This document shows, piece after piece, positions 1-64,000 of a DNA stretch of 64,000 bases. The first letter of the stretch is position 1, and each line of letters starts with the position of its first letter. Source of the DNA: Bacteroidota bacterium. GTDB taxonomy: Bacteria > Bacteroidota > Bacteroidia > Bacteroidales > JAAUTT01. The stretch spans positions 67,396 through 131,395 of the forward strand of contig JAJYAG010000001.1 in assembly GCA_021779665.1 (NCBI GenBank). Reading direction: 5' to 3'. The notes under the pieces are model-generated. The model was not told the DNA's origin. It worked only from the letters and a program-made list of their open reading frames with translations, and searched no databases. The position numbers were made by a program, and so were the translations under genes.

Positions 1-510
1 CGCTCCATGGCATAACATGCACTTGGCTTTGATAATTGGACAAAAGCTGATTGAAATTGCTCCTTTAAAGGTATTCTCCGGGGCCTGGGCAAGTGTGCCA
101 TAAACCAGGGCAGCTCCCGACAAATAGCCCACTAATATTGGCTTAAAGTATTGTGCAAAATTGTATTTCTTTTGTAATGAAAGGCTTAGTATCTCAAAAT
201 CACCTGCCGGATACAAACACTTTACTTTTTGGCAGCCAGCTCTTTTAAAATATTCACGCGTGTCCAGACCCACCACCATTGCTCCCTGGGACACCAGGTT
301 TTTGGTCATGACAGAAGCACTGGTACCCCGACCCTCTTTTTCTGAAACAAAAAGAACAAAGGCGTTTGGTTTTGATATGGGTTTGTTCACCACAACCCTG
401 CCAAAGGTGTTGAAGGCAAGTGTATCAACAGAAATTGTATGAGAATAGCTTTTTATAAACGCTGTAAAAAACAGGCAGATGATAAATAGATATTTCAGCA
501 AAGTCTTCAT
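1..510 (-). CDS. VirJ/AcvB-like secreted hydrolase-fold protein, partial (N-terminal 170 codons; continues past the left edge)
   Basis: Not in the ORF track because it is open at the window edge. ATG at 510-508 on the minus strand, in frame and open to position 1. The translation MKTLLKYLFIICLFFTAFIKSYS... has a signal-like N-terminus. The blocks FVLFVSEKEG...GAMVVGLDTREYF and PILVGYLSGAALVYG resemble the SGDGGW...VVGxDSLRYF and GYSFGA blocks of VirJ/AcvB proteins (from memory). It lies downstream of an MprF homologue, as acvB follows lpiA in Rhizobiales. Confidence 0.45.
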   Translation of the reverse strand, partial: MKTLLKYLFIICLFFTAFIKSYSHTISVDTLAFNTFGRVVVNKPISKPNAFVLFVSEKEGRGTSASVMTKNLVSQGAMVVGLDTREYFKRAGCQKVKCLYPAGDFEILSLSLQKKYNFAQYFKPILVGYLSGAALVYGTLAQAPENTFKGAISISFCPIIKAKCMLCHGA

Positions 511-530
511 TTTAATACGATTTACTTCAA

Positions 531-1211
531 TCAAGCCGCCCGGGCAGGTTTTCTAAACATAAAAAAAGCAATGGCGATGAGATAAATATATGAATTAAGC
601 ATCATCAGCCGCTGCCACAAACCCTGATAGCTACTTAGAAAGTTACTTTTATCGTTCGAAATCCGAAATGAAAACAATATCAAAAAGAATATACCCATTA
701 TAAACACAACATTCGAAACTTTGTGGAAGAAAGGAAATTCAGCATCAGCGATTACTTTTTTCATTACAAGTGGTAATACTAATATTGCTACAATGCCAAT
801 CCCACCGAGTACATCGTGAATCACAGCCGATGAGGTTAATACCCCTCCTAAATGATGGTTCGCCTTAAAGGCGCCTGACCCGATGCCTTCGCCCGCCCCA
901 TATACCGCTATAAGCCATGAAGCCGTTGCAGAAGCTTTGCCTTGCGACCTAAAGGCGAAATAAACTCCAATTCCATAAAATATGAAAAGCAATCCCGCAA
1001 CAATCCACCATGCAGACATTTGATCGGATACCGGGCTTATGGAGGCTCCTAATGAGCTCATTGTGTTTTTCATTTGACTGTATCCGGTGAAATAACTTCC
1101 CAGAATAAACATCACTGCAAAATCGCCCACACAGGCAATAATGCACGCAACTCCGGAGATTTTGACAATGCGGTTTGAAGTTAAATTATCATATTTTAAA
1201 AATTCCAACAT
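531..1211 (-). CDS. Polytopic membrane protein (DUF998-like)
   Basis: 226-aa ORF with about 6 hydrophobic segments. Its ATG overlaps the mprF stop (TAATG at 1209-1213), and it ends 20 nt before the next gene. The family assignment is from memory only. Confidence 0.5.
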   Translation of the reverse strand: MLEFLKYDNLTSNRIVKISGVACIIACVGDFAVMFILGSYFTGYSQMKNTMSSLGASISPVSDQMSAWWIVAGLLFIFYGIGVYFAFRSQGKASATASWLIAVYGAGEGIGSGAFKANHHLGGVLTSSAVIHDVLGGIGIVAILVLPLVMKKVIADAEFPFFHKVSNVVFIMGIFFLILFSFRISNDKSNFLSSYQGLWQRLMMLNSYIYLIAIAFFMFRKPARAA

Positions 1212-3817
1212 TAAGGTTTAATAACATTTGTTAAAACCGTGGGTAAAGAAAGTAAATCGTAATCGTGCGAATAAATCAAATACTGGTTATTCCATCGGGG
1301 AGAAAACTTCTCTTTAAATTCCCGCAAACCTTTATAATGCGAAAAAGCCTTTATTTTTTCATAGGCAAACTTCATCGATTTTTCCGGAAAAGTATGAGGA
1401 TCATTCAGTCCGCTCATGGGTGCAAGACCGAGGTTAACCGATGAATAATTCTGCTTCTTTAAATAATTAAAAAGTTCTACCAGTATAAAATCCATGATAC
1501 CATTGGGTGCATCGCTGGTTTTGCGGATCAGGTCGTAGGTACCTTCACCTTTGGCATAATCGGGAATTATATTTAAAAAGGCAATTATCTTTTCTTCGTG
1601 GTTTTCCACGGTAATTATTGTCTGTAATTTTAATTCCTCCCAAACAAACATCCCCTGTGAAAAAACAATCTCTTCTCTTTCAGTTTCCTTTAGCCATTCA
1701 TCGCTCACCGATTTTAATTTTTGTAGCAGCCCGTCCTTTATGGGTGGTGTGTGAACAGTTGCTTTCAGACCTTTATCACTTACCTTCTTTAAGGCGTTGC
1801 GAATGGATTTCTTACTGCCTCCTTCGAGCGAAAACGTGGTTAAATCGACAATTCCTTCCTGTCCAAGAAATAAATTCTTCTTTCCTAAGGTATTATATAT
1901 GTTTAAACTTTCCTCCGGAACCCTGTAATAAATGCTTTTCAACCCGTTTTCGTAACAAAATTGGTCGAATTGAGCAATACATACTTTAAGTTCGTTCAAG
2001 TTCTTTGCCACAGGGTTCTCCAGAACAACAGCAAAGTTTCCTGTTATCCGGTAAGCAATGAAGGCATTCTGGCTTTGCGATAGAAAAATCAGTTTATCCG
2101 AATAGGTTTTAAAATAATCAAGACCGGAGTTTCCGTAAGATTTTGAAAGTTCGGTTGCAGTAATTTTCTCATCGGTTAAAACATTCGTTTTAAGAATATA
2201 GGGTTGAATTAAGGTGTAAATCAGGAACCCGATCGATAATATACCGCTGATTTTGATTGAAACCACAAAATGAGCCGCAAATCCTCCAACGGGAACCAAA
2301 TCGGCACTGCCAACCAGAAAATAGTTCTGGAGTGTGTATTTTACGGCCTGAAGTAAACTAAAATCAATGTTAAAATATTTTTTATCGATAAAATAAAAAC
2401 CTATAATGCCGTATAGCAAAACAACAAACACGCTGAATATTGATGTTTGCAACCCAATTAAACGAAGACGCGGATTGTTTTTAATGTAATATTCCTTTCG
2501 TGTGACAAGCAGGATTGTTATAACAACACAGGCAACAATAGCTTCTTCAAAGTCTATAGCCTTTGTTAAATGCCCCACTGCTGAAATAACACTTAAAACG
2601 AGTGCAAACCACCAGGCGGTGCGTAACCCTTTCAGCATAAAAGTAGCTGTAACCAATAAAAACAAACCAGCCGTGAACACCAAATAGTTGGATGCATGAA
2701 TGGCCTGAACGGGTAAAAAGTTGGTTATCCGTGCCAATCTCCCGGCTATGGCCGGGGTGAGGACAGAAACAATATTTAGTATTCCCAGGCACAGCAACAG
2801 CAATGCCGGAATAACACGCATCAACAATTTATTTATTTTCAAAAGGAATGTAACGGCACCGGCAAGCAAGGGAGTCCAGAATTCAAAAAACCGGTACATA
2901 AAGGTAATTGCGATGGCTTCGACATTTCCAAAACCCATGCGAATGAGAATATAACTCATTGAAAATTCGATAGCTCCCAGTCCTCTCAAAAAAGGCGATA
3001 CAATTAAAAAAATAACCGAGACAATATAACCAATACAAGCAGCAAGCACCGAGGGTGTAAAGTTCAAAGCCAGCATTGCAATAAGCAGATGGCTTATGCC
3101 GACTATTTCTATTAAAATGGAATAGAATACAGTTAATAAGAATTGGTTACGGTCAATTTTATTATTCTGTAAATCGTCCATAAACACTTCCGATTTAGGA
3201 AAAAGCTTTACCAATCCTTTAAATATTAAACCTTTACTTATTATTGAGCGATATGTCAAAATAATAAGTAAAGTCACCAAGGTAATGGAACCTAAAGCAA
3301 ACCATTCTCCCGAACCAACGGCTCCTTCAAACAATGCAAAAATGAATACAGGAATTGCCACAATAACCACCGAAAGAATCCCGATAAACCCATAAATTGA
3401 AGAAGCAAAGTAAATCTGTGTTTCTTTAACGCCCTTTTTCTCAATAGAGTTGGAAAAAAAAGCTAACGACGACACTCCTCCTGCCGGCAGAAAAACACTT
3501 ATAAAGTTTCGTTTCAAAAATAGTGTGACAGTGTCGGACAGGGATACTTTACTTTTAACTGCTGCAAACGACGAGGAATACATGAGTCCCTGAAGTATAA
3601 TATAAACCGCAGTCCAGACTAAGCCCAAAATTACCCATTGCCATCTGGCATTTGTAAGCGAATGGCTTATCTGAAACAACTCGGCTTTTTCGTGCTTAAT
3701 AAACCAGATGCCAATACCAATAAAAAATACCCCAAAAACAAATTGTGCAATTATTCTTCCGTTACCCCTGATGAAAGGAACACTTCTTTCTTTGAAAAAC
3801 AGAACTACTGAATTCAT
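1211..3817 (-). CDS. mprF: Aminoacyl(lysyl)-phosphatidylglycerol synthase/flippase, MprF family
   Basis: 868 aa. The N-terminal ~520 aa is a polytopic membrane region. The C-terminal soluble domain carries blocks typical of the aminoacyl-PG synthase domain (AFIAYRITGNFAVVLENPV, DLIRKTSDAPNGIMDFILVELFNYLK, SVNLGLAPMSG, GLREFKEKFSPRW). Confidence 0.85.
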   Translation of the reverse strand: MNSVVLFFKERSVPFIRGNGRIIAQFVFGVFFIGIGIWFIKHEKAELFQISHSLTNARWQWVILGLVWTAVYIILQGLMYSSSFAAVKSKVSLSDTVTLFLKRNFISVFLPAGGVSSLAFFSNSIEKKGVKETQIYFASSIYGFIGILSVVIVAIPVFIFALFEGAVGSGEWFALGSITLVTLLIILTYRSIISKGLIFKGLVKLFPKSEVFMDDLQNNKIDRNQFLLTVFYSILIEIVGISHLLIAMLALNFTPSVLAACIGYIVSVIFLIVSPFLRGLGAIEFSMSYILIRMGFGNVEAIAITFMYRFFEFWTPLLAGAVTFLLKINKLLMRVIPALLLLCLGILNIVSVLTPAIAGRLARITNFLPVQAIHASNYLVFTAGLFLLVTATFMLKGLRTAWWFALVLSVISAVGHLTKAIDFEEAIVACVVITILLVTRKEYYIKNNPRLRLIGLQTSIFSVFVVLLYGIIGFYFIDKKYFNIDFSLLQAVKYTLQNYFLVGSADLVPVGGFAAHFVVSIKISGILSIGFLIYTLIQPYILKTNVLTDEKITATELSKSYGNSGLDYFKTYSDKLIFLSQSQNAFIAYRITGNFAVVLENPVAKNLNELKVCIAQFDQFCYENGLKSIYYRVPEESLNIYNTLGKKNLFLGQEGIVDLTTFSLEGGSKKSIRNALKKVSDKGLKATVHTPPIKDGLLQKLKSVSDEWLKETEREEIVFSQGMFVWEELKLQTIITVENHEEKIIAFLNIIPDYAKGEGTYDLIRKTSDAPNGIMDFILVELFNYLKKQNYSSVNLGLAPMSGLNDPHTFPEKSMKFAYEKIKAFSHYKGLREFKEKFSPRWNNQYLIYSHDYDLLSLPTVLTNVIKP

Positions 3818-4195
3818 AAATACTTTTGCTTTCGTATGCGAAAGTTAAACAATAAAATAGTTGAATAGAAAGGGCTTTAACCTTAATTAACAATTTTGGA
3901 AAGAAACAAGTTGAAGTAATTTAAGACATGGATTAACACTTCTATACCAAGGTAATTTCTGCACAGTCTCCGGTGTGATCCACCCGAAGTTCGGGATAAT
4001 AATCTGAATTCCATGTAACTTAACAATTTGATATTGTGCCATGTTTGTCAGAAATCGAGAATATAATTCACATTCTTATCCAGGTTATATGGTGTTCTTC
4101 TTCTTTCTTGGCAAGTATTGCGACCGCCTGTTGATGTATTTATTTAATCGTTTATCTTTGATCTATTCTTTAAACAAACCCTAAACTTCACATGT

Positions 4196-4711
4196 ATGAA
4201 ACCAAACCAACTTTTTACGGGAATTGGCTGTATGCTGATCTTTATGGCTTTTTTAGGCAATTTAAAAGCCCAGTCGCCTGTGAATTTCTCAGGAAAATGG
4301 CAGTACGACAGAGCCAATAGCGATAAGGACAAATTTGAGTCTGAATTAGATGGCACAGTTATTTTGGAAATTAACCAAACCAACGATTCTATTTCTTTTT
4401 CAGAAACATACATATATCCCGATCGTCCTCAGTGGAAAACATCTGCCGACTCCTACAAAATCGATGGAAAAGAGCAAATCACCAAATCATCGGTCGGTAA
4501 GAGTAAGAAGTCGGCAAAATGGTCACCGGATAAGAAACTGCTTATCGTTACCAATATCGATACACAGACTGTTAAAGGAGTATTGCAGGAATTTATTGTA
4601 AGCGATACTTATAGTCTTTCTGCGGACAAGAAAACAATCATGCTCGAGAGGTACCGTAAAAATTATGTTACCGGAGAAACCAAGTCGAAAAAGATATATA
4701 CGCGGAAATAA
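4196..4711 (+). CDS. Small secreted beta-rich protein (lipocalin-like?), distant paralogue of 50602..51111
   Basis: 171 aa. Signal peptide ends ...LGNLKAQSP, followed by FSGKW. It shares blocks with 50602..51111 (SKKSAKWSPDKKLLIV vs KKSVASWSADSKELTI; SADKKTIMLE vs SDDKKTLTID). Confidence 0.5.
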   Translation: MKPNQLFTGIGCMLIFMAFLGNLKAQSPVNFSGKWQYDRANSDKDKFESELDGTVILEINQTNDSISFSETYIYPDRPQWKTSADSYKIDGKEQITKSSVGKSKKSAKWSPDKKLLIVTNIDTQTVKGVLQEFIVSDTYSLSADKKTIMLERYRKNYVTGETKSKKIYTRK

Positions 4712-5205
4712 TGTTTAACGACGAAGAAGAAATATCCCCTAAAAACCTTCCCATCTATAAGAAAGGTCAGGAAATTTTTGATGTAATCCGCGAGATTTGC
4801 GACTTAATCCCTGAAGAAAATGAACTACTGCAGCATGTAAAAGCAGAAATGTATGCTGATGCTTCCATGTTGACTGTAAAAATTGCTGGGGCCGAAAGAG
4901 CAGGATTATACGATCTAAAGATGGAAGCTGCAGCCATTATTCGTAAGGCCGCCCGTGACTTAATGGTTAGTAAGCATTCGTTAGAAATGTTTGGCTTTGA
5001 GTATGTGGAATATTATAAGATTGTAAGGGATTTGCTTGAAGAATACCGTTTGCTCTTTATTGATTGGGTTGCCGGTTTCGACAAGTGGAACTATGTGATC
5101 GATCGCTGGGGACTTTTTAACCCTCCGGGAGTTGGTCCATTCGATAAGGATCCTGATGAAGATATTCCATTTAACGGATTTAACGACTTCGACGATGATC
5201 TTTAA
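4711..5205 (+). CDS. Hypothetical helical protein with an acidic C-terminal tail
   Basis: 164-aa ORF. The start overlaps the upstream stop (TAATG at 4709-4713). No signal peptide. The tail is DKDPDEDIPFNGFNDFDDDL. It looks loosely like a four-helix bundle; no family could be assigned. Confidence 0.5.
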   Translation: MFNDEEEISPKNLPIYKKGQEIFDVIREICDLIPEENELLQHVKAEMYADASMLTVKIAGAERAGLYDLKMEAAAIIRKAARDLMVSKHSLEMFGFEYVEYYKIVRDLLEEYRLLFIDWVAGFDKWNYVIDRWGLFNPPGVGPFDKDPDEDIPFNGFNDFDDDL

Positions 5206-5340
5206 GTTGTTTCTAAGCTAACATCAATTAAAAAGTTAACCTAAATCAATAAACTAGTTGTCATTTCTATATCTGTGGATTGCAATCGCAATTTGTTTTT
5301 TAGTTTTCTTGCAGCAGGCTGTTTGAAAATTCAATTGCCA

Positions 5341-5406
5341 GTCATATTTCGACTCCGCTCAATATGACAAATAGCTGATTGTCAAAGTCAATCTGAGCGT
5401 AGTCGA
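5341..5406. repeat. Intergenic compound hairpin (word-repeat element)
   Basis: tcgactccgctca (5349-5361) and tgagcgtagtcga (5394-5406) are inverted repeats matching 12/13. Nested small stems are gtcatatt/aatatgac (5341-5368) and gacaa/ttgtc. Confidence 0.6.
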
Positions 5407-5468
5407 AGTCTTTCAGCCCTTTAACATAACCACGTTTAATTTTAATTTTAAAACAAAAAAAGTAAAAT

Positions 5469-5792
5469 ATGCTCGAAGCAATCAAAAAATTATTAGGATT
5501 TAAAACCGTAGATTATAGCCAATTAATGCAGGAAGGTGCAATAATTTTGGACGTACGGACACCGGGCGAATTTTCCTCAGGGCATATCCGGAGATCAATA
5601 AATATTCCACTGGACAAGCTGTCAGGCAATCTCAATAAATTAAAAAATAAAGCAACTCCTGTTATTACCTGTTGTGCTTCCGGAATGAGAAGTGCGTCTG
5701 CAAAAAGTATCCTTCAATCAAAAGGATATAAGAATGTTTACAATGGTGGTTCATGGACTAGTTTAGACCGAAAAATAAATGTGAAGAATTAA
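5469..5792 (+). CDS. Rhodanese-like sulfurtransferase domain protein
   Basis: 107 aa. Contains ILDVRTPGEFSSGHI and the active-site loop CCASGMRSASA, typical of single-domain rhodaneses. Confidence 0.85.
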   Translation: MLEAIKKLLGFKTVDYSQLMQEGAIILDVRTPGEFSSGHIRRSINIPLDKLSGNLNKLKNKATPVITCCASGMRSASAKSILQSKGYKNVYNGGSWTSLDRKINVKN

Positions 5793-5956
5793 TTGTGACG
5801 GCCTTGATTTACTCATGATGACTCCCGAAATGATAGTAAAAGAGGGACTCAATCCTTAACAAACTCCTTCTGATTAAAACCAGATAGTTCCTGTGTGAAT
5901 CCCCAAAATAAAGGGTTTAATTTTTACATTGTACTCAAAATAATTAGTTTTATCTG

Positions 5957-7384
5957 ATGGATATAGTTAATACGGAGTACAAATTTTTGAGGACTGTTGC
6001 CGGGATTTTCTCAATCAATTATAAACTTGAGGAATCGTGGCTCATAACAGGCCCATGGCGGGAAGCTCATGAAAAACTTGTTGCGCTGCTGCGAAACACT
6101 GCTATTCTTACTCCCTATAATCTTCACGAAGCCGGCATTCCACAGTTTAACTTTCCTTTTCGGACTGCTTATGTTTCGTACCAGGAAAACATTGCTGATA
6201 AGCATGCAACTTATTACCAGCAACGCTTTTATGCTACTGAAGTTGACGAAATAAAGACGTTAAAAAAATATCTGTTTGGAGAAGATGCTGATTTCAGGTC
6301 GGTTCATAAGTATTACGATTTGTTGGACTCCTTTAAATTAAGGCACTTACTCAACGAGGAGGTTGTTAAACTCTCGAACGGCGAAACAAGGAAGGCCGCT
6401 ATTCTTAAAGCTTTGCTGACCAATCGCCAGGTGCTGATTCTGGATGAACCGTTTGCCGGTATCGACCAACAAACGGTTCCAGAACTTAATTTATTGCTGC
6501 AACAATTATCATGTAACGGATTGAATATAATCCTGATAAGCAATAGCTTTCTACCCGAATGGATTTCGCAAGTTTTGCTGATAAACACTCCCGACGAAAT
6601 CAAAAAACTCCCACCGGCGGAATATAGAAAAATACTTTTGATGAAAAATGATGCTAATAGCATTGTTTCCCAATTGCATGTCCCTGCCGTTGCTGCTTTT
6701 GAGGGTGAAAACATCGTGCAGCTTAATAATGTTTCAGTGAGTTACGCCGATAAGCATGTGCTCATGAATATTAACTGGTGCATCAAACCAGGCCAGAAAT
6801 GGTTATTGAAAGGTATTAACGGCGCCGGAAAATCTACTTTACTGAGTTTAATTTATGCCGATCATCCCCAGTCGTACGCCAACGATATTGGGCTGTTTGG
6901 AAGGAAAAGAGGTTCCGGGGAGTCTATCTGGGATATAAAGGAGAAGATAGCATACTACTCCCCTGAAATGTATTATTATTTCGATAAGTCGGTTTCCTGC
7001 AGGGAGGCTATTTTGAGTGGTATTTATTTTCATCCTTTTAAAAAAGGAGTCAGAAATTTGGAACTGGAGAAGTTTGCCGAAAAACTTTTTCTATTGTTCT
7101 TCAGTGAAGATAAACTGGCTCTGCCTCTTAACCGGTTATCGGGTGTTCATCAGCGGCTGATATTGTTTTTACGAACGCTGGCCCAAAACGCTCCTTTGGT
7201 GCTTCTCGACGAACCTTTCCAGGGTTTTGATGCTGAACTGACCGAAAAGTGCAAACAACTAACCGAGTGTTGCTGCCAGGATAAAACCCTAATATTTGTC
7301 AGCCACAATGCTACAGATATGCCTAAGTTTATTACCAGGATTTTTCAATTATATAATGGAAAAGGTTTAGAAGATAAATTTTAG
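5957..7384 (+). CDS. Tandem-domain ABC ATPase without a membrane domain (ModF-like); the N-terminal Walker A is degenerate
   Basis: 475 aa. The second half has Walker A GINGAGKST, signature LSGVHQR and Walker B LVLLDEP. The first half keeps LSNGETRK and VLILDEP, but the Walker A position reads ITGPWREAHEKL. Confidence 0.8.
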   Translation: MDIVNTEYKFLRTVAGIFSINYKLEESWLITGPWREAHEKLVALLRNTAILTPYNLHEAGIPQFNFPFRTAYVSYQENIADKHATYYQQRFYATEVDEIKTLKKYLFGEDADFRSVHKYYDLLDSFKLRHLLNEEVVKLSNGETRKAAILKALLTNRQVLILDEPFAGIDQQTVPELNLLLQQLSCNGLNIILISNSFLPEWISQVLLINTPDEIKKLPPAEYRKILLMKNDANSIVSQLHVPAVAAFEGENIVQLNNVSVSYADKHVLMNINWCIKPGQKWLLKGINGAGKSTLLSLIYADHPQSYANDIGLFGRKRGSGESIWDIKEKIAYYSPEMYYYFDKSVSCREAILSGIYFHPFKKGVRNLELEKFAEKLFLLFFSEDKLALPLNRLSGVHQRLILFLRTLAQNAPLVLLDEPFQGFDAELTEKCKQLTECCCQDKTLIFVSHNATDMPKFITRIFQLYNGKGLEDKF

Positions 7385-7417
7385 TTAACAGGATATAAGA
7401 ATTTGGTTTATAATTGA

Positions 7418-7702
7418 CTACAGAATAACTTTATTGGATTCCTGTAAAATTAAAGGTTCTACCCAGATAATTTTATCGTCCTTTTCCGATTCGTATTTCC
7501 GAAAAATGAAATTCTCGGTTTTAGCGATTGAAAGATCATCATTCAATAAATCGAACTTTGCCTTTTTGAACTCATCCAGAATTTTCTTCTCAACGGCCGT
7601 ATCTATCCTGGGATTTATATCAAGATCCACTCTTTCAGATTTATTCTCGAGGGCTATAAACAATCCCCTTTCGCAATCTTCGAAACATGCATGTACTTCC
7701 AT
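7418..7702 (-). CDS. Hypothetical acidic protein (94 aa)
   Basis: The ORF starts 11 nt after the stop of the small upstream ORF 7714..7878 on the same strand. No recognisable motifs. Confidence 0.45.
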   Translation of the reverse strand: MEVHACFEDCERGLFIALENKSERVDLDINPRIDTAVEKKILDEFKKAKFDLLNDDLSIAKTENFIFRKYESEKDDKIIWVEPLILQESNKVIL

Positions 7703-7713
7703 ACTTCAAAATT

Positions 7714-7878
7714 TTAATTAACGGGAATATTATCCTTAAACTCCCAGTAAACCTGGTTTCCTTTATAATCGGGGACTACGCTTCCTTCTTTAAAAACAAA
7801 GGTAATGGACGGGCAATCCTGAACTTCCCATATTCCTGTAGCCGGACATCTTTCTCCTGTTTTAACTTTCATACTCAT
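7714..7878 (-). CDS. Small protein (54 aa), YjzC-like pattern
   Basis: Below the ORF-track cut-off; translated by hand as MSMKVKTGERCPATGIWEVQDCPSITFVFKEGSVVPDYKGNQVYWEFKDNIPVN. ATG at 7878-7876, TAA at 7716-7714. The pattern G-x3-P-x2-G-x-W ... KEG-x2-VP ... W recalls YjzC-family proteins (from memory). Confidence 0.45.
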   Translation of the reverse strand: MSMKVKTGERCPATGIWEVQDCPSITFVFKEGSVVPDYKGNQVYWEFKDNIPVN

Positions 7879-8201
7879 AGCATTTAAGTTTTGCTTTTGT
7901 TGGCAAATTGTATTCCTTTTTTACCCTTCATATTGATTAGCCATTTTAATCTCCTTTCTTCCAAAAACTTCAGTTTGTAAAAGAAAATCTATATAAACTT
8001 AGATGGTTCACAGAAAACACTTATCTGTGGAAAATTCTCTACGGATCGGATTTTTAATTCATTTTTTTCTTTTTTAAATGGGGGTATTCGCACGGCTAAG
8101 TATTTGATTCATTATATAATATATATTTATCAAGAAAAACCTGAAATTGGTTGGTATGTTGTCTTAAAAACAACTTTGCATTAGTAGGAACTTAAAAAAT
8201 T

Positions 8202-8549
8202 ATGCTTATGAGTCACGAAAATTATCAAAGTTGTATTGACGCATGTCAGGAATGTGCTGTTGAATGTCTTCATTGTGCAAATGCCTGTTTGCAGGAAGAT
8301 AATGTAAAAATGATGGCCCAATGCATTAAGCTGGACCAGGAATGTGCGCGGATTTGTAATCTTGCTGCCGATTTTATGGCCAGCGGAAGTGAATTTGTAA
8401 ATGAAGTTTGTATGGTGTGCGCAAATATTTGTGATGCCTGTGCCCAGGAATGCCGCAGTCACTCAGGTATGGAACATTGCCAGAGCTGCGCGGAAGCCTG
8501 CAGCATGTGCGCTGAAGAGTGCCGTAAAATGGTCCATCAGTTTGCATAA
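8202..8549 (+). CDS. Cysteine-rich four-helix-bundle copper-binding protein (DUF326 / Csp3-like)
   Basis: 115 aa with 19 Cys in CxxxCxxC / CxxC spacing along predicted helices (CIDACQECAVECLHCANAC ... CMVCANICDACAQEC ... CQSCAEACSMCAEEC). No signal peptide. Confidence 0.8.
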   Translation: MLMSHENYQSCIDACQECAVECLHCANACLQEDNVKMMAQCIKLDQECARICNLAADFMASGSEFVNEVCMVCANICDACAQECRSHSGMEHCQSCAEACSMCAEECRKMVHQFA

Positions 8550-8614
8550 GAAACTAAAGTCCTTGTCTTCCTTTTCGTTAAGAGAAATAACTGATAAGGA
8601 AGACAAGGCAATGA

Positions 8615-9727
8615 TTATATTGTAAAAAAGGAAGTATACTCTACGAGTTTTTCACTATGCTCGTCTACATTATGCGCAGTATTGGCCAGTTCTTCGGATG
8701 ATGTAGCACTCATTTGCGATGAATTGTTGAGCTGCTGGATAGAAAGGTTAATCTGCGAAGCCCCGGCATTTTGCTCAATGGAAGCCATGCTAATCTCATT
8801 TATCAGCGATCCGGCTCTTTGAATACGGGGAACAATTTCACCGATAATCTGGTTTGTTTCACCTGTTATCGACAAACTCCGGCGGGAAAGATCCTGAATT
8901 TCCTCCGAAGCTATTTTACTTTTCTCGGCCAAGCGACGTACTTCGGTTGCAACCACGGCAAATCCTTTCCCGTGATCGCCGGCCCTGGCAGCTTCAACGG
9001 CTGCATTTAGTGCCAGAATATTGGTCTGGAATGCAATATCGTTGATGATACTTATCTTTTCGGCTATGTTATTTACGGCAGCAAGACTTTCTTGCGATTT
9101 TAAGAGGATCGCTTTAATCTGATCGCCAATGATCTTCGATTCGTTTTCAGTTTCTTTTGCATTATTTGCATTTTGCTGAATACTGGAAGCAATCTCTTCC
9201 ATAGAAGCCGATATCTCCTGGATGGCAGCAGCCTGGTTAGCAATAATTTGCGATAACTGCTGAGAGTTGTCGTTTATCTCTTTACCTGCGCCCTTCAGGT
9301 CATTGGAAACTATAACAATATTTCCGATAGCGCCTTTCATCTTATCCGAAAGGTTCTTTACAGCATTCGAAATTCTTCCGAATTCATTATTTTCCTTTAG
9401 TTCCTTTTCGTTTATTTCAACAGTTAGATCGCCCTGCGAAATCAAATCGAGCTTTTCCGAAATTTTTTGTAATGGATTTTTAATAATTCTCAGCATAATA
9501 AAAAATGCTGCGAATATGCCTGCCCAGCAAAACGGTAATCCCCACCAGATATGGTGAAGACCTTTTGCTCCCAGGATAAAAGTCACCAGCGGCATTGTTT
9601 CGAAAATAATCAGCATTACCATTCCGATTTTGAATATTATCGTTTTCTTAAACAATAATTTCATCGAAAACCAATAGATAGGAATAAGTGCGAGGAGAAC
9701 CAATTCAAAAATTAAAGTACTGTCCAT
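8615..9727 (-). CDS. Methyl-accepting chemotaxis protein (membrane-embedded N-terminus, HAMP, MCP signalling domain)
   Basis: 370 aa. Hydrophobic N-terminus with no sizeable periplasmic domain, and a HAMP-like [22 protein letters not shown]. The conserved hairpin-tip block [37 protein letters not shown] is present. Confidence 0.85.
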
Positions 9728-9869
9728 AACGATTTAAAGTGAGATTGTGGTTTTATTTTATGTTTTATGAAAATAGTGCAATGAACAAATGCGCAGGTAA
9801 GACTTTATACCCATTTTGTATCATCCTAAAGGATGATTTTGGTGTCATACTTTTGGTCAGAAGGAATGG

Positions 9870-11039
9870 CTATTTCTTTGAAAATACACGGTTATAATAA
9901 TAAGGGGCTGTTTTAGTCCGGAATAGAAAAAGACCAATGGCTACAATAATGGCGCTGAGTATAAAGGTAACAGAAATGCTTATATACTCAGCCACATACC
10001 CCATAATAACCATTCCGGCACCCATACCAATATCCAGACAGGTATAGAGGGTTGAGTTAGCAGCGCCTCTCCGCATCGGATCAGCAAGGTTATTGATCAT
10101 GGCCTGAAATATGGGAAATACAACTCCTATTCCAAACCCCATAATCAGCGCCGAGGCGTAAAATCCATAAGCATTTTTGAATATCACTAAAGTGAGAAAT
10201 CCGGCAGCGAGCAGACTTAAACAAACTGTGAGGATATTCAGCGGACCATGCCTGTCGAAAGCTTTTCCGGATGTAAATCTTGAAATTCCAATTCCAATAG
10301 AGAAAACAAGGAAGAAAACAGAAGTATTCTGTATGCCTATTTCCTTGCCATACAAAGCAATAAATGAAAGTAAGCCGCCGTAAGTCGACATGATCACAAG
10401 CAGGTTCAGTGACGGCACAACCGCCTTTCTGTCGAATAGTTTATGCAACGATAAATTAAACGGAGCACCCATTTTCAAAGGAGGAAATTTCATCAGTCCG
10501 GCGCATAGAAGGCTTATAAGGCTTATGATGATTCCCGCCGAAAACATTGCCGTGTATCCAAACTTATGCTGAAGAAAGATTCCAAGAACAGGTCCGGTCG
10601 ACATGCCCAATGTTGTCGACAGGGCAAAATATCCGATGCCTTCTCCCCGCTTTTCAGCAGGGATAATATCTACAGCAATCGTCGAACCCGAGATGGTGGT
10701 GATACCCCATGTGAGGCCCTGAAGAAAGCGGAGGGCGATTAATGCAGCAATACTTGCCGCAACAAGATAGCCACTGAAGAATAATGAATATAATGTTAAC
10801 GAAAGAAGGAAAACAGTGCGTCGGCCAAACCTGTCGAGGGAAAAGCCTCCAAAAGGTCTCACCAGAATGGATGCAATTGTAAAAGCAGCAAGGACAACCC
10901 CTACCTCATTTTTACCGGCATGCAAACTGGTTACCAGGTATACAGGCAAAGTTGAAATGATTGCATAATAAGTAATACACATTAAAAAATTGGAAGCAGT
11001 GAGCAAAATAAAATTCCTGCTCCATATTTTGGTCGTCAT
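9870..11039 (-). CDS. MFS transporter
   Basis: 389 aa with ~12 hydrophobic segments. Contains the MFS loop motif GFSLDRFGRR. Confidence 0.85.
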   Translation of the reverse strand: MTTKIWSRNFILLTASNFLMCITYYAIISTLPVYLVTSLHAGKNEVGVVLAAFTIASILVRPFGGFSLDRFGRRTVFLLSLTLYSLFFSGYLVAASIAALIALRFLQGLTWGITTISGSTIAVDIIPAEKRGEGIGYFALSTTLGMSTGPVLGIFLQHKFGYTAMFSAGIIISLISLLCAGLMKFPPLKMGAPFNLSLHKLFDRKAVVPSLNLLVIMSTYGGLLSFIALYGKEIGIQNTSVFFLVFSIGIGISRFTSGKAFDRHGPLNILTVCLSLLAAGFLTLVIFKNAYGFYASALIMGFGIGVVFPIFQAMINNLADPMRRGAANSTLYTCLDIGMGAGMVIMGYVAEYISISVTFILSAIIVAIGLFLFRTKTAPYYYNRVFSKK

Positions 11040-11169
11040 GGCTCCAAGCGCTGAAATAAAGTGCGAAGATAGGGATTTTGGGTAAGGGTGGTTGATTATG
11101 AATATTCAATTCACTATTGCCCGGTAAATATTTATTAAGGTTGGAATATTTTTCGGAAAAATAACCAGC

Positions 11170-12501
11170 CTAAATCATTCCCCTCGCCTTCAGCTCTAAG
11201 TATTTGTTGATGGTATTGAGCGATAATTCCGACGGAACCGATTTGATACATGCAATGCCGTGATTGGTAAGTTCCGAAACTATCTGGTTCTTTTCGTGAA
11301 GATATTTACGGGCCATGGTTTGTTCGTAAATGCCCATGATATCACTGACTGGATTCTTACTCATGCCTGCAACAGCATCGTTCTCAAAAAACATCACTAC
11401 CAGCAGGTGTAATTTGCTGATTTGCCGCAGGATAGGTAGAACTCTCTCAAAAGCATGAAGGCTCTCGAAATTGGTGTAAAGAAATATCAGGCTGCGGTGC
11501 TTGATAACATTGCGCACCAAGTGGTATAAGAGTTCGTATTCTGCCTCCAGCACATGTTCCTTCTCGTTGTACAATGCTTCCAGAATTTTCCGCAGTTGCT
11601 GCGAGTTTTTATCGGCGGGAATTACAGAGCCAATTTTATCGGAAAAGGTTATCAGACCTGCTTTGTCATGCTTTTGGAGTACCACATTCGAAATTACCAG
11701 TGAGGTGTTGATTGAATAATCGAGCAGCGTAAGCCCATTGAAAGGCATGTGCATGGAACGGCTTTTGTCGATGATGGAATAGACCTGTTGGGAACGTTCT
11801 TCCTCATATTGGTTTACCATCAGCGAACCCCTTCTGCTGCTTGCTTTCCAGTTGATGCTGCGACTGTCGTCTCCAATTACATATTCCTTTACCTGGTCGA
11901 ATTCGTAGCTGTGGCCAATTCTCCGGCGCCGCTTAATGCCTTCGTTGAGTTGATGTGATGGCCCCGATTTAAGTTCAAATTTCTTCATCTGCACAATGGA
12001 TGGATATACCTTCACCATCGTATGGCGGTCAACGGTTATTTTTCTGCTGATCAAACCCAGCGTGGATTGCACAAACAAATTAATATTCCCGAAATTATAT
12101 TCTCCTCTTTTAACAGGAGTTACTTCGTACTTTAAAAGGGTTTCTTCATCATTGCCGAGTGCAGCTTCAAATTTCAGGTCACGGATCTGGAACTGGCAGG
12201 GCAATTCGTCAATTACGGTCAGCCAGACTTTCAGCTTTGATGTATTACGAACCAGAATCTCAATGTGGTTTTCGTCACCCAGCGTCATAATACTGGGGAG
12301 ATGGCGTTTCACCTCAAAGGTTCTGTTTTTATTGAAAAGAAGAAGTATATCGGCAAGCGAAGCGGTAAGCAGCGCAATGAGCAAAAACTGTCCCAAAGGA
12401 AACAGCCAGTGTACCGTAAAACTGAACGCAAAAAGCACCACCGCAGCTGAGCCAACGACGAAGAACCTCGATGTGAGAAATATTTGCCTGTATATGCGCA
12501 T
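11170..12501 (-). CDS. DUF58 (vWA-like) protein with an N-terminal membrane anchor
   Basis: 443 aa. Contains the DUF58 block GHSYEFDQVKEYVIGDDSRSINWKASSRRGSLMVNQYEEERSQ. The start overlaps the moxR stop by 1 nt. Confidence 0.8.
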   Translation of the reverse strand: MRIYRQIFLTSRFFVVGSAAVVLFAFSFTVHWLFPLGQFLLIALLTASLADILLLFNKNRTFEVKRHLPSIMTLGDENHIEILVRNTSKLKVWLTVIDELPCQFQIRDLKFEAALGNDEETLLKYEVTPVKRGEYNFGNINLFVQSTLGLISRKITVDRHTMVKVYPSIVQMKKFELKSGPSHQLNEGIKRRRRIGHSYEFDQVKEYVIGDDSRSINWKASSRRGSLMVNQYEEERSQQVYSIIDKSRSMHMPFNGLTLLDYSINTSLVISNVVLQKHDKAGLITFSDKIGSVIPADKNSQQLRKILEALYNEKEHVLEAEYELLYHLVRNVIKHRSLIFLYTNFESLHAFERVLPILRQISKLHLLVVMFFENDAVAGMSKNPVSDIMGIYEQTMARKYLHEKNQIVSELTNHGIACIKSVPSELSLNTINKYLELKARGMI

Positions 12502-13520
12502 TACCTTGGCACTTCTATTTTCTGGATGATGTCCTTTATAATATCTTCAGCATCCACCCCTTCAATTTCGCGTTCGGGAACGAGAATGATACGGTGATTC
12601 AGCACCGGGTATGCAACTTTCTGAATATCGTCGGGCGTAACAAAGTCGCGGCCGTTGATTGCTGCTATGGCTTTCGATGTGCGAAGGATAGCAATGGAAG
12701 CTCTTGGCGATGCCCCCAGGAACAGGTTAGAATTGCTGCGGGTATTATTTACAATGTTTGCGACATAAGCAAGCAGTTCATCCTTAACATGCACCTTCTC
12801 GACAATAGAGCATAAATTGATCAGATCTTTGGCTTTATAAACCTTCTGAACATCTTTTTCGATCCGGTTAAAGAAGTCTGATTTAAAGCGCGAAAGTATA
12901 CCAATTTCTTCTTCTACCGAAGGATATCCGATTTTGATGCGGAACATAAACCTGTCGAGTTCAGCCTCGGGAAGCCGGTAGGTTCCCTCCTGCTCTATCG
13001 GATTTTGGGTGGCGATTACATAGAGCGGATAATCCAAACGATGGGTTTCGCCATCGACTGTAATCTGACGCTCTTCCATTACCTCAAAAAGAGCCGACTG
13101 GGTTTTAGCCGGGGCACGGTTTATTTCGTCGGCCAGGATGATATTGCTGAAAACAGGTCCCTTCCGGAAGAAAAACGAAGCCGACTGCATATTGTAAACC
13201 GTGGTACCAATAACGTCGGACGGCATCAGGTCAGGTGTAAACTGAATTCTTTTATATTCGGCATCGAGTATGTTGGCCAACAGCTTCACAAGCAATGTCT
13301 TTGCAATACCTGGAACGCCCTCTATCAAAACATGGCCGTTGGTAAGCAGACCAACCGTTAAAAGTTCAATGGTATTGTCCATCCCGACAATGACTTTCTG
13401 GAGCTCGGTTTTCACCTTCAGGGCAAAATCCATAACTTCGCTCACATCAATATAAGTGTTGCTTTCTGTTGCAGTTGGTTCTGCATTGGCGTCAGGATCG
13501 TTCAAAATGTTTTCTTCCAT
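12501..13520 (-). CDS. moxR: MoxR-family AAA+ ATPase
   Basis: 339 aa. Contains Walker A GVPGIAKT, Walker B/sensor [28 protein letters not shown], and [22 protein letters not shown]. Confidence 0.9.
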
Positions 13521-14765
13521 TTACTTGCAGTTTTTGTAAAAGTTTTCGATTTGAGTGTGTAGTTTTATTAACGACTTAGGTTCGTAAACCGGGTTGTAAA
13601 CCACGTCGCCGTATGCTTCAAAAAGTTTGTCGAGTTCACTTTCGGGAATTCCCGATAAGGGAGCAAGAATTTTTGGCGTGTCTTTTTTGCTCAGGTTAGG
13701 CGAAATTCCATATTTATGCTTCACAAACGAGAGAAACTGTTTCATCATTTCTTCGGCAATATAAATGTTGGAATTGTTCTTAAAATAAAGTGTGGCAATG
13801 GAGTTGATAAATTCCACTGTTGTATTGGTGTTCGCTGGTATAAGCGGAATCTGGGCTTGTTTTCGTTTTGAATTGAAAACAACAAACAACAATATCAGTC
13901 CTCCAATCAGGTACCAGGCCCACCGCAGACTTTTTTCGGAAAGAATAAAGCGCAACGGCGATTCCTGAGTCGAGGTTATATTGGTATTATCCAAACCCGA
14001 TTTGCTGAATTCGTCCCACAAAATGCGCGGCTTTTTGTATTCGGAGAACATCTGATTGATGTACAGGTATCCGTTCTCTTTGGAAAGGTTGTAATTGGTA
14101 AAGAACAACGGATTGGAATGAAATATGAACCATCCTTTTCCGTGTTTAACACGCATAGTTTCTACAATTACATTGCCTATTCGCGAAACTGGCTCGAAAC
14201 CATACATCGAAAGAGAATCTCTTAGAAAGAGACTGTCCAGTCCCAGCCATTTGTATTTTGCTTTTTTAGGTCCGTTTTTATAGTCGAACTTATAATATTT
14301 CTCAGGATTCAACCTGTCGAAGTTAGCCTCTACAACAGAATCATTAATATAGTTGAAGGTTAGCATGGGAAACCGGTCATCGGTAAGGTGACCGTAAATA
14401 TAATGCTCCGATCCAATGCTGGAGATAAAGGCATTATTTCCGCGGTGAACAAAGTCCAGCAGTTTTTCCGACAGGATACTGTCTCCAACAAAATTCTCTC
14501 CGATAAATATATAAAGCACTCCGGTATCTTCTTTGGCAATGTAATTTTGAGCCGGATTATCTATCAACACAAAATTGTTTTTTTTGCAAGAGGTTGAAAT
14601 TAAATCTGCCGCAAGCTTTAGCCCATATGGTTGGGCGTTATCGTACAAATAATTCTCGTTCCACCTGTATTTAGGACTATAACTCCTGAAATGGAAATAA
14701 AGCACGGTGCCAATGAGAATCACAGCACAAACAATAAGAATTACTATTTTATTGATGGATTTCAC
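13521..14765 (-). CDS. Membrane protein, DUF4350-like
   Basis: 414 aa with an N-terminal TM and a second TM (WAWYLIGGLILLFVVF). Its stop abuts the moxR ATG. The family call rests on its position in the conserved MoxR/DUF58 neighbourhood and is from memory. Confidence 0.55.
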   Translation of the reverse strand: MKSINKIVILIVCAVILIGTVLYFHFRSYSPKYRWNENYLYDNAQPYGLKLAADLISTSCKKNNFVLIDNPAQNYIAKEDTGVLYIFIGENFVGDSILSEKLLDFVHRGNNAFISSIGSEHYIYGHLTDDRFPMLTFNYINDSVVEANFDRLNPEKYYKFDYKNGPKKAKYKWLGLDSLFLRDSLSMYGFEPVSRIGNVIVETMRVKHGKGWFIFHSNPLFFTNYNLSKENGYLYINQMFSEYKKPRILWDEFSKSGLDNTNITSTQESPLRFILSEKSLRWAWYLIGGLILLFVVFNSKRKQAQIPLIPANTNTTVEFINSIATLYFKNNSNIYIAEEMMKQFLSFVKHKYGISPNLSKKDTPKILAPLSGIPESELDKLFEAYGDVVYNPVYEPKSLIKLHTQIENFYKNCK

Positions 14766-15495
14766 GCGGCTCTATTAATTGTTGTATTTGTTCAAAAATG
14801 GGAATAATTCCTGTGTATTCACGCTCGGTAATGGCTATTTCGCCATACCAGATTCTTTCAAATTGCAGCGTTAGTTTCCTGAATAAATCAAATTCTCTTT
14901 TTCCATACATTTCTCTCAGATAATGGCCGTTGGTTTTATCTTTTTTCCAGGCAACAAATTTATGCTTGTTTAGCAACCTCAAAAGCATCAGATACCGGAG
15001 TCGTACAGCTTCCTTGTACTCGCCCGACTTTAAGGCATACTGCAGATCGCCGTCAAGATTTGCTTTTTCAATATTTTCGTACCCGGAACCCATACGCGGC
15101 TTAATTTCGGGTAAGGATTGGTTTGAGGGACTCCGGAAGAGGCTTACAATCAAAACCACCATCAATAGCAAAAGAGCAATAGCAACAAAGGCTATAAACA
15201 GATAAACGATTCCTGAATTCCCTGAGAAAAATGGTAGGAAAAAAGAGCCTTCTTCGCGATCAGAACTTTCATCTTGATCAGCTTTCCCTTTTATCTTTTT
15301 ACCATCCCGGTTAATATTCTTTTCTGATTTCTTTTTCTGGCTTTTTTTCGGATTGCTCTCATTGTAATTGTACTCCCGGGCATGTTTTTGCCAATTTTCC
15401 TTGCTGACAAACCGCTGGTTATCCTGACTGAAGGCACCCGGGCCCTTCAAAAGCAAGGCAAGAATAAAAAAGATAATTAGTTTAAGGCGGTTCAT
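14749..15495 (-). CDS. DUF4129-like protein (signal peptide/TM, Lys- and Glu-rich linker)
   Basis: 248 aa. The C-terminal block RLRYLMLLRLLNKHKFVAWKKDKTNGHYL...FERIWYGE is typical of DUF4129. It overlaps the downstream gene by 17 nt. Confidence 0.6.
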   Translation of the reverse strand: MNRLKLIIFFILALLLKGPGAFSQDNQRFVSKENWQKHAREYNYNESNPKKSQKKKSEKNINRDGKKIKGKADQDESSDREEGSFFLPFFSGNSGIVYLFIAFVAIALLLLMVVLIVSLFRSPSNQSLPEIKPRMGSGYENIEKANLDGDLQYALKSGEYKEAVRLRYLMLLRLLNKHKFVAWKKDKTNGHYLREMYGKREFDLFRKLTLQFERIWYGEIAITEREYTGIIPIFEQIQQLIEPREIHQ

Positions 15496-17330
15496 CGGTT
15501 ATGCTCCTTTTCGAATCCAAATAAAACTTTTCTTTCGCCAAACATGTCAATTCGCTGGTTCAGACTTTCGGCCATCGAGATTTCCCTGAAAGCATAATAA
15601 TTGAATATCGACGTGGCTATTAGAAAATATGAATAAACTGAAATGATTGCAATGGTCAGGAACGAAAGTATAAAAATTTCGAGCAGATAGGTCGTTTGCT
15701 CGTCATATTTAAAGTTCATAAGGAACATTTGGATGTAGTTCCAGGCAACTTCTGTATTCAGCAAAACATAAAACACCACGATAAATACAAATATTTTGAA
15801 ACTGTTAACGAATTGCTTCCCCCAGGAATTATTGAGCAAACCAATGGTTTCTGCAATTGCCAGCGGAAAATTTACTTTCTCGATATAGCTCTTATAAACC
15901 GTCGTAAACAGGACCGGACTCAGCAAAATAAATGAGGTTACTCCCCAGAAAACCCCAAAATAGAAAGGCAGTAACACCAAAAATGAAGAAAGTAATGACG
16001 AGGAAATCAGGTAAAGATATCCTGACCTCCTTTGGGTGTCGTTTTCCAGAATTTTGCGGACACTACCCGAAAGATTAATCTGCAGCATCGTCAATGTTGC
16101 TATTCCTATCCAGAAATGCGATTTTATGCAATTGAGGTTAAAAAAAGTAAAAAACGAATGTGAATCAACATCCAGCTCATTTGTAGTCTGATAAGAAGAA
16201 AATGCAAGGGTTGCAAAGGAATGCAGCAAAGCAAATCCCGACACCATCAATAAAAATGGCAGAATATTACTGCTGAAATACTTGAATGAATTTCCAATTA
16301 TTTCGGATGCATTTAATATCCTGCTGAAGTCGTAAACTACCGGTTCTTTGTAACTTAGCTTTTCCGATTCGTTTACCACATACATCCGGCGCTTTTTCAG
16401 GTACCACGGATACCAGACAAAATAAAACAGAATAAAGGACAGCGAAAGTACGATAACCGCGATTCTTACAAAATCAGGAATATTGGTATAGCGTGTTATG
16501 AAGCTTTCGATAAAGCCGGCCAGAACAATAAGCGGCGTGATCCCGAGAAAAATCTTCAACCCTCTGAGGGCAGATATTTTCAAGGAATTAATACGCGAAT
16601 AGGTTCCGGGAAAAACCAACCCTCTTCCTAATGTCAACCCTGCAGCTCCTGCAATGATAATGCACGATATTTCAATGGTTCCATGTTGCCAGATGGTCAG
16701 GAACGATTCCTTAAAAAGTCCCCTTTCGACGAAAAAGTATTGAAAAACACCCACCATTATTCCGTTGCGAAGCAAAGCAAGTACAGTGCCAACCGACATA
16801 AATACGCCCAACACGAAAGTATACATGGCAACCGTAAGGTTATTGATGGTAATGCCCAGAAACATATGGGCTTCGTTGGCTTTTTTATAAACGGCCATCG
16901 GATCCTTGGTCTTAATATTTTCGATGGTCATCTGGACATAGTCGTTTCCGAGAATAAGCCGCGCAAATTCTTTGTCGTATATGCTGGAAAGTACGCCAAT
17001 GCCCATGGCCAGTATAAAAATGATGAACGAAATCCTGAATTCTTTACGAGCACAGTGTATCTGATATGGTAAATCGTATTTCCAGAATTTTACAAAACCC
17101 TGCATGCCGGTCGACTGATTCTGGTAAAGATTATTAAAGAGCAGCTGGGCAATTCCGTTCAGGTAAACACGTACCGAGCGGTATTTGAAAAAAGTACGGG
17201 CATACGATAAATCGTCGGTTACCTGAATAAACAACTTGCTATGTCGGGTTTTTAAGTTTTCGGTTCGAAGGTCAGTTTCGAATTCCAACCAATTTTTCTT
17301 ATTTTGTTCGACGAATTTTGATTCTTTCAT
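15492..17330 (-). CDS. Large polytopic membrane protein, SpoIIM/DUF95-like N-terminal half
   Basis: 612 aa. The cytoplasmic N-terminus KFVEQNKKNWLEFE is followed by many TM segments. It overlaps the next gene by 4 nt (ATGA). Confidence 0.6.
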   Translation of the reverse strand: MKESKFVEQNKKNWLEFETDLRTENLKTRHSKLFIQVTDDLSYARTFFKYRSVRVYLNGIAQLLFNNLYQNQSTGMQGFVKFWKYDLPYQIHCARKEFRISFIIFILAMGIGVLSSIYDKEFARLILGNDYVQMTIENIKTKDPMAVYKKANEAHMFLGITINNLTVAMYTFVLGVFMSVGTVLALLRNGIMVGVFQYFFVERGLFKESFLTIWQHGTIEISCIIIAGAAGLTLGRGLVFPGTYSRINSLKISALRGLKIFLGITPLIVLAGFIESFITRYTNIPDFVRIAVIVLSLSFILFYFVWYPWYLKKRRMYVVNESEKLSYKEPVVYDFSRILNASEIIGNSFKYFSSNILPFLLMVSGFALLHSFATLAFSSYQTTNELDVDSHSFFTFFNLNCIKSHFWIGIATLTMLQINLSGSVRKILENDTQRRSGYLYLISSSLLSSFLVLLPFYFGVFWGVTSFILLSPVLFTTVYKSYIEKVNFPLAIAETIGLLNNSWGKQFVNSFKIFVFIVVFYVLLNTEVAWNYIQMFLMNFKYDEQTTYLLEIFILSFLTIAIISVYSYFLIATSIFNYYAFREISMAESLNQRIDMFGERKVLFGFEKEHNR

Positions 17331-17379
17331 TTACCGTCTTTCTTATATGCGAATTAAGTAAAATTTTGGAAACCTCTAT

Positions 17380-18099
17380 ATGAAAAAGATAAATATTACT
17401 ACCACACAAAACGTAACCATCGAATACGAACTTGCAAGCGTTACCGAAAGATCTGTTTCCACTGTAATCGACCTTATTATTATTTATCTGGGAAGCCTCA
17501 TTATTTATGCTTTTTCATCCATATTTATTGACAAAGCTTCGCTCATATATCTATTTATTTCTACACCGGCGGCTTTCTTTTACCATTTGCTGTCCGAAAC
17601 ATTAAATCACGGACAAACTTTGGGTAAAAAAATTATGAAGGTCCGTGTAGTTAAAATCAACGGTGAACGTCCGGGGTTTTTCGATTTTCTGATGCGCACC
17701 GTTTTTCGTTTTATCGATATTACTTTAACAGCTGGAACCCTGGCACTGATTACCGTTTCGTCGACCGAAAAAGGTCAGCGGTTAGGCGATTTTCTTGCCG
17801 ACACCACGGTTGTAAAACTGATCAATGCAAACCGTTTCTCTTTGAGTCGCATCCTTTCCATGGAAAACCTGAAAAACTACACTCCTGTTTATCCGGGCGT
17901 GGTTAAATTTAAAGAAGAAGAAATGCTCCTTATTAAAGAAACACTTGACCGACTTGCTAAATACCCTACTGATAATCATATAGATGCCCGCAACAAGCTG
18001 GTGTATAAGATTGAGAAGCAACTTGGTGTAGTTGCTCCTCATGATAAAAATCTGTTTTTAAAAACTTTGATAAAAGATTTTGTAAGTCTTACACGCTAA
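17380..18099 (+). CDS. RDD-family membrane protein
   Basis: 239 aa. Contains TVIDLIIIYLG ... GQTLGKKIMKVRVV ... LMRTVFRFIDI. Divergent from the SpoIIM-like gene across a 49-bp gap. Confidence 0.75.
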   Translation: MKKINITTTQNVTIEYELASVTERSVSTVIDLIIIYLGSLIIYAFSSIFIDKASLIYLFISTPAAFFYHLLSETLNHGQTLGKKIMKVRVVKINGERPGFFDFLMRTVFRFIDITLTAGTLALITVSSTEKGQRLGDFLADTTVVKLINANRFSLSRILSMENLKNYTPVYPGVVKFKEEEMLLIKETLDRLAKYPTDNHIDARNKLVYKIEKQLGVVAPHDKNLFLKTLIKDFVSLTR

Positions 18100-18101
18100 A
18101 A

Positions 18102-18545
18102 TTAATCGTTAACTACTTGTGTATAGGTAATAGAGTCGTGCCAGCCGTTATTTCCCCCAAGAAAAGACAACGGCTCCAGCGGGATAATGCGGCAAAGACT
18201 TCTTTTAAAAATAGTTCCGGTTGAAGCAACGGAATTGTCATCATTTAAGACTCTGGTTCCTGTAATCATTTTACCAATAGTTTTGCCGGTCGTACTTTCA
18301 AGAATGGTATAATACAAAATTAGTACGGAGTAACCGATCAGATAAGAAGTTAGGGTACTCATTTCTCCATTCTCAGGGAAAGCAACTGCATAGAGCATTC
18401 CGCATATAAAGATTAAAATTAAGAGTACAATCCTGTCGATTATATAATTTGCGAACCGCTTACCAGTGCTGGCATACTCATAAACTTCGGCTTTGGAATT
18501 TGACTGATCAAAAACTCCGGAGTCCAGAATTTCGTTATTTTCCAT
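18102..18545 (-). CDS. RDD-family membrane protein (second copy)
   Basis: 147 aa. Contains KRFANYIIDRIVLLIL ... GKTIGKMITGTRVL ... FKRSLCRIIP. Convergent with 17380..18099 across a 2-nt gap. Confidence 0.75.
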   Translation of the reverse strand: MENNEILDSGVFDQSNSKAEVYEYASTGKRFANYIIDRIVLLILIFICGMLYAVAFPENGEMSTLTSYLIGYSVLILYYTILESTTGKTIGKMITGTRVLNDDNSVASTGTIFKRSLCRIIPLEPLSFLGGNNGWHDSITYTQVVND

Positions 18546-18687
18546 CTTGTGATATTTTTTAGGTTAGTAATTGAAATTGTTGGTTAAACAGAAAACCAAA
18601 CAAACCCGTTTACGGATAGTGCCTGATTTTGGTTCCGGTTAGCGGGTTTAAATTTATTAAGTCATTGAAAAGCAATAGTAAAAGTAA

Positions 18688-18724
18688 GCAGGCTCAGACG
18701 ATAAGATTTTAGCCATGAGCCTGC
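18688..18724 (-). terminator. Possible terminator hairpin after the lipoprotein gene
   Basis: 9-bp stem gcaggctca / tgagcctgc with a 19-nt loop, 8 nt downstream of the stop at 18732. It is followed on the minus strand by the T-rich ttacttttact. The large loop keeps confidence low. Confidence 0.35.
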
Positions 18725-18731
18725 CCAATTA

Positions 18732-20153
18732 TTATTTAAGTCTCATTAACCTGAATTCCCCTTCAATGAAGTGCATATCGGAGGTTTGACACTGATCGTG
18801 GTACCCTGGTTTATCTTCGTAAATTCTACCGGAGAAAGAACCTTCCATGATCTGGTTCGGACCTTTAAATTGAGTCAACGTTACAGTTGCACTTTCACTT
18901 ACTGCAACACGGTCACAAACTCCGTTCTTAACAGATCGGTTGTAGTAATCCAGTTCATAGCTGACTCCGGGCACAGGATCATATTCTAAAACTTCATCGC
19001 CGTTATTATTCAAACCAATCAAATGATGAGTGCCTTCGGAGGGGTTTTCAAGTTTCAGATTGAAAATTTTTGAGACAGCAGAACCGGTATAACTTGCAAC
19101 TATCTCGAGCATATTATTTTCGACGCCACACACTACAAGTGAAAAATTATTCGGATCGGGAGGAGTTGCAGTGCTAAATCCGTATTGGTAATATTCTACC
19201 GTTTTCCCGTCGACTTTGATGATTACAAAAAAATCGGATTCAACCACAGTTATGTTGGATGTAACCATAAACGACCAGTTACCACCCGTTTTGTTGCTTG
19301 CTTCAAGCTGAACTGTAACCGCAACAGGATTGCCTGAAGGTATTTTGGCGGGAGCCGTATACGTGGCAGCAAATCCCGATGGCTGCAAATTTCCGTTGGT
19401 GTTGCTCACAGGGGCAGCTACGCCGTTTAAAGTCCATTGTTTGGCTTTGAAGCCCATAAGGCGCTCTGTAGCCAGTGGTGTTAGCGGGGTAAGATCATCA
19501 GTTAATTTTACAATGGGCCGCAGCGGCACCAGTTCTTCGTCATCTTTTGAATCTCCTTTCGAGAAACCCCTGAGTTGAAGTGAAATGGACTGACCTTTCA
19601 TGACGATAGTTGAAACAGGATCCAGCGAAAAGTCGATAAAACGCCCGAGTGACCAGTCACTGAAGTGTGCAGTTTCCACGCTCACCGTATTTGCACTTTT
19701 GTCAACTGTACTTTTGAGCATGGCGTTCCAGCTGCCATCCACAGCCTGCGAAACAATCCAGAGAAAATCTTCCGGGGTTTGCTTCAGATCCGCATCCTGG
19801 TAGTGAAATACAATTTTTACAGGCTTGGAAAATGTAGTACCCTCGGGTAACAAACGGTAACCCATGCCAATTCCAAGAGGTGCATTGTTTGAAATGGGCT
19901 GGATTGAAATTTTTGTATCTCCCGTTAAAGCTCCAGCCGGAATATTTAAGGACAGATTACCATCGGCTGAGTTTAAGTTTCCTCCTGAGGAGCCAATGGT
20001 GGCTGATGAAACATTTCCGACAGGGATTCCGATTTCGGTAATCACCGGATCTTCATTCTGAGGAGGCTCCGGATCGTTAGTTTCGCACGAAACTGTGAAA
20101 ATCCCCAATAGCAAAATCAATGAAAAATGCTGAAAAGAATACAGGTTCTTCAT
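18732..20153 (-). CDS. Hypothetical lipoprotein
   Basis: 473 aa. Signal peptide with a lipobox-like LGIFTVSC. Beta-rich, with no recognisable catalytic motifs. Confidence 0.6.
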   Translation of the reverse strand: MKNLYSFQHFSLILLLGIFTVSCETNDPEPPQNEDPVITEIGIPVGNVSSATIGSSGGNLNSADGNLSLNIPAGALTGDTKISIQPISNNAPLGIGMGYRLLPEGTTFSKPVKIVFHYQDADLKQTPEDFLWIVSQAVDGSWNAMLKSTVDKSANTVSVETAHFSDWSLGRFIDFSLDPVSTIVMKGQSISLQLRGFSKGDSKDDEELVPLRPIVKLTDDLTPLTPLATERLMGFKAKQWTLNGVAAPVSNTNGNLQPSGFAATYTAPAKIPSGNPVAVTVQLEASNKTGGNWSFMVTSNITVVESDFFVIIKVDGKTVEYYQYGFSTATPPDPNNFSLVVCGVENNMLEIVASYTGSAVSKIFNLKLENPSEGTHHLIGLNNNGDEVLEYDPVPGVSYELDYYNRSVKNGVCDRVAVSESATVTLTQFKGPNQIMEGSFSGRIYEDKPGYHDQCQTSDMHFIEGEFRLMRLK

Positions 20154-20363
20154 ATTATTATAGTTTTAGTTAACCAGATAATTGCTGAAACTGAAGCGGG
20201 CTTAATTCTGCCGGTATTCTAACTTTTAAACGCTAGGTTAAAAATGATTTTTATAACACTTAACAATGAAGGAATGTTCAGGATGAAAATTGGACAGATT
20301 GACCAAATCAACCAATTCTCAGGTAAATAGGAGAAATAAATATATTAATATTCAGAAATAATA

Positions 20364-20419
20364 CATTCCGAATGGAACGAAGTGGAATGAGAAATCCCTT
20401 AGAGATCTACTTGATTTCT
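20364..20419 (-). repeat. Two adjacent small hairpins (word-repeat type) downstream of the phosphate transporter gene
   Basis: Stems are cattcc/ggaatg (20364-20389) and agaaatc/gatttct (20390-20419). On the minus strand they are followed by tattatttctg. Confidence 0.4.
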
Positions 20420-20449
20420 ACATGCAATTATCCCGATTGTCATTGGATT

Positions 20450-21856
20450 TTAAAAAATGTAGCGGAACAATAAAAACAGAGATCCTGAAATAACCATGGT
20501 GCAAGGAATGGTTAATATCCAGGTCAGGAATATATTTTTAATAGTTTTGCGTCGCAGGTTTTTGATTCCGTTTGTCGCCACCATTGATCCGGCCACTCCC
20601 GACGAGAGAATTTGAGTTGTACTTACCGGCAGACCCAGGGTGCTTGAAAGACTGATTGTAGAAGCGGCAATAATATTAGCAGAAGATCCCTGAGCATAGC
20701 TTAACGGTTGAACACCAATTTTTTCGCCCACAGTAACAACAATGCGTTTCCAGCCAATCATGGTTCCTGTACCCAGAGCAACAGAAATCATTAAAATAAT
20801 CCATGTGGGTGCATAATCTGTATAGTTTTTAATTACATCCAAATTACTGTTCATTAATTTCTGGTCATCGTGAGAAATCACTTTTTTTATACCGGAATTT
20901 TCATTCAGAGCCTTAACTTCTTTCTGAAGACTCATCAAATTATCCCTCACAACCCAGCTTTCGGTTCCGTTTATTGCGGCATAATTTGATTTTCCTGACA
21001 AATGCGATTGAATAGTATCTATTTGTGAATGAATTACCAACAAAGAAGCTTTACTTCTGGCATCGAGGGGCTTGCTGTCCATGTGGTTAAAAACAGTTTC
21101 AACTGAATTTACCTGTGATAAAAGCTGTACAGGGTTATGATGATGATTTAATGCAAAATGAGCAGGAACCAGCGCTATCAGTATAATCATAATGATACCC
21201 ACGCCTTTTTGACCATCATTCTGGCCATGAGAAAAACTCAGATGTGTACTCGAAAGTATGATGAGCAGGCGGATCCAGAATGACGGCGCCTTTTTGGCAT
21301 GAGGTGCCCGGTAGAATTTTTTATATTTGACAGTACGTTTTAGGAATGCAACCATACCCCAGGCAAGCATAAACCCGGTTATGGGCGAAAGCAACAACCA
21401 GATGCAAACACTTTCAATTTTTCCCCAGTTTAAGGATACGGAAGCAATATCAGGTAAAAAGTTATAAGCAATGCCAACGCCAAAAATGGAGCCTAGCAGT
21501 GTATGTGAACTTGAACAGGGAATTCCAAAATACCAGGTGCTAAAGTTCCAGATTATAGAGGTTAAAAGAATAGCAATAATCAGAGCAATATTCTGCGATA
21601 CGGTTTGTGTCATCAAAATCTCATTGGGAATCAGCTTCATAATTCCCATGGCCACGATAGTCCCACCAAAGAAAACGCCCATAAAATTCATAATCCCTGC
21701 CCAGACAACAGCATGGGTAGGTTTCATGGATTTAGTATAAATTACAGTAACAATGGAGTTTGAGGTATCGTTAAAACCATTAATTAATTCAAATACACAG
21801 GCAATTGTTATACAGACGATCAATATTACCGTCATGCCAGTATCAAGGCCAAGCAT
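20450..21856 (-). CDS. Inorganic phosphate transporter, PiT (PHO4) family
   Basis: 468 aa. Contains NGFNDTSNS near the N-terminus and GQNDGQKGVG. A large central hydrophilic loop sits between two membrane halves. Confidence 0.9.
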   Translation of the reverse strand: MLGLDTGMTVILIVCITIACVFELINGFNDTSNSIVTVIYTKSMKPTHAVVWAGIMNFMGVFFGGTIVAMGIMKLIPNEILMTQTVSQNIALIIAILLTSIIWNFSTWYFGIPCSSSHTLLGSIFGVGIAYNFLPDIASVSLNWGKIESVCIWLLLSPITGFMLAWGMVAFLKRTVKYKKFYRAPHAKKAPSFWIRLLIILSSTHLSFSHGQNDGQKGVGIIMIILIALVPAHFALNHHHNPVQLLSQVNSVETVFNHMDSKPLDARSKASLLVIHSQIDTIQSHLSGKSNYAAINGTESWVVRDNLMSLQKEVKALNENSGIKKVISHDDQKLMNSNLDVIKNYTDYAPTWIILMISVALGTGTMIGWKRIVVTVGEKIGVQPLSYAQGSSANIIAASTISLSSTLGLPVSTTQILSSGVAGSMVATNGIKNLRRKTIKNIFLTWILTIPCTMVISGSLFLLFRYIF

Positions 21857-22052
21857 AGTATAAATATTAAATGATAAAAGTTAGCATTCACGAAAACTCA
21901 TGGGTTTTCAGAAAAACCCTGCCAAGATATATTTTATTTGAATCCCTTCTACAGCTTGATTAAAAATTGCCCTAATTTAATTTCAAGTTGGCCGCAAGCC
22001 CAATTGTTTTGGCTAAGTTGGTATTTTAAATGATTATAAAGTGACATTTCTG

Positions 22053-22775
22053 CTATTTACGCTTCAGTTCAAGCTGAAATACTTCATTCTTCTCCCAGGC
22101 ATCAGCTCCCGGCTGAATTTTTGGTTCGGGAATATTCTTGCGCTGTTCTCTTTTTTCGGCTGTTGACATTTCAAAAATGCTATCCCTCCTTTTCAGAATA
22201 GAATCGGCAAGTTGGCCGTCCTTTGTAAAGCCCATCATAAGTACCGGAATTCCCAGGGGCAATTCATGGTTCATATTGGTATGCCAGGTGTGAATTGTTT
22301 TTCCATAGGTTGAAACAATTTCTTCCATCAACTCCTTTTCAGCTGCATCGGGTAAGCCGGGAGCTATCAGCGTTCCCGATTTAACCTCATAAACATGGCT
22401 GTGCCAGAGTTTTTTCTCATCCTCAGGAAGTTTCTTAAACAGACGTTCCGAAATGATATACTCAATGCCCATAATTTTTGCATCCTTAGTATTTCCATCA
22501 TACATCACGCACTGGGTTAAATCTTCATTCAGCTTTGTGCAGTAATGGTGCGCTTCTGTTTGCATATTCATATTTCCGTTCGCGAAATGGAATCCATCAA
22601 GATATATTTCGAGTTGATTAACGGGAGTCTTATCCTGAAGCACAGCGGCTCCGGTTTCAAGAACTTTTGTTTTCCCGGTTTTTTCCGAACCAGGCGAAGA
22701 GACATTGGAAGGTTCTCTTTTTTGACCGCATGATATTAATGTTGCGAATGCAATGATGACAAATAACTTATTCAT
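22053..22775 (-). CDS. DUF1264-family lipoprotein
   Basis: 240 aa with lipobox LISC. The block HHYCTKLNEDLTQCVMYDGNTKDAKIMGIEYIISERLFKKLPEDEKKLWHSHVYEVKSG matches the DUF1264 pattern (from memory). Confidence 0.7.
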   Translation of the reverse strand: MNKLFVIIAFATLISCGQKREPSNVSSPGSEKTGKTKVLETGAAVLQDKTPVNQLEIYLDGFHFANGNMNMQTEAHHYCTKLNEDLTQCVMYDGNTKDAKIMGIEYIISERLFKKLPEDEKKLWHSHVYEVKSGTLIAPGLPDAAEKELMEEIVSTYGKTIHTWHTNMNHELPLGIPVLMMGFTKDGQLADSILKRRDSIFEMSTAEKREQRKNIPEPKIQPGADAWEKNEVFQLELKRK

Positions 22776-22871
22776 TTCCTTAACGTTTTAGAAGAAAACA
22801 GACGGAAACAAATTAAGTTTCAGCAACAAGTGCCTAAAAATCAAGAATATTAATTAAAGATCAACTTCTGA

Positions 22872-24278
22872 TCAAAAGCAACTTGAACCATCCCAGCAAT
22901 GGGTGCATAGTTTCTCTTTTGGTAAACCAATAGCAGTAACAAGATCGTCAAGTTTTTGAAATTTCAGACTTGTGAGATTCAGGTTTTTCCTGATTACTTC
23001 AACCATGGCCGCATGTTTGTCGGAGCTTTCGTTGGAATACTCATGCAGGTTGTTGTTTTCGGATCCTTCCAGCTCTTTGATGGCGCGCCGGGTAGCGAGA
23101 TCGAGATTGGAACGCGAGCGGCTGAAATTGAGATATTCACAGGGATAGATCAGCGGTGGACAAGCGATACGAACATGAACTTCACGGATATCTCCCAGAT
23201 AAAGTTGTTGTACGTTATCCTTCAGCTGAGTTCCGCGAACAATGGAATCGTCAAGGAAAACGCCCGATTTACCTTTAATTACTGATGGATTGGGAATAAG
23301 CTTCATTTTGGCAACAAGATCACGTGTTTCCTGCTTTTGCGGCATAAAGCTCCTGGGCCAGGTGGGAGTATATTTGGAGTAGGGCCTCTTTATAGGTATA
23401 CCGGTAGCATTGCTGTAACCGTAAGCATGGCCAATTCCAGAGTCGGGTATGCCGGCCACAAAATCAGCCTGAATGTTGTCGTTTTTAGCCAATGCTGCAC
23501 CGCAGTTATAACGGCTTTCGTCTACATTTATATTTTCGTAAAACGATGGAGGATAACCATAATAAACCCACAGGAAAGAACAAACCTGCATTTTCTCGTT
23601 AGGTTTTCTTAACTGGCGGTAGCCTTGGGGAGTAATTTCAATCACTTCGCCTGGACCTAAATAATATTCAGTTTCGAAATCAAGATTTGGAAAAGCACAG
23701 GTTTCGAAAGAAACAGCAAAGGCTCCATCCTTTTTACCAATAATAACAGGTGTACGTCCGAGTTTATCGCGAGCTGCAATAATGCCGTTTTCAGTCATAA
23801 TCAGCATGGAGCAGGATCCCTTTACATGGTCGTAAACATTGTTGATGCCACATGTAAAATCCTCACATTCGGCAATAAGCATCGCCACCAGTTCGGTGGG
23901 ATTAACAGAACCTTGGCTTGTTTCGGCAAATGTACGGCGCTGATCCATAAAACGCTTTTCGAGCTCATCGATGTTGTTGATTTTACTTACGGTAGCCACG
24001 GCAAAACGCCCCATGTGCGAAGTAACAACAATTGGCTGCGCCTCGTGGTCGCTTATTACTCCAATACCACAATTCCCCGAAAAACCCTGAATATCACCAT
24101 CGAATTTATTTCGGAAATAACCGTCCTCCAGACTATGAATGGCGCGCTGAAATCCTTTTTCTTTAGAAAAGAAAGCCATTCCCGCTCTTTTTGTTCCCAG
24201 ATGTGAATGGTAATCGGTTCCATAGAACACATCCATAACACAATCAACCTTCGAAATACTTCCGAAAAAACCACTCAT
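22872..24278 (-). CDS. Amidophosphoribosyltransferase (PurF) homologue lacking the N-terminal catalytic Cys
   Basis: 468 aa. The PRTase half is intact (IPDSGIGHAYGYS, GKSGVFLDDSIVRGTQ, VHVRIACPPLIYPCEY). The N-terminus reads MSGFFG where canonical PurF has MCGI(V/F)G; codon 2 is AGT. Confidence 0.8.
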   Translation of the reverse strand: MSGFFGSISKVDCVMDVFYGTDYHSHLGTKRAGMAFFSKEKGFQRAIHSLEDGYFRNKFDGDIQGFSGNCGIGVISDHEAQPIVVTSHMGRFAVATVSKINNIDELEKRFMDQRRTFAETSQGSVNPTELVAMLIAECEDFTCGINNVYDHVKGSCSMLIMTENGIIAARDKLGRTPVIIGKKDGAFAVSFETCAFPNLDFETEYYLGPGEVIEITPQGYRQLRKPNEKMQVCSFLWVYYGYPPSFYENINVDESRYNCGAALAKNDNIQADFVAGIPDSGIGHAYGYSNATGIPIKRPYSKYTPTWPRSFMPQKQETRDLVAKMKLIPNPSVIKGKSGVFLDDSIVRGTQLKDNVQQLYLGDIREVHVRIACPPLIYPCEYLNFSRSRSNLDLATRRAIKELEGSENNNLHEYSNESSDKHAAMVEVIRKNLNLTSLKFQKLDDLVTAIGLPKEKLCTHCWDGSSCF

Positions 24279-24399
24279 AGTTGTAAATTTTTTAAAAAAC
24301 GTGGTAAATGTAAATGAAAAATTGAAGAAAGATTTTGATGTTAATAACTCTTCAAAGATTTTTCATTTAGGGAAGTATTCTAAATAATTCAGAAGTCTG

Positions 24400-24909
24400 T
24401 TACCAGTTATCTTCGGCTTTCTTAGGAACACTTTTTATATGTGTTACGAGAGAAGTTAATAATGCATTGATGGTAGTTTCGAATGAGGCTTCCGATTCTT
24501 TAAACTTTGGAATGGTACTACCGTCGGCATTATACCAGACTTTATAACGTGTTTCGGGTGTCTCGAAAGTCACACGGCAACGGCCTTCCTTCATTTCCAC
24601 ATTAAGGGTGTATTGAAGGGTATACCAATGGTCGAAATTATTGTCGCGTATTTTCCAGGCATTGTCTTTATAACCTGCAAATTTCACCTGGGTATTTGGG
24701 TTATCCACACGGATTCCGGTTTCGGGATATTTTATAAGAGAAGCATTCCAGCTTTTTACTTTTTCGTAAATTTTAGAAGCTGTAAAAGCAGGATCCAATA
24801 TTATCACTACTGGTGCAACTCCATCTTTTGTCAGATTAAACTTTGGGGTAGTTTGCGAAAATGCTAAAAATGGCAACGAAAGCAGAAATGCAATAAATAA
24901 CTTTTTCAT
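24400..24909 (-). CDS. Secreted hypothetical protein (DUF4468-like?)
   Basis: 169 aa with signal peptide MKKLFIAFLLSLPFLAFSQ. The family guess is weak. Confidence 0.5.
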   Translation of the reverse strand: MKKLFIAFLLSLPFLAFSQTTPKFNLTKDGVAPVVIILDPAFTASKIYEKVKSWNASLIKYPETGIRVDNPNTQVKFAGYKDNAWKIRDNNFDHWYTLQYTLNVEMKEGRCRVTFETPETRYKVWYNADGSTIPKFKESEASFETTINALLTSLVTHIKSVPKKAEDNW

Positions 24910-25006
24910 AGGAACAGAATTTGGTCGTAAACAGGGTTATAGCTGATTTAACGTCAAAGTTCCTGTATATGTTGTTTTTGCGATTGAAAAGTTCTGTCTA
25001 ACATTT

Positions 25007-26440
25007 TCAATAATGCTGCGATAAAAATCGCAACGCATTGCCACATTTGAATTTATAGATGATTTCTTCGGGTTCCGCTTTTTGAGTGAGTTTGTTTTTT
25101 TTGAGAAATCCTGCTGCATGAAGTAGCAGATTATCATCAAGATGCTGGATATCCTCCTGAGTCCAGTAACCCGGAATTGGATTCACAATGCCGTCGTAGT
25201 CACTGCCCAGACATGTCATATCCTACGGAGGAAGCCCAGCCTTATCGAGCACTTTTGCAATATGTTCCATCTGATTCCACACGAGTTTTGACCAGTTAAA
25301 AAGGATTTGGCGGGTGCGGAGCTTTCCTTTAAGTCCCCAGATTACAATATTTGAAGCAATGCGCCTTTCGTCAATCTGAATTCCAAACAGCCCGCCCGAT
25401 CGGGCAATTCTTACCAGCTCATCGTCGTAGAAGTTGATATCTCTTTTGTAGAACAAACCGGGAGCATCGGGAAAATTGGTTGATCCTGAGTCGTTTTTAA
25501 AGCCGTTCACTGCTCCATGACTTACAATAACCGGAATATTTTCCCTGCCATAATCGTTTTTAAGAATATCATAATACCGGTACCTGTTCTTTAAATTCAT
25601 GTGCTTAACATCTATCAGTACTCGCTTGGGATCCTTATCAAGCAACTTATGAATTACTTTCCCGCCTAAAGGGGTTATACCAAAATCAGTTCCGTAATCC
25701 TGGTCGATAAATTTCCGCAGAAACTTATCCATACTTATGGAGTGCCCACACAGTCCATTATAAAAATGATGGGCCAGGCTTATGAACAACGGCCGGTGTT
25801 CCCAGCTTTTTACCTTATCTATATTGGCAAGAATATTTGCATCAGAATCAGTGGGCCGCTTATTTTCGGCATCCCAGCCTGTAAAAAAGCTGTGGGCACC
25901 TTCTATGGTAATAACCACAAAAATTGTTTTATCGGCCAGCAAAGTGTGTTGCGACAGGTCGGCCGGGCTTTGCAATATCTTATAAGTAACATGCTTCTTT
26001 TTAACCCTCACAATCTTGCTTTGGTGCGAAATCAGGAAATCGTATTCATTACACAAGTCCTTAAAATAATCGCAGTTGGCCTGCAGATAGTTGATGCGGG
26101 GTTTTCCCAATCCGGTAACAAGGTCGAGAGCCAGATCGGAAAGGGTATTTCCAAGTTTGGTTTTGAAAAAACCCTGCTCCGGCGGGTACAGGCATACAAA
26201 CATAATCCCCGTCTCTCCTGTTACGGAAGATGTAAAATCACTCTGCCTGAACTTTGTAAGAGAAGCAATATTATTAATAAGTTTATCGGCTATGGTTGGC
26301 GGATCGTAGTTCCATAAACTGGTTTTGTTTCTTGGATTGGGTGACTGACCGCGGCTAGTACCATTGCGCCTGAACGACTTTCCATAAGGCTTCATTGTTG
26401 GGTGACAATGAATGTCGATAAATTGGTTATAAGGCAACAT
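25007..26440 (-). pseudogene. Membrane-dipeptidase (peptidase M19)-like gene interrupted by one in-frame TAG
   Basis: ORFs 25223..26440 and 25007..25219 are in the same frame, separated only by TAG (25225-25223) and one Asp codon. The junction reads HIAKVLDKAGLPP*DMTCLGSDYDG. The conserved M19 blocks (VIVSHGAVNG, RDINFYDDELVRIARSGGLFGIQ, GSDYDG, CGNALRFL) are split across the stop. Confidence 0.7.
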
Positions 26441-26685
26441 TTTAAATTATAGGTTAGGTTTGTAAATATAGCAGAAGAATTGTCATATAAATGAAGTTGT
26501 TAATAAAAAAACAAATCGCTTAAGTAACTACATCGCAATTAACGGTTGGAGCGCATTTGCAGATTCGGCAAACTCATGACACCTGCTACCGGGCTTTCAA
26601 CATGAGAAGCTAATATCCTTTAAAATAGCATTTTAATAAGGAACTAAAAAATACAGGATATTTTCAAGATATTTATTTTTTTATT

Positions 26686-26693
26686 TACCTTTG
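26686..26693 (+). promoter_or_regulatory. Bacteroidota -7 promoter box TAnnTTTG (TACCTTTG) upstream of the TetR gene
   Basis: tacctttg lies 28 nt upstream of the ATG at 26721. The consensus is from the published Bacteroides promoter motif. Confidence 0.4.
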
Positions 26694-26720
26694 ACCGTCC
26701 GTTCAATCAAAAACAAAATT

Positions 26721-27305
26721 ATGTCGCCACGCACCGAAGAACAATTTGAGCTGATAAGGCAGGAAAAACGGCAACTCATTATGGATACCGCCCTTGAACT
26801 GTTTGCAGCCAGCGGGTTCGAAAACACAACCATTACTCAGATAGCCAAAAAGGCCGGAATCTCGAAAGGTTTGTTATATAATTACTTTATAAGCAAGGAA
26901 GAACTTCTGGAAGCTATCCTGAATAAAGGAATAGATGACATGCTAGCGGGATTCGATCCCAACAAAGACGGAATCCTCGACAATATGGAAATGGAATTCT
27001 TCATCACCCAAACTTTCAGGATGATTAAAGAAAACCGTAAAATGTGGAAGCTTTACATTGCTATTTCTTTTCAGCCTTCGGTTTATAAAGTAATTGAAAA
27101 TCGAAGCAAAGAGCTTTACGAGCCAATGGTACGAATGATGAACAACTATTTTCAGGATAACAGGTTTGAAAATCCGCAGATCGAAACATTCATGTTTAGT
27201 GCATTGATGGATGGAATTGCAATGGATTATATTATGGCTCCCGATATTTATCCTGTCGACGATGTGGTTAAAGAGTTAATAAACAGATATTGTAAACAAA
27301 AATAA
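26721..27305 (+). CDS. TetR/AcrR-family transcriptional regulator
   Basis: Re-started at the ATG (MSPRTEEQFELI...). The track's TTG at 26691 lies inside the promoter box. The HTH is FENTTITQIAKKAGISKGLLYNYF. Confidence 0.85.
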   Translation: MSPRTEEQFELIRQEKRQLIMDTALELFAASGFENTTITQIAKKAGISKGLLYNYFISKEELLEAILNKGIDDMLAGFDPNKDGILDNMEMEFFITQTFRMIKENRKMWKLYIAISFQPSVYKVIENRSKELYEPMVRMMNNYFQDNRFENPQIETFMFSALMDGIAMDYIMAPDIYPVDDVVKELINRYCKQK

Positions 27306-27311
27306 AATAAA

Positions 27312-28058
27312 ATGAACCGGATACACGCAATGATATGCCTGTTTCTTTTTCCTGCTGCAGTTTTTGCACAGGATGCAAAGGAAATAGTAAAGAAAGCCGA
27401 TGCCAAAATGAAAGGAGAACAATCCAGCATCAGCCAGATGACCATGAAAATTGTCCGTCCTACCTGGGAACGGACGGTAAGCTTTAAAAGCTGGAGCAAA
27501 GGAACCGATTATTCGATGGTACTGATCACCGCTCCTGCTAAGGAAAAAGGACAATCGTTTCTGAAATTCAAACGCGACATGTGGAGCTGGAATCCATCCA
27601 TAAACCGCATGATCAAGCTGCCGCCTTCCATGCTCTCGCAGGGCTGGATGGGTTCAGACTTTACAAACGACGATCTGCTGAACGAATCTTCAATTGTAGT
27701 TGACTATACCCATAAATTACTTGGAAAAGAAACGGTTTCGGGGAAGAATTGCTTTAAAATAGAACTGATTCCCAAGGAAAACGCACCTGTTGTCTGGGGT
27801 AAAATTATTCTTTGGATTTCGACCGATGAGTATTTACAACTGAAATCGGAATACTTTGATGAGGACAATTATTTAGTGAAAACCGAAATTGCCTCCGATA
27901 TCAAAACCATGAGCGGTAGAGTGATTCCTACGCGTTTTGAACTCATTCCTGCTGATAAAGATGGTAATAAAACCATTCTCATTATGGACCAGATCGAATT
28001 TAACAGCCCCCTTTCGGAGAGCTTTTTTACACAGCAAAATATGAAGAAGCTGAGATAA
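27312..28058 (+). CDS. LolA-like outer-membrane lipoprotein-sorting protein
   Basis: 248 aa with a signal peptide. Contains GQSFLKFKRDMWSWNPSINRMIKLPPSMLSQGWMGSDFTNDDL, typical of the LolA_like family found beside FtsX-type ABC systems. Confidence 0.7.
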   Translation: MNRIHAMICLFLFPAAVFAQDAKEIVKKADAKMKGEQSSISQMTMKIVRPTWERTVSFKSWSKGTDYSMVLITAPAKEKGQSFLKFKRDMWSWNPSINRMIKLPPSMLSQGWMGSDFTNDDLLNESSIVVDYTHKLLGKETVSGKNCFKIELIPKENAPVVWGKIILWISTDEYLQLKSEYFDEDNYLVKTEIASDIKTMSGRVIPTRFELIPADKDGNKTILIMDQIEFNSPLSESFFTQQNMKKLR

Positions 28059-28076
28059 GAGGAGCCTCACCCCCTG

Positions 28077-28098
28077 CCCCTCTCCAAATGGAGAGGGG
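28077..28098 (+). repeat. GC-rich hairpin cccctctcc-aaat-ggagagggg
   Basis: Perfect 9-bp stem with a 4-nt loop, 19 nt after the stop at 28058. No T-run follows, so it is not a classical terminator. Confidence 0.6.
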
Positions 28099-28142
28099 AG
28101 AAGGAACGCGCAATGAGTTAAATAAGTGCTAAAAACGCTGTT

Positions 28143-28177
28143 TACTCAGTACTAAGTACTCATTACTAAATACTAAA
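28143..28177 (+). repeat. Five tandem heptamers TACTNAN
   Basis: The units are tactcag tactaag tactcat tactaaa tactaaa, ending 4 nt before the ATG at 28181. Confidence 0.8.
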
Positions 28178-28180
28178 AAC

Positions 28181-29398
28181 ATGAAAACATATAAAATGGC
28201 CTGGCGGAATTTGTGGCGCAATAAACGCCGGACCTTAATTACAGTGGCAGCGGTTGTATTTGCCGTCTTCCTGTCGACTTTTATGAGTTCGATGCAGGAA
28301 GGCACTTATTCCAAAATGATTGAAAATACGGTGAGCTTTTATTCAGGTTATATCCAGGTGCATCACCCCGGTTACTGGGCTTCGCGTTCCATCAACGATG
28401 TTTATGCTCCTGGTCCGGAGTTCTTTAAAAAAATTGATGAAACCCCGAATGTAACCTTGAGTTTTCCTCGTCTGGAGTCGTTTACGCTCCTGTCCACAGG
28501 CGAAAATACAAAAGCTGCTGCGCTTATTGGAATCGATCCTGTTAAAGAAAATAAAGTGACCAGACTTTCGCAATGGGTTGAAGCTGGAAAATACCTTGAA
28601 CCCGGCGATGATGGATTGCTGGTGGCGAAAAACATTGCCAAACAAATGAGCCTGAATGTTGGCGATACCATGGTACTGCTTAGCACCGGTTACCACGGGT
28701 CCACTTCTGCCGCATTGTTTCCCATAAAAGGCATTCTGAATTTTCCTTCGCCGCAAATGAACAACATTGGTGTATATGCTGATATTACCAAAGCTGGCGA
28801 GTTTTTTTCAACCGGAGATATGATTACCTCGACCGTAATAATGGTTGACGATTACACAAAACTGAATCATACCAAACAAGATATCGGAAAGAAACTGGGA
28901 AATGATTACAGTGTGATGACCTGGGACGAGATGCAGCCCGAAATTATGCAAATGATAGAACAGGACCGCGCCGGCGCTGTGATCATGAAAGCCATTATCT
29001 ACATTGTCATTGGGTTTGGTATCCTCGGAACCATCATTATGATGATGTCGGAACGCCGGAAAGAACTGGCTATTATGGTTGCCGTCGGCATGAAACGCGG
29101 AAAAATAATCAAAACGCTTTTTTTTGAAACATTGTACATCGGATTTTTAGGCATTGTGCTCGGTTTTCTCCTGAGTACGCCTATTATGTTGTGGTTGGTA
29201 CAGCATCCTATTCCTTTGCCCGACAGTATGGCCGAGGTATACGAAAAATTCGGGTTTGAGGCAAAATTGTTCTTTTCCTTGCATTATCCGGTTTTTATGA
29301 ATCAGATATGGACCGTTTTTGCCATTACCATTGGGGTTTTTCTATACCCTCTGGTGACCGTTGCCCGGTTTAAGCTTATTCAGACATTAAGGAGTTAG
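28181..29398 (+). CDS. ABC transporter permease, FtsX/MacB-type
   Basis: 405 aa. One N-terminal TM, a large periplasmic domain, then three C-terminal TMs (the FtsX fold pattern). Confidence 0.85.
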   Translation: MKTYKMAWRNLWRNKRRTLITVAAVVFAVFLSTFMSSMQEGTYSKMIENTVSFYSGYIQVHHPGYWASRSINDVYAPGPEFFKKIDETPNVTLSFPRLESFTLLSTGENTKAAALIGIDPVKENKVTRLSQWVEAGKYLEPGDDGLLVAKNIAKQMSLNVGDTMVLLSTGYHGSTSAALFPIKGILNFPSPQMNNIGVYADITKAGEFFSTGDMITSTVIMVDDYTKLNHTKQDIGKKLGNDYSVMTWDEMQPEIMQMIEQDRAGAVIMKAIIYIVIGFGILGTIIMMMSERRKELAIMVAVGMKRGKIIKTLFFETLYIGFLGIVLGFLLSTPIMLWLVQHPIPLPDSMAEVYEKFGFEAKLFFSLHYPVFMNQIWTVFAITIGVFLYPLVTVARFKLIQTLRS

Positions 29399-29417
29399 TT
29401 ATTTAAATATCACGATT

Positions 29418-30638
29418 ATGTTAGCACAAGTATCCTGGAGGAATGTATGGCGCCATAAGCTTCGCAGCTCTGTCATCATTTTTGCGGTTGCAATAGGGAT
29501 TTTTGCCGGCGTGTTTGCCTGGGCCTTTTACAAAGGCATGATGAACGAGCGTGTGGAAACTGCCATTTCAACCGAGTCCTCCAATATTCAGATTCATCAG
29601 AGAACGTATCTGGAAGATCCCGGAATAAAGAAATTTATTGCCAATGGAAATGAAATAGCTGAAAAAATTGAAAAAATTCAGGGAATCAAAGGTGTTTCCA
29701 AGCGGTTGCTTTCCAACGCCATGGTCACCTCGGCCGAACAAGGCACCGGGGTGATGGTGATAGGCATTGATCCTGAGCAGGAAAAAAAGGTAACCAATAT
29801 CAGCGAAAGTGTAAGTATTGGAACTTATTTTAAAGAAACCGGGAAAAATCCTGTTCTCATCGGTAAAAAGCTGGCCGAAAAACTCAAAATAAAGGAGCGC
29901 TCTAAAATTGTACTCACCCTTCAGCAGCTTGACGGAACCATTACAAGGGCTCAGTTTCGGGTAGCAGGCATTTATAACATTACCAATTCCATGTACGAGG
30001 AAATGAATGTATTTGTAAGATCCCAGGATCTTGCAGGAATCCTGCAGCTCGATGCATCAGCCTGCCACGAAATAGCTGTGAAAGTTGTCGATAACAATAC
30101 TGAAAATGTAATTTTCAATAAAATAAAACCGTTGTTCCCTTCGCTGGATGTGAAAGAATGGAGGGAACTGATGCCTGAAGTGAGTGTTGCTGAAGAATCC
30201 ATAGATGTATCCATGATTGTCTTTATTATAGTAATTCTCGTGGGACTCTCACTTGCCATTATCAACACCATGCTGATGGCTGTGCTGGAGCGTGTTAAAG
30301 AAATTGGCATGCTGATGGCTATCGGGATGACCCGTAAGCGCGTATTTAACATGATTTTGCTGGAAACCATTTTCCTTACCATCACGGGAATGGTGGTGGG
30401 GATCGTAATTGCAAGTCTGCTATCGCTCTATTTTGGTAAAACAGGGATAGATATCTCCATGGGATCGGAAGTTTATGAGTCGATGGGATATACGTCGCTT
30501 ATTTACCCTGTTCTCTCAGCTAAAATTATAATCGAAGTAGCCATAATGGTTGTAATTGCAAGCATATTATCGGCTATTTACCCTGCGTGGAAGGCTTTGA
30601 AATTAAAGCCCGCAGATGCAATCAGAAGTGATGTTTAA
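29418..30638 (+). CDS. ABC transporter permease, FtsX/MacB-type (second copy)
   Basis: 406 aa with the same topology. Ends ...YPAWKALKLKPADAIRSDV, typical of FtsX-family C-termini. Confidence 0.85.
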   Translation: MLAQVSWRNVWRHKLRSSVIIFAVAIGIFAGVFAWAFYKGMMNERVETAISTESSNIQIHQRTYLEDPGIKKFIANGNEIAEKIEKIQGIKGVSKRLLSNAMVTSAEQGTGVMVIGIDPEQEKKVTNISESVSIGTYFKETGKNPVLIGKKLAEKLKIKERSKIVLTLQQLDGTITRAQFRVAGIYNITNSMYEEMNVFVRSQDLAGILQLDASACHEIAVKVVDNNTENVIFNKIKPLFPSLDVKEWRELMPEVSVAEESIDVSMIVFIIVILVGLSLAIINTMLMAVLERVKEIGMLMAIGMTRKRVFNMILLETIFLTITGMVVGIVIASLLSLYFGKTGIDISMGSEVYESMGYTSLIYPVLSAKIIIEVAIMVVIASILSAIYPAWKALKLKPADAIRSDV

Positions 30639-30656
30639 TCAATAAAAATATTGACC

Positions 30657-31343
30657 ATGAAAGTAATTGATATAAAAGACCTATATAAGATTTATGAAGA
30701 CAACGAAGCTGAAGTTCACGCTGTTGATGGTATCAGCCTTTCGTTCAATGAAGGGGAATTTGCTGCCATTGTTGGCCCTTCGGGTTCAGGAAAAACAACG
30801 CTTTTAAATATCCTTGGCGGACTGGATAAACCAACATCGGGCGAAATAACCATTGGCAATGTGAAAATTAACGAATTGCCTCCATCGAAGCTGATTGACT
30901 TCCGTCTTCACAACATAGGCTTTGTTTTTCAGGCATATAACCTTATACCGGTGCTTACCGCTAAAGAAAACGTGGAGTTCATCATGGATCTGCAGGGGCG
31001 TCCCAAAGCCGAAAAAGAAAAAAGAACCCGCGAACTGCTGGAACAGGTCGGACTTGGCGACCGGCTCAACAGCAGACCCAACCGCTTATCGGGCGGACAG
31101 CAGCAACGTGTTGCAGTTGCCCGGGCTCTGGCATCGCGGCCTAAATTTGTTCTGGCCGATGAACCTACTGCAAACCTCGACTCCAAATCGACTGAGAATC
31201 TGTTGGATATTATGGAAAAACTGAACCGGGAAGAAAATATCACCTTCATTTTTTCGACGCACGATCCGCGTGTGGTGAAAAAAGCGCGCCGGGTGATTAC
31301 CATTGAAGACGGTAAGGTAATAAAGGATGAGGCGATCCGGTAG
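30657..31343 (+). CDS. ABC transporter ATP-binding protein (LolD/MacB-type)
   Basis: Contains Walker A GPSGSGKTT, the Q-loop, signature LSGGQQQRVAVARAL and Walker B FVLADEPT. Started at the ATG at 30657 rather than the track's TTG at 30651. Confidence 0.9.
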   Translation: MKVIDIKDLYKIYEDNEAEVHAVDGISLSFNEGEFAAIVGPSGSGKTTLLNILGGLDKPTSGEITIGNVKINELPPSKLIDFRLHNIGFVFQAYNLIPVLTAKENVEFIMDLQGRPKAEKEKRTRELLEQVGLGDRLNSRPNRLSGGQQQRVAVARALASRPKFVLADEPTANLDSKSTENLLDIMEKLNREENITFIFSTHDPRVVKKARRVITIEDGKVIKDEAIR

Positions 31344-31365
31344 GGAATAACAATAATATTCTGCT

Positions 31366-32568
31366 ATGAAAAAATCATTTCTGATATTCATAATTGTAAT
31401 GTTTAATTTGACTGTCCATGCACAGGATACTGCCCGGTGGTCGCTAAACGGCTATGTAAGTCTGCTGGGATCGGCTAAAAAGAGCATGTCCGATTCTCTT
31501 TTCAGGCCTACAGGTGAGGAAAAACACAAGGATGCGTTACTGCATAACCGGCTAAATTTCTTTTGGTATCCGGCTAAAAACTTCACTTTTTCGGTGCAGG
31601 TGCGTAACAGGCTCGTGTACGACGAAACCTATTCCCAACAACCCAATGTTGGCGAAATGTTTGAGCAGGACCAGGGACTGATGCAGCTTTCCAAAACGTT
31701 TTACAGTAAAGGCGATTATCTGCTCAATTCGTCGGTCGACAGGCTTTATTTTCAATATACAAAAGGAAAAATGGAGATAAATATAGGACGCCAGCGCATT
31801 AACTGGTCGCAGAGTTTTGCCTGGAATCCCAATGATATTTTCAATGCTTCGAACTACTTCGATTTCGATTATCCCGAAAAGCCCGGAAGTGATGCCATTC
31901 GTGTTCTGTATTATACCGGAATGGCTTCGTCGGCTGAGGCTGTCTTAAAAGTGGATCATAAAAAAAACATTACGGCGGCTGCCTTATACCGTACAAACCT
32001 AAAGGGTTACGACCTGCAGGTTTTAACAGGAACCATGAATGAAGAAGAACTGGTGTTGGGTGGCGGTTGGTCCGGGAGCCTTGGTCCGGTAGGATTCAGA
32101 GGCGAAGTAACGTCGCTGTTTCCTTATAAGGATTCGTCGGAATACAACCACAATATGGAAAAACTTACCCTGGCTTCGGTTTCGTTCGATTACACCTTTC
32201 CGAACTCTGCAAGGTTAATGAGTGAATTTTTATATTCGAGCAACGATATCTCTACATTATCAACCTCCTTAACTTCCATATTTTCAGAAACCATCAGCAT
32301 CCGGAATATGGCTTTTTCGAGACTGTCCTCCCTCCTTTCGTTTACTTATCCGATACATCCGCTGGTGAATGTAAGCCTCTCGGGTATGTATTTTTACAGA
32401 ATAAGCGGCTGGTACGCCGGCCCAAGTGTAGATATTTCCCTGAGCGACAATCTCGACCTTTCGCTATTCTGGCAATATTTTAACATGTATCTTTCCAAAG
32501 AAAAGCAGGCCATGATGGACGATATAAAGATCAACTATGCTTTTTTAAGATTGAAGTATAGTTTTTAA
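31366..32568 (+). CDS. Predicted outer-membrane beta-barrel protein
   Basis: 400 aa. Signal peptide ends ...LTVHAQD. Alternating beta-strand-like pattern with aromatic girdle residues. C-terminal ...LRLKYSF (terminal Phe). Confidence 0.55.
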   Translation: MKKSFLIFIIVMFNLTVHAQDTARWSLNGYVSLLGSAKKSMSDSLFRPTGEEKHKDALLHNRLNFFWYPAKNFTFSVQVRNRLVYDETYSQQPNVGEMFEQDQGLMQLSKTFYSKGDYLLNSSVDRLYFQYTKGKMEINIGRQRINWSQSFAWNPNDIFNASNYFDFDYPEKPGSDAIRVLYYTGMASSAEAVLKVDHKKNITAAALYRTNLKGYDLQVLTGTMNEEELVLGGGWSGSLGPVGFRGEVTSLFPYKDSSEYNHNMEKLTLASVSFDYTFPNSARLMSEFLYSSNDISTLSTSLTSIFSETISIRNMAFSRLSSLLSFTYPIHPLVNVSLSGMYFYRISGWYAGPSVDISLSDNLDLSLFWQYFNMYLSKEKQAMMDDIKINYAFLRLKYSF

Positions 32569-33035
32569 AGCTCCATATCCAGATCTTTCCTCTCTTTTTT
32601 ATTGAGGTAATTGATAATGGTGTAAAGCTTTTCTTTCAGATCCAGTAATTCCTTTACATTCATGGCTTCCGATGCTATTTCAGCGCCAAGCTGTTCGGGT
32701 ATTTTAGCAGCTTCAACCTGCATTTGCCTGCCTTTTTCGGTCAGCCGGACAATCACCTTCCTTTCATCGCTGCCTTCACGGTTTCGGGTAACAATGCCCT
32801 GACTTTCCATCCGTTTCAGCAATGGTGTTACAGTGTTTGTATTTAAAATAAGCTTATGCGCAATTTCATTTACCGTAATTGAATCCTGTTCCCAAAGCAC
32901 CAGAAGAACAAGATACTGCGGATAAGTTAATCCGAGTTTATCCAATAAAGGCTGATATTCCCTGATGATGAGCCTGGAAGCTGCATAAACCGGGAAACAC
33001 AACTGGTTATCAAGCTTAAGCTGTTCGAATGCCAT
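32565..33035 (-). CDS. ohrR: MarR-family regulator, OhrR-like
   Basis: 156 aa. Contains the N-terminal LDNQLCFPVYAASR (the sensing-Cys context of OhrR) and a winged helix, LTYPQYLVLLVLWE...ITVNEIAHKL. Located 24 nt downstream of gpx on the same strand. Confidence 0.75.
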   Translation of the reverse strand: MAFEQLKLDNQLCFPVYAASRLIIREYQPLLDKLGLTYPQYLVLLVLWEQDSITVNEIAHKLILNTNTVTPLLKRMESQGIVTRNREGSDERKVIVRLTEKGRQMQVEAAKIPEQLGAEIASEAMNVKELLDLKEKLYTIINYLNKKERKDLDMEL

Positions 33036-33059
33036 ACTTTTTTCTTCAAAGATAAAATT

Positions 33060-33539
33060 TTAAGATAGTACCTTTTCGAGGTATTTGTCGATTTTTTCGG
33101 GTTTTGTAACAGGAGCAAATCTTTTCACAGGCTTTCCGTTCTTATCCACCAAAAACTTCGTGAAGTTCCATTTGATTTTGCTTCCCAAAAATCCTGGCAG
33201 CTTTTTTTTCAGGAACTTATAAAGAGGATGTGCATTTTCGCCATTTACCTCAATCTTCGAAAACATTGGAAAGCTTACACCATAATTAATCAGGCAGCCT
33301 TCCGAAATTTGCTTTTCGTCGCCCGGTTCCTGGTTTGCAAACTGATTGCATGGAAATCCCAGTATCACAAGACCTTTATCCCTGTACTTCCCGTAAAGTT
33401 TCTCCAAACCTTCGAATTGCGGGGTTAACCCGCATTTACTCGCAGTATTCACTATCAATACTGTCTTACCCTCATAATCTTTCAGATTAACTTCCTTGCC
33501 CTGCAGGCTCTTTGCAGTGAACTGGTAAATATTATCCAT
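33060..33539 (-). CDS. Glutathione peroxidase (Cys-type)
   Basis: 159 aa. Contains VNTASKCGLTPQ, LGFPCNQF and KWNFTKFLV. The catalytic residue is encoded by TGC (33434-33432), not TGA. Confidence 0.9.
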   Translation of the reverse strand: MDNIYQFTAKSLQGKEVNLKDYEGKTVLIVNTASKCGLTPQFEGLEKLYGKYRDKGLVILGFPCNQFANQEPGDEKQISEGCLINYGVSFPMFSKIEVNGENAHPLYKFLKKKLPGFLGSKIKWNFTKFLVDKNGKPVKRFAPVTKPEKIDKYLEKVLS

Positions 33540-33559
33540 AATTTTATTGACTTATATTT

Positions 33560-33620
33560 ATCGCAAACGAATATATCTTTTGCGATACAAATATAAGAAT
33601 TTTATATCGCTTGCGATATA
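33560..33620. promoter_or_regulatory. Two palindromes sharing ATCGC/GCGAT half-sites upstream of gpx-ohrR (candidate OhrR operator)
   Basis: Palindrome 1 is ATCGCAAA-n10-TTTGCGAT (33560-33586). Palindrome 2 is TATATCGC-tt-GCGATATA (33603-33620). They lie 21-81 bp upstream of the gpx ATG. Confidence 0.4.
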
Positions 33621-33785
33621 TTTTACAGACTTTTATTAAGTATCTGGATGACAAACAAATTATACATTTAAAATGTTATTTTAAATAAAATGAAAGAGGT
33701 CGGTCAATGTCATTAGAAAGTGTTCATCTTGCTTTCTAATGTTATTGTTGATATCTTTAAACCATAAAAATCAACCGATATAGAT

Positions 33786-34607
33786 GTGAATAAACCTGTC
33801 GAAAACAATACGCCTCTTAAAAAACGGCTTTATGAAATTGTTTTTGAAGCTGATACCCGTGCCGGCCAGTTGTTTGACGCCTCATTGCTTATTCTTATTC
33901 TGCTGAGCATCTTTATTGTTATGCTAGAGAGTATGAGCCAAATCAGGGCAGCTTATCTTCGGGAGCTAAGAATATTGGAATGGATAATCACTGGAATATT
34001 TACCGTTGAATATTTTACCCGTATATGGCTTGTTAAAAGACCATTAGGATATATTCTGAGTTTTTATGGAATCATTGACTTGCTTGCTATTTTACCTACC
34101 TTCCTGAGCCTTTTCTTTACCGTAGGACATAGTTTAATGGTGATCAAAGCCTTACGCTTATTGAGGATTTTCAGAATTTTAAAGCTTAGTCAATATACCA
34201 AGGCGGGAAGATTCCTGCTGAATGCTATATGGAGTAACAGGGAGAAAATCGGTATTTTCTTTGTATTCATAATTACGCTCACCACCATTGTAGGTACTAT
34301 GATGTACCTTATAGAAGGTGAAGAAAACGGGTTTACCGATATCCCCACAAGTATATACTGGGCAATTGTAACCCTCACCACAGTGGGTTATGGAGATATT
34401 TCTCCTGTTACCGGTCTGGGTAAATTTTTTGCAAGCGTTGTAATGATCCTGGGCTATGCCATTATTGCTGTTCCAACCGGAATTGTTACTGCAAGCTTGA
34501 TTGTAAAAGGTTCGACCAACACGCAGGTTTGTTCAAATTGTTTCTACGACAAGCACGACGACGATGCCCATTTCTGCAAACGTTGCGGAAATTCTCTGAA
34601 TGATTAA
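33786..34607 (+). CDS. Voltage-gated K+ channel (6-TM) with a C-terminal zinc ribbon
   Basis: 273 aa. S4 is KALRLLRIFRILKLSQ, with a basic residue at every third position. The selectivity filter is TLTTVGYGD. The C-terminal CSNC-x11-CKRC lies at 34530-34586. GTG start. Confidence 0.85.
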   Translation: MNKPVENNTPLKKRLYEIVFEADTRAGQLFDASLLILILLSIFIVMLESMSQIRAAYLRELRILEWIITGIFTVEYFTRIWLVKRPLGYILSFYGIIDLLAILPTFLSLFFTVGHSLMVIKALRLLRIFRILKLSQYTKAGRFLLNAIWSNREKIGIFFVFIITLTTIVGTMMYLIEGEENGFTDIPTSIYWAIVTLTTVGYGDISPVTGLGKFFASVVMILGYAIIAVPTGIVTASLIVKGSTNTQVCSNCFYDKHDDDAHFCKRCGNSLND

Positions 34608-34638
34608 TAATAATTTGCAATAAAATCACTCAAAAATT

Positions 34639-34932
34639 ATGGAAAAGAAACATTATTTGTTGTATTTGAATCCTCCACGTCCAACTTTCATCATGGACAT
34701 GAGCAACGAAGAAAGGGAAATTATGGGTCGCCATGTTGCTTATTGGACAAAGTTTATGGAAGAGGGCAAAGTTGTTGCATTTGGCCCCGTATTTGATCCT
34801 GCCGGTGCTTATGGCGTTGGCATTGTAGAAGTAGAAAGCGATGAGCAATTGCAGGATTTTATGGCTAACGATCCGGCCAACGGCATTAATTCATACGAAT
34901 ATTACCCCATGCGGGCAGTTGTCAAAAAATAG
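34639..34932 (+). CDS. YciI-like family protein
   Basis: 97 aa. The pattern HYLLYLNP...HVAYWTKFMEEGKVVAFGPV...AYGVGIVEVES..QLQDFMANDP resembles YciI/DGPF-type proteins. Confidence 0.65.
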   Translation: MEKKHYLLYLNPPRPTFIMDMSNEEREIMGRHVAYWTKFMEEGKVVAFGPVFDPAGAYGVGIVEVESDEQLQDFMANDPANGINSYEYYPMRAVVKK

Positions 34933-34948
34933 GTATTAAATACCCTGT

Positions 34949-34982
34949 AAGCTCCGGAAGTAAACATATTCGGAGCTTTTTT
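34949..34982 (+). terminator. Intrinsic terminator after the YciI-like gene
   Basis: 8-bp stem aagctccg / cggagctt with a 14-nt loop, followed by a T-run (tttttt) to 34982. Lies between convergent genes. Confidence 0.55.
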
Positions 34983-34985
34983 ATT

Positions 34986-35264
34986 TTACCAGCAATTATT
35001 TACCGGAATATTTCGGATCAGGGAATGCAGAACGGGTCTTGGATAATCCTCGGGTAAAACCTGGGCCATAAAGCCGAATTCGTTAAAAAGTTTTATAATT
35101 TGATCAGGTTGAATTAAGCCTTCCTGTGATTTAACCCGCAAAATCCTGTCGCAATCCTCCAGGTCGAAACTAATTTCGTACCCGTTAAAACGGTTCACTA
35201 CCTGATCTTTTAAAAACTTCGCCTGCTTAGGATCAATAACATTGGTTCTGAAAACTTCAATCAT
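34986..35264 (-). CDS. Hypothetical protein (92 aa)
   Basis: The ORF lies 3 nt downstream of the YjbR-like gene on the same strand. No motifs recognised. Confidence 0.4.
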   Translation of the reverse strand: MIEVFRTNVIDPKQAKFLKDQVVNRFNGYEISFDLEDCDRILRVKSQEGLIQPDQIIKLFNEFGFMAQVLPEDYPRPVLHSLIRNIPVNNCW

Positions 35265-35267
35265 AAT

Positions 35268-35603
35268 TCAATTCTTTTTACTTTGTTTCTTGTTTTTCAC
35301 TTCATTATAGGCCGTATTCAATGCATCCTGACACAGATCCTCATCAATTTTGTCAAGGTCAAGGATAGTCCATCCCTGTTTTCCCCATTTATTGGGAACC
35401 GGATATATTTCCGGATCAGCTCCTTTTGAAGAAAAAGCAAACTGATCCACTTCCGACAATTTAATGGTAGCAAGTTTTTTAGCAATATCCAGCGTGGCGA
35501 AAATTTTATCTGGCGTCCGGAAGGATAACTTATCGAAATGCGGCTGTTCAACTACATCAGGAAAAGAAATAGCCATTTTTTTGAAAGATTCAATGGTAAC
35601 CAT
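35268..35603 (-). CDS. MmcQ/YjbR-family protein
   Basis: 111 aa. Contains FPDVVEQPHFDKLSFRTPDKIFATL and WGKQGWTILDL, typical of YjbR-like proteins. Confidence 0.7.
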   Translation of the reverse strand: MVTIESFKKMAISFPDVVEQPHFDKLSFRTPDKIFATLDIAKKLATIKLSEVDQFAFSSKGADPEIYPVPNKWGKQGWTILDLDKIDEDLCQDALNTAYNEVKNKKQSKKN

Positions 35604-35606
35604 GGT

Positions 35607-36008
35607 TCAAATATCTTGTCGTACAGGCACTACAAGTTTTAATCTTTTTTCGCGAAGATAGATGCCAATCCATACCAGAATCCCCATTGCAATGGGGAAA
35701 TAGAACGGGTCCCCTATCCTTACATGAGTTGTAACAGCACCTCCCAGATAAGCTGTTAAAAGAATGGCTCCCAACACTGCCGATTTTGGGATGAGGTAAA
35801 GAATCGTACTTATCAAAAGTACCAAACCAATACCAAAAATTGTATTATCGGGATAGCCCAGCCGCACACTGGCCTCAATTACTTCGTTGATTTTAATGAG
35901 TTTGACTATGGCATCGAATAATAAAAACAGTCCTACAAAGCCTGTAATAATCCAACCGGTCCATAATCTTTTCTTCGTTACCGGAACAAATTGTGAATTG
36001 CTTTCCAT
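35607..36008 (-). CDS. DoxX-like membrane protein
   Basis: 133 aa with 4 TM. Contains LFDAIVKL ... LLTAYLGGAVTTHVRIGDP, characteristic of the DoxX_2 family. Confidence 0.65.
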   Translation of the reverse strand: MESNSQFVPVTKKRLWTGWIITGFVGLFLLFDAIVKLIKINEVIEASVRLGYPDNTIFGIGLVLLISTILYLIPKSAVLGAILLTAYLGGAVTTHVRIGDPFYFPIAMGILVWIGIYLREKRLKLVVPVRQDI

Positions 36009-36214
36009 ATAATAAATTGTTTTAGTTTCCCTTCAAAACTGGTTTACCAAAAGGTCTGATTCTTTTTTGAAAACTGACACCTTTTATTCAACCTTTACTG
36101 TAAACCTGATTATATAACAAAAGTAGAACAACAATGTGGCTTGACAGAGGGTTATAAAAGAAAAAGATGAAGGCTTTGTGCGACAAAATAGCCGGAATAA
36201 AAATTTACGGGCAT

Positions 36215-36240
36215 AAAAAAAGCCCCACAATTGTGAGGCT
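36215..36240 (-). terminator. Intrinsic terminator of the cold-shock gene
   Basis: The minus strand reads agcctcac-aatt-gtggggct followed by T7. Located 26 nt downstream of the stop. Confidence 0.7.
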
Positions 36241-36265
36241 TTCAAAAATATCTTAGAAATGACTG

Positions 36266-36457
36266 TTAAACTAACTTAACGTTAACAGCATTTAATCCTT
36301 TTCTACCTTCCTGAAGATCGAATGTAACTTCATCATTCTCTTCGATGCTGTCTCTGAGACCTGATGAATGAACAAAATATTCCTGTGATGTTTTTGAGTC
36401 TTTAATGAAACCAAATCCTTTTAACTCATTGAAAAATTTTACTGTACCAGTATTCAT
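36266..36457 (-). CDS. Cold-shock protein (CspA family)
   Basis: 63 aa. Contains GTVKFFNELKGFGFI (RNP1-like) and VHSSGL (RNP2-like). Confidence 0.9.
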   Translation of the reverse strand: MNTGTVKFFNELKGFGFIKDSKTSQEYFVHSSGLRDSIEENDEVTFDLQEGRKGLNAVNVKLV

Positions 36458-36805
36458 AATGTGATTTTTAAATTATTCGGTAAAGATACGGTGAATAAAT
36501 CAATAAAAATCAATTATTTATTATTTAGGCCAGACGGTAAATGGACAGTTATTTTCTTTCGCTACATACTGACGGGTAGGATCTTGGGAAATAAATTTTG
36601 TAAAAGCTTATTTAGAATCAGTCAAATTATGGCAATTATTTATTCACTAAATACTCAAAAAACAACTTTTTGCACGGTTATTGCCTATATTTAAATCTTT
36701 GAAATTCTGGTATTAATTCCTTTCAGTTATTTAGAAATAATTCCTGATTTCTCAAAGAGAAGGCCGGCAGTGTTTGCCGGAAAATATTTATTTAAATTAA
36801 ATCAC

Positions 36806-36967
36806 ATGAATTACGACAAAAAGCCGTCAAATTTTAAATCACCTGACTTATCGAAAATGCAGGAAGTAATAATAGATTTTAAAACTAAAATTTATATCGC
36901 AGTGGGTGCCGATCCCGAAGAAGCCAAAACAAGGTATTTCTCAAAAATTGATACAAAAAAGAAATAA
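36806..36967 (+). CDS. Small hypothetical protein (53 aa)
   Basis: Re-started at the ATG (MNYDKKPSNFK...). It is followed immediately by a good terminator, which supports expression. No family assigned. Confidence 0.35.
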   Translation: MNYDKKPSNFKSPDLSKMQEVIIDFKTKIYIAVGADPEEAKTRYFSKIDTKKK

Positions 36968-36992
36968 AAAAAGAGTGGCAACACTCTTTTTT
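36968..36992 (+). terminator. Intrinsic terminator
   Basis: Sequence aaaagagtg-gcaa-cactctttt with the T-run extending to 36992. Confidence 0.65.
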
Positions 36993-37095
36993 AGTTTAAA
37001 GGAATTCTCTTTCAATGATACTTTGGAAAATTGAATTTTGCCCTACCTTTAAAAAGAAAAATTTTCCTCATTGAGCAATTATTACACGTTTGATA

Positions 37096-37329
37096 ATGAA
37101 CGAAGAACAGAGTGACAGTCGTATTTTACTCGATATAGTACAAACCCGAATGCCTTTTGGAAAATATAAGGACAGGCTGATTTGTGAACTCCCCGAGCAC
37201 TATCTGGTTTGGTTTAAGCAGCAGGGATTTCCACAGGGAAAACTGGGTATGATGCTGCAAACCATGTACGAGATAAAATTAAACGGACTGGAATACCTGC
37301 TGGAGCCCTTAAAGAAAAAGCGATTATAA
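37096..37329 (+). CDS. DUF3820-family protein
   Basis: Contains MPFGKYKDRLICELPEHYLVWFKQQGFPQGKLG, the characteristic DUF3820 block. Started at the ATG at 37096. Confidence 0.7.
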   Translation: MNEEQSDSRILLDIVQTRMPFGKYKDRLICELPEHYLVWFKQQGFPQGKLGMMLQTMYEIKLNGLEYLLEPLKKKRL

Positions 37330-37337
37330 ATTTAATT

Positions 37338-38411
37338 ATGAATAAATTACACGAATTCAGAAAATTATTAATCGAAAATAATCTGGAAGGATTTTTTACA
37401 ACTTCCATTTCCAATATAACCTATTTAACAGGGTTTAAAGGCGATTCCTCGCGTCTATTAATATCGCAAAACAGAGCCATCCTTATCACTGACGGACGCT
37501 ATACCGAACAGGCTGAAAACGAATGCTCAGGTGATGTAGAAGTATTTAAATGGATTGACAACATACGTTACGCCTCCGAAACGTATTCACACCTTTTAAA
37601 AGAGCTTCAGATAAAAACGATTGGGATTGAAGGAAATGCCCTAACTGTTGCCGAATTTGAAACATTGCAGAAGAGTGCGTTAAATATTGTCATCACCAAT
37701 ACACCGGGACTTACAGAAAAGCTGCGCGCTAAGAAAACGACTGAAGAAGTTGAATATCTCAGAAAAGCCTGCCGGATATCAGACCTTGCTCTTGAAAAAA
37801 CCTTGCCTTTCATTAAAGAAGGTATAACCGAACTTGAACTTGCCGCTCAGCTTGAATATCAGCTCAAAATGAACGGTGCCGAGAATCTCTCGTTCGATAC
37901 AATGGTACTCTCAGGTGCTAAAACATCGCTCCTCCACGGAAAACCGGGAAATAAAAAACTCGCAAACGGCGATTTTGTGCTTTTCGATTTCGGCGCCTTG
38001 TATGGTGGCTATCATGCTGATATCAGCCGTACATTTATGCTGGGCTCACCATCGGCGCAGCAAAAGGAAATGTATCAGGCTATTTATGATGCGCAGATCG
38101 CTGCTGTTTCAGCTTTAAAATCCGGCATAACCTCCAGAGAGCTCGATGCACTGGTTCGGAGCATTCTACCGGCAAAATATCATGAATATTACTATCCCGG
38201 ACTGGGGCATGGTGTGGGACTCGAAATTCATGAGACACCTTTTTTAGGCAGAGATTATGAAGCCACGCTTGAGGTGAATAACGTAATTACTATTGAGCCA
38301 GGAATTTATATTCCTGAATTTGGCGGTTTACGTATTGAGGATACTGTTTGGGTACAAAATGACAAATCTGAGCCTTTAACACAGTTTCCAAAAGAGCTGA
38401 TGATTCTTTAA
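37338..38411 (+). CDS. Xaa-Pro aminopeptidase / M24B metallopeptidase
   Basis: 357 aa with a creatinase-like N-domain. Metal-ligand blocks are present: FDFGALYGGYHADISRT, GHGVGLEIHE, ITIEPGIY and LRIEDTV. Confidence 0.85.
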   Translation: MNKLHEFRKLLIENNLEGFFTTSISNITYLTGFKGDSSRLLISQNRAILITDGRYTEQAENECSGDVEVFKWIDNIRYASETYSHLLKELQIKTIGIEGNALTVAEFETLQKSALNIVITNTPGLTEKLRAKKTTEEVEYLRKACRISDLALEKTLPFIKEGITELELAAQLEYQLKMNGAENLSFDTMVLSGAKTSLLHGKPGNKKLANGDFVLFDFGALYGGYHADISRTFMLGSPSAQQKEMYQAIYDAQIAAVSALKSGITSRELDALVRSILPAKYHEYYYPGLGHGVGLEIHETPFLGRDYEATLEVNNVITIEPGIYIPEFGGLRIEDTVWVQNDKSEPLTQFPKELMIL

Positions 38412-39691
38412 GCTTCCTGCTCTTTGAATTCCCCAAGGAATTTTGAGAATAGAAAAATACAAACAATCCCAACTAAAAAGTGAACGCTCAAGGTATACCA
38501 GATATATTCGGGGTGATGCATTTTTTCGTAATATCCATATAAGGAAGTGTAAGTAAATCCGCTTAAAAATCCTCCGATACAGCTCGAAAGGAAATAGGTT
38601 CCCATGTACAATCCTGCTTTTTCTTTAGGGGCAATCCAGGTGATATATTCCTGAATTCTTGGCGCTGTGGCCATCTCTCCTATTCCATACAAAAAAACTC
38701 CCAGGAAAACCAAAGCTGGCAAGCCAAAATAACTTTGGGCAAAGCAAAAGAAGCCCGTGGAGGCTATTGCTAAACCAACAATGATGGCCGGCAATGCTTT
38801 TAACTTACCACTGGCCCACGAAACAAGCAACTGAAAAATAATGATGAAATAAGCCGGGGAAGCAATTGTTTCTCCAATTACCCTCCAGGTTCCTTTCTCC
38901 TCATGAGAAACAAGTCCCGCAAATCCGCCGCCGAAAGTATTTTTCAAGCTTTGGTACAAACTTGCGGTGTCGATGTATTTATCGATATAATCGGCTACCA
39001 CATTGTAAAACGACCACAAAGGGAGCCAAAACATCAACCCGATCATTACCAGGAAGAGTACGAATTTACCATCGGACAGTGCAATTCCCATATCCTTGAA
39101 CTTCTTGCCGAGTGTCTCGCCTTCAATGGCGCGCGGAGGTTCTTTATAGAAGAAAATGGTGATTAAAAGCATTACAACGATGGATATTGCAGCAGCAGAG
39201 AATGCATGATCCCAAGAAATAGCCCTTAAATGCCCAGCTACCAAAGGCCCAAAAGTTCCGCCCACATTTACCATCGCGTAAAAAATACCAAATCCCAGCG
39301 TTTTATTGTCTTTATTGGATACCGCCCTCACCGTGCCCGAAATAAGTGGCTTAAACACACCGGCAGCAAAACCTATGGTTAACATGGACAATACTATACC
39401 ATTGAATGACGTTGTACTTTTTAACAATAATATTGCAGGAATATATGCCAGATATGCAAATATCAGCATTTTTTTAAATCCGTAACGGTCGGCAAAAGTC
39501 CCTGAGAATAGCGGCACAAGATACGAAACCAGCAGAAAAATGCTTTGCACCACCCCAAGTTGTGCTCTGGTGTATCCCAGATGGGTCATATAAATGCCAA
39601 AGCCCATGTAAATACCATAATAGGCAAAACGTTCCAACACCTCAATGGTATTGGCAATCCAGAATACAGGAGGAAAAGCCGATCGTTTCAT
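38408..39691 (-). CDS. POT/PTR2-family peptide transporter (MFS)
   Basis: 427 aa. The N-terminal EVLERFAYYG matches the POT ExxERFxYY motif. Convergent with the aminopeptidase gene, overlapping it by 4 nt. Confidence 0.75.
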   Translation of the reverse strand: MKRSAFPPVFWIANTIEVLERFAYYGIYMGFGIYMTHLGYTRAQLGVVQSIFLLVSYLVPLFSGTFADRYGFKKMLIFAYLAYIPAILLLKSTTSFNGIVLSMLTIGFAAGVFKPLISGTVRAVSNKDNKTLGFGIFYAMVNVGGTFGPLVAGHLRAISWDHAFSAAAISIVVMLLITIFFYKEPPRAIEGETLGKKFKDMGIALSDGKFVLFLVMIGLMFWLPLWSFYNVVADYIDKYIDTASLYQSLKNTFGGGFAGLVSHEEKGTWRVIGETIASPAYFIIIFQLLVSWASGKLKALPAIIVGLAIASTGFFCFAQSYFGLPALVFLGVFLYGIGEMATAPRIQEYITWIAPKEKAGLYMGTYFLSSCIGGFLSGFTYTSLYGYYEKMHHPEYIWYTLSVHFLVGIVCIFLFSKFLGEFKEQEA

Positions 39692-39733
39692 GTAATTAGT
39701 TTAAGGCCGCAATATAGTTAAAAAATAGAAAGA

Positions 39734-39865
39734 GTCCTCAGTCGTCGGTCCACAGACGACTGCTAAACAGCCCAGGAATAAAATGTTTGTATTAGCGGTG
39801 GACTAACGTCTGTAGATCGTCCAATAATTGTATTTGCCGTGGACCGAGGTCTGTCGACAGTCGAC
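39734..39865. repeat. GTCGAC-word intergenic element, locus A
   Basis: Chains of GTCGTC/GTCCAC/GTCTGT/GTCGAC words, including the hairpin cagtcgtc-ggtccaca-gacgactg (39739-39762). It also carries the GCTAAACAGCCCAG and TTGTATT words shared with the other loci. It ends 5 nt from the stop at 39870. Confidence 0.75.
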
Positions 39866-39869
39866 TAAT

Positions 39870-40583
39870 CTACTTCCCTCTCCTGAATCTTTCCTTCTCT
39901 TCTTTGCCCATTTTTTCAGTGGCGTACTGAATGATCAATCTGGGAGCTTTATCTTTCCATTTCAGCAGAAACTCCTCTGTTTCGGCTGGCTTAATTTTCC
40001 AGCATTCTCGCAAAAACCAGCCCATTCCCTGGTGAACTTCGCGTTCGGGATCCGTCATTAACTGCTCCAGGAATTTAAATAGGGACTGGAAGTTATCCCT
40101 TGTCTTTATAGTTTTTATTATGGTTACGGGGACGCAACGTCGCTGAAACTTATACTTCGACTTCAGCCAGCTTTTAAAATCTTTATCTTCAATAATTTTG
40201 TACTTGAAAAATTTAGGCAGAATAAACATCCCCAGGGTATCAGCATGTGCCCAATTGTAAATGGAATAGCTGAACCAGGTGCCCATTTTATCAAAAAGCT
40301 CCTTAGTGTATTGCTTTTCGAAACCGTTGACGAGAAGAAGTCCCAGAGTCACCTCTTCATATTTTGCGCTGTTAAAAAGCTCAGGAACAGCCTCCAGGAC
40401 AGTTTGAAGCGTAATCGCTTTTTCGCGAAGCAGCTGCTTCGCTTTTTCATTCATCTGAGGTTGAGTAAGGCCATAACTATCAGGTGCTTCTTTAAAATAC
40501 CTTTTTGATTTCGAAGCATTTTCTGCATTCTGATTTTCAATGCAGAATTTTCTGATATCATCAATTAACTCCGAACTGTTCAT
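39870..40583 (-). CDS. DNA alkylation repair protein (AlkD-like HEAT-repeat family)
   Basis: 237 aa, all-helical. The N-terminal pattern ...NAENASKSKRYFKEAPDSYGLTQPQM and WAHADTLG are as in DNA alkylation repair enzyme family proteins (from memory). Confidence 0.7.
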   Translation of the reverse strand: MNSSELIDDIRKFCIENQNAENASKSKRYFKEAPDSYGLTQPQMNEKAKQLLREKAITLQTVLEAVPELFNSAKYEEVTLGLLLVNGFEKQYTKELFDKMGTWFSYSIYNWAHADTLGMFILPKFFKYKIIEDKDFKSWLKSKYKFQRRCVPVTIIKTIKTRDNFQSLFKFLEQLMTDPEREVHQGMGWFLRECWKIKPAETEEFLLKWKDKAPRLIIQYATEKMGKEEKERFRRGK

Positions 40584-40585
40584 GC

Positions 40586-42055
40586 CTAAAAATTAAACCA
40601 TGATTCGACAAAACTACGCATTTTACAAGGATCCTCGTCCTTGTGGGTGTATTCGTTTGTGTGAGGATTATATTGATAATCCTTACGCCACTCCCAATGA
40701 TTTTCGGCAAGCTGTTTTATTGCGTTCAGAATAAACCTTACCTCATCATCTGTCATAACCGGATGGATGGAGAATCTGAGCCAGCCAGGTTTGCAGGAGA
40801 GATCCCCCTGACTGATGCGCTCGGTAATTTCACTCGAGAGACTCTGGTCCACATGCAGCAGATAATGACCATAAGTTCCTGCACAGCTGCAACCACCGCG
40901 TACCTGAATCCCGAACCTGTCGTTTAGTATCCTGACAGCCAGATTGTAATGAAGATTATCTATATAAACAGAAAAGATGCCCAAACGTTCTTTGATGTTA
41001 CCTGCAAGAATATGCAGACCTTCAATTTTTTCAAGCCCCGGCCAGATAATATTTTTCAGTTCTTCTTCTCTTTCGAGCATTTTTTCAACGCCCATCTGCT
41101 CCTTCAGTTTAATACAAAGTGCAACTTTAATAGTGGGCAGAAAGGCAGGTGTACCGCCATCTTCACGTTTTTCAATATCTTCAACGTATTTATGACGACC
41201 CCATGGGTTTGTCCACTCAACTGTTCCACCTCCCGGACAATCGGGTATTTTATTTTTGTAAAGAGAGCTGTCGAATATCAGAATGCCAGTAGAACCTGGC
41301 CCGCCGAGAAACTTATGCGGTGAGAAATAAATGGCATCCAGCTTCTGAGCTGCTACCTGCGGATGCATGTCGATGTTGATATACGGTGCTGCACAGGCAA
41401 AATCGACAAAGCACAGGCCGCCAAAATTGTGCATTATTTCGGCAATCTGATGATATGGCGTTGCAATGCCTGTTACGTTGGAATAAGAAGTAACAGCGGC
41501 AATTTTGGTCTTTTTGTATGAAAATTGTTTCAGCAAAGTTTCCAATCCCTGCAAGTCTACCAATCCGTTATCGTCCGATGGTATAATCATCAGTTCGCCG
41601 ATCGTTTCAAGCCATGAAGTCTGATTGGAGTGATGCTCCATGTGCGTGACCAGAATCAGAGGCTTTTCTTCTTCTGAAAGCTGAACGAGATCTTTATACT
41701 TCTCGTGTATCCTGAAACCTAATATGCGTTGAAATTTATTTACAACGCCTGTCATACCTGAATTAGACGAGATAATCACATCCGATGAATGAGCGTTGAC
41801 ATGCCGTTTGATTGTTTTGAGAGCCAAATGATACGCGTGAGTCATACTGGAACCCGTTAGCGTGGTTTCGGTATGGGTATTACCCACGTAAGGACCGATA
41901 ATATCCGAAATTTGCTTTTCAATGGGAGCATAAAGTCGTCCGCTTGCTGTCCAGTCGGCATAAACAACTTTTTTTTTGCCATAAGGCGATTCGAAAAACA
42001 AATCGTTCCCAATGGTATTTTCACTATAGGTTTTGAAGTAGTTTTCCAGTGACAT
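40586..42055 (-). CDS. Class-V aminotransferase-fold PLP enzyme (cysteine desulfurase / selenocysteine lyase-like)
   Basis: 489 aa. The PLP-lysine context is YFSPHKFLGGPGSTGIL. Also contains NTHTETT and VTHMEHHSN. Confidence 0.8.
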   Translation of the reverse strand: MSLENYFKTYSENTIGNDLFFESPYGKKKVVYADWTASGRLYAPIEKQISDIIGPYVGNTHTETTLTGSSMTHAYHLALKTIKRHVNAHSSDVIISSNSGMTGVVNKFQRILGFRIHEKYKDLVQLSEEEKPLILVTHMEHHSNQTSWLETIGELMIIPSDDNGLVDLQGLETLLKQFSYKKTKIAAVTSYSNVTGIATPYHQIAEIMHNFGGLCFVDFACAAPYINIDMHPQVAAQKLDAIYFSPHKFLGGPGSTGILIFDSSLYKNKIPDCPGGGTVEWTNPWGRHKYVEDIEKREDGGTPAFLPTIKVALCIKLKEQMGVEKMLEREEELKNIIWPGLEKIEGLHILAGNIKERLGIFSVYIDNLHYNLAVRILNDRFGIQVRGGCSCAGTYGHYLLHVDQSLSSEITERISQGDLSCKPGWLRFSIHPVMTDDEVRFILNAIKQLAENHWEWRKDYQYNPHTNEYTHKDEDPCKMRSFVESWFNF

Positions 42056-42152
42056 CCCTGTTTCCTTTACATGTATAAATTTCGAACGTTATGTGCAAAA
42101 TAATGGATTTTATTCTGTAATTTACATGACAGTTTTCGATAAAACGGAAAAT

Positions 42153-42341
42153 ATGGAAATTGACGATGATAAAATTACCTGCAACTGCGGGAAAAGCTTT
42201 CCAAGAACCAGCGATTACAGGCATTGTACCAATTGCTTTGCCTGCACGGGATGCGAAATTTACTATTGTCCCTATTGCGACGAACGCATTGAAATTAAGC
42301 CGGTAAGGAAGATTGAGGATGGAAGGGAGAGAAATATTTAG
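42153..42341 (+). CDS. Small Cys-rich zinc-ribbon-like protein (62 aa from MEIDDD...)
   Basis: Eight Cys: CNC, CTNCFACTGC and CPYC. The start is uncertain (track GTG 42093; ATG 42126 or 42153). The stop codon is fused to repeat locus B. Confidence 0.35.
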   Translation: MEIDDDKITCNCGKSFPRTSDYRHCTNCFACTGCEIYYCPYCDERIEIKPVRKIEDGRERNI

Positions 42342-42467
42342 TCGACAGACTTCAGACCACAGCAAATACGAAATACAAAGTCGACGGTCGGACGGACCTC
42401 AGTCTACAGCAATTCAAAATACAAAAAGACGACAGACCAATGTTAATTACCTAGGTCTGTCGTCTTT
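42340..42467. repeat. GTCGAC-word element, locus B: about 2.5 tandem units plus a perfect 14-bp hairpin
   Basis: Unit 1 is agtcgacagacttcagaccacagcaaatacgaaatacaa. Unit 2 is agtcgacggtcggacggacctcagtctacagcaattcaaaatacaaaa. The hairpin is aaagacgacagacc (42425-42438) / ggtctgtcgtcttt (42454-42467). Confidence 0.8.
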
Positions 42468-42584
42468 AGTGGCTCTGATGCACATTATTGTTGGTACTAA
42501 ATAGTATGTACAATTGCGGCGAAAATAAAATTAAAGCTCTTTTTAGGACATTTGCACGCCGCCAAAATTAATCCTTTGATATAA

Positions 42585-42639
42585 CCCGGGGCGCCGCTTC
42601 ACTTTGCCCCGGGCTGAATTATCCAAGGCTTTCAGCCTT
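42585..42639. repeat. Two GC-rich hairpins in the convergent intergenic region
   Basis: Hairpin 1 is cccgggg-n15-ccccggg (42585-42613). Hairpin 2 is aaggct-ttc-agcctt (42625-42639). Neither has a clean T-run on either strand. Confidence 0.5.
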
Positions 42640-42687
42640 AAAAAACATAAAATCAAATCTACATTTTTGTGCAACATAGCCTCCATA

Positions 42688-42800
42688 AACGACAGCTAAT
42701 GCAGAATACAAGTCGATAATCGATAGTCTATCGACTAAACGCTATTGACCTGTATTCTTGTATTGGCTATTGACCATGGACTAAAAGCTATCGACTAACT
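42688..42800. repeat. GTCGAC-word element, locus C (ATCGAC/ATTGAC dialect), overlapping the 3' end of the A2M gene
   Basis: Begins aaacgacagctaatgcagaatacaag. The words ctatcgactaa and gctattgacc then occur in mirror order around tgtattcttgtattg. The last ctatcgactaa supplies the A2M stop codon and its final codons. Confidence 0.7.
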
Positions 42801-45800
42801 TTAACCACCTCTCCATCAATCCAATATTTCATCTCATTTGTATAATAAAGGTAAGTACAACTTGCGGGGGCCTGGTAAGTTCCGGCGATTTCGGATCGTA
42901 AGTCGAGCTTTATTTCTTTCTCTTCGCCTGGTGCCATTTCTCTGTAATACAGCACTAAAAGATTCTTATTCACTTCATAGAAATCTACTTTGCCTTTTTC
43001 CTGAATCTCTTTTAACTGCCAGGGCTGCAGACTTAATCCTGAGGGTATTCCGATGATTGCCATTGTCATAGGCAATCCATCATTGGTGATATTCCGAAGT
43101 TTAATGTTCATACGTACCGTTTCTCCAACCCTTGTATTATGAGTGGAAAGGGCTGTTTCTAAAAGTAACTTGCTATCAGGATGCGATGCCGGGGTGCTGC
43201 TGTTCCATGATGCATCGAACGAAAAGGGCATTGAAGCCTGTGTGCCTGAAAACCTGATTAGGACTTTATTGGTACCTTCCTGAAGATATTTTTCAAATCG
43301 TGCAAGAACAATCTTCCCCTTGTCACCCTTCCTGAAACTTTGTGAACCGGCATTGCTGCCATTGATAATAAGGCTGATTTCTCCATCGCTGTTAACCTGG
43401 GCCGACTGGAGTGAATAAGCCGTAAGGGCCTTTAAGGCAAGAATGGTGGCCTGTGTTGATCCAAAACCTCCATAAGAGCGGGAAGAAATAATAAAATTGA
43501 CTGATTTTTCAAGCTCACTCCAGCTATACAGGGTGGTTTTTAACGCTGCCATGATATACAAGGATGCTGTTTCAACCTGTAACGATTTTCCATAAGAATG
43601 AGTAAACGAAGGTTGAATAGTTAACTGATCCCAACTTTTGTTATCTATCTTTTTTTGAATCATTTCCAGCATCTTACTTCCATCATTGGTTTTCTTATAA
43701 TTAAAGGCTGCATTCGCCATCAAAGCCAGGCGGTAAGGATCCTCGCTCTTTAAAGCTTCCTGCTTTGCCAGTTCATATTCAGTATCAATTTTATCAATTC
43801 CGGCTTCCGATAAAGCATAAACCACATAGGCATTGGTAACCTGGTCGCTTGTGCCGCCAAAGCTATATTTCTGATAGTTATCGCCTTTGAAGTTGCCTTT
43901 CCCATCGCGGTGTTTCAGAATCCATTTCAGGGTTCTGTCCATCATCGCCTGGTCAACGTCATCGTAAACAGCTTTCATATCGGTAAATTCCATAAATCCA
44001 TAGGCAGTGAGGCCTAAATGTCCGGGCGCATGACCAAACCATTCAAAACCATTCTGGGAGGTTTCAAAGCTTTTTAAACGGTCATACCCTGTTTTGATAA
44101 GTTTGAGTGCCCTTTGCGAAACCATTGCCGTATCCATGCCTCTGGATTTCAGGTATTGTAAAACCATGATGTTTGGATAAGTGCTCGACGAAGTCTGTTC
44201 AAAACAACCATAAGGTTCCCTCAGAATCGATTCAATACCCGATAATAGATCGCTCAGAATGTCAGGATAAGCTGAAAACTGGGCTTTTAAGGAACCCGGA
44301 ATGGCCTTGCTGATTGTAAATGTGAAGTTCTTTTCCGTCTCCTTTGCCGACACCGAAAAAGATGCAGGAAAACCTTTGGGCTGGATATCAACCTCCTGAT
44401 TAAATGCATCGCTGTTTGTACCACCGTCGAAATTAATCCCAAGTTTTACTTTACCGGCCATATTTCTGACAAAGAATGGAACGGATAAATTACGGTCGGA
44501 AAATGGAGCTATTTCAACTGAGTCGGGTAAAATAGTCAAGGGATTAAGATTCTCAGGAACATAGTATTGCAACTTTCCTGTTAATGTTTTGGATGTATTA
44601 TTTTTAAGAATCAGAGGCATCACAACTGTATCGCCAAAGGAAACATAAGCAGGAAACTTCACAGCCATACTGAATGGCAGCTGGGTATAGAATTTCTTTT
44701 CGGTACGACCCACATCGCCTGTGTTTCCAATACCTTCGGCTACAGCCCTGAAGGTTGTAATTTCGTCGGATGTATAAAATTCCACTTCGGCACTACCGGC
44801 GTTATTGGTACTGATGTTGGGATTCCAGTAAATCGTCGATCTGAAATCGGTCCGTTCCTTAGGTGTTTCATTCTCTTTATAAACCGGATAATAAAACTCT
44901 TTGATGCCAGACAGCCTTCTAGGCGAAATGAGTAAGCCGGAATATCGTGGTTTGAAGCTTTTCTTTAACTGCTTGTAATACCCATTATTGGCCGAAGTTG
45001 TAATCAATATTACCCCATTTGCTGCTCTGCAACCGTAAATTGAAGTAGCGCTCGCATCTTTTAATACCGAAATGCTTGCGATATTCGACACGGGAATGTT
45101 ATGGAGGATTGATTTACTATCGGACAAGGAAGGATCGTAGACAACGCCGTCAACCACATACAAAGGTTCATTCACTGATAAAGCGTTTGTCCCCCGGATA
45201 GTAACCTGCGGCGATACACCTGGCTGACCCTGATCGTTGATAACATTTAACCCGGCAACACGTCCCTGTAATGCCTGGTTAACCATACCCGGCAAGGTTT
45301 GAATATTGCTTGCAGTTACTTTGGTAACTGAGCCTGTAAGATCGGCTTTTCTTTGTGTTCCGTAACCGATTACTACAATCTCGTCGAGGCTTTTCACATC
45401 TTCATCAAGTATCATGTCAGGCCCTTTGCCCATTTCGACTGTTTCGGTAACATAGGATGTAACTGATCTTTTTTTGCTGATTTCCCCGGTCTTTACCTTC
45501 ACAATTTCGGGCATCAGCGATTCTCCGCTTATTGAGGAGCCCAAGCCTGTGCCAGCCAATTCATTCAGATAATCAATTTCTATGTAAATATCAGATATAT
45601 CAATTTCGCTGCTCCGGGCCAACACCTGAATATGTGATGATGCATCAGCATTTTCGAACCTGAAACGACCCAGTTCAGTTGTGCTAACTTTTAAAATTCT
45701 TTTGCGGTTTTCCAATTCAATTACAACAACTTCCGCTTTTACAGGCTTTCCATCTCTTTTATCCTTAACAGTGCCACTAATACAGCCAATTCTTTCGGCG

Positions 45801-47443
45801 GGATAAAGTACATTGTAATTCATTTTCAGGACCTCATTCCAGTAATATCTGCGCCAACCCTGGGTTAATAAAAGGTAATTGAGGGCCTTTTCAGCTTTTG
45901 GTTCTTCAGGGTTGAAATAAAACTCAGGTTTCTCAACTTTCCCTTTGATTTCGGAGCCCAGCAACATCCACGATAGAATATTATGCTGCTTGTCATCGGC
46001 CATGGTCATAAGCTGATCTTTCACAACAGCCAGCGAAAGATTTGCAGCTACCGGAATACTGTCCTTATCGGTTGTACGAATGCTCAGCTTTACCTTCTGG
46101 CGCGGGTTATATTTTTCCTTATCGAACCTTAGAGATATGTTTAAACGCTTATTATAATTGAAGAACATCAGCCGCTCGCAACGAGGATTCCCCTGTCGGT
46201 CGAACAAAGTTGCAATAGCAGTACCAGTAGGAAATTTATCGGCCGAAAATTCTATTTCGTTGCTATTTCCGCCTGCATTTTCGGAATAAGTGAAATAAGT
46301 TCCGTTAGCTGACTGAACCGCAAAATGAACCCTTTCGCCCTGAGGCGCATGATATATAGCTTTATACCTGTTTTCGCCGGCAGGAACCACTCTTAGCGTG
46401 TACCCCCTGGGCATTACTTCGGGCAATTCGAACCTTTCTTTGATTTGAGGTTTCGTAATTACAGCAAAGTAATGCTTTCCGGGAACAGGAAACATTTCGA
46501 AAGCTCCCATTCCCTGGTGAAAGCTGCTGAATTCAAGAATTCTGTTATTGGTATTGTCGGTAATATATCCTTCTACTTCAGCAGGTTTACCAAATTCGTT
46601 TACAGCTTTAAATGCAATATTACCCGGAATATTAGCCACAAGGTATCCTCCTTCCGGAAAGAATTCAATATTGATTTTATTCAAAACAATGGGTATAGAG
46701 CGGGAAACAGCCTCTGTACTGCCTTCGTGCAATATTTTGGCATTGATAAGTCCGTCGCTGCTTTTCAGCGTTTCGGGGAGGATATACTGCAGCATCACTT
46801 TACCTTTATTATCGGTCTGAAGGTCAACCGTTTTTACCTTTTCCCCGGCAAGTGATATATCTGCTTTTACGTTTTTGAAAGTTAAAGGAACATTTTCGAG
46901 TGTTTCAACTTTCAGCTCAGCCTTCACAGTATCGCCCGGGGAATAGCTTTCTCTTTTAAAATCAATCTTTGCCAGCAACCGTGGATAAACCACTTTCTGA
47001 ATCTGAATTTCCTTTTCGAAGTAATAATCCACCCCAAAATTTTTCATCCAGGTGGTGTAAGCCTTTATTTTGTAGAGTCCGCCTGCATAAGAATCGTCGA
47101 TGGTGAAGCTGCCGGAACAAACTCCCTGAATCACCTGAAGTGTCAACGATTTATCAACATTGCTGCGGGGATTGATAAGCTCGATATAAACAACATCCGA
47201 TTGTCGGGATGGGAGATTGGTAGCTCCATCAGTCACAAAAGCCTTGAACCAGATATCTTCTCCGGGCTTGTACAGCGATTTATCTACATGCAGATACACC
47301 TTTTCAAAAGGCTTGTTTTTATAAAAGGAGCTCACAAAGTTCTTCAGAGCAGCAATAAAAGGATCTTCCGACTGGCTGAAATAAACAAAGCCAGAACAAA
47401 TAAGGGTTAATATCAAGGCTGTGGTTATAATTTTTGTTTTCAT
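42788..47443 (-). CDS. Alpha-2-macroglobulin-family thioester protein with an internal CarboxypepD_reg + TonB-dependent-receptor Plug cassette
   Basis: 1551 aa with a signal peptide (possible lipobox LTLIC). MG-type N-terminal domains (YLHVDKSLYKPGEDIWFKAFV; LLLTQGWRRYYW). Residues ~555-625 are CarboxypepD_reg-like (ISGTVKDKRDGKPVKAEVVVIE...GRFRFEN). Residues ~686-816 are SusC-type Plug motifs (LDEIVVIGYGTQRKADLTGSV, VTIRGTNAL, PLYVVDGVVYD, ISVLKDASATSIYGCRAANGVILITT). Then come an A2M block (FRSTIYWNPNISTNNAGSAEVEFYTSDEITTFRAVAEG), the thioester EPYGCFEQT (Cys1080) and a receptor-binding-type C-terminal domain. Confidence 0.85.
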   Translation of the reverse strand: MKTKIITTALILTLICSGFVYFSQSEDPFIAALKNFVSSFYKNKPFEKVYLHVDKSLYKPGEDIWFKAFVTDGATNLPSRQSDVVYIELINPRSNVDKSLTLQVIQGVCSGSFTIDDSYAGGLYKIKAYTTWMKNFGVDYYFEKEIQIQKVVYPRLLAKIDFKRESYSPGDTVKAELKVETLENVPLTFKNVKADISLAGEKVKTVDLQTDNKGKVMLQYILPETLKSSDGLINAKILHEGSTEAVSRSIPIVLNKINIEFFPEGGYLVANIPGNIAFKAVNEFGKPAEVEGYITDNTNNRILEFSSFHQGMGAFEMFPVPGKHYFAVITKPQIKERFELPEVMPRGYTLRVVPAGENRYKAIYHAPQGERVHFAVQSANGTYFTYSENAGGNSNEIEFSADKFPTGTAIATLFDRQGNPRCERLMFFNYNKRLNISLRFDKEKYNPRQKVKLSIRTTDKDSIPVAANLSLAVVKDQLMTMADDKQHNILSWMLLGSEIKGKVEKPEFYFNPEEPKAEKALNYLLLTQGWRRYYWNEVLKMNYNVLYPAERIGCISGTVKDKRDGKPVKAEVVVIELENRKRILKVSTTELGRFRFENADASSHIQVLARSSEIDISDIYIEIDYLNELAGTGLGSSISGESLMPEIVKVKTGEISKKRSVTSYVTETVEMGKGPDMILDEDVKSLDEIVVIGYGTQRKADLTGSVTKVTASNIQTLPGMVNQALQGRVAGLNVINDQGQPGVSPQVTIRGTNALSVNEPLYVVDGVVYDPSLSDSKSILHNIPVSNIASISVLKDASATSIYGCRAANGVILITTSANNGYYKQLKKSFKPRYSGLLISPRRLSGIKEFYYPVYKENETPKERTDFRSTIYWNPNISTNNAGSAEVEFYTSDEITTFRAVAEGIGNTGDVGRTEKKFYTQLPFSMAVKFPAYVSFGDTVVMPLILKNNTSKTLTGKLQYYVPENLNPLTILPDSVEIAPFSDRNLSVPFFVRNMAGKVKLGINFDGGTNSDAFNQEVDIQPKGFPASFSVSAKETEKNFTFTISKAIPGSLKAQFSAYPDILSDLLSGIESILREPYGCFEQTSSSTYPNIMVLQYLKSRGMDTAMVSQRALKLIKTGYDRLKSFETSQNGFEWFGHAPGHLGLTAYGFMEFTDMKAVYDDVDQAMMDRTLKWILKHRDGKGNFKGDNYQKYSFGGTSDQVTNAYVVYALSEAGIDKIDTEYELAKQEALKSEDPYRLALMANAAFNYKKTNDGSKMLEMIQKKIDNKSWDQLTIQPSFTHSYGKSLQVETASLYIMAALKTTLYSWSELEKSVNFIISSRSYGGFGSTQATILALKALTAYSLQSAQVNSDGEISLIINGSNAGSQSFRKGDKGKIVLARFEKYLQEGTNKVLIRFSGTQASMPFSFDASWNSSTPASHPDSKLLLETALSTHNTRVGETVRMNIKLRNITNDGLPMTMAIIGIPSGLSLQPWQLKEIQEKGKVDFYEVNKNLLVLYYREMAPGEEKEIKLDLRSEIAGTYQAPASCTYLYYTNEMKYWIDGEVVKVSR

Positions 47444-47575
47444 GGTTGCAGGTATTAATGTTTTTTAAAAGATGTGGGCGGAATACGAGTCCCCCAAAAA
47501 GATTGTATTTTATTTCAGACATTGTCTGTTCATCTTTACATTGATTTTTGACTCTTTGGTTCTTTGATATGCTGC

Positions 47576-50449
47576 TTAGAGACTTACCTTTATCGAAATT
47601 CCAACACTACTTACCGCCGGCATATTGAAAAGATCCAGTCCACCAGTATTCGATTTCTTCCAGAGGGTTATATTCGGATCGGAGCCGCTATAGCTGGTAA
47701 TGAGTAACGGATTGCGGATGAAAACCGAGATTTCAGGTTTAAAATCACGCATTCTGTAAAATTTATAACTTACTGATATCTCACGGATCCTGAACCAGGA
47801 GGCATTTTCAACCGCATCTTCTGCAACACCGGTCATGCCGTAGCGATACCAGCGATTCTGCTGCAGGGATCGGGTGGGATTGGCAAAATCAACCGGTGTA
47901 GTATTTACAGTGCCATCCTCCTTTACTCCCGGAAAAATATATTCCAGTACCTTCCGCCCTTCAACAGTCTTTTCCGACAAACCCAGGTACGATAAAACAT
48001 TACCCGTGCCGTTCCAAACCTGTCCCCCGTGCCTGTATTCCATTAAGATACTTGTAGTAAAGCTGCCCAAAAAAATTGTCGGTTCGAAACCTATTGTAAA
48101 ATCGGGTTGAGGATTGGCAATCACTTTCAGGTTATCATCCACAAGCGGATAACCATCTTCTCCGATAATCAATTTCCCATTATCATCTCTTCTCCAGGAA
48201 GTTCCAACCACCACACCTGCAGGATATCCTTTTATCAGCGAGGTATGCACATCGGCATAACCGCCTAAGGGAATCTCACGGTTGTTTCCATAAATATTGG
48301 TAACTACAGATTTATAGCTGTCGAAAATAAAACGAAACTGAGAGGACCTGTTGTTGTACACGAAGTTCTGGTAGATTAGAATTTCTGCTTCTATTCCGCG
48401 CGTTCTGGTGGACGCCAGATTCTTCACCAGCACTTCCCCATTTTCCAAAACCGGGAACATTGCATTGGTGGTTTTGTGCTCATAAAAATCAATATCGAGC
48501 GAAATCTTATTATTCAAAAAACCAAATTCTCCACCTGCATCTTTCTTTTCAACCTTTTCGGGAGTAAGACCCAGGTTGGGAATTATTTCGTGCTCAAAAA
48601 GGGTATTGTAAAAATCGGATGAGCGGATGTTCTGAAAGTTATATTTACCAAAAGAACTGTTCATGGCTGCAAAAGAATAATTATATCCCCAGTTGGCTTT
48701 CAGCTTTATTCGTTCAACAAAGCCATGTATTCTGAAGATATCATCAATATTGAAGCCCAATGCATATGTCGGAGCATAAAGCATTTTGTTTCCGTGATAG
48801 TGATTATTTCCACTGAAGTTGTGTGTCATTTTAAGCAATATCCCTTTTCGGAAAGTCAGATTTGAATTCCAGTTTATACTATGTTCTTCGCGGGAAAGAC
48901 TATAGTTTGTTTTTGTAAGTATTTCATCAGACAAAACTTCATCTCTGCGCGCCAATTCTGAATTCACACTGTAATATTCGTACCTTAGCGAAGAGCTTAA
49001 ATCAGCATATCTGAAATATTTGTTCAGGTTAATGCCTGTGGCGGATAAAAAAGACTCCAGCGAACCATTACGGAAAGTATTTGCTGTTTCGTCCATGCCA
49101 ACAGGCACAGATAAAAACCCGGTGTAAACTTTATTTTTTTGGTTTTGATATCTGAAGTCGGTAAAAACTGAAAACTGGCCGGACAGTTTGTATTCAAGAT
49201 TTAACACGCTGTTGATGGATTGCTGGTTCTCCTTATCCTGCATATTATGAAGCAACCAGTAAGGGTGGTTAACTTTACCCGCTGCATAGCTCCTTTGTGT
49301 CCCATTCTCCAGCTGATATGTTTCGGAGGAGTTATATGCATCTCTGGCTTTTTTACCTCCGGTTATATCAAAACTAGGTGGTGATGTTAATATGGAAGCT
49401 ATTACCAGGGTGCTGTTAGGAGAACCGTCGAGGTAGTTGCTTTTTAAATTATCGATGGTAAGTTGTCCTCCAATTTTGAACCTGCCATATACGCGCTTTA
49501 ATTTCAAATCGACAATATTCCCATTACTTTTTTGTCCGGCTAAGATACCCTTGTTTAACTGGTTGCTGAGCGCTATCGAATATTCTTTGCGCTCCGTTTT
49601 AAGAAAAATTTTCAGACTGTTGATATAAGTAAAGCCATTGCAAAATGCTTTTGACGGATCGTAACTCCGGGCCGGATTTCCGTTTCCGGTATTTTTGGGT
49701 ACCAGGCGGCCGTTGGAATCATAATCCCAGCTACTTCCATCAAATTCGAAGTTTTGAAGATTGGGTCCCCAGCTTAGTATTTCGCCGGTTTCGGGCGATT
49801 GCCACTGCGAGGTTCCATTAACCGGCCTTCCCTGTGCAAAACTGCTCTGTAATTTTGGCAACCGGGTATGGTGTTCTGTTGAAACCGAGGTAAAATAAGA
49901 AACATGCGGAATCCGGATGTATTCATCCCTGACCATATTGATCCGTGCCAGATCTTTGCCAAAATCGATACTTCCAATCTTGTTAACTACCATGTCATGG
50001 TCGTGCAACCAGTTATAATCAGGATTTATTACAGAAAAGGAAGGCGTTGAGGAGGTAAACACTGCTCTTCCTTCTTCAGCAGGTAATGTGTCAGTATATT
50101 CCGGGTAAGAAACCGGTACATAACTTCTCTCAGGCTGTGGTTCACCGGAAGTTATGTTCTGACTTTGCCCCCCGGGTTCTGAGTTTTTAACCGTAACGAG
50201 CATTTCTTTGGTGCTAAAACCTATATAAGAGAATACCAGTGTGGATCCCAAAGGGGCATTAATGCTGTAGGTTCCGTTAATATCGGTTACCACACCGGTG
50301 GTGGTTCCTTTAATATTTATGCTAACTCCTATTAATGGCTCCCCGGAACTATCTTTCATGGTACCTCTAATCAAACGCATTTCCTGCGAAAAGGCCATTC
50401 TTAAAGAAAAAAGGAACAGCAGTGTTAAAATTATTTTATAAGGCTTCAT
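47576..50449 (-). CDS. SusC/RagA-like TonB-dependent outer-membrane barrel lacking a recognisable Plug domain
   Basis: Started at the ATG at 50449 (MKPYKIILTLLFLFSLRMAFSQE); the track's TTG at 50524 is rejected. A CarboxypepD_reg block is present (IRGTMKDSSGEPLIGVSINIKGTTTGVVTDINGTYSINAPLGSTLVFSYIGF). About 90 aa of Pro/Ser/Glu-rich sequence follow, without the plug motifs. Then comes a SusC-type barrel ending ...ITSYSGSDPNI...NMPAVSSVGISIKVSL. No susD-like gene follows. Confidence 0.85.
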   Translation of the reverse strand: MKPYKIILTLLFLFSLRMAFSQEMRLIRGTMKDSSGEPLIGVSINIKGTTTGVVTDINGTYSINAPLGSTLVFSYIGFSTKEMLVTVKNSEPGGQSQNITSGEPQPERSYVPVSYPEYTDTLPAEEGRAVFTSSTPSFSVINPDYNWLHDHDMVVNKIGSIDFGKDLARINMVRDEYIRIPHVSYFTSVSTEHHTRLPKLQSSFAQGRPVNGTSQWQSPETGEILSWGPNLQNFEFDGSSWDYDSNGRLVPKNTGNGNPARSYDPSKAFCNGFTYINSLKIFLKTERKEYSIALSNQLNKGILAGQKSNGNIVDLKLKRVYGRFKIGGQLTIDNLKSNYLDGSPNSTLVIASILTSPPSFDITGGKKARDAYNSSETYQLENGTQRSYAAGKVNHPYWLLHNMQDKENQQSINSVLNLEYKLSGQFSVFTDFRYQNQKNKVYTGFLSVPVGMDETANTFRNGSLESFLSATGINLNKYFRYADLSSSLRYEYYSVNSELARRDEVLSDEILTKTNYSLSREEHSINWNSNLTFRKGILLKMTHNFSGNNHYHGNKMLYAPTYALGFNIDDIFRIHGFVERIKLKANWGYNYSFAAMNSSFGKYNFQNIRSSDFYNTLFEHEIIPNLGLTPEKVEKKDAGGEFGFLNNKISLDIDFYEHKTTNAMFPVLENGEVLVKNLASTRTRGIEAEILIYQNFVYNNRSSQFRFIFDSYKSVVTNIYGNNREIPLGGYADVHTSLIKGYPAGVVVGTSWRRDDNGKLIIGEDGYPLVDDNLKVIANPQPDFTIGFEPTIFLGSFTTSILMEYRHGGQVWNGTGNVLSYLGLSEKTVEGRKVLEYIFPGVKEDGTVNTTPVDFANPTRSLQQNRWYRYGMTGVAEDAVENASWFRIREISVSYKFYRMRDFKPEISVFIRNPLLITSYSGSDPNITLWKKSNTGGLDLFNMPAVSSVGISIKVSL

Positions 50450-50601
50450 GGTTAAAATTTTTGGTTCACACTTAGGATGAAGCTCAAAAATTTGTCCCCT
50501 AAAAAATGAATAAAAAAAGTTCAATTCAGCCGCAAGAAATTGTAACTTTCGTTGTCAAACATTCAATTTACTTCCATAATTAACTTCTAAACTATCTAAA
50601 C

Positions 50602-51111
50602 ATGAAAAGTAATTTTTTAAAGCCAACCACCTTGATTTTTGTAAGTCTTCTGTTTTTTACAGCTTTTACAGTTTCAGCCCAGAAGCCAAGCTTTGGAGGA
50701 ACCTGGAATCTGAATCAGGAAAAAAGTCAGTTGGGCGAAGGTCCGGGCAGACGCGCTGCTGCCAAAATTGTTATCAACGAAATTGAAAGCAGCATGATAG
50801 TCGAACGTACTTCTACTCGTCAATCGGGCGAAACCATGACCACAAAAGAAATTTATAACCTTACCGGAACTGAGACTGATAACTCCACCGAAAACAGGAA
50901 GAAAAAATCAGTAGCCTCCTGGTCGGCCGACAGCAAGGAACTCACCATTAAATCGACCACCACATTTGAACGCGATGGCAACAGCATGGAAATGAAATCG
51001 ACCGAGGTTTATAAAATAAGCGACGATAAAAAAACGTTAACAATAGATAACACGATGAGCTCGCAGCGGGGCGATTTTAAAACCACACTGGTTTACGACC
51101 TCGCTCAATAA
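50602..51111 (+). CDS. Small secreted beta-rich protein (lipocalin-like?), paralogue of 4196..4711
   Basis: 169 aa. Signal peptide ends ...FTVSAQKP, followed by FGGTW. Shares blocks with 4196..4711. Divergent from the barrel gene across a 152-bp gap. Confidence 0.5.
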   Translation: MKSNFLKPTTLIFVSLLFFTAFTVSAQKPSFGGTWNLNQEKSQLGEGPGRRAAAKIVINEIESSMIVERTSTRQSGETMTTKEIYNLTGTETDNSTENRKKKSVASWSADSKELTIKSTTTFERDGNSMEMKSTEVYKISDDKKTLTIDNTMSSQRGDFKTTLVYDLAQ

Positions 51112-51225
51112 TACTCAACCTTTGTATTAACGCTATTTAAGCCTTGCATCGGATGGTGCAGGGCTTTATTTTTAAACAAAAAAGCCGTATTATGCTTTAT
51201 ATAGGTAAACTTTAAACCTTTAAGC

Positions 51226-51903
51226 ATGGCAAACAGATTAATGGATCCCATTGGCCGCCTGATGGGATTGCGGTATAAGTCACATCCCTGGCATGGAGTG
51301 GATATTGGTCCCGATGCTCCCCACCTCATCACCTGCTTTATCGAAATGGTTCCTACAGATACCGTAAAATACGAAGTGGACAAGGTTACCGGCTATTTAC
51401 GTATTGACAGGCCCCAGAAATACTCCAACGTGGTGCCAGCCTTATATGGATTTATCCCTCAAACATATTCCGGGCAGCGTGTTGCCGAGTTTGCCATGAG
51501 CAAGACAGAACGCACCGGAATTACAGGTGATTCGGACCCGATTGATATTTGTATCCTGACAGAAAAGGAAATAACCCACGGCGATATAATTCTGCGCTGC
51601 CGGCCCATTGGCGGTTTTAGAATGATTGACGGGAATGAGGCTGACGATAAAATTATCGGGGTATTGTATGGCGATGCTGTATATGGAGATTATAAAGATA
51701 TTAACGATGTTCCCGAACTTGTGATCGACCGTTTGAAACATTATTTTTTAACCTACAAGGATTTACCAGGTAATAAAGCCAATACTGAGATTACCCATAC
51801 TTATAATATAACAGAGGCCCACGAACTTATTCAATGTTCTATGGAAGACTATCAGAATAAATTCGCAAGCCTGGATAAAATTTTGTCGTCGGCAACGAGC
51901 TGA
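51226..51903 (+). CDS. ppa: Inorganic pyrophosphatase, family I
   Basis: 225 aa. Contains YGFIPQT, the signature DSDPIDICIL and DGNEADDKIIGV. Longer than the ~175-aa bacterial norm. Confidence 0.85.
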   Translation: MANRLMDPIGRLMGLRYKSHPWHGVDIGPDAPHLITCFIEMVPTDTVKYEVDKVTGYLRIDRPQKYSNVVPALYGFIPQTYSGQRVAEFAMSKTERTGITGDSDPIDICILTEKEITHGDIILRCRPIGGFRMIDGNEADDKIIGVLYGDAVYGDYKDINDVPELVIDRLKHYFLTYKDLPGNKANTEITHTYNITEAHELIQCSMEDYQNKFASLDKILSSATS

Positions 51904-51910
51904 AAGGGTT

Positions 51911-51995
51911 GCGCATGTTTCGGGTTACGCGTTACACGTTAATACTCGTAACAAATTTTTTGACCCGAAACCCGTAACCTCGTAACCCGAAACGC
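51911..51995. repeat. Long hairpin built from GTAAC/CGAAAC words between convergent genes
   Basis: Perfect 12-bp inverted repeat tttcgggttacg (51918-51929) / cgtaacccgaaa (51981-51992), with partial extension (gcgcatg.. / ..acgcatt). The interior is made of cgttac / cgtaac / ccgaaac words. Confidence 0.75.
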
Positions 51996-52008
51996 ATTAA
52001 CCCGGCTC

Positions 52009-52662
52009 CTACCAGCTTTTCTTTTTTCCTTTATACCAGAAATAACCTGAATCGACTTTCGAAACAGCCAGATCATATAATTCATTGGCCACTTCTTCGG
52101 GATCGCGGGCTGCTTTTTCTCCGCCCATATCGGTTTTTACCCAACCCGGATCAATGGATGATACTCTGATATCGATTTCATTTAAACGACCGGCCAGCAC
52201 TCTTGTATACATGTTTACGGCTGCTTTCGAAACCCGGTAAGCCGGATAAAATCCATTGATAGTACCTTCAATAGAACCTAACCCGGAGGAAATATTAATG
52301 ATATGTCCTCCCGTGGGAACGATATGAAGAATGCTCTCAGTAAAGTTAATAAGGCCAATAACATTGACATTTATTGTTTTCTGAAGGTCTTCGTACGAAT
52401 ATTCCTCGCCTTTTTCGAGCAGAATTCCTGCACTGTTAATCAGCACATCAACCGGTTGAGCATTTTTCTTTATGAACTCTTTAAACCTGTTGACGCTTTC
52501 GATATCGGAAACATCCAGCTTTTCGTAGAAAAACCGCGGATGAACCAATGGGGATACTCCCGATTGACTACCTCCCAATACCTGCCATCCTTTTTCAAGA
52601 AATTTCTCGGCGGTGGCTTTGCCGATTCCACGGCCTACACCTGTGATTACGACTGTGCTCAT
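52009..52662 (-). CDS. SDR-family oxidoreductase
   Basis: 217 aa. Contains VVITGVGRGIGKA (TGxxxGxG), NSAG, and YRVSKAA (the YxxxK catalytic motif). Confidence 0.85.
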   Translation of the reverse strand: MSTVVITGVGRGIGKATAEKFLEKGWQVLGGSQSGVSPLVHPRFFYEKLDVSDIESVNRFKEFIKKNAQPVDVLINSAGILLEKGEEYSYEDLQKTINVNVIGLINFTESILHIVPTGGHIINISSGLGSIEGTINGFYPAYRVSKAAVNMYTRVLAGRLNEIDIRVSSIDPGWVKTDMGGEKAARDPEEVANELYDLAVSKVDSGYFWYKGKKKSW

Positions 52663-52811
52663 TGATGTTTATTTATTAGTTAATAGAAAAACACTTTTAA
52701 ATAATAACGGTTCAAACAAAACACCTGTAGTTAGAATATAAAGATAAGAAAAATAGGGTAAAACCGGTTTGGGGAATTTAATTTTCATCAAACCTTAAAA
52801 AACCGCTAATT

Positions 52812-53288
52812 ATGAAACCAAGTCTGAAACGCCGCGAATTTTTATCATCGTCCTTTAAAGCAGGTATTGTCACCTGTGGCCTGATGCTTTCAGGAAAACT
52901 AAATGCATTCACGCTTCCCGATGAAAAACCTGACCTGAAAAAACTGAATTATTGCGGATATCAATGTCCTGCCGACTGCAAAGTGAAACAAGCCACTGTT
53001 GAAAATAACGGGGAACTCAAGAAAGAAGCCTACAAACTTTGGCGAATCAAGGAAAAGTATAACACAGAGTTCGATGCTGAAAAAATGTTCTGCTGGGGCT
53101 GTAAAACCGAAGGAAAACCATTAGGTATTATTACAAGTAACTGCACGGTGCGCAGTTGTGCCATTTCCAAAAAATATGATTGCTGCCTCGAATGTAAGGA
53201 TTTATCCAGCTGTGACAAAGAAATATGGAAGACATTTCCGAAGTTCAGAGAAAGCATGCTGGAGCTGCAAAAGAAATATTTTTCGTAA
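52812..53288 (+). CDS. DUF3795-like Cys-rich protein with a twin-arginine-type signal
   Basis: 158 aa. The N-terminal KRREFLSSSFKAGIV is Tat-like. Cys pattern: CGYQCPADC, CWGCK, C..RSC and CCLECKDLSSC. Confidence 0.55.
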   Translation: MKPSLKRREFLSSSFKAGIVTCGLMLSGKLNAFTLPDEKPDLKKLNYCGYQCPADCKVKQATVENNGELKKEAYKLWRIKEKYNTEFDAEKMFCWGCKTEGKPLGIITSNCTVRSCAISKKYDCCLECKDLSSCDKEIWKTFPKFRESMLELQKKYFS

Positions 53289-53334
53289 GAATTTTTAAAT
53301 TTGCTTTTGTCTCCGTCACCCGAATTTTGTTAGC

Positions 53335-53919
53335 ATGACTCAAAAAATAGCAAGGATAATTTCAATCTTAGGCCATCCTTTTTTAACAATCCCGATGTAT
53401 ACGCTTATCATTACTTTCAGCTTGATGGAGGTACGCAAAGCTATATTTATCTCTCTTACAATTATAGGTGGCTTTTTTATACCCATTTCGCTGTGGAATT
53501 TTATTAAAACGCGGAAAGGAAGTTATACCAACTTTGATGTATCGGACCAGAAGCAAAGAAATTCAATGTATCTTTTTGCAATACCAGCCTTGTTGCTGGT
53601 ATTGGCTGTTTTCTATTTCACCAGGCAGTCGCACAACCTGATTCTCGTGATCGTGTTTGCCTTGATCCTGCTCACACTCTCCTACGCAGTTAATTTTTTC
53701 ATCAAATGTTCCGGGCATGCATCCATGACAATATTTCTTTCGTTTCTGGTTCTGCCTGTAAGCTTTACTTCAGCAATAATTATGCTGGTTTGCGCTATTG
53801 CAATTGGCTGGTCGCGACTTGAGCTAAAAAGACATACTTTTGCAGAAGTTATAACCGGAATTTTCCTCGGATTAGCAATTGGTTTTCCAATGCTGTTTTT
53901 CCAGGGTTATTTTAAATAG
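53335..53919 (+). CDS. Polytopic membrane protein, PAP2-like
   Basis: 194 aa with ~6 TM. CSGHAS and SRLELKRHTFAEVITG resemble PAP2 motifs 2 and 3. Motif 1 is unclear. Confidence 0.5.
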   Translation: MTQKIARIISILGHPFLTIPMYTLIITFSLMEVRKAIFISLTIIGGFFIPISLWNFIKTRKGSYTNFDVSDQKQRNSMYLFAIPALLLVLAVFYFTRQSHNLILVIVFALILLTLSYAVNFFIKCSGHASMTIFLSFLVLPVSFTSAIIMLVCAIAIGWSRLELKRHTFAEVITGIFLGLAIGFPMLFFQGYFK

Positions 53920-53924
53920 AAACT

Positions 53925-54494
53925 ATGCAGGAAATTTGTATCGACGAGCAGTTCAATAATCTTGATTTCACCCAAAAAGCTCCTCCCTCGCGCGATTTTG
54001 ATGGTTGCAGCTTTACCGGATGTAATTTCAATGGTATTAATATATCGTCATTTAACTTTATCGATTGTACTTTTACGAACTGTAACTTCAGTATGGTGAA
54101 TATTGCAGGAACAAGCTTCAAAAATGCAGTTTTTACCGATTGTAAACTTATGGGAGTCGACTTTGGCAAATGCAACGATTTGCTTCTTTCGTTTACATTT
54201 GTCCGTTGTCAGCTCGACTATGCATTTTTCTACAAGAAAAAGCTTAAGAAAACCCAATTTAAGGAATGTAGTATCCAAGAAGCCAATTTTACCGAATCCG
54301 ATTTAAGTTTATCTGTGTTCCAGAAATGCGATTTATCGCGGACCACCTTCGACCGGACAAACTTATCAGGCGCAGATCTCCGGTCGGCATTCAATTATTC
54401 AATAGATCCTGAAAGTAATCAGATTAAAAAAGCTAAATTTTCGCTCGAAGGCATCAGAGGCTTGCTTGAAAAATACGATATTGAAATATCCTGA
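53925..54494 (+). CDS. Pentapeptide-repeat protein
   Basis: 189 aa of consecutive A(D/N)LxX-type pentapeptides (FDGCSFTGCNFNGINISSFNFIDCTFTNCNFSMVNIAGTSF...). Confidence 0.85.
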   Translation: MQEICIDEQFNNLDFTQKAPPSRDFDGCSFTGCNFNGINISSFNFIDCTFTNCNFSMVNIAGTSFKNAVFTDCKLMGVDFGKCNDLLLSFTFVRCQLDYAFFYKKKLKKTQFKECSIQEANFTESDLSLSVFQKCDLSRTTFDRTNLSGADLRSAFNYSIDPESNQIKKAKFSLEGIRGLLEKYDIEIS

Positions 54495-54604
54495 CCACAG
54501 TCCTCAGACCTCAGTCGACAGCTAACAGCCCATGCACTTGTATGCCCTGAATTCTGGATTGGCTGTGGTCTGTGGACCGTCGACTGTCGACTTTTATTTT
54601 TTTT
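54492..54604 (+). repeat. GTCGAC-word element, locus D, ending in a T-run (probable terminator)
   Basis: Starts on the TGA of the pentapeptide gene. The arm gaccacagtcctcagacctcagtcgacagctaacagcc pairs imperfectly with ggctgtggtctgtggaccgtcgactgtcgac. The element is followed by ttttatttttttt. Confidence 0.7.
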
Positions 54605-54696
54605 CATCAAATCTTACACCCAAATCACTTTATTTATATCTTTAGACCTACAAAACCTAATTTAATTTTTATAAACAAACCTAATTCTAGCCAACT

Positions 54697-55266
54697 ATGG
54701 AATTTTTTCAAACCATGGAGCCCTTGCTAAAAACATTGTGGTTTATTGCAATGCCTGTAACTCTGATTTTCCTGGTACAAGTTATTATGACTTTTATCGG
54801 GATGGATGCCACCGACGGTTTGCATTCTGACTTTGGAGGAGATGTTGATGCTTCCGATCACGGGAGTTTTCAGTTATTTTCCGTACGTAACCTGACAAAC
54901 TTTTTGCTGTCCTTCAGCTGGTCGGGTATTACGCTCTATAACACAATACACAGCTCAACGTTGCTGGTTGTTGTTTCCTTCCTGATAGGTGCCGGATTTG
55001 TAGCTTTGTTCTTTTTTGTAATGCGTGCCCTCCATAAACTATCAGAGGATAATACCTTTAAATTATCGCTTGCCGTTGGAAAAACAGCATCTGTGTACAT
55101 CGGGATTCCCGCACAGAAAAAAGGGACCGGAAAAGTACAGGTGAGCGTAAACGGATCGGTTCACGAAATTGAAGCCATTACCGAACACGAAAAAATTGAA
55201 TCGGGCTCTATGGTCCGCGTTAACGAAGTAATTAATAACAACATCCTTTTAGTAGAAAAACTCTAA
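54697..55266 (+). CDS. NfeD/YqiJ-like membrane protein
   Basis: 189 aa. A membrane N-half and a C-terminal OB-like block GTGKVQVSVNGSVHEIEAIT...GSMVRVNEV. Lies 15 nt upstream of the flotillin gene, the classical pairing. Confidence 0.65.
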   Translation: MEFFQTMEPLLKTLWFIAMPVTLIFLVQVIMTFIGMDATDGLHSDFGGDVDASDHGSFQLFSVRNLTNFLLSFSWSGITLYNTIHSSTLLVVVSFLIGAGFVALFFFVMRALHKLSEDNTFKLSLAVGKTASVYIGIPAQKKGTGKVQVSVNGSVHEIEAITEHEKIESGSMVRVNEVINNNILLVEKL

Positions 55267-55281
55267 CCTAACTTTTATCTT

Positions 55282-56799
55282 ATGTTTTCAAACCCAGTTC
55301 TTTTAATTGCAATTCTTGTTGTTGCATTCTTTTTATTGGTTTCGGCCTTATTGGCCCGCTTTAAAAGATGTCCGTCCGACAAAATTTTAGTGATTTATGG
55401 TAAAACAGGTGGCAGCTCTGCCCGCTGCGTTCATGGTGGTGGTGTATTTATCTGGCCTGTAATTCAGGATTATGCTTTTCTCGATCTGAAACCTATTTCC
55501 ATCGAAGCTAATCTTACCAACGCGCTCAGCCGCCAGAATATCCGTGTGGATGTTCCATGTCGTTTTACCGTTGGTATTTCTACCGAATCGGATAGTATGA
55601 ACAATGCAGCAGAACGTCTGCTTGGCCTTTCATCCGATCAGATTCAGGAACTCTCGAAAGATATCCTTTTTGGTCAGCTGCGTTTGGTTATTGCCACAAT
55701 GACCATTGAAGAAATCAACTCCGACCGTGATAAATTTCTCGACAACATTTCGAAAAACGTTGATACCGAGCTGAAGAAAATCGGCCTGAAACTTATCAAC
55801 GTAAACGTAACCGACATCAAGGACGAATCGGGCTACATCGAAGCTTTGGGTAAGGAAGCTGCTGCAAAAGCTATCAACGAAGCTAAAATTTCGGTTGCCG
55901 AGCAGGAAAAAATCGGGGAAACCGGTAAAGCAATGGCCGACAGAGAACGCGACACCCAGATAGCTGAAACACATCGTGATCGTGATGTAAAAATCGCCGT
56001 TACGATGAAAGACCGCGAAGTTAGTATCGCCGAAGCTGCCAAAGACGAATCGATTGGTAAAGCCGAAGCTCAAAAGTTTACCCGTATCAAAACATCTGAA
56101 GCCAACGCAATAGCTGTTAAAGGAGAAAACGAGGCCAAAATTGCCATAGCAACTTCAGATGCCCTGAGACGCGAAAAAGAAGCTGAAGCCTTAAGAGTAG
56201 CCGTAACTGCTGAAAAAGTACAGCAGGCCAAAGCTCTTGAAGAATCGTACGTTGCCGAGCAAAAGGCTGAGTTGGCCCGCTCCGAAAGAGAAAGAGCCAG
56301 TCAGATTGCCAACGTTATTGTTCACGCTGAAATTGAAAAGCAGAAATTAATTATCCAGGCACAGGCCGATGCAGAGCGTATCCGCGAAAATGCAAAAGGT
56401 GAAGCTGACGCTATTTTTGCCAAAATGGAAGCTGAAGCAAACGGTTTGTACGAAATCCTTACCAAACAGGCACAAGGTTACGAAAAAGTGGTGGATGCTG
56501 CCGGAGGCGATCCAACTAAAGCATTCCAGCTGTTGCTTATCGAAAAGCTGCCTGAGCTTGTTAAAACCCAGGTGGAAGCTGTCAAGAATATCAAAATTGA
56601 TAAAATCACCGTTTGGGACTCGGCATCGAATGGCGATGGAAACACATCCACAGCCAATTTTGTTTCGGGCATGATGAAAACCGTTCCACCGTTAAACGAC
56701 CTGTTTAATATGGCCGGTCTTAATCTTCCTACTTATCTGAAAGGTAAACCAGAAGATAACGACAATGCTCACGAAGACAAAAAAGAAGAAAATGCTTAG
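55282..56799 (+). CDS. Flotillin-like SPFH/band-7 protein (YqiK/FloT type)
   Basis: 505 aa. N-terminal TM, SPFH domain, then a long Ala/Glu/Lys-rich coiled-coil region (EAAAKAINEAKISVAEQEKI...). Confidence 0.85.
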   Translation: MFSNPVLLIAILVVAFFLLVSALLARFKRCPSDKILVIYGKTGGSSARCVHGGGVFIWPVIQDYAFLDLKPISIEANLTNALSRQNIRVDVPCRFTVGISTESDSMNNAAERLLGLSSDQIQELSKDILFGQLRLVIATMTIEEINSDRDKFLDNISKNVDTELKKIGLKLINVNVTDIKDESGYIEALGKEAAAKAINEAKISVAEQEKIGETGKAMADRERDTQIAETHRDRDVKIAVTMKDREVSIAEAAKDESIGKAEAQKFTRIKTSEANAIAVKGENEAKIAIATSDALRREKEAEALRVAVTAEKVQQAKALEESYVAEQKAELARSERERASQIANVIVHAEIEKQKLIIQAQADAERIRENAKGEADAIFAKMEAEANGLYEILTKQAQGYEKVVDAAGGDPTKAFQLLLIEKLPELVKTQVEAVKNIKIDKITVWDSASNGDGNTSTANFVSGMMKTVPPLNDLFNMAGLNLPTYLKGKPEDNDNAHEDKKEENA

Positions 56800-56817
56800 T
56801 CGGGCATTATAACTTAC

Positions 56818-56853
56818 AAAAAGGCATTGACTCCAAAGGTTGATGCCTTTTTT
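56818..56853 (+). terminator. Intrinsic terminator after the flotillin gene
   Basis: Stem aaaaggcat / atgcctttt (9 bp) with a 15-nt loop and a T-run to 56853. Confidence 0.55.
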
Positions 56854-56934
56854 CTTTATGGCTTTGATTATTGATTTCAAATCAATATTTTTGGCGCTTC
56901 TAATTTTAGACTCGCATAATTAAAACTAAAGACT

Positions 56935-57402
56935 ATGAGCAAAGTTGTTATCTCAAGCTTCGAAGAGTACGAGAAATTTATTGGTAAAGAAATTGGAGTT
57001 TCCGAATATATTGAAGTTACACAGGAACAAATTAATTTATTTGCCGATGCAACACTGGATCACCAATGGATCCACACCGATCCGGCAAGAGCCGCTGTTG
57101 AAAGTCCGTTTAAATCAACCATTGCCCATGGTTATTTCAATCTCTCGATTCTGCCTTACTTGTGGCTCGAAATTGTAGAGTTTAAGAATGTAAAGCTGAT
57201 GGTAAATTATGGTATCGAAAAGCTGAAATTTAACCAGCCGGTGCTTATCGGAAGCAGAATCCGTTTACGTGCAAAACTCGAAACGCTTGTTAACCTGAGA
57301 GGTACAACCAAAGCAGGATTATATGTAGTGCTCGAAATTGAAGGAAACAACAAACCTGCACTTGACGGTGTTCTGACCTTTTTATATCATTTCAATAATT
57401 AG
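56935..57402 (+). CDS. MaoC-like (R)-hydratase / dehydratase
   Basis: 155 aa. Contains FADATLDHQWIHTDPARA ... STIAHGYF, the hot-dog fold hydratase motif. Confidence 0.85.
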   Translation: MSKVVISSFEEYEKFIGKEIGVSEYIEVTQEQINLFADATLDHQWIHTDPARAAVESPFKSTIAHGYFNLSILPYLWLEIVEFKNVKLMVNYGIEKLKFNQPVLIGSRIRLRAKLETLVNLRGTTKAGLYVVLEIEGNNKPALDGVLTFLYHFNN

Positions 57403-57423
57403 GAGAAATTATAAAATATAAAG

Positions 57424-57451
57424 AAAGCGTTGGTATTCCAGCGCTTTTTTT
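57424..57451 (+). terminator. Intrinsic terminator
   Basis: Sequence aaagcgttgg-tatt-ccagcgcttt (one G-T pair) with a T7 run. Confidence 0.65.
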
Positions 57452-57472
57452 GTTTGACCCATATTTGCATAG

Positions 57473-59239
57473 GTGAAAAACAGCAAAGACATACATGAGT
57501 TGAAATTCAGGAACAAACCACCGTTTGTGACCCTGCTTTCCATTTATAAAACGGAACGGGGAAATCTTACAATTTCGCTCATATTACTTATAATCAAGCA
57601 CTCTCCTGCCCTGCTTCTGCCAGTTATCATCGGGAATGTAATTAATGCAATTATTGCCGGCGGACCCGAAACGCTTCATAAAATCACCTGGAATTCGGTT
57701 TTCATTGGTATCTTAATTTTTCAGAATATTCTTACGCATACTTTATTTATAAAGTACCTGAGCAAGGCAAATCGTTCCATTGAAAAGAAACTCAGGTTTT
57801 CTCTTGTAAAGAGGATGCAGGAGCTGTCGATTTCGTTTCATGATAATTTTGAATCCGGCCGGCTGCAAACAAAGGTATTGCGCGACGTCGAATCTATCGA
57901 GATTCTTACCCGGCAGCTTGCCAATATTGTTTTTACAGGACTGCTCAACATCGTTTTTGTAATTGTTGCCACGCTGCTTCATAATGTTTATGTGGCTCTG
58001 TTTTATTTTGTCATTATCCCTCTATCTGTTTTTCTGGTATTGACATTTCGCCGGAAAATGGTAAAAAGTAATGAAGAATACCGGTTGACACTCGAGGTTA
58101 TGTCGGCACGGGTAAGCGAAATGGTACAGATGATTCCCATAACACGGGCTCATGGAGCAGAGAAGACTGAAATTGATCAGGTAAGTTCCCATTTGGAAAA
58201 CGTACAAAAAAAAGGTTTCCGGCTCGATGTTCTGAATGCCCTGTTTGGATCTTCAGCATGGGTTACTTTCCAGATTTTCCAGTTTATATGCTTGCTGGTT
58301 ACAGGTTTTATGGCATATTATAAAATGATTACCGTTGGCGATGTAGTGATGTACCAGGGATTTTTCGGCCTTATAATCAACGCCATCAACATGATTATCA
58401 ACGTTTATCCCGAAATCAACCGTGGTTTCGATTCCCTGCATTCGCTGGGCGAAATTCTGGAATGTCCCGATCTGGAGCAAAACGAGGGCAAGAAAAGAAT
58501 TCAATCGGTGAAGGGCGAGGTGGAGTTCCGCGATGTAGTTTTTGGGTACACCTCCGATGTTTTAGCGGTTAATAATATATCCTTCAAGGCTGAACCCGGA
58601 CAAACCATTGCTTTTATCGGCGAGTCAGGCGCCGGTAAATCAACGCTGATGAATCTGCTTATTGGCTATCGTCGGCCTGCCTCCGGGCAAATTCTGCTGG
58701 ATGGAACTTCCATGAACGAAATTGACCTGAGAACCTACCGCAGGCATATTGCAGTGGTTCCGCAGAATATCATTCTGTTTTCGGGCTCAGTACGCGAAAA
58801 CATCCTTTATGGAATTGATAGCGAAAACGTTAACGAAGCTATATACAGTGAAGTGCTTGAGATGTCGCGCGTAAATGAGTTCCTCGGCAAATTACCCGAT
58901 GGCGAAAATACCCGCATAGGCGAACATGGCAGTAAACTTTCCGGCGGACAGCGTCAGAGGATTGCCATTGCAAGAGCCTTAATCCGCGACCCCAAGATTA
59001 TTATTCTCGATGAAGCCACTTCAGCCCTCGATGTTCAAAGCGAAGTTTATATCCGTGAAGCCATCGGGAATATGATAAAAAACCGGACTACCTTTATCAT
59101 TGCTCATAGGCTAACCACAGTGCGGCATGCAGATCTTATTATTGTTCTGAAAAAGGGTCGGATAATTGAAAGCGGAGGTCACGACAGCCTGATGGCAAAA
59201 AAAGGTGAGTATTTCAAAATGAACGAAGTTGTTCAATAG
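57473..59239 (+). CDS. ABC exporter, fused permease-ATPase (MsbA-like type I)
   Basis: 588 aa with a 6-TM domain. Contains Walker A GESGAGKST, signature LSGGQRQRIAIARAL and Walker B IIILDEATS. GTG start with no nearby ATG. Confidence 0.9.
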   Translation: MKNSKDIHELKFRNKPPFVTLLSIYKTERGNLTISLILLIIKHSPALLLPVIIGNVINAIIAGGPETLHKITWNSVFIGILIFQNILTHTLFIKYLSKANRSIEKKLRFSLVKRMQELSISFHDNFESGRLQTKVLRDVESIEILTRQLANIVFTGLLNIVFVIVATLLHNVYVALFYFVIIPLSVFLVLTFRRKMVKSNEEYRLTLEVMSARVSEMVQMIPITRAHGAEKTEIDQVSSHLENVQKKGFRLDVLNALFGSSAWVTFQIFQFICLLVTGFMAYYKMITVGDVVMYQGFFGLIINAINMIINVYPEINRGFDSLHSLGEILECPDLEQNEGKKRIQSVKGEVEFRDVVFGYTSDVLAVNNISFKAEPGQTIAFIGESGAGKSTLMNLLIGYRRPASGQILLDGTSMNEIDLRTYRRHIAVVPQNIILFSGSVRENILYGIDSENVNEAIYSEVLEMSRVNEFLGKLPDGENTRIGEHGSKLSGGQRQRIAIARALIRDPKIIILDEATSALDVQSEVYIREAIGNMIKNRTTFIIAHRLTTVRHADLIIVLKKGRIIESGGHDSLMAKKGEYFKMNEVVQ

Positions 59240-59336
59240 TAAGCAGATAAAATTACTTTTTCAGGGTGAATTACCCGGGTTGATAAAAAAAATTTTTCCA
59301 TTTAAAAAAGTAGCTTATTTTTGAAGCAGCAATATA

Positions 59337-59843
59337 ATGCGCATGAATATAATAGAAGCTATCTGTACTCCTATCAACCAAATTATTAACTGGTTTTATC
59401 CACCATTCCGAAGGCTGGTACCTATCCAGACTTTCCGATATGCTGCCTGTGGAGGATCCAACATGGTACTCGATACGCTTTTATATTATATAAGCTACAA
59501 CTATATTCTTGAAAAAAGGCTTGTACACCTGAAGCTATTTACAATCAGCCCGCATATTGCAGCCGTGTTTATGGCATTTTTCGTGACTTTTCCTACAGGT
59601 TTCTTTCTTTCCAAATACATCACCTTTACACAGTCGGAACTGCGCGGTCGAATTCAGTTATTCCGATATGGCCTCACCGTGTTAATCTGCCTTATTCTTA
59701 CCTATTCCTTCATGAAAATTTTTGTCGATTTCATAGGATGGTACCCAACTCCTTCAAGAATACTTACAACTGTTCTTGTAGTAATTTATAGCTATTTCTC
59801 TCAGAAATACTTTACTTTCCAGACTGTTCCTGCCAATGTTTAG
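59337..59843 (+). CDS. GtrA-family membrane protein
   Basis: 168 aa with 4 TM. Contains FRYAACGGSNMVLDTLLYY and the C-terminal SYFSQKYFTF, typical of GtrA-like proteins. Confidence 0.75.
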   Translation: MRMNIIEAICTPINQIINWFYPPFRRLVPIQTFRYAACGGSNMVLDTLLYYISYNYILEKRLVHLKLFTISPHIAAVFMAFFVTFPTGFFLSKYITFTQSELRGRIQLFRYGLTVLICLILTYSFMKIFVDFIGWYPTPSRILTTVLVVIYSYFSQKYFTFQTVPANV

Positions 59844-59846
59844 GAA

Positions 59847-60260
59847 ATGACCGCTGAAGAACTTAAAACACGTGGTTTCGAAGAAGAACTGATTTTCAGC
59901 GCCAGCAGAAGTAGCGGTGCTGGGGGACAGAATGTAAATAAAGTAAATACCAAGGTTGAATTACGGTTTAATGTTGAAGATTCCCAGTTACTTACTCCCG
60001 AAGAAAAAGAACTGATATCAGCCAAACTTGCAGCACAGATCTCTAACGACGGCTTTTTGATTATCGTGTCACAAACCGAACGTTCCCAGCTAAAAAACAA
60101 GGAAACGGCAATTTCCAAATTCTACAATTTGCTTGCAAAAGCTTTAACCAGGCGTAAAAAGCGGAAACCCACCTCTCCAACTAAAATTTCTAAAGAAAAA
60201 CGGTTGGAAGGGAAGAGAAAAAATTCTGAAAAAAAGGGATTGCGAAAAAAAATTGAATAG
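59847..60260 (+). CDS. arfB: Ribosome-rescue peptidyl-tRNA hydrolase ArfB (YaeJ)
   Basis: 137 aa. Contains the GGQ motif SSGAGGQNVNKVNTKVELRF and a basic C-terminal tail (RRKKRKPTSPTKISKEKRLEGKRKNSEKK). Confidence 0.85.
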   Translation: MTAEELKTRGFEEELIFSASRSSGAGGQNVNKVNTKVELRFNVEDSQLLTPEEKELISAKLAAQISNDGFLIIVSQTERSQLKNKETAISKFYNLLAKALTRRKKRKPTSPTKISKEKRLEGKRKNSEKKGLRKKIE

Positions 60261-60367
60261 CTACATCCCTTTCTAATTCAAGGTTCTGTGAAGATAACAT
60301 TTCATTAAGAAACTTTGGCAGAGATTTTGCGTTAAGGGTATTCAAAGAGACCTAAAAACTCATTACC

Positions 60368-61360
60368 ATGAAAGCAATTGTAACATTAACAGCCGGTTTG
60401 ATGATTGTATCAGCCACTTTTGCACAGTCCTCCAGGAGGTCCGAATCAAAAGAGAATAATAATGAATCCAACAATAGAAGATCAGAATCAGTAACTGAAA
60501 GAAGAGCACCGTCCGAAAGATCGGATAACAGCAGAACCGAAAGCGTAAGTTCCGACAGAAGATCAAACGAACGAATTGCGGTTGAAAAAAAATCTGAATC
60601 AAGCTCCAATACCAGTGTTCAGCAGCAGGTTCCTGTCACTCCCGACAGATCAGGCGATCGGTCGAGCGTTACAAACCGCCGCAATCCTTCGGAACAAAAC
60701 AAAGAAAGCTACAGCAGCAATCGGGGTAACAGTTCTAATTCGGGAAATAACAACCCTGACCGGAACCGGTATACTCCAAGCCAGAATTCTTCCAAAACTT
60801 ACGACGACAACCGGAGAGAGCCTCGCGGTGATGTTCGCAGGGAAGTTGTAGTTCAGGAACATTCAAGAAGAACCGTAGAGCCCAGACATCATGCAGTTGT
60901 TCACAATTCGTACCGTCCGGTTCCTGTCGAAGTTCGCAGAGTAAAATACCCTTATCGTGCACCTGTAAGAACCGAAGTAATCTGGACAGTAGATTTATCA
61001 AGACGTTTCGAAGTATATTACCCGGCATACCGCCCTTACAGATACCATGTCGGAATGAGATTAGCTACAGTTTCGGCTTACGATGCTTACGACTTTGTAG
61101 GTGAAATTGCCAGAGTATACGGCCGAGTAGCTGAAACATACTACTCATGGGAAACTGATGAATACTTCCTTTACCTCGGTGATTACTATCCTTACCACGA
61201 TTTCTCGGTAATCATACCCGGACGTGAAGCCAGAGATTTCAGCCGCAGACCGGAAAGGTTTTTCGAGAGACAACATATTGAAGTTACCGGTCTGGTAACC
61301 CGTTTCGAAGGCAAACCCGAAATGGTAATCAAAAGATCGTCGCAGGTAGCTGTTTACTAA
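60368..61360 (+). CDS. Secreted protein: Ser/Arg/Glu/Asn-rich low-complexity region plus a C-terminal OB-like domain
   Basis: 330 aa with signal peptide ...VSATFAQS. About 150 aa of RRSES/ERRAPSERS/DRRSNER-type repeats follow. The C-terminal block VGEIARVYGRVAETYY...FLYLGDYYPYHDFSVIIPG...HIEVTGLVTRFEGKPEMVI resembles an OB-fold module. Confidence 0.6.
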   Translation: MKAIVTLTAGLMIVSATFAQSSRRSESKENNNESNNRRSESVTERRAPSERSDNSRTESVSSDRRSNERIAVEKKSESSSNTSVQQQVPVTPDRSGDRSSVTNRRNPSEQNKESYSSNRGNSSNSGNNNPDRNRYTPSQNSSKTYDDNRREPRGDVRREVVVQEHSRRTVEPRHHAVVHNSYRPVPVEVRRVKYPYRAPVRTEVIWTVDLSRRFEVYYPAYRPYRYHVGMRLATVSAYDAYDFVGEIARVYGRVAETYYSWETDEYFLYLGDYYPYHDFSVIIPGREARDFSRRPERFFERQHIEVTGLVTRFEGKPEMVIKRSSQVAVY

Positions 61361-61371
61361 AACACCATCAC

Positions 61372-61400
61372 AAAAAAACCGGGTTCTTCCCGGTTTTTTT
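61372..61400. terminator. Bidirectional intrinsic terminator between convergent genes
   Basis: Sequence aaaaaaaccggg-ttctt-cccggttttttt: a perfect stem flanked by A7 and T7. Confidence 0.8.
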
Positions 61401-61437
61401 GTGTTTATACGTTTCTTAAATTTGCTTAAGCCTGAGT

Positions 61438-62418
61438 TTAATTTGCCGCTTCTCTGATGGGGACACGCTTATGGTTTTTATACGCTACCACAAAAGCCTT
61501 GGGAATATTAACCTTCTTCAGCAGCTGATTAGCTTCTTCGAATGTTCTGTACCTGCCGATTACATATTTATACCACCCTTCTTCCTTAAGAGTTTCTATG
61601 GGCATATCGCCATCGTAAACGTTCATTTTGATATAGCTCGAATTAAGCGGAACTGTATGAGCCACTATCTGAACCTGATAGTAAACAACCGTAGAATCGT
61701 AAGGCTCAGGCTCAGGTTCTTTTTTAATTTGTTGCGCTATCACCGAATCCTTTTTAACAGGTGTGGATGCAACAACCTCAGCAGGTTTTTCTTTGGTGAA
61801 AAGATTTTTCACAATATCGTCGTCGTAAACATAATTGTAATGAACAGGCCAATCGCGATATAGCTGAAGTGCACGGCCTTCTTTTTTTACAGCAATAATT
61901 TCAAGCGATATAGCTTCATAGAAACGATCGAAAGCTTTTGCATATTCCCGGCTATAACTTGCAGCTGCCTGTCTGTTTAATCCAGCTTTCTCAAAATAAT
62001 TGGAAGCTTCTTTCTGCAAAGCTTTGGCACTTTCCAATCCGGATGGGGAATCGTATTTATGCTTTGACCAGAATTCGGAGCTGTTCTTTTTAAAAACATC
62101 ATATTTAATCTGGCATCCTTCCTGAAAATTCTTTGCAGCCTGCACCAGGAGCGGATAAGCTTTGGCGTGGTACATGGAATCCATACGCGGATTGGATATG
62201 TCTTTGGGGTTGTAAACATTTACCAATTGATTCCAGGTAATAATACCACTCTTAATCAACTCGTTAGCCTTTTCAATCTTTTTTATTTCACTTTTTTCAA
62301 ACTCAACCGGAGGATCCAATACTTTAGGAAGTTCCTGTGCAATAAGATTCCGTGAAATGAATACGGTAAAGCCAATAAGAATAATCCGGGTTAATTTTTC
62401 TTTATTCATCTTATCCAA
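61438..62418 (-). CDS. SPOR-domain protein (N-terminal anchor/signal)
   Basis: 326 aa. The C-terminal ~75 aa (YYQVQIVAHTVPLNSS...WYKYVIGRYRTFEEANQLLKKV..FVVAYKN) fits the SPOR peptidoglycan-binding pattern. Confidence 0.6.
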   Translation of the reverse strand: MDKMNKEKLTRIILIGFTVFISRNLIAQELPKVLDPPVEFEKSEIKKIEKANELIKSGIITWNQLVNVYNPKDISNPRMDSMYHAKAYPLLVQAAKNFQEGCQIKYDVFKKNSSEFWSKHKYDSPSGLESAKALQKEASNYFEKAGLNRQAAASYSREYAKAFDRFYEAISLEIIAVKKEGRALQLYRDWPVHYNYVYDDDIVKNLFTKEKPAEVVASTPVKKDSVIAQQIKKEPEPEPYDSTVVYYQVQIVAHTVPLNSSYIKMNVYDGDMPIETLKEEGWYKYVIGRYRTFEEANQLLKKVNIPKAFVVAYKNHKRVPIREAAN

Positions 62419-62470
62419 TTTTCGAGAATTTTTTACGAAAGAATTCCGAAAATGTAACGTTGTTTTAAAA

Positions 62471-63277
62471 TTATTTTAAAGGCGAGTTCGGTTCTTTCCT
62501 CATGGTGTTGTATTCAATCACATCGAGTAAACGAGGACAGATTTTGTTGAGCAATATAACAAGTTTACCTTCCATGGTAAGCACTATGGAACGTTTTCGG
62601 CGTTTTATACCATTAAAAATATGGCGGGCCACCTCTTCCGAACTCATCAGATTGGATTCCTGCAAAGGCGATTCGCCCTGTTCCTGTCCATTTTCGTTGA
62701 GTGCTGTTTTACGGATGTTGGATGCAGTAAAACCCGGCGCTACTATCATAACATGCAATTTATTTTTAAGATTCTCGACACGGAGAGTATCCAGAAATCC
62801 TTGTAAAGCAAACTTGGAGGCAGAATAACCGGTACGGGCCGGCAATCCTTTAAAGCCTGCAATAGACGAGACACCTACCACGGAGCCCTGATTTTGGAGC
62901 AGGTATGGCAAAGCATATTTGGTACAGTAAACAGCTCCCCAGAAATTCACATCCATTAGCTGTTTTATTACCTTTAAATCAACGTTTTGAAACAAAGCCC
63001 GCATGGATATTCCGGCATTGTTAATCAGGATATCAATTCTTTTAAATCTATCTATTGTTTTATTTACCAAATTCTTACAATCATCATCTTTTGTAACATC
63101 TGTTTGAACGATCAGAATATCAGGGTTCGAAGGTTTTATTTCCTGCTCAATCTCTGTTAACCTTTCTATATTACGGGCCGCTAACACTACAGAATAACCT
63201 TTAGAAGCAAACTCCCTGGCGCAGGCAAGTCCAATTCCAGAAGAAGCTCCGGTTATTATCACTACTTTATTTTGCAT
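62471..63277 (-). CDS. SDR-family oxidoreductase
   Basis: Re-started at MQNKVVIITGASSGIGLA (ATG 63277-63275). Contains NNAG and YSASKFAL. The 62-codon extension in the ORF track has no SDR counterpart. Confidence 0.85.
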   Translation of the reverse strand: MQNKVVIITGASSGIGLACAREFASKGYSVVLAARNIERLTEIEQEIKPSNPDILIVQTDVTKDDDCKNLVNKTIDRFKRIDILINNAGISMRALFQNVDLKVIKQLMDVNFWGAVYCTKYALPYLLQNQGSVVGVSSIAGFKGLPARTGYSASKFALQGFLDTLRVENLKNKLHVMIVAPGFTASNIRKTALNENGQEQGESPLQESNLMSSEEVARHIFNGIKRRKRSIVLTMEGKLVILLNKICPRLLDVIEYNTMRKEPNSPLK

Positions 63278-63686
63278 ATTAAGGTTGACGTCGTTAAAAT
63301 TGTTGTAAAAATAGTAAAACAAACCAAAGTGGTGCGAAATTAAATGCATGTTTTCGGCATTTCGGACATGAAGCAACTCTTTATTGATTGTAGCAAAGTA
63401 ATTTACCGGACAATAATGCACCTCACCTCTTTCCTTCTGCCTTGCAAGGAGTCTCTGGTTCAAAAGCTTAAACTATTAAAGTAATCGTATTTTCTGGTTT
63501 ACAGAGATATATAAAATCCAGGATACCTATTGGAATTATTTCGATGCCATGTTCAATAAAAAAGTGCGATTTTTTTGAATATTTTTTTAGTTGGGATACT
63601 CAGGTCATTTTTAAATTCTTAGGCTTGAATTTTAGAAAATTTAGCGGATTGCACAGGATATTTTTTGCCAATTTTTTCCGAAAGCA

Positions 63687-63717
63687 TTTGGAGAAAAAAA
63701 AAATGGTATTACCTTTG
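63687..63717 (+). promoter_or_regulatory. Bacteroidota-type promoter for the tRNA: TTTG (-33) and TACCTTTG (-7)
   Basis: tttg lies at 63687-63690 and tacctttg at 63710-63717, with 19-bp spacing. The box ends 20 nt before the tRNA 5' end. Confidence 0.45.
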
Positions 63718-63737
63718 CAGCGCCTTTGAAAAAAGAC

Positions 63738-63810
63738 GATTCAGTAGCTCAGCAGGTAGAGCACATCCCTTTTAAGGATGGGGTCCTGGGTTCGAATCCC
63801 AGCTGAATCA
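63738..63810 (+). tRNA. tRNA-Lys (anticodon UUU)
   Basis: 73 nt, folded by hand. Acceptor gattcag/ctgaatc, D arm gctc-agcaggta-gagc, anticodon arm catcc-cTTTTaa-ggatg, variable loop gggtc, T arm ctggg-ttcgaat-cccag, discriminator A. No encoded CCA. Confidence 0.95.
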
Positions 63811-63811
63811 C

Positions 63812-63836
63812 AACCCCGCCGAAAGCGGGGTTTTTT
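63812..63836 (+). terminator. Intrinsic terminator after the tRNA
   Basis: Sequence ccccgc-cgaaa-gcgggg followed by T6. Confidence 0.8.
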
Positions 63837-63937
63837 GTTTTATGTACCTCCAAAACAAATTCAAAATCCGATAGGGTATTTTTGGATCAGTCGGAAAAGT
63901 TGGGGGAGAATAAATAAAGTATTTTCTTTGCACTCCT

Positions 63938-64000
63938 ATGGAACATCAAAGAGAAGAATCGAATCTATTAAATGCTTTTTTGCCTAAAGGCATTCTTGAA
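63938..64000 (+). CDS. Start of an ORF running off the right edge (21 codons: MEHQREESNLLNAFLPKGILE)
   Basis: ATG at 63938, open to the window end. The NAFLPKGILE pattern is reminiscent of N-termini of some Bacteroidota transposases, but there is too little sequence to assign it. Confidence 0.25.
   Translation, partial: MEHQREESNLLNAFLPKGILE

Follow-up and report, generated by a model that had tools for sequence, protein, structure and literature searches.

A conserved MoxR-DUF58 gene cluster in Bacteroidota, its membrane partners and a proposed role in the cell envelope

Related systems

MoxR ATPases and their vWA partners, e.g., NorQ/NorD and RavA/ViaA, are assembly or remodelling chaperones. 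In the Bat operons and the MoxR "MRP" operons, MoxR is directly followed by DUF58, and these operons resemble the cluster described here in phylum and membrane association, but Bat operons go on with the TM-anchored vWA proteins BatA and BatB and with BatC, BatD and BatE (TPR and others). Our cluster has no BatA-E-type vWA/TPR gene, and the separation from the Bat operon drawn in an earlier note on this DNA is thus correct. The MoxR-DUF58-transglutaminase clusters, such as the bifidobacterial PFNA operon, also couple the MoxR-DUF58 pair to a membrane protein; compared with the PFNA and TgpA clusters, however, no transglutaminase, kinase or FN3 domain is found here and DUF4129 is a stand-alone bitopic protein.

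The comparative genomics of Makarova, Galperin and Koonin (2015) noted that bacterial SpoIIM homologs have a vWA protein and a COG0714 ATPase as neighbours. The archaeal neighbourhoods of that study share with our cluster the core triad of DUF4350, MoxR-type ATPase and vWA/DUF58, and their DUF4350 ectodomain was related to GldG and the flavodoxin-like fold. They carry S-layer/Ig-like proteins and their vWA protein was taken as secreted, whereas our cluster lacks such partners and its DUF58 domain is predicted to be cytoplasmic. RDD, DUF4129 and the family termed X below are not discussed in that paper. SpoIIM of Bacillus subtilis, a polytopic membrane protein of the same family (PF01944), belongs to the DMP engulfment complex and is a scaffold for extracytoplasmic cell-wall enzymes. 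Our host is a non-sporulating member of Bacteroidota without SpoIID/SpoIIP, and its protein carries additional DUF8413 and X domains; it is a member of the family and not a functional ortholog. The GIFT domains of OST48/WBP1 (an oligosaccharyltransferase accessory subunit), IFT52 and GldG (an accessory subunit of the gliding-motility ABC transporter) resemble DUF4350 in fold only, with 9-14 % identity; the complexes and organisms differ, and neither a glycosyltransferase nor an ABC transporter is associated with the cluster.

The mycobacterial moxR2 neighbourhood (M. tuberculosis Rv3689-Rv3695, M. abscessus MAB_0386c-0392c) contains the same families by annotation, plus further membrane proteins, in another phylum with another envelope. 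The order and strands differ, with SpoIIM and RDD on the opposite side of MoxR-DUF58. Published annotation and an orthology table assign Rv3691 to DUF4350, Rv3692 to MoxR, Rv3693 to DUF58, Rv3694c to SpoIIM and Rv3695 to RDD, and Rv3691-Rv3695 shift their expression together. Both Rv3694c and Rv3695 were recovered, with PbpA and LamA, in a co-immunoprecipitation of the M. tuberculosis divisome protein Rv0954, an experiment whose list of numerous membrane proteins may reflect non-specific recovery. The literature searched holds no paper that gives the cluster a function and no experimental datum in any organism, in agreement with the earlier note. The cluster was judged to be neither a Bat operon nor a system for sporulation or defence.

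Gene layout and recurrence

The cluster lies within a 64-kb stretch of DNA (the window), to which all positions refer, and consists of the following genes and spacer:

11170-12501, minus strand: DUF58, 443 aa
12501-13520, minus strand: MoxR, 339 aa
13521-14765, minus strand: DUF4350, 414 aa, GTG start
14749-15495, minus strand: DUF4129, 248 aa
15492-17330, minus strand: SpoIIM-like protein (SpoIIM+X), 612 aa
17331-17379, no strand: divergent spacer of 49 bp between the SpoIIM+X operon and RDD1
17380-18099, plus strand: RDD1, 239 aa, the cluster-specific RDD protein (Pfam RDD 8.8e-17)
18102-18545, minus strand: RDD2, 147 aa, a short paralogue with the RDD domain alone, convergent to RDD1 (Pfam RDD 4.9e-19)

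Reading frames, junctions and the spacer were read from the sequence and agree with all coordinates given earlier, including the RDD gene divergent 49 bp upstream and the second one convergent to it. SpoIIM+X and DUF4129 overlap by 4 nt (ATGA, 15492-15495), DUF4129 and DUF4350 by 17 nt (14749-14765), and MoxR and DUF58 by 1 nt (TAATG, 12501), while the DUF4350 stop abuts the MoxR start (TAA/ATG, 13520/13521); the convergent stops of RDD1 and RDD2 are separated by 2 bp. No in-frame ATG lies near the GTG start of DUF4350, and the next start would truncate the first TM helix. Public gene calls on an identical contig (GCA_027352335.1, DAIEJK010000033.1) match all eight product lengths and the overlaps. 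Median gaps at the four junctions in related loci are -4, -4, +3 and -1 bp (n = 39-61 per junction), and since such small gaps recur, the tight packing is not due to chance. The spacer presumably holds shared or overlapping promoter elements; a scan for the sigma-70 consensus was uninformative in Bacteroidota. Neither a second MoxR nor a second DUF58 was found within the window.

Within Bacteroidota, a divergent RDD followed by SpoIIM(+X), DUF4129, DUF4350, MoxR and DUF58 is colinear in 33 of the 58 evaluable loci. About 15 of the 58, mostly from Saprospiraceae/Lewinellaceae, keep SpoIIM+X, sometimes with DUF4129, without a MoxR module within 9 kb, which suggests that the membrane core may work without MoxR or that the genes are simply unlinked there. 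Alpha- and Gammaproteobacteria have the same gene set with conserved domain and TM architectures and a shuffled order, i.e., DUF805-DUF4129-DUF4350-MoxR-DUF58-SpoIIM-RDD in Rhizobium and Paracoccus, and RDD-SpoIIM-(multi-TM+DUF4129 fusion)-DUF4350-MoxR-DUF58 in Catenovulum. Recurrence across phyla, as claimed in the earlier note, was therefore observed directly in Bacteroidota classes and in Alpha- and Gammaproteobacteria, and for mycobacteria (Rv3692/moxR2) it comes from the published orthology table. Gene fusions join components, namely SpoIIM to X and, in Catenovulum, a multi-TM protein to DUF4129. Conservation stops at the borders of the cluster: the neighbouring genes differ even in L004, a close relative, which indicates a self-contained unit. 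The cluster is real and widespread, and this copy is in no way unusual.

RDD1 orthologs adjoin SpoIIM in Sinomicrobium, Sphingobacterium, Rhizobium, Paracoccus and Catenovulum, and a divergent RDD lies less than 400 bp from SpoIIM in 40 of the 70 loci with at least 1 kb of upstream sequence. RDD2, which had been counted as a member of the cluster, is not conserved across loci: an extra RDD occupies its position only in the window, L004, L011, L047 and L075, follows DUF58 in L027, L045, L061, L066 and L074, and is missing from most loci. It is an occasional accessory or a chance neighbour outside the core.

Protein families and predicted topology

Topologies were derived from hydropathy and the positive-inside rule, and hydropathy places TM segments in all cluster products but MoxR, as had been noted. 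The profile comparison proposed beforehand gave strong matches for DUF58, AAA_3, SpoIIM and RDD; DUF4350 and DUF4129 hold at the family level and both score below the Pfam gathering score in this copy. All six families named earlier are present, but the modules number seven, since the 612-aa gene is a DUF8413+SpoIIM protein fused to an unnamed polytopic family (X), which some relatives encode as a gene of its own (hhalign 99.4 %). The domains of this protein and of DUF4350 are as follows:

17040-17330, minus strand: N-terminal four-helix cytoplasmic domain PF28475/DUF8413 (newer Pfam), aa 1-97
16389-17039, minus strand: SpoIIM (PF01944) six-helix membrane domain, aa 98-314
15492-16388, minus strand: X, a fast-evolving polytopic membrane domain without Pfam assignment, aa 315-612
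14001-14678, minus strand: DUF4350 periplasmic GIFT/class-I-glutamine-amidotransferase-like domain, aa ~30-255
13530-13823, minus strand: DUF4350 cytoplasmic C-terminal helical domain, aa 315-412

Precomputed annotation gives PF28475 for the identical protein (P0101), for all top 120 homologs and for neighbours in other loci; its helices span residues 2-23, 27-47, 51-72 and 76-93, and it is conserved from residue 1 in proteobacterial homologs. The SpoIIM domain covers the whole Pfam profile (1.2e-35), has the polar residues N164, H216-G217-x-x-E220, E275 and R280 invariant among 76 sequences, and finds no solved relative by sequence. X ends in a conserved cytoplasmic tail, YFSLxE...L..RI..IG. 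In RDD1, a conserved N-terminal strand-like motif precedes the RDD membrane domain, and a C-terminal extension of ~100 aa, missing from RDD2, follows it; the RDD proteins of Rhizobium and Paracoccus match profile positions 115-231, the extension included.

DUF4129 reaches 24.5 bits (2.8e-5) against a gathering score of 24.8, and the assignment holds at the family level because 57 of 65 orthologs match PF13559 (best E-value 4.6e-13). A signal peptide or anchor and a low-complexity periplasmic stretch precede the single TM helix at aa 97-119, and the DUF4129 domain behind it is cytoplasmic and carries the conserved motif KTNxxYxxE...WYG; A154, A163, R165, K187, T188, N189, Y192, E195, W216 and G218 are at least 90 % conserved. 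Against the Bacteroidota profile, hhalign gives 94 % for the alphaproteobacterial equivalents and 96 % for the C-terminal half of the Catenovulum protein. In a Streptomyces locus, a DUF4129 gene lies three genes from a DUF58 gene, TgpA-type transglutaminases are membrane proteins with a C-terminal DUF4129, and DUF4129 seems to accompany the MoxR-DUF58 engine repeatedly as a partner module.

For DUF4350 (21.5 bits, 3.2e-4, gathering score 30.4), the family assignment holds because the distant ones among 98 homologs carry PF14258 and the fold matches. A profile search returned 4758 clusters (50 % identity), of which 3083 had E<=1e-30. The protein is bitopic, with an N-terminal signal-anchor, a periplasmic alpha/beta domain and a second TM helix (aa 278-299), and its AlphaFold model has a pLDDT of 85. 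The ectodomain shares the GIFT/OST48 fold and is probably non-catalytic. A conserved juxtamembrane motif KRxQ...N follows the second TM helix (R301 and N314 invariant, K300 and Q303 at least 90 % conserved), and then come the tail helices 315-329, 333-352, 363-371, 375-390 and 396-412 (pLDDT about 80-94). K/R residues directly after this TM helix support a cytoplasmic tail, and the stretch after the TM helix of DUF4129 likewise has a K/R-rich start. The tail shows no detectable homology with the system's other cytoplasmic domains, and among the cytoplasmic domains of the cluster neither mutual homology nor a known interaction motif was found.

MoxR (AAA_3 2.9e-64, AAA_lid_2 1.8e-25) is soluble, cytoplasmic and the sole energy-transducing component of the cluster. 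Walker A (GVPGIAKT), Walker B (DE), the sensor-1 N, the Arg of LDRF and the sensor-2 GASPRAS are each at least 90 % conserved in 48 orthologs. Its nearest solved relative is the uncharacterised 2R44 of Cytophaga hutchinsonii (E 4.8e-87), followed by the AAA modules of Midasin, which unites such modules with a MIDAS domain. The DUF58 protein (Pfam DUF58 2.6e-19, VWA_2 7.8e-6) starts with two helices that form a membrane hairpin (aa 13-57), after which come a beta-rich region predicted to be cytoplasmic and a vWA-like domain; the two TMs also occur in the Rhizobium, Paracoccus and Catenovulum orthologs. Its K/R counts near the membrane (3, 0 and 4) predict N-in/C-in, and such residues at both cytoplasmic hairpin ends place the vWA-like domain on the MoxR side. 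The signature GDxxRxIxWKA is at least 90 % conserved. The MIDAS is non-canonical (D245 in 37/39, S247 in 30/39, V/S/A at position 249, the Asp of "TDG" replaced by Asn in 36/39), so this DUF58 subfamily may not capture ligands through a metal in the classical way.

A putative envelope machine and its alternatives

We lean towards the view that the operon products form one stoichiometric inner-membrane complex, assembled or remodelled from its cytoplasmic face by MoxR via DUF58. The polytopic core would comprise the SpoIIM-family protein fused to X and the divergently transcribed RDD1, joined by two putative bitopic subunits, DUF4129 with its conserved domain in the cytoplasm and DUF4350 with a periplasmic GIFT/OST48-like domain and a helical cytoplasmic tail. 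The cytoplasmic engine would be a MoxR AAA+ hexamer, held at the membrane by its presumed adaptor, the vWA-like DUF58 protein with its hairpin anchor. ATP hydrolysis by MoxR could act through DUF58 on the cytoplasmic domains of the membrane subunits and thereby assemble, disassemble or switch the membrane module. The output would be periplasmic, with the DUF4350 ectodomain binding or positioning an envelope component, for which a glycan, a cell-wall polymer or the enzymes acting on these are the most plausible candidates. We propose this role because OST48 and GldG serve as accessory subunits and B. subtilis SpoIIM as a scaffold; no envelope-polymer enzyme is encoded in the cluster or consistently adjoins it. 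We infer physical complex formation, MoxR action on the membrane module and an envelope-directed role, and an envelope-embedded ATP-driven assembly or remodelling machine would fit the predicted topologies and the folds. In favour of this reading are the conserved tight junctions, the recurrence of the gene set in shuffled order, the gene fusions, the self-contained unit, the predicted topologies, the intact MoxR motifs, the GIFT/OST48 fold of DUF4350, the established partnership of MoxR with vWA proteins and the M. tuberculosis co-immunoprecipitation. The degenerate MIDAS, the loci with SpoIIM+X but no nearby MoxR module and the absence of mutual homology or known interaction motifs among the cytoplasmic domains weigh against it.

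Makarova, Galperin and Koonin (2015) proposed export for the DUF4350-MoxR-vWA neighbourhoods, and here SpoIIM/X/RDD could be the conduit of a novel secretion system, with a GldG-like DUF4350 and with MoxR powering or gating the export of protein or polymer. We hold this to be unlikely: no candidate cargo, outer-membrane component or S-layer/Ig-like partner lies in or beside the bacterial cluster, MoxR ATPases are not known as translocation motors, DUF58 is predicted to be cytoplasmic here rather than secreted as in the archaeal model, and Foldseek gives no transporter match for SpoIIM+X. Unlikely to nearly the same degree, if a shade more so, is regulated ion or solute transport by RDD and/or a CysZ/EI24-like X, with MoxR-DUF58 as an assembly or gating factor by analogy with MoxR-type chaperones that insert metals into enzymes. 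An RDD-family cation/proton antiporter reportedly exists, which offers a further analogy. The link to CysZ is, however, weak and was confirmed neither by Foldseek nor by a profile search of PDB sequences, EI24 is matched by just one of 77 X orthologs, the cluster is not accompanied by a metalloenzyme or a substrate-binding protein, and the two bitopic subunits and the large GIFT ectodomain would be left without a role.

A role in phage defence or biological conflict, in the manner of MoxR-vWA systems, is highly improbable and was already disfavoured. MoxR does match Pfam bpMoxR (8.2e-13), PADLOC gives weak matches to IetA and DolB, and RDD1 matches the RDD-like C-terminus of PD-T4-6, but these are generic AAA+ or RDD similarities, with AAA_3 much stronger, and the remaining five proteins have no PADLOC match. 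No beta-propeller, effector or nuclease is present, the cluster is not located among mobile or defence genes, and instead of a patchy distribution it shows vertical conservation across entire phyla with its architecture unchanged. More probable than a conflict system, yet still improbable and slightly behind the transport reading, is a functional analogue of the Bat/MoxR-MRP stress operons, where MoxR-DUF58 would chiefly be a stress chaperone of enzymes in the cytoplasm or close to the membrane and so confer tolerance to oxidation or heat, with the membrane proteins serving localisation only. The same pair, MoxR then DUF58, heads the Bat operons, and deletion of the Bat-operon moxR in Riemerella alters heat and oxidative stress resistance. 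Against this, the defining BatA-E vWA/TPR genes are absent from the cluster and from the 64-kb window, and SpoIIM, X, DUF4129, DUF4350 and RDD differ from the Bat partners and are conserved across phyla, which points to a distinct client system.

Gene layout and protein families

An ORF check placed all seven genes of the cluster exactly where the earlier note had put them:

11170-12501, minus strand, DUF58 protein, 443 aa
12501-13520, minus strand, MoxR, 339 aa
13521-14765, minus strand, DUF4350 protein, 414 aa, start codon GTG
14749-15495, minus strand, DUF4129 protein, 248 aa
15492-17330, minus strand, SpoIIM-like protein, 612 aa
17380-18099, plus strand, RDD1, the divergent, cluster-specific RDD protein, 239 aa
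18102-18545, minus strand, RDD2, a short paralogue convergent to RDD1, 147 aa

Read from the sequence, the SpoIIM-like and DUF4129 genes overlap by 4 nt (ATGA), DUF4129 and DUF4350 overlap by 17 nt, an overlap that depends on the GTG start, the DUF4350 and MoxR genes abut (TAA followed directly by ATG), and MoxR and DUF58 share 1 nt (TAATG). The SpoIIM-like gene diverges from RDD1 across a 49-bp spacer, and the convergent stops of RDD1 and RDD2 are separated by 2 bp. The tight coupling and the RDD gene divergent at 49 bp, both claimed previously, were borne out by the sequence and by independent public gene calls, i.e., those for the identical contig in GCA_027352335.1, which agree on product lengths and overlaps; hydropathy likewise confirmed the claimed TM segments in all products except MoxR. 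A scan for sigma-70 and terminator consensus sequences gave no difference from shuffled sequence, this consensus being ill-suited to Bacteroidota promoters.

MoxR matches the full AAA_3 profile (PF07726, 2.9e-64) and AAA_lid_2 (1.8e-25). It is soluble, and its Walker A/B, sensor 1, Arg finger and sensor 2 are intact, with all these catalytic motifs conserved at 90 % or more across 48 orthologs. Searches of PDB sequences matched MoxR to 2R44 (E 4.8e-87) and returned no match for five cluster membrane proteins; NCBIfam holds no specific family model for any cluster membrane protein. The DUF58 protein matches PF01882 (2.6e-19) and VWA_2 (7.8e-6), and its conserved signature region G..EF...R.Y..GD..R.I.WK is followed by a vWA-like fold. 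The canonical vWA metal site (MIDAS, DxSxS...T...D) is absent from it, D245 and S247 alone being retained; position 249 is V, S or A (Ser in 8 of 39 orthologs), and the Asp of 'TDG' is replaced by Asn in 36 of the 39. Judged by these residues, the MIDAS is degenerate in the cluster subfamily. The DUF58 N-terminus forms a two-helix hairpin with K/R on both outer ends (3, 0, 4), hence the DUF58/vWA-like domain is predicted to lie on the cytoplasmic side, alongside MoxR.

Both RDD1 (8.8e-17) and RDD2 (4.9e-19) belong to the RDD family (PF06271). The DUF4129 protein scores 24.5 bits against PF13559 (2.8e-5), 0.3 bit under the cut-off of 24.8; its membership holds at the family level, with 57 of 65 positional orthologs matching the profile (best E 4.6e-13). 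Its predicted layout runs from a signal sequence through a periplasmic stretch of low complexity and a single TM helix to a cytoplasmic domain, which carries the conserved motif KTNxxYxxE...WYG. The DUF4350 protein scores 21.5 bits against PF14258 (3.2e-4; gathering score 30.4), and its 98 database homologs grade into PF14258-bearing proteins named DUF4350; equivalents from Catenovulum (45.9 bits) and Rhizobium (32.7 bits) pass the gathering score. Its AlphaFold model (pLDDT 85) has the fold expected for the family. An N-terminal signal/anchor precedes a periplasmic alpha/beta domain, a GldG/GIFT-like ectodomain of flavodoxin type, and the C-terminal, second TM helix is followed by a juxtamembrane motif, KRxQ...N, that is strongly conserved, and by a confidently modelled cytoplasmic helical domain. 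The family is large, as its subfamily profile found 4758 clusters at 50 % identity in a library of 1.84 billion proteins.

The SpoIIM-family protein and its conserved neighbourhood

The Pfam SpoIIM profile (PF01944) is matched in full (1-163 of 163, 1.2e-35) by residues 101-280 only of the 612-aa protein. Sinomicrobium and Sphingobacterium have two genes in its place, one of about 320 aa with PF28475 (DUF8413) and PF01944, to which residues 1-314 of the window protein align, and one of about 310 aa that is unannotated and polytopic, whose unnamed membrane domain we call X. The C-terminal half of the window protein (residues 315-612) had no BLASTP match to stand-alone X genes, and a word-indexed database search with it gave 2 matches only. 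HMMs seeded separately from the fused and split versions, however, converged on the same 80 ORFs, and a profile of 7 stand-alone X proteins aligned with 75 fused C-terminal halves over 271 columns (hhalign 99.4 %, E 5e-22; control TM profiles about 1 %). Iterated HMMs and profile-profile comparison thus established the homology of residues 315-612 to X, and the 612-aa gene is a fusion of SpoIIM to X. X is thus a seventh component, linked by gene fusion and missed in database annotation.

The fused protein begins with a four-helix cytoplasmic domain, continues with six TM helices and a K/R-rich linker, and ends with the X helices; N164, H216, E220, E275 and R280 are invariant polar residues of the SpoIIM TM region. 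When X was compared with the CysZ/EI24, GPDPase_memb and DUF4013/DUF975 class, a weak link to CysZ emerged that neither Foldseek nor a profile search of PDB sequences bore out, and 1 of 77 X orthologs matched EI24. Nothing points to SpoIIM of the sporulation DMP complex, as SpoIID and SpoIIP are both missing from the cluster and from the window as a whole, the host is an uncultured member of Bacteroidota represented by a MAG, and the SpoIIM-family protein here carries the additional DUF8413 and X domains.

A SpoIIM-alignment scan of genome contigs gave the best 80 loci, all from Bacteroidota, which were annotated with locally built HMMs; 58 were long enough to judge, not counting the window and its close relative L004. 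The full colinear set SpoIIM(+X)-DUF4129-DUF4350-MoxR-DUF58 is present in 33 of these 58, and a further 7 lack only the last one or two genes as detected by the local HMMs. SpoIIM+X is accompanied by DUF4129 alone in 6 loci and stands alone in 9, mostly from Saprospiraceae and Lewinellaceae, while X and DUF4129 in one locus (L064) have an oppositely oriented DUF58 gene upstream of them, and 2 loci have none of the partner genes of SpoIIM. In 56/58 loci, SpoIIM has X fused to it or next to it, and the median junction gaps across related loci are -4, -4, +3 and -1 bp. In the nine loci with solitary fused SpoIIM+X (L007, L010, L025, L044, L050, L057, L063, L067 and L071), the SpoIIM match lies at about 10001 in most, and no DUF4129, DUF4350, MoxR or DUF58 gene occurs over the 5-9 kb downstream. 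The explanation is either a split system in these genomes or a membrane core that functions without the MoxR module.

In 40 of 70 loci, a divergent RDD gene is found no more than 400 bp away. An extra RDD gene at the RDD2 position was seen only in the window, L004 and three other loci, and this rarity makes RDD2 accessory at most, not core; five further loci have an extra RDD gene downstream of DUF58. The genes flanking the cluster are not conserved beside it, not even in L004 (Bacteroidetes bacterium OH_CBlB_256), whose SpoIIM part is 96 % identical to that of the window and which keeps the RDD2-RDD1 pair; its different flanks imply that, between close relatives, the DNA around the cluster was rearranged while the cluster itself stayed intact. 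Two neighbours, an MFS transporter and a 473-aa lipoprotein-like protein, were rejected as members, not being conserved next to the cluster. The latter (18732-20153, minus strand) adjoins RDD2, has no Pfam match and has no relative in any of 83 related loci, L004 included, which places it outside the cluster.

Beyond Bacteroidota, a tblastn search of annotated plasmids and chromids with the SpoIIM part as query gave 56 records, among them the following gene orders:

Rhizobium beringeri: DUF805-DUF805-hyp251-hyp424-MoxR-DUF58-SpoIIM-RDD, with overlapping junctions
Paracoccus aminovorans: DUF805-hyp244-hyp441-MoxR-DUF58-SpoIIM-RDD
Catenovulum adriaticum: RDD-SpoIIM-hyp515-DUF4350-MoxR-DUF58

Among the proteobacterial "hypothetical" genes, some resemble DUF4129 (Pfam 1.4e-3; hhalign 94 % against the Bacteroidota profile) and others DUF4350 (Pfam 1.1e-7). 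The DUF4350-like proteins gave no hhalign link to the Bacteroidota profile (<10 %), and are connected to it by their Pfam matches and an identical TM architecture; TM architectures in general are nearly superimposable between the phyla. The 515-aa protein of Catenovulum (locus L086, 8941-10488), encoded between SpoIIM and DUF4350, joins a multi-TM domain to a DUF4129-like one (hhalign 96 %) and is a second independent fusion in the system. No match to X or to a Pfam family was obtained for its N-terminal half. The alphaproteobacterial operons open with one or two DUF805 genes at the place that X occupies in Bacteroidota (L084 2551-3649; L085 3251-3691); these genes encode small three-TM proteins with weak similarity to Yip1 (E 3.5e-4), and a 2015 paper described archaeal SpoIIM paralogs adjoining Yip1-family genes. 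Homology to X is unsupported for both the Catenovulum N-terminal half (hhalign 4 %) and DUF805 (1 %).

The Rhizobium SpoIIM query found no copies on actinobacterial plasmids, and the evidence for Actinobacteria comes from the literature: a published table equates DUF4350, MoxR, DUF58, SpoIIM and RDD genes of M. chelonae and M. abscessus with Rv3691-Rv3695, and in the same table the expression of these equivalents shifts together. In a Streptomyces locus, DUF4129 and DUF58 genes are three genes apart. The earlier note had held that this six-family neighbourhood recurs across phyla, and we agree, on the complete Bacteroidota loci, on Rhizobium, Paracoccus and Catenovulum, and for mycobacteria on published annotation. 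Finding one gene set in shuffled order and with independent fusions is classically taken to mark a functional unit, which suggests that these genes form one.

A putative MoxR-driven membrane complex

To our knowledge, few AAA+ systems without a known client are as widespread as the MoxR-DUF58 pairs, for which the neighbourhood offers candidate clients and partners in a defined and conserved set. The best-supported reading is that the cluster products form one inner-membrane complex. A MoxR hexamer would dock via the membrane-tethered DUF58 adaptor and act on the cytoplasmic face of the complex, i.e., the DUF4129 domain, the DUF4350 tail, the SpoIIM N-domain and the X tail, while the GIFT/OST48-like domain of DUF4350 would be the periplasmic output. 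That the products associate, that MoxR acts on them and that the substrate lies in the envelope is in each case inferred. The cytoplasmic domains do not appear to be repeats of one docking module, since all pairwise comparisons of the SpoIIM N-domain, X tail, DUF4350 tail, DUF4129, RDD1 tail and DUF58 N-region gave hhalign values of 8 % or less. On this analysis, a list of DUFs becomes a testable architecture with predicted cytoplasm-facing domains reachable by MoxR and a single periplasmic domain as the site to seek an envelope ligand.

OST48 and GldG serve as accessory subunits in membrane complexes that handle glycans or are associated with motility. These roles, together with MoxR-vWA chaperones, the SpoIIM scaffold and a co-immunoprecipitation in M. 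tuberculosis, lead us to favour a probable role in envelope assembly or remodelling. The MoxR-vWA pairs NorQ/NorD and RavA/ViaA are established assembly and remodelling chaperones. A 2025 review describes what DUF58 proteins do as not yet clarified. SpoIIM of B. subtilis is a membrane scaffold for extracytoplasmic cell-wall enzymes, and co-immunoprecipitation of the M. tuberculosis divisome protein Rv0954 recovered SpoIIM-like and RDD proteins, PbpA and LamA. The earlier interpretation as an ATP-driven envelope machine holds as far as it is testable, neither the HMM family checks nor the literature search having refuted it. The full-text literature searched, largely from outside the subscription journals, contained no functional assignment for the cluster. 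A 2015 paper by Makarova, Galperin and Koonin describes parts of the neighbourhood; a Riemerella MoxR paper concerns the Bat (Bacteroides aerotolerance) operon, and the MoxR/DUF58 genes of the M. smegmatis SigF regulon are a different locus.

Other roles have to be weighed against envelope assembly. An export system, as proposed in 2015, and a transporter assisted by MoxR both seem unlikely to us. A stress chaperone of the Bat-like kind, slightly less probable than these two, would draw on the MoxR-DUF58 head that the cluster has in common with the Bat operon, but the BatA/BatB vWA and BatC-E TPR proteins are absent; as the earlier note argued, this is not a Bat operon, with no further vWA or TPR genes in the cluster and no second MoxR or DUF58 in the 64-kb window. 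A role in defence is the least likely of all. The bpMoxR match that would suggest it (48 bits) is dwarfed by that of AAA_3 (215 bits), and PADLOC matched generic AAA+ and RDD, with none for DUF58, DUF4350, SpoIIM+X or RDD2, so an identity as a MoxR-vWA-beta-propeller conflict or anti-phage system was rejected.

More tentatively, and with doubts outweighing our confidence, we suggest that the cluster represents, in Bacteroidota, an ancient class of envelope machine that has so far gone unrecognised. Powered by MoxR and made up of a SpoIIM/X/RDD core with DUF4129 and OST48/GldG-like subunits, such a machine would build, export or remodel a cell-surface polymer. Such a class would be common to Bacteroidota, Proteobacteria and Actinobacteria including M. 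tuberculosis, would be related to archaeal DUF4350 systems, and would constitute a new secretion or assembly system, no variant of Bat or of a known pathway. If an envelope assembly or export machine is confirmed, it would fill a gap in the cell-envelope biology of several phyla. The window copy itself is the common fused SpoIIM+X form of a recognised, functionally uncharacterised neighbourhood and nothing exceptional; the value lies in the system as a widespread known-unknown with a now-testable architecture. It occurs in tractable hosts, i.e., Rhizobium leguminosarum chromids, Flavobacteriia, Sphingobacterium and mycobacteria, and also in M. tuberculosis.

Other genes in the window

A 1551-aa alpha-2-macroglobulin-like protein (42788-47443, minus strand) has MG2, A2M and TED domains and, in an unusual combination, a mid-region match to the TonB-dependent-receptor Plug (PF07715, E 4e-16, residues 699-811). 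The product of the next gene (47576-50524, 982 aa) is CarboxypepD_reg-like at its N-terminus, as is typical of TonB-dependent receptors. The genes at 27312-32568 (plus strand) encode a LolA-like protein, two FtsX/MacB_PCD permeases, a likely ABC ATPase (30651-31343) and a 400-aa protein without Pfam match, and look like a Lol/MacB-type lipoprotein-sorting or efflux operon. Ordinary genes encode an MprF-like lysyl-phosphatidylglycerol synthase (1211-3817, minus strand; LPG_synthase_TM and C) and a signalling protein of the methyl-accepting-chemotaxis type (8615-9727, minus strand).

Follow-up and report, generated by a model that had tools for sequence, protein, structure and literature searches.

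Analysis of the sequence, predicted structures and gene neighborhoods of a 64,000-nucleotide stretch of Bacteroidota DNA (the window) suggests that two adjacent genes in it probably encode a natural two-chain SusC-type TonB-dependent transporter (TBDT), in which the plug is provided in trans by an alpha-2-macroglobulin (A2M), whose docking would keep it beneath the outer-membrane barrel. The domains of a SusC-type transporter are split between the two proteins with exact complementarity, both halves are conserved, and the genes are strictly paired. No published description, NCBIfam family or PADLOC model for the pair was found in literature and family-library searches, in agreement with the first-pass annotation of this DNA, which knew of no such arrangement. 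Given that the pair is conserved across the phylum and that no description of it was found, the two genes seem to encode a transporter that was split in nature and is coupled to a protease trap. The core prediction, namely that a dedicated barrel receives its plug from the A2M, is well supported by comparative genomics.

The gene pair and its genomic context

The upstream gene (47576..50449, minus strand) encodes a plug-less SusC-like outer-membrane barrel protein of 957 aa, counted from MKPYK (the open reading frame continues to a TTG at 50524), and was delineated from the ORF, TIGR04056 and an AF2 model. Downstream on the same strand, the second gene (42788..47443) encodes a 1551-aa thioester A2M with a TonB box and a plug, as indicated by the ORF and by Pfam, TIGR04056/TIGR04057 and PDB matches. 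The 132-bp spacer that separates the two genes in the window (47444..47575) holds one palindrome of 5 bp (47516-47528) that is not directly followed by a T-run, and no terminator-like site was detected in it on the coding strand. No susD, pbpC or mag genes are present near the pair in the window, where the neighbors are unrelated, and no CAZyme, PUL or peptidase context was detected either in the window or by ORF clustering over 80 loci. Furthermore, the barrel protein, the A2M and two small flanking ORFs yielded no match to the PADLOC-DB 2.0 defense-protein models.

A SusC-type barrel without a plug

The barrel protein starts with a signal peptide (aa 1-22, MKPYKIILTLLFLFSLRMAFSQ; 50384..50449), recognized from its sequence and from the like starts of homologues, followed by an N-terminal extension that consists of a CarbopepD_reg domain (aa 27-91; 50177..50371). 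This domain gives the sole Pfam match of the protein (CarbopepD_reg_2, PF13715, E 1.3e-15) and in PDB matches the N-terminal domains of SusC proteins (8aa4, 9hfj). Where a TonB box and plug would be expected, there is a linker of 89 aa (aa 92-180; 49910..50176), which is unconserved (mean identity 13%, median length 77 aa among 70 orthologues) and falls below pLDDT 50 in the AF2 model at aa 94-134. No Pfam match to Plug was obtained for the barrel protein even at E<=1, and the TonB box and the SusC/RagA signature TIGR04057 are absent from it. The remainder (aa 181-957; 47579..49909) is a SusC-type beta-barrel, which aligns with positions 211-981 of TIGR04056 (SusC/RagA, NCBIfam) at E 5e-57; Pfam returns no PF00593 match in this highly diverged sequence. 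In the AF2 model (mean pLDDT 87.2), DSSP assigns 22 long strands starting from aa 182, and the best PDB match in Foldseek is the SusC protein BT2264 (TM 0.68), with SusC and RagA structures as the top matches. The barrel motif N677..G685-x-E687 is kept among the 70 orthologues, with N677 in 64, G685 in 68, and E or D at position 687 in 60. The Chitinophagales barrels (~820-840 aa) appear to lack the CarbopepD_reg domain, the barrel homology beginning near aa 90, and no Pfam match is on record for several homologues including the 853-aa P0167.

An A2M with a TonB box and plug in the bait-site interval

The A2M begins with a hydrophobic signal sequence (aa 1-24; 47372..47443), delimited by homologue comparison, that has a weak cleavage site and no conserved lipobox: a Cys is missing from the signal region of 88 of the 116 full-length homologues, and LICSG of the window protein is not conserved as a lipobox. 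The signal sequence may be cleaved or act as an anchor, and the A2M may accordingly be soluble in the periplasm or attached to the inner membrane. The N-terminal MG domains (aa 25-475; 46019..47371) include Pfam matches to MG2 (aa 48-130) and, weakly, to A2M_BRD (PF07703; aa 392-474), with beta-sandwiches in the AF2 model at aa 352-475. The C-terminal part is a complete A2M module that consists of the A2M (MG7) and CUB region (aa 870-1056; 44276..44836; Pfam A2M at aa 870-958), the TED (aa 1057-1343; 43415..44275; Pfam E 2e-31), and the C-terminal CUB half with an MG8/receptor-binding-type domain (aa 1344-1551; 42791..43414; Pfam A2M_recep at aa 1459-1537, AF2). The PDB alignment with TEP1, which supports the assignment of the MG7-CUB region, begins at aa 863 (TEP1 residue 604). 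The thioester motif, GCFEQ in the window protein (aa 1079-1083; 44195-44209), is found in all 116 full-length homologues. The fold matches of the A2M model are CD109, A2ML1, TEP1, SaA2M and ECAM, and the model is nearer to native than to activated structures of the family (TMq 0.41-0.45 vs 0.20-0.25). Sequence comparison of the A2M body gives stronger matches to TEP1, CD109 and human A2M (E about 1e-27 to 1e-28) than to ECAM (6e-8).

Between the end of PF07703 (~aa 474) and the start of PF00207 (aa 870), the interval that accommodates the bait region in other A2Ms, lies a ~390-aa cassette with an NTE-like domain, a TonB box, a Plug and two disordered, hypervariable tethers. The interval starts with a conserved helical segment (aa 478-551; 45791..46012; ADDKQHNILS...LLTQGWRR) of 50% mean identity, whose helices are of low confidence in the AF2 model. 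Next is an internal CarboxypepD_reg domain similar to the SusC NTE (aa 554-625; 45569..45784); its PF13620 match (aa 555-608, E 5e-5) is below the Pfam cutoff, the AF2 model supports it with a confident beta-sandwich (pLDDT about 80-88), and PF13620 is precomputed on many A2M homologues. The first tether (aa 626-685; 45389..45568) has a mean identity of 16% and varies in length from 47 to 85 aa among orthologues, with pLDDT below 30 at aa 627-704. The TonB box, LDEIVVIGYG (aa 686-695; 45359..45388), is conserved by column (L in 66/70, E in 65/70 and VVV in 61-64/70 orthologues). The SusC-type Plug that follows (aa 699-817; 44993..45349) contains IRG, PLYVVDG and the SusC signature; it is detected by Pfam (aa 699-811, E 4e-16), by TIGR04057 (59.8 bits vs a cutoff of 46.2) and by a PDB match to residues 83-246 of the SusC chain 5t3r_D (E 7e-30), and is modelled by AF2 with only moderate confidence when the barrel is left out. 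R750 of IRG is kept in 69/70 orthologues and G810 in 70/70. The last part of the interval combines the second flexible tether with a conserved segment that leads into MG7 (aa 818-869; 44837..44992): pLDDT drops under 50 at aa 819-829 and 843-849, its block means are low throughout aa 819-849, and the alignment reveals a conserved motif, FY.P.Y...eRtDFR.TiYWNP, in a segment that might be the equivalent of the alpha'NT region of A2Ms. One or both tethers, in particular the first, are candidates for the role of protease bait.

These results agree with what the first-pass annotation had read from the letters, with one correction. The genes are co-directional, with a 132-bp gap free of terminator-like sites on the coding strand and with no susD, pbpC or mag partners; the PF13715 and TIGR04056 matches bear out an upstream product made of a signal peptide, a CarboxypepD_reg block and a SusC-type barrel; and the Plug, TIGR04056 and TIGR04057 matches place the missing motifs in the 1551-aa protein after its own CarboxypepD_reg domain, within a cassette that the Pfam matches to MG2, A2M, TED and A2M_recep show to lie between MG-type domains and an A2M/thioester/receptor-binding module. 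The claim that ~120 aa of plug region are missing from the barrel is correct as to the Plug and TonB box, but the place is filled by the 89-aa linker; the check proposed for barrel aa ~90-180 returned neither a Plug HMM match nor a plug-like fold.

Complementarity and common origin of the two halves

With respect to TIGR04056, the two proteins complement each other: model positions 56-204 are covered by aa 666-817 of the A2M and positions 211-981 by the barrel, and the respective scores of 181.9 and 193.9 bits, each below the cutoff of 368.25, add up to 375.8 bits, which is above it. Of the two proteins, the A2M alone contains the Plug, TonB box and SusC signature, so that the SusC features are complete in the gene pair, and neither protein alone is a complete transporter. 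Moreover, the closest relative among complete SusC proteins is the same for both halves (P0147/P0150, with 40.5% identity for the plug and 30% for the barrel over all 777 aa); P0147 itself is encoded in an ordinary FecR-SusC-SusD locus. Judging from these similarities, the plug and the barrel appear to trace to the same SusC subfamily.

Pairwise distances for the barrel correlate with those for the A2M body (r 0.68-0.81), and therefore the two genes have been co-inherited. The partial distance correlation between the plug and the barrel is weak (0.17), which counts against a plug acting in trans. Of the two plug-Arg/barrel-Glu 'lock' pairs that are canonical in TBDTs, and whose residues presumably pair in the same way here, only one looks well conserved, which also counts against a plug in trans; in the other, R806 is found in 42/70 orthologues and position 641 is acidic in ~28/70. 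Both proteins are under strong purifying selection, which extends to the parts relevant to a predicted interface, namely the TonB box, the plug core motifs and the barrel motif.

Conservation of the pair across Bacteroidota

At least 596 species genomes encode a relative. In 73 of the 78 informative loci, which come from four Bacteroidota orders, a plug-less barrel gene is adjacent to the A2M-Plug gene, immediately upstream in 72 and immediately downstream in one; the spacer at orthologous loci is typically 0-10 nt (median about 4). In the reverse look-up from distant plug-less barrels, an A2M-Plug gene is located 4-5 nt downstream in 3/3 cases. ORF clustering over 80 loci recovered the barrel and the A2M as the only conserved genes, with no SusD or third conserved gene near the pair. 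Chance pairing is excluded, given that more than 70 species have kept the two genes together. The five remaining loci, in which the A2M-Plug gene has no adjacent barrel, count against the trans-plug reading. The first-pass annotation had named, as a refutation of its reading, homologues of either gene that mostly stand alone or beside ordinary partners; the loci show the reverse, in both search directions.

Comparison with known systems

The pair shares with SusC/RagA transporters, such as BT2264, BT1763 and RagA with their SusD/RagB lids, the barrel fold, the CarbopepD_reg extension, the TonB box, the plug motifs and the signature, but differs from them in that the plug and TonB box are on a separate polypeptide from the barrel, and in the absence of a SusD-like lid gene and of a PUL, CAZyme or peptidase context. 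According to passages of a preprint (bioRxiv 10.1101/2025.11.13.688124), 'Type S' SusC-like transporters likewise lack SusD and often a plug of their own; they are linked to glycan-utilisation clusters and proposed to take up small sugars. These passages mention no plug-supplying partner, whereas in the pair the whole TonB box and plug are encoded by the adjacent gene.

Among bacterial A2Ms, ECAM/YfhM of E. coli and the Salmonella A2M resemble the window protein in having multiple MG domains, a TED with a CxEQ thioester, a presumed periplasmic location and a similar native-state fold. However, they are encoded beside pbpC, whereas the window A2M has no pbpC neighbor and no conserved lipobox, and, unlike in ECAM/YfhM, its bait interval is the roughly 390-aa NTE/TonB-box/plug cassette. 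MagD/YfaS of the mag operon is, like the window A2M, a cell-envelope protein of the family and part of a multi-protein assembly, which we predict in the present case. In contrast to the thioester-less MagD, the A2M described here has an invariant thioester, no mag genes nearby and an outer-membrane barrel as its partner.

There is reportedly a precedent for a plug that enters an empty barrel in trans in vivo: in work by Braun et al. (J Bacteriol 2003), the FhuA plug and barrel, exported as separate polypeptides, are reported to reassemble. Unlike that laboratory construct, the present split arose naturally, is ancient and extends across the phylum, and its plug is located inside another large functional protein.

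Five sister A2Ms (P0076, P0082, P0088, P0108 and P0120) contain TonB_C (PF03544) in place of the Plug, a variant that is undescribed. These proteins belong to the same A2M clade (40-49% identity), carry their insert at the corresponding site, behind CarboxypepD_reg domains, and retain an intact TED, and no adjacent barrel was found at the two TonB_C loci examined. Presumably, they grasp the TonB boxes of ordinary TBDTs rather than fill a barrel. The presence of TonB_C at the same site suggests that this site accepts modules for docking onto TBDTs from the periplasmic side.

A proposed two-chain transporter held by an A2M

Under the reading that we favor, and that agrees with the two-polypeptide system proposed in the first-pass annotation, the first gene would provide a 22-strand barrel with its own periplasmic N-terminal domain and with no TonB box or plug, and the second a thioester A2M exported to the periplasm, with the cassette suspended on two long flexible tethers. 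The plug would enter the barrel lumen from the periplasmic side and close the pore, docking would position the A2M body (~170 kDa) immediately below the outer membrane, and the conserved TonB box would couple the assembly to TonB. The plug enters from the periplasmic side in every known TBDT, and both plug ends are periplasmic in all solved structures; of the two earlier sub-readings, an A2M tethered under the barrel fits this topology better than one exported through it.

Given the intact thioester and the native-like MG7-CUB-TED-MG8 arrangement, the A2M most likely is still a protease-triggered covalent trap, whose bait could be one or the other of the disordered tethers that flank the plug. 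The bait of an A2M can be lengthened or exchanged in its entirety, and the conformational change is set off when the bait is no longer continuous (PMC9352918). The likely role of the assembly would be envelope defense or gatekeeping at an outer-membrane portal against proteases that reach the periplasm. More tentatively, replacement of the bait by a TBDT plug might mechanically link pore gating to the firing of the trap, and the pair might represent an unrecognised class of envelope machines across Bacteroidota. If so, proteolysis of a tether or a pull by TonB would fire the A2M conformational change and alter the state of the 22-strand pore; such a device, for surveillance, for capture or as a portal, would have no equivalent in nutrient transporters or in the A2M systems known from bacteria, and the TonB_C sister clade would be a second docking solution based on the same principle.

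Alternative explanations

It is conceivable, albeit unlikely, that the genes are co-regulated and the plug stays out, such that the barrel is a plug-less, lid-less 'Type S'-like channel and the cassette only binds TonB or another periplasmic partner. The same preprint (bioRxiv 10.1101/2025.11.13.688124) reports that engineered deletion of the plug of BACOVA_04505 leaves a functional channel and that natural lid-less, often plug-less SusC-like transporters exist; an unplugged barrel would not necessarily be lethal, because plug-deleted SusC barrels can act as diffusion channels. The lack of SusD, the five loci without an adjacent barrel and the weak partial correlation between plug and barrel are also in line with this possibility. 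Against it stand the exact complementarity of the split and the origin of both halves from the same SusC subfamily, the near-obligate adjacency with ~4-nt spacing in four orders and in both search directions, and the absence of a CAZyme or PUL context. Furthermore, there is no obvious reason for purifying selection on the plug core motifs, along with the barrel motif, if the plug had no barrel to enter.

We consider it highly improbable that the barrel serves as a translocon or anchor dedicated to bringing the A2M, wholly or in part, to the surface, where it would trap extracellular proteases, with the plug segment as a stalk in the pore. A surface-exposed protease trap would be ecologically sensible, two long flexible tethers could span the pore, and the TBDT Oar is reported to be necessary for the secretion of a protease (PMC6434023). 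However, the A2M has neither a T9SS C-terminal domain nor a lipobox, and the TonB_C sister variant points to periplasmic docking. The periplasmic location of both plug ends in solved TBDTs likewise argues against export, and the parts that flank the plug, of ~650 and ~730 aa, consist of folded MG, CUB and TED domains; there is no known precedent for such domains passing through a 22-strand barrel.

Finally, an artefact, whether through misassembly, recent rearrangement or decay of a susC pseudogene beside an unrelated A2M gene, is effectively refuted by cross-species conservation. A premature stop at codon 903 of the A2M gene in a near-identical public assembly could be adduced in its favor. 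However, both ORFs are intact in the window, and both proteins are under strong purifying selection. Misassembly is excluded because the gene order is shared by an independent assembly from a near-identical strain, with two base differences in 9.2 kb, and because this order and architecture are found again in more than 70 species from four orders.

Organization of the gene pair

The two genes are arranged in tandem on the minus strand. The ORF of the plug-less SusC-like barrel protein (47576..50449, 957 aa, start MKPYK) precedes that of the thioester alpha-2-macroglobulin (A2M; 42788..47443, 1551 aa), with a spacer of 132 bp. In a terminator scan of the coding strand the spacer contains no terminator-like site, and its sole palindrome is of 5 bp without a T-run after it; save for this palindrome, the spacer is as the first-pass annotation had it, namely a 132-bp gap between co-directional genes free of hairpins and T-runs. 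The flanking genes are unrelated housekeeping genes: downstream, a class-V aminotransferase, a DNA-alkylation repair protein, an MFS/POT transporter and an M24 peptidase; upstream, on the opposite strand, an ORF of unknown function and an inorganic pyrophosphatase. No susD, pbpC or mag gene was found nearby, in agreement with the earlier statement that these partners are missing. The upstream ORF (50602-51111, plus strand, 169 aa) and a small downstream one (42024-42365, minus strand, 113 aa) match nothing in Pfam or PADLOC and are not kept beside the pair in other species; gene calling in an independent assembly of a near-identical strain (locus L087) yields the former as well.

Complementary parts of a SusC protein

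The sole Pfam domain of the barrel protein is an N-terminal CarbopepD_reg (aa 27-91), and no Plug match was found by Pfam even at E<=1. Positions 211-981 of TIGR04056, the NCBIfam SusC/RagA model, match aa 181-957 of this protein (E 5e-57), and positions 56-204 match aa 666-817 of the A2M; the two proteins therefore carry complementary, abutting parts of one SusC model. The partial scores add up to 375.8 bits and exceed the family cutoff (368.25), whereas each protein alone stays below it. Furthermore, the A2M scores above the cutoff of the SusC signature TIGR04057, and among solved structures its plug region aligns with residues 83-246 of SusC BT1763 (E 7e-30). Together with a Pfam Plug match (E 4e-16), this complementarity supports the original proposal that the motifs missing from the barrel reside in the A2M.

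An AlphaFold2 model of the barrel protein, built on an alignment of 33 plug-less homologues (mean pLDDT 87.2), contains 22 long strands starting at aa 182, with aa 94-134 below 50, and its closest structures are SusC BT2264 (TM 0.68), followed by BT1763 and RagA. The segment preceding the barrel (aa 92-180) is a variable linker, because it is present in nearly all of 70 orthologues (median 77 aa) and yet is only 13% identical, the N-terminal domain and the barrel being 43% and 28% identical, respectively. A cryptic plug in this segment was rejected given the low identity and the disordered or low-confidence model, and neither a Plug HMM match nor a plug fold was found around residues 90-180. 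Thus, the plug stretch reported as missing is indeed absent from the barrel protein, but its site is occupied by the linker rather than empty.

Many Chitinophagales barrels in our locus survey (L035, L037, L039, L041, L044, L046, L049, L051, L053, L064, L066, L075, L077, L080) are without an apparent CarbopepD_reg; they are ~820-840 aa when mature, their homology to the barrel protein starts near aa 90, and the variable linker is kept. The notion that they lack the linker was accordingly rejected, since they seem to lack the N-terminal CarbopepD_reg instead. Three short barrel homologues (P0165, P0167, P0169) have no Pfam domain on record. If this absence holds, the barrel protein's own N-terminal extension would be dispensable in one order.

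Domain architecture of the A2M protein

Along the A2M protein, Pfam detects MG2 (aa 48-130), a weak A2M_BRD (aa 392-474), CarboxypepD_reg (aa 555-608, below cutoff), Plug (aa 699-811), the A2M domain (aa 870-958), TED (aa 1057-1343, E 2e-31) and A2M_recep (aa 1459-1537), an order that agrees with the earlier description of a Plug cassette set between N-terminal MG domains and a complete A2M/TED/receptor-type module. From aa 863 onward the body of the protein aligns with TEP1 from residue 604 (E 7e-28), and also with CD109 and human A2M. These alignments place the cassette, which comprises CarboxypepD_reg, TonB box and plug, between PF07703 and PF00207, an interval that we take to be the site of the bait region in human A2M.

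The AlphaFold2 model of the A2M (aa 352-1551, 44 sequences, mean pLDDT 73) starts with MG domains that reach aa 475, followed by a helical segment of low confidence (aa 478-551), a beta-sandwich modelled with confidence (aa 554-623), an N-terminal tether of 78 residues that takes in the TonB box (aa 627-704, pLDDT <30), a plug of moderate confidence (aa 706-816), a low-confidence C-terminal tether (aa 819-849) and, C-terminal to aa 849, well-modelled MG7, CUB, TED and MG8 domains. The beta-sandwich and the subthreshold Pfam match concur on the CarboxypepD_reg block previously placed before the plug. The model is closer to native-state A2M-family structures (TMq 0.41-0.45) than to activated ones (0.20-0.25), and the GCFEQ thioester is present in 116/116 full-length homologues. 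Across orthologues the two tethers are 16% and 30% identical; the N-terminal one is at least 47 aa long in 70/70 orthologues, and the C-terminal one comprises ~30 aa of low pLDDT in the model of the window's protein. No lipobox is conserved among the A2M homologues, and Pfam detects no T9SS tail on the A2M.

Two further features of the protein were observed. Its N-terminal hydrophobic segment (window 47372-47443) has a poorly conserved signal-peptidase site (e.g., ...VKELEDPF, ...QLTTEDPF) and might be an uncleaved inner-membrane anchor, in which case the A2M would span the periplasm. The body (MG7-CUB-TED) is nearer by sequence to metazoan TEP1, CD109 and A2M (E ~1e-27 to 1e-28) than to proteobacterial ECAM (6e-8) and Salmonella A2M, which are far weaker matches (E ~6e-8 to 5e-7), a closeness that touches the old question of horizontal transfer of A2Ms between metazoans and bacteria.

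Conservation and linkage of the pair

The A2M query retrieved 1452 homologues, the best 120 of which are nearly all ~1540-1560 aa long with MG2, Plug, A2M and TED, and a scan with one genome per species found a relative in at least 596 species. In the databases these homologues are named only 'TonB-dependent receptor plug domain-containing protein' or 'MG2 domain-containing protein'. Thus, what appears from sequence to be a TonB-dependent transporter (TBDT) split in trans, with its plug fused into an A2M, is visible in databases but annotated only generically.

We surveyed 80 loci from Bacteroidales, Cytophagales, Flavobacteriales and Chitinophagales, 78 of them with upstream DNA. A barrel homologue lies directly upstream on the same strand in 72/78 loci, mostly with a gap of 0-10 nt, and directly downstream in one (L020), leaving five with no adjacent barrel; the Plug domain is matched in 79/80 A2M ORFs and in none of the barrel ORFs, the exception (L060) having a degenerate match only and no adjacent barrel. 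Conversely, when distant plug-less barrels sharing 25-27% identity with that of the window served as the starting point, 3/3 had an A2M with a plug 4-5 nt downstream. The gene-neighborhood check proposed at the outset thus bears out the pairing in both directions. A third conserved partner (SusD, TonB, a protease or PbpC) was rejected, as all-against-all clustering of ORFs from the 80 loci recovers no conserved genes other than the barrel and the A2M. The near-identical strain, in an independent public assembly, has the same gene layout. Misassembly or recent rearrangement of an ordinary susC, raised in the first-pass annotation as a possible refutation, is excluded by this assembly and by the cross-species conservation.

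Several loci depart from the common pattern. The near-identical strain (GCA_027352335.1) has two differences in 9.2 kb, one of which changes GAA to TAA at A2M codon 903 (window 44737, L087:8707), so that gene calling splits its A2M into two ORFs of 902 and 626 aa. Sequencing error, heterogeneity of the population and natural inactivation are all possible causes of this stop; a product cut there would keep the MG domains, TonB box and plug and lose the TED. In a Cytophagia MAG (L020:5902-13707) the order is inverted, the barrel following the A2M at a distance of 195 nt; the genes are still paired, and linkage thus survives rearrangement. Degenerate plugs are seen at L060:2874-7406 (partial Pfam match, E 6e-4) and at L045:3089-7618, where the plug interval is down to ~86 aa with the barrel still upstream; these may be decay intermediates. 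At L052, L056, L067 and L079 the A2M has an intact plug and no adjacent barrel, the neighbors being MlaE, OmpA-family and T9SS-tail proteins, prolyl oligopeptidase and a DUF7133 protein. A Leeuwenhoekiella MAG carries, directly downstream of the A2M, a second A2M-like ORF (L043:10629-13358, 909 aa) that matches query aa 45-913 and has no detectable plug. Finally, a typical Bacteroidota-type pair in a MAG labelled Limnohabitans (Betaproteobacteria; L058, JASGCW010000030.1) is probably a mis-binned contig and not a true occurrence outside Bacteroidota.

Conserved plug and barrel motifs and proposed origin of the split

In 61-66 of 70 orthologues the A2M retains the TonB box (L.EVVV.GYG), and the plug retains the IRG arginine R750 in 69/70 and G810 in 70/70. 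On the barrel side, N677 (64/70), G685 (68/70) and an acidic residue at 687 (60/70) form a motif known from BtuB and other TBDTs. This conservation on both sides suggests that the plug continues to serve a barrel. In TBDTs an arginine of the plug and a glutamate of the barrel, both within these motifs, form the 'lock' salt bridges, and by analogy we infer that R750 and the barrel acidic residue form such a pair here; conservation is lower for another putative pair (R806 in 42/70, an acidic residue at position 641 in ~28/70). Distances of the barrel and the A2M body are strongly correlated (r 0.68-0.81), and the two have therefore been co-inherited. The partial correlation of plug and barrel (mirror-tree/partial Mantel) is positive and weak (0.17, p 0.005), too weak to be accepted as evidence of contact.

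Among the matches listed, the best complete SusC for both parts is P0147/P0150, which is 40.5% identical to the A2M plug and 30% identical to the plug-less barrel over the full 777 aa. P0147 is encoded in a FecR-SusC-SusD locus of the ordinary kind; its plug runs to aa 335, and the match to the barrel begins at aa 343. The simplest history would be that a single SusC gene of the subfamily gave up its TonB box and plug, which passed to an adjacent A2M gene.

Proposed mechanism and alternatives

In every TBDT known to us, both ends of the plug are periplasmic, so a plug held on two tethers could slot into the barrel from the periplasmic side without the A2M body leaving the periplasm. Braun et al. 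are said to have found in 2003 that separately exported FhuA plug and barrel reassemble in vivo. [quoted passage not shown] Even with so large an insert at this site, the A2M could thus be native and open to triggering. The hypervariable tethers would be natural candidates for bait. Given the plug topology, the tethers, the lack of a conserved lipobox or T9SS tail, the split FhuA and the tolerance of the bait site, we favor a split TBDT in which a periplasmic thioester protease trap would donate the plug and thereby dock, TonB coupling being kept. The role is the least certain part: the A2M might defend the periplasm at a dedicated portal, or the state of the pore might be coupled to firing of the trap. 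That this is a categorically new, coupled gate-and-trap device is a real possibility, though less likely than not.

It is unlikely that the barrel is an independent plug-less porin and that the cassette has another use in the A2M: small sugars still pass through SusC after deletion of its plug, according to a preprint (bioRxiv 10.1101/2025.11.13.688124), but such independence fits poorly with the complementarity, the ~4-nt synteny and the conservation of the plug core. If the barrel served to export or display the A2M, the outcome would be an ecologically sensible surface trap, but this reading conflicts with the plug topology and the size of the folded A2M halves, and we regard it as quite improbable. 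An artefact, to which the premature stop in one public assembly might point, is refuted by the cross-species conservation.

Relation to known systems

To our knowledge, all TBDTs studied so far are single chains with the plug a covalent part of the barrel protein, and how plugs enter, leave and gate their barrels has been unsettled since the first TBDT structures. A natural, ancient, phylum-wide plug on another protein would, if true, be a new architecture and a natural experiment on these questions. Compared with SusC/RagA transporters, the pair fails the single-chain definition and is without SusD. The window's A2M differs from ECAM in having neither a conserved lipobox nor pbpC linkage, and from MagD, which is thioester-less and encoded in the mag operon, in having a thioester and no mag operon. 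It would thus represent a third bacterial A2M context, besides ECAM-PbpC and the Mag complex, in which a thioester protease trap would be tied to the outer membrane and TonB energy.

The TIGR04057 signature on the A2M aside, no model of NCBIfam release 20 reaches cutoff on either protein, and a known defense system was rejected, as no PADLOC model matches. No paper describing the pair was found, although most subscription journals lay outside the search and this absence is not proof; the earlier impression that no such system has been described accords with the literature, NCBIfam and PADLOC searches alike. With at least several hundred Bacteroidota species involved, from marine Flavobacteriales and soil Chitinophagales and Cytophagales to anaerobic Bacteroidales, the pair would be relevant to envelope defense and permeability in an ecologically dominant phylum, and cultivable hosts (Flavobacterium, Chitinophaga, Aquimarina, Winogradskyella) open it to direct testing.

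A group of sister A2Ms (P0076, P0082, P0088, P0108, P0120; ~1605-1650 aa, with thioester), of which no description was found, carries no plug and instead a TonB C-terminal domain (PF03544), which a Pfam scan places at aa 815-892 of P0076 and aa 792-867 of P0108. The two of their loci examined (L081:8001-12887, L082:8001-12887) have no adjacent barrel gene. The domain follows two CarboxypepD_reg domains at the exact plug site of the window's A2M, which supports the view that this site hosts modules that dock onto TonB-dependent receptors from the periplasm.

Follow-up and report, generated by a model that had tools for sequence, protein, structure and literature searches.

A SusC-type TonB box and plug at the bait-region site of a Bacteroidota alpha-2-macroglobulin-like thioester protein encoded beside a plug-less SusC-like barrel

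The window, that is, the whole 64,000-nucleotide stretch of Bacteroidota DNA analysed here, contains two adjacent minus-strand genes (Table 1). The downstream gene encodes a 1551-residue thioester protein related to the alpha-2-macroglobulin (A2M) and TEP proteins, and the upstream gene encodes a 957-residue SusC-like barrel protein that has neither a plug nor a TonB box; we set the start of the latter at the ATG used by the database protein P0121. The two genes share one reading frame. The barrel gene and its lack of a plug were missing from the preliminary description of this DNA, and they change what the plug-containing cassette of the A2M-like protein is for. No minus-strand terminator was found within the 132-nt gap between the two genes, and the terminator-like hairpin downstream of the A2M-like gene is likely to be the end of a two-gene operon. 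A scan for sigma-70 promoters, a model ill-suited to Bacteroidota, returned no more sites than in shuffled sequence. Neighbours of the pair in the window include genes for a class-V aminotransferase, a DNA alkylation repair protein and a pyrophosphatase, among others. No SusD-family gene lies beside the pair in the window or in the related loci L001 and L002, and there is no pbpC neighbour at the window locus.

Table 1 Features of the A2M-like gene and its upstream partner (positions in the window; residues numbered within the protein concerned)
Feature	Residues	Position	Strand	Basis
Terminator-like hairpin, ~50 nt past the A2M-like stop codon		42711..42736	minus	hairpin scan
A2M/TEP-like thioester protein gene, cassette carrier, 1551 aa		42788..47443	minus	ORF; Pfam; Foldseek
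Hydrophobic N-terminal signal sequence	1-23	47375..47443	minus	helix 2-23 in model
Four complete MG domains	47-148, 157-249, 258-339, 349-428	46160..47305	minus	AlphaFold strands, pLDDT ~85-95
First half of split MG domain (MG6a-like)	435-475	46019..46141	minus	three strands only
Helical LNK-like segment with GWRR motif	476-545	45809..46018	minus	model helices 476-539; conserved
CarboxypepD_reg / SusC NTE-like beta-sandwich	555-623	45575..45781	minus	Pfam and AlphaFold
Pre-plug linker, disordered, hypervariable; main bait candidate	624-685	45389..45574	minus	pLDDT ~28
SusC-type TonB box region LDEIVVIGYGTQ	686-697	45353..45388	minus	L686, E688 invariant
SusC/RagA-type plug domain	698-816	44996..45352	minus	Pfam, TIGR04056/TIGR04057, PDB
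Post-plug linker, partly disordered, K/R-rich; second bait candidate	817-845	44909..44995	minus	pLDDT, family lengths
[RK]EF..P.Y segment and second split-MG half (MG6b-like)	846-906	44726..44908	minus	strands 870-906
Thioester domain (TED)	1057-1343	43415..44275	minus	Pfam E 2e-31
Thioester motif GCFEQ	1079-1083	44195..44209	minus	invariant at all five positions, 111 sequences
C-terminal MG / receptor-binding-like domain	1459-1537	42833..43069	minus	Pfam A2M_recep E 4.5e-5
SusC-like barrel protein without plug or TonB box, upstream partner, 957 aa		47576..50449	minus	TIGR04056, Pfam, AlphaFold, Foldseek
Barrel protein's own CarboxypepD_reg/NTE domain	24-84 (from ATG)	50198..50380	minus	Pfam CarbopepD_reg_2 E 1e-15; model strands
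Disordered stretch at the place of the canonical SusC plug	95-153	49991..50167	minus	pLDDT <50; no Plug match
Beta-barrel	~182-957	47579..49906	minus	long strands, pLDDT >90; TM 0.67 to SusC 5fq6

Pfam matched MG2, Plug, A2M, TED and A2M_recep in the 1551-residue protein, and these matches, the AlphaFold map and Foldseek together reveal the layout of the A2M/TEP superfamily, in which a chain of MG domains is followed by CUB, TED and C-terminal MG domains. The AlphaFold model covered residues 1–1200 and was built from an alignment of 49 sequences; the C-terminal 351 residues were assigned by Pfam alone. By Foldseek, the model matched CD109 (E 2e-40) and TEP1, human A2M and ECAM (E. coli YfhM; ~1e-36) over ~1200 columns, the folds running colinearly. 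The Pfam MG2 match (residues 48–130) falls within the first MG domain, and a weak A2M_BRD match spans residues 392–474. Conservation across the family peaks in the LNK-like segment (0.73). PF00207 (A2M) matches at residues 870–958, with the block FRSTIYW starting at F867, and residues 846–906 are the first part that can be aligned to human A2M, TEP1 and ECAM. A CxEQ-type thioester motif is present in essentially all related loci that cover this region. Lipobox-like Cys residues occur in 6 of 111 family members, which is chance-like, and none is conserved; whether cleavage of the signal peptide leaves a freely soluble N-terminus is uncertain.

The preliminary description had placed a CarboxypepD_reg and Plug cassette at positions 44984–45781. 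This cassette proved to be real, the positions corresponding to residues 555–820 of the 1551-residue ORF and encoding a CarboxypepD_reg domain and a SusC-type plug. Its distance from the A2M block, put at ~45 residues, is 47 residues from residue 820 to FRSTIYW, and the linker that had been quoted between the two domains is exactly residues 625–682. The Pfam match to CarboxypepD_reg (residues 555–608, E 5e-5) is below the curated cutoff; residues 555–623 are modelled as a confident beta-sandwich (pLDDT ~80–88), and PF13620 is annotated in several homologues. The pre-plug linker, the least conserved segment (0.25), varies between 46 and 73 residues, is rich in E, D, M, N and P, and lines up with the bare disordered sequence seen in relatives that have no cassette. 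The TonB box region that follows aligns to DEVVVTGYTTQRK of the SusC homolog 5t3r_D, to which the plug is also related (E 7e-30). Pfam Plug matches at residues 699–811 (E 4e-16, above cutoff). In NCBIfam, residues 666–817 match the SusC/RagA model TIGR04056 (E 2e-53), and the SusC signature TIGR04057 is found at residues 788–816, above its own cutoff. The plug is only moderately confident in the single-chain model (pLDDT 55–72). Conservation is 0.56 in the plug and 0.62 in the TonB box, and L686, E688, G731, G751, P760, G804 and G810 are invariant; I689 and V690 of the TonB box are conserved. The post-plug linker has a conservation of 0.41 (residues 817–845) and pLDDT <50 at residues 821–829, and the segment 818–862 spans 37–47 residues family-wide.

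More than 1400 homologues share this architecture. Given this recurrence and the invariant residues of the TonB box, plug and thioester, the cassette is not there by chance. An assembly or fusion artefact was excluded, since the architecture is kept in more than 100 genomes, and a decayed plug was excluded by the conservation of the plug. Current annotation reads only "MG2 domain-containing" or "TonB-dependent receptor plug domain-containing protein".

The cassette had also been proposed to sit where canonical A2Ms carry their bait region, and alignments and fold agree on this point. Alignments to human A2M, TEP1 and ECAM start just past the bait of each: the family profile begins at residue 724 of human A2M (6tav), residue 603 of TEP1 and residues ~939–975 of ECAM, the bait of which is R923–L942 (PMC4498604). 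In canonical proteins, the bait-region domain is an insert inside MG6 that consists of a conserved LNK part and the bait (PMC13069473). The AlphaFold secondary structure of the A2M-like protein follows the order of half an MG domain (residues 435–475), conserved helices (476–539), the cassette, and another half MG domain (870–906). Thus, with an apparently split MG domain around it, LNK-like helices ahead of it and alignments that restart after the known baits, the cassette occupies the bait-region site. The contrary arrangement would place the cassette in another MG domain, with a conventional bait of its own elsewhere; no such separate bait was seen elsewhere in the protein. Profile–profile comparison with ECAM yielded a local alignment only, from MG6b onward, and the N-terminal MG domains could not be mapped to ECAM numbering.

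The upstream protein holds what the cassette lacks. It matches TIGR04056 at positions 211–981 and has a CarboxypepD_reg domain in addition, with no Pfam match to Plug and no TonB box. Its AlphaFold model (pLDDT 86) retrieved the SusC protein BT2264 by Foldseek (E 2e-44). Of the two proteins, only the upstream one carries a SusC-type barrel (22-strand class, from TIGR04056 and the model), and only the A2M-like protein carries a TonB box and a plug. The two are complementary and together tile the SusC/RagA model, the cassette taking positions 56–204 of TIGR04056 and the barrel 211–981; they also align end to end on canonical SusC relatives, for example, on P0147 at residues 192–335 and 343–1156. 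Each protein alone scores ~182–194 bits against a TIGR04056 cutoff of 368, the transporter parts being split over two genes. Full-length homologues of the barrel (912–986 residues) lack PF07715, and canonical SusCs (1050–1220 residues) align over only ~81%. Among 82 canonical SusCs, the two best relatives of the barrel are the second and third best relatives of the plug.

This pairing is conserved. Of 31 plug-bearing loci in our genome sample, 29 have a barrel gene directly upstream in the same orientation, as against none of 32 loci that lack a SusC plug (Fisher p = 6e-16, which overstates independence, as the sampled loci are phylogenetically related). Paired sequences number more than 700. 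The paired loci span Bacteroidales, Chryseobacterium/Flavobacterium, Chitinophaga and Roseivirga, and the pairing is also seen in L001, L002 and L004. Two plug-bearing loci, L075 and L080, have no adjacent barrel, and L057 and L070 have degenerate plug-like inserts and no barrel. More broadly, the plug/barrel module is widespread in Bacteroidota, including Chryseobacterium, Flavobacterium, Dysgonomonas and Bacteroides-like MAGs. The similarity ranks of plug and barrel across the 82 canonical SusCs were not significantly correlated (Spearman -0.16), so that a common origin from one ancestral SusC is not shown.

When the inserts of related loci were delimited by HMM-anchored extraction, the same site was found to hold bare disordered sequence, a CarboxypepD_reg domain with an acidic disordered tail, a TonB_C domain, or a two-helix hydrophobic hairpin (L084). 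The relatives with TonB_C have no dedicated neighbour gene. These inserts suggest that the site combines a bait with an envelope-docking module.

ECAM and Salmonella SaA2M resemble the A2M-like protein in their monomeric periplasmic-type fold, with MG domains, a bait region apparently inside one of them, CUB-TED, a C-terminal MG domain and a CxEQ thioester, and membrane tethering is apparently part of the design in both cases. ECAM, however, is an inner-membrane lipoprotein whose gene, yfhM, lies next to pbpC, whereas the A2M-like protein has no conserved lipobox or pbpC neighbour, fewer N-terminal MG domains and a folded transporter plug at the bait site; sequence similarity between the two is detectable only from MG6b on. 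Human A2M, A2ML1, CD109, TEP1 and C3 gave the best sequence and fold matches and have in common with our protein the thioester domain and, apparently, the split MG6 with LNK and a variable insert. The bacterial protein differs from these eukaryotic ones in having no MG1 equivalent, its first domain matching Pfam MG2, and its insert is a membrane-transporter module, whereas theirs is a bait alone or a signalling domain. Complement C3 holds its anaphylatoxin domain at this MG6 site, and folded inserts there therefore have precedent.

With the SusC/RagA transporters (BT1763, BT2264 and RagA), the cassette shares an NTE-like domain, a TonB box, a plug and the SusC signature, and its partner is a SusC-like barrel. 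The pair is distinct in that plug and barrel are on two polypeptides, no SusD partner is present, and the plug is internal, with both ends running into other domains. Plug-less "Type S" SusC-like transporters likewise consist of a barrel and an N-terminal CarboxypepD_reg domain, with no Pfam Plug or SusD; those, which are linked to CAZymes, presumably serve as open small-sugar channels, whereas the partner barrel is linked to a gene with the missing plug (bioRxiv 10.1101/2025.11.13.688124).

We favour, at somewhat better than even chances, the explanation that the pair is a SusC-type TonB-dependent transporter split over two genes and combined with a periplasmic thioester protease trap, which the plug, acting in trans, docks beneath the outer membrane. 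The upstream protein would give the outer-membrane barrel and its own N-terminal domain, and the A2M-like protein would give the missing TonB box and plug from the insert that interrupts its MG6-like domain at the bait region, in the order MG6a, LNK helices, CarboxypepD_reg, disordered linker, TonB box and plug, short linker and MG6b. Since a transporter plug has both its ends on the periplasmic side, this one could enter the barrel from below while the ~150-kDa A2M body stays periplasmic. As it has no conserved lipobox, the family would need another anchor, unlike ECAM. The flexible segments that flank the plug would replace the bait, residues 624–685 above all, or else residues 817–845. A protease reaching the periplasm would then cut the bait and set off the usual A2M rearrangement, leading to covalent capture by the GCFEQ thioester.

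Is a plug in trans feasible? Co-expressed FhuA cork and barrel reportedly reassemble in vivo, a finding ascribed to Braun and colleagues in 2003. Cork-less FhuA folds alone, and cork and barrel unfold independently (PMC9581862), which speaks for the feasibility of such an arrangement. The autonomous folding units of FhuA, made separately, are engineered, whereas the split described here is apparently natural, conserved and fused to another machine. Against docking, a BAM-folded barrel would have to acquire a plug embedded in a 1551-residue protein, and SusC-like barrels that have no plug can function as channels by themselves (bioRxiv 10.1101/2025.11.13.688124).

The preliminary description took the linker of residues 625–682 as the actual bait, and sequence and model make this plausible. 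The post-plug segment 817–845 is, by offset, an equally positioned rival candidate; it matches the baits of ECAM and human A2M by simple offset, which is an extrapolation, as the alignment to ECAM is local only. Cleavage of the bait had further been expected to uncouple the MG body from the plug. This seems doubtful, because the MG6 halves would keep the chains joined, as in other A2M and C3 proteins. Against the reading as a docked trap, a pre-plug cut would not release the C-terminal stump of the bait as in ECAM (PMC4498604) if the plug stays in the barrel.

A bolder reading, which we regard as rather unlikely, makes the pair a mechanochemical device in which an outer-membrane gate and the thioester switch are coupled. 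In a gate version, a protease would cut the bait and the A2M body would pull its own plug from the barrel, creating a protease-opened pore; in a switch version, a TonB pull on the internal TonB box would fire the thioester trap with no need for proteolysis. In both versions, the pair would amount to a naturally occurring TonB-dependent transporter made of two polypeptides. Taken as a replacement for anchoring, with the plug docked for coupling alone so that a bait cut opens the barrel or a TonB pull fires the thioester, such a gate is in our view unlikely. It could account for the conserved TonB box with its invariant L686 and E688 and for the short connection of only ~30–45 residues between plug and MG6b, and it fits with the control of the A2M conformational switch by the bait region (PMC4498604, PMC13069473) and with the TonB_C variants, which tie the same site to the TonB system. 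It is nevertheless pure conjecture with no precedent, an open 22-strand barrel would be costly to the cell, and relatives with bare disordered inserts imply that the scaffold works without a TonB-related module. Given that the two proteins jointly hold every SusC transporter part, TonB box included, they might also form a working TonB-dependent importer for a nutrient or protein, with the A2M body serving not in anti-protease defence but as a periplasmic accessory that takes imported cargo; judging from PDB titles, SusC/RagA relatives import glycans, peptides and even a ubiquitin-like protein. This we consider quite unlikely, as no SusD-like lid, enzyme or regulator is linked to the pair, the neighbours being unrelated housekeeping genes that differ between genomes, and A2M-body relatives occur without any transporter part.

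Docking might not take place at all, in which case the barrel would be a stand-alone plug-less diffusion channel and the plug-like domain a folded spacer or interaction surface by the bait. Although plug-less, lid-less SusC-like transporters function alone in Bacteroides (bioRxiv 10.1101/2025.11.13.688124) and L075 and L080 bear a plug yet have no adjacent barrel, we find this distinctly improbable: it leaves unexplained the near-perfect pairing (29/31 versus 0/32), the exact tiling of the SusC model, the TonB box and SusC signature kept in a barrel-free protein, and the degeneration of the plug where the barrel is absent. Highly improbable, finally, is display of the A2M body on the cell surface, with the barrel as translocon or anchor and the linkers threading its lumen. 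The linkers (~60 and 30 residues) would be long enough to span the membrane, and no lipobox or other obvious anchor is present, but the ends of a plug lie on the periplasmic side, where the TonB box has to meet TonB. Folded domains of ~550 and ~700 residues also flank the plug, neither a T9SS C-terminal domain nor an LES-type lipoprotein signal was seen, and the variants with TonB_C or a hydrophobic hairpin suggest a periplasmic location.

A literature search for A2M combined with plug, TonB or SusC found no relevant paper. The bait site of bacterial A2Ms is apparently a general cassette site, which in this clade accommodates envelope-docking modules beside a disordered bait. Such a site would give a testable explanation of how bacterial A2Ms that are not lipoproteins find their place in the envelope. 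Docking by a plug in trans, if true, would represent a natural, conserved TonB-dependent transporter split into a plug and a barrel on two proteins, and would open to study, in a native system, how a plug is inserted in trans, how TonB extracts it and how the barrel assembles.

The cassette at 44984-45781 corresponds to residues 555-820 of the 1551-aa A2M-like ORF (42788-47443, minus strand). The preliminary description had read it as CarboxypepD_reg plus Plug, lying about 45 aa ahead of the A2M block; Pfam and NCBIfam matches bear out the cassette, and the block motif FRSTIYW begins at F867, 47 aa past residue 820. The linker quoted there is residues 625-682. NCBIfam was more specific than Pfam, assigning residues 666-817 to positions 56-204 of TIGR04056 (SusC/RagA; E 2e-53) and residues 788-816 to the SusC signature TIGR04057. 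Among solved structures, the cassette part matches the SusC homolog 5t3r_D best (residues 83-246, E 7e-30), in an alignment that spans the SusC TonB-box region DEIVVIGYGTQRKADLTG. Fold, domain order and an intact thioester motif place the protein in the A2M/TEP superfamily, but it is not a lipoprotein A2M of the type of ECAM (E. coli YfhM). The MG2-Plug-A2M-TED architecture is common to more than 1400 homologues of about 1540 aa, named in databases 'MG2 domain-containing' or 'TonB-dependent receptor plug domain-containing'. The thioester GCFEQ, together with TonB-box and plug residues, is invariant across the family.

Features of the A2M protein, its partner gene and the inserts at the bait site of relatives
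Feature	Position or length	Basis	Remark
Barrel gene	47576-50449		minus strand, upstream of A2M gene; 957-aa SusC-like product
MG2	residues 48-130	Pfam, E 2.4e-15	
A2M_BRD	residues 392-474	Pfam, E 0.0013	weak
CarboxypepD_reg	residues 555-608	Pfam, E 5e-5	below cutoff
Plug	residues 699-811	Pfam, E 4e-16	
A2M (PF00207)	residues 870-958	Pfam, E 6.3e-09	
TED	residues 1057-1343	Pfam, E 2e-31	
A2M_recep	residues 1459-1537	Pfam, E 4.5e-5	
Four complete MG domains	residues 47-428	AlphaFold, high confidence	
Half MG domain	residues 435-475	AlphaFold, high confidence	three strands
Helices	residues 476-539	AlphaFold, high confidence	
Beta-sandwich	residues 555-623	AlphaFold, pLDDT 80-88	CarboxypepD_reg
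Disordered stretch	residues 627-704	AlphaFold, pLDDT about 28	
Plug	residues about 705-816	AlphaFold, pLDDT 55-72	
Short disordered stretch	residues 821-829	AlphaFold, pLDDT below 50	
Other half MG domain	residues 870-906	AlphaFold, high confidence	three further strands
MG7, CUB, start of TED	from residue 911	AlphaFold, high confidence	
Insert: disordered, Pro/Ala/Met- or charge-rich, no domain	about 105-145 aa		Myxococcota and Planctomycetota (L062, L063, L078, L081)
Insert: one CarboxypepD_reg and acidic disordered tail	about 190-250 aa		many Chitinophagales-like genomes (e.g. L033)
Insert: CarboxypepD_reg, linker, SusC plug (window type)	about 280-320 aa		Bacteroidota
Insert: two CarboxypepD_reg and TonB C-terminal domain	374 aa		L003
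Insert: two to four CarboxypepD_reg and generic Plug	326-560 aa		Saprospiraceae (L014, L072, L075)
Insert: two hydrophobic helix-length segments	243 aa		L084, Planctomycetaceae

In A2Ms, the bait-region domain, which combines a conserved LNK part with the bait, sits between MG6 strands 4 and 5 (PMC13069473). An AlphaFold model covering residues 1-1200 (pLDDT 79) fits this canonical layout, with half MG domain, helices, insert and half MG domain in succession. Conservation within the family peaks in the helical segment 476-545 (0.73), as expected if it is LNK. Foldseek found the model colinear over about 1200 columns with CD109, TEP1, human A2M, ECAM and Salmonella A2M (E down to 2e-40). When a 111-member family profile was aligned with human A2M, the alignment began at 6tav residue 724, which we take to be the C-terminal end of the 39-residue human bait. 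The alignment ran from residue 603 in TEP1 and from about 939-975 in ECAM, where the disordered bait is R923-L942 and the cleaved stump 956-963 (PMC4498604). Thus, set against the known baits, every alignment resumes right after the bait. Among 80 related loci in the genome collection, the stretch from GWRR (the LNK end) to F..T.YW (the second half of the split MG6-like domain) is the sole length-variable part, and no second, conventional bait was found elsewhere in the protein. The proposal that the cassette occupies the bait position is therefore supported by the alignment restarts, the split-MG layout of the model and the natural variants, which together make the insertion site the bait site and, in bacteria, also the cassette site.

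The preliminary description was right about the cassette and missed the partner barrel encoded upstream. The 132-nt gap between the two genes contains no terminator, and a terminator-like hairpin lies 3′ of the A2M gene. The barrel protein has a CarboxypepD_reg domain and matches TIGR04056 positions 211-981 (Pfam, NCBIfam), with no Pfam match to Plug. Its AlphaFold model (pLDDT 86) comprises an N-terminal domain (24-84), a small low-confidence hairpin and a barrel from about residue 182, while residues 95-153, where the plug should be, are disordered; the fold matches SusC BT2264 (E 2e-44, TM 0.67). Its full-length homologues, at 912-986 aa, have no PF07715, and the alignment with canonical SusCs, which measure 1050-1220 aa and include Plug, covers only about 81%. 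Since the cassette covers positions 56-204 and the barrel protein 211-981, the two proteins together tile the SusC/RagA model. They also lie end to end on the canonical SusCs P0147 (cassette 192-335, barrel 343-1156) and P0149 (91-234 and 240-1049). The TonB box is restricted to the A2M protein of the pair, and each protein scores about half the SusC family cutoff. Judged by sequence, neither is a SusC transporter by itself.

Called mechanically, the ORF for the barrel protein opens with a TTG and runs for 25 codons (window 50450-50524, minus strand) before reaching an ATG. This ATG (MKPYKIILTLLF...), which opens the signal peptide and is the start used by database protein P0121, is likely the true start.

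HMMs from the window's two proteins were run on 80 genome loci. The plug-less barrel accompanies the A2M gene in 29 of 31 informative loci with a SusC plug, on the same strand and ending a few bases from the A2M start, and is present in none of 32 loci without one (Fisher p = 6e-16, a significance inflated by the relatedness of the loci). Paired loci span Bacteroidales, Chryseobacterium/Flavobacterium, Chitinophaga and Roseivirga, and three further loci have the same pairing. Both exceptions (L075, L080) encode Saprospiraceae proteins of about 1900 aa with a double cassette. Two loci (L057, L070) have degenerate plug-like inserts, as long as those of the plug type, and no barrel; here, and possibly in L013, the plug looks to have decayed where the partner is absent. 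Genes flanking the pair are unrelated and vary between genomes, with neither SusD nor pbpC among them.

Locus L004, from a MAG (GCA_027352335.1, DAIEJK010000100.1; 6007-8874), encodes a barrel protein 100% identical to ours. Its A2M gene is called as separate 902-aa and 626-aa parts, of which the 902-aa N-terminal one matches the window's A2M protein, an intact 1551-aa ORF, at 100% identity; the split probably reflects a frameshift or an assembly error in the record. A contig labelled as a betaproteobacterial MAG, Limnohabitans sp. (L015), bears a Bacteroidota-type pair, probably through a binning error rather than horizontal transfer.

Other relatives fill the site differently. Sister variants of about 1630 aa (L003 8001-12887, P0076; L086, P0082; L087, P0088; P0108; P0120) have two CarboxypepD_reg, an acidic linker and TonB_C (PF03544) in place of the plug; no barrel gene lies beside them in three loci examined, which fits a domain able to bind any transporter's TonB box. 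Variants of 1600-1930 aa from Saprospiraceae MAGs (L014, L016, L027, L072, L075, L077, L079, L080) combine two to four CarboxypepD_reg with a generic non-SusC or partial Plug, sometimes with a second plug. No plug-less SusC-like barrel adjoins them in these eight loci; in L080, a 917-aa ORF downstream on the opposite strand has a barrel-like motif at its end. In a Planctomycetaceae MAG (L084, 6-3962), insert residues about 49-104 contain hydrophobic segments WFADAATLVLGALGFWGLYLLFAALL and AALSGACGLALLFLLVLPWIGG, about 20-24 aa each, which in this single example look like a transmembrane hairpin.

Our literature search found no paper on an A2M with a transporter plug, nor on a natural split transporter of such kind. 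The cork and barrel of FhuA, expressed separately, are reported to reassemble in vivo. FhuA without its cork folds autonomously (PMC9581862), and SusC-like barrels lacking a plug have been described as stand-alone channels (bioRxiv 10.1101/2025.11.13.688124). We regard the plug-bearing A2M and plug-less barrel as a variation on known kinds, with a putative complex and function.

Bait function would then lie with the flexible segments flanking the plug. The pre-plug linker is E/D/M/N/P-rich, 46-73 aa long and poorly conserved (0.25). Residues 624-685 seem the better candidate: they are longer and fully disordered in the model, show the lowest conservation and line up with the disordered region of relatives. 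The K/R-rich, partly disordered post-plug segment 817-845 may be a second one, as it matches the ECAM and human baits by simple offset. Close relatives share a motif, L[MIV]PE[IV][IV]K[IV][KQ], within the hypervariable pre-plug linker (residues about 643-651; window about 45490-45516, minus strand), which could be a docking strand or a favoured cleavage site. The suggested uncoupling of the MG body from the plug by cleavage would be covalent only; the two MG6 halves should still hold the cut chains to each other. In ECAM, it is the C-terminal stump of the bait that, once freed, displaces TED from the C-terminal MG domain (PMC4498604). In our protein, a cut before the plug would leave this stump held by the plug, so that activation may need a post-plug cut or plug release; a gating or TonB-coupling reading thereby gains interest.

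A transporter plug has both its ends on the periplasmic side. The plug of our protein can thus enter its partner barrel from below and would thereby dock the A2M body beneath the outer membrane. As the plug-bearing A2M family has no conserved lipobox, such docking would stand in for the lipid anchor of ECAM. TonB_C, which binds transporter TonB boxes, and the hydrophobic hairpin, which would insert in a membrane, occupy the same site and also point to docking; the L084 hairpin, if real, would be a third membrane-anchoring route at the bait site. At the start of the protein, a conserved [ED]DPF motif (residues 24-28; window 47360-47374, minus strand) directly follows the hydrophobic N-terminal segment, and many family members have no clear Ala-x-Ala-type cleavage site. 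The N-terminus might be retained as a signal anchor, and the A2M protein would then bridge both membranes.
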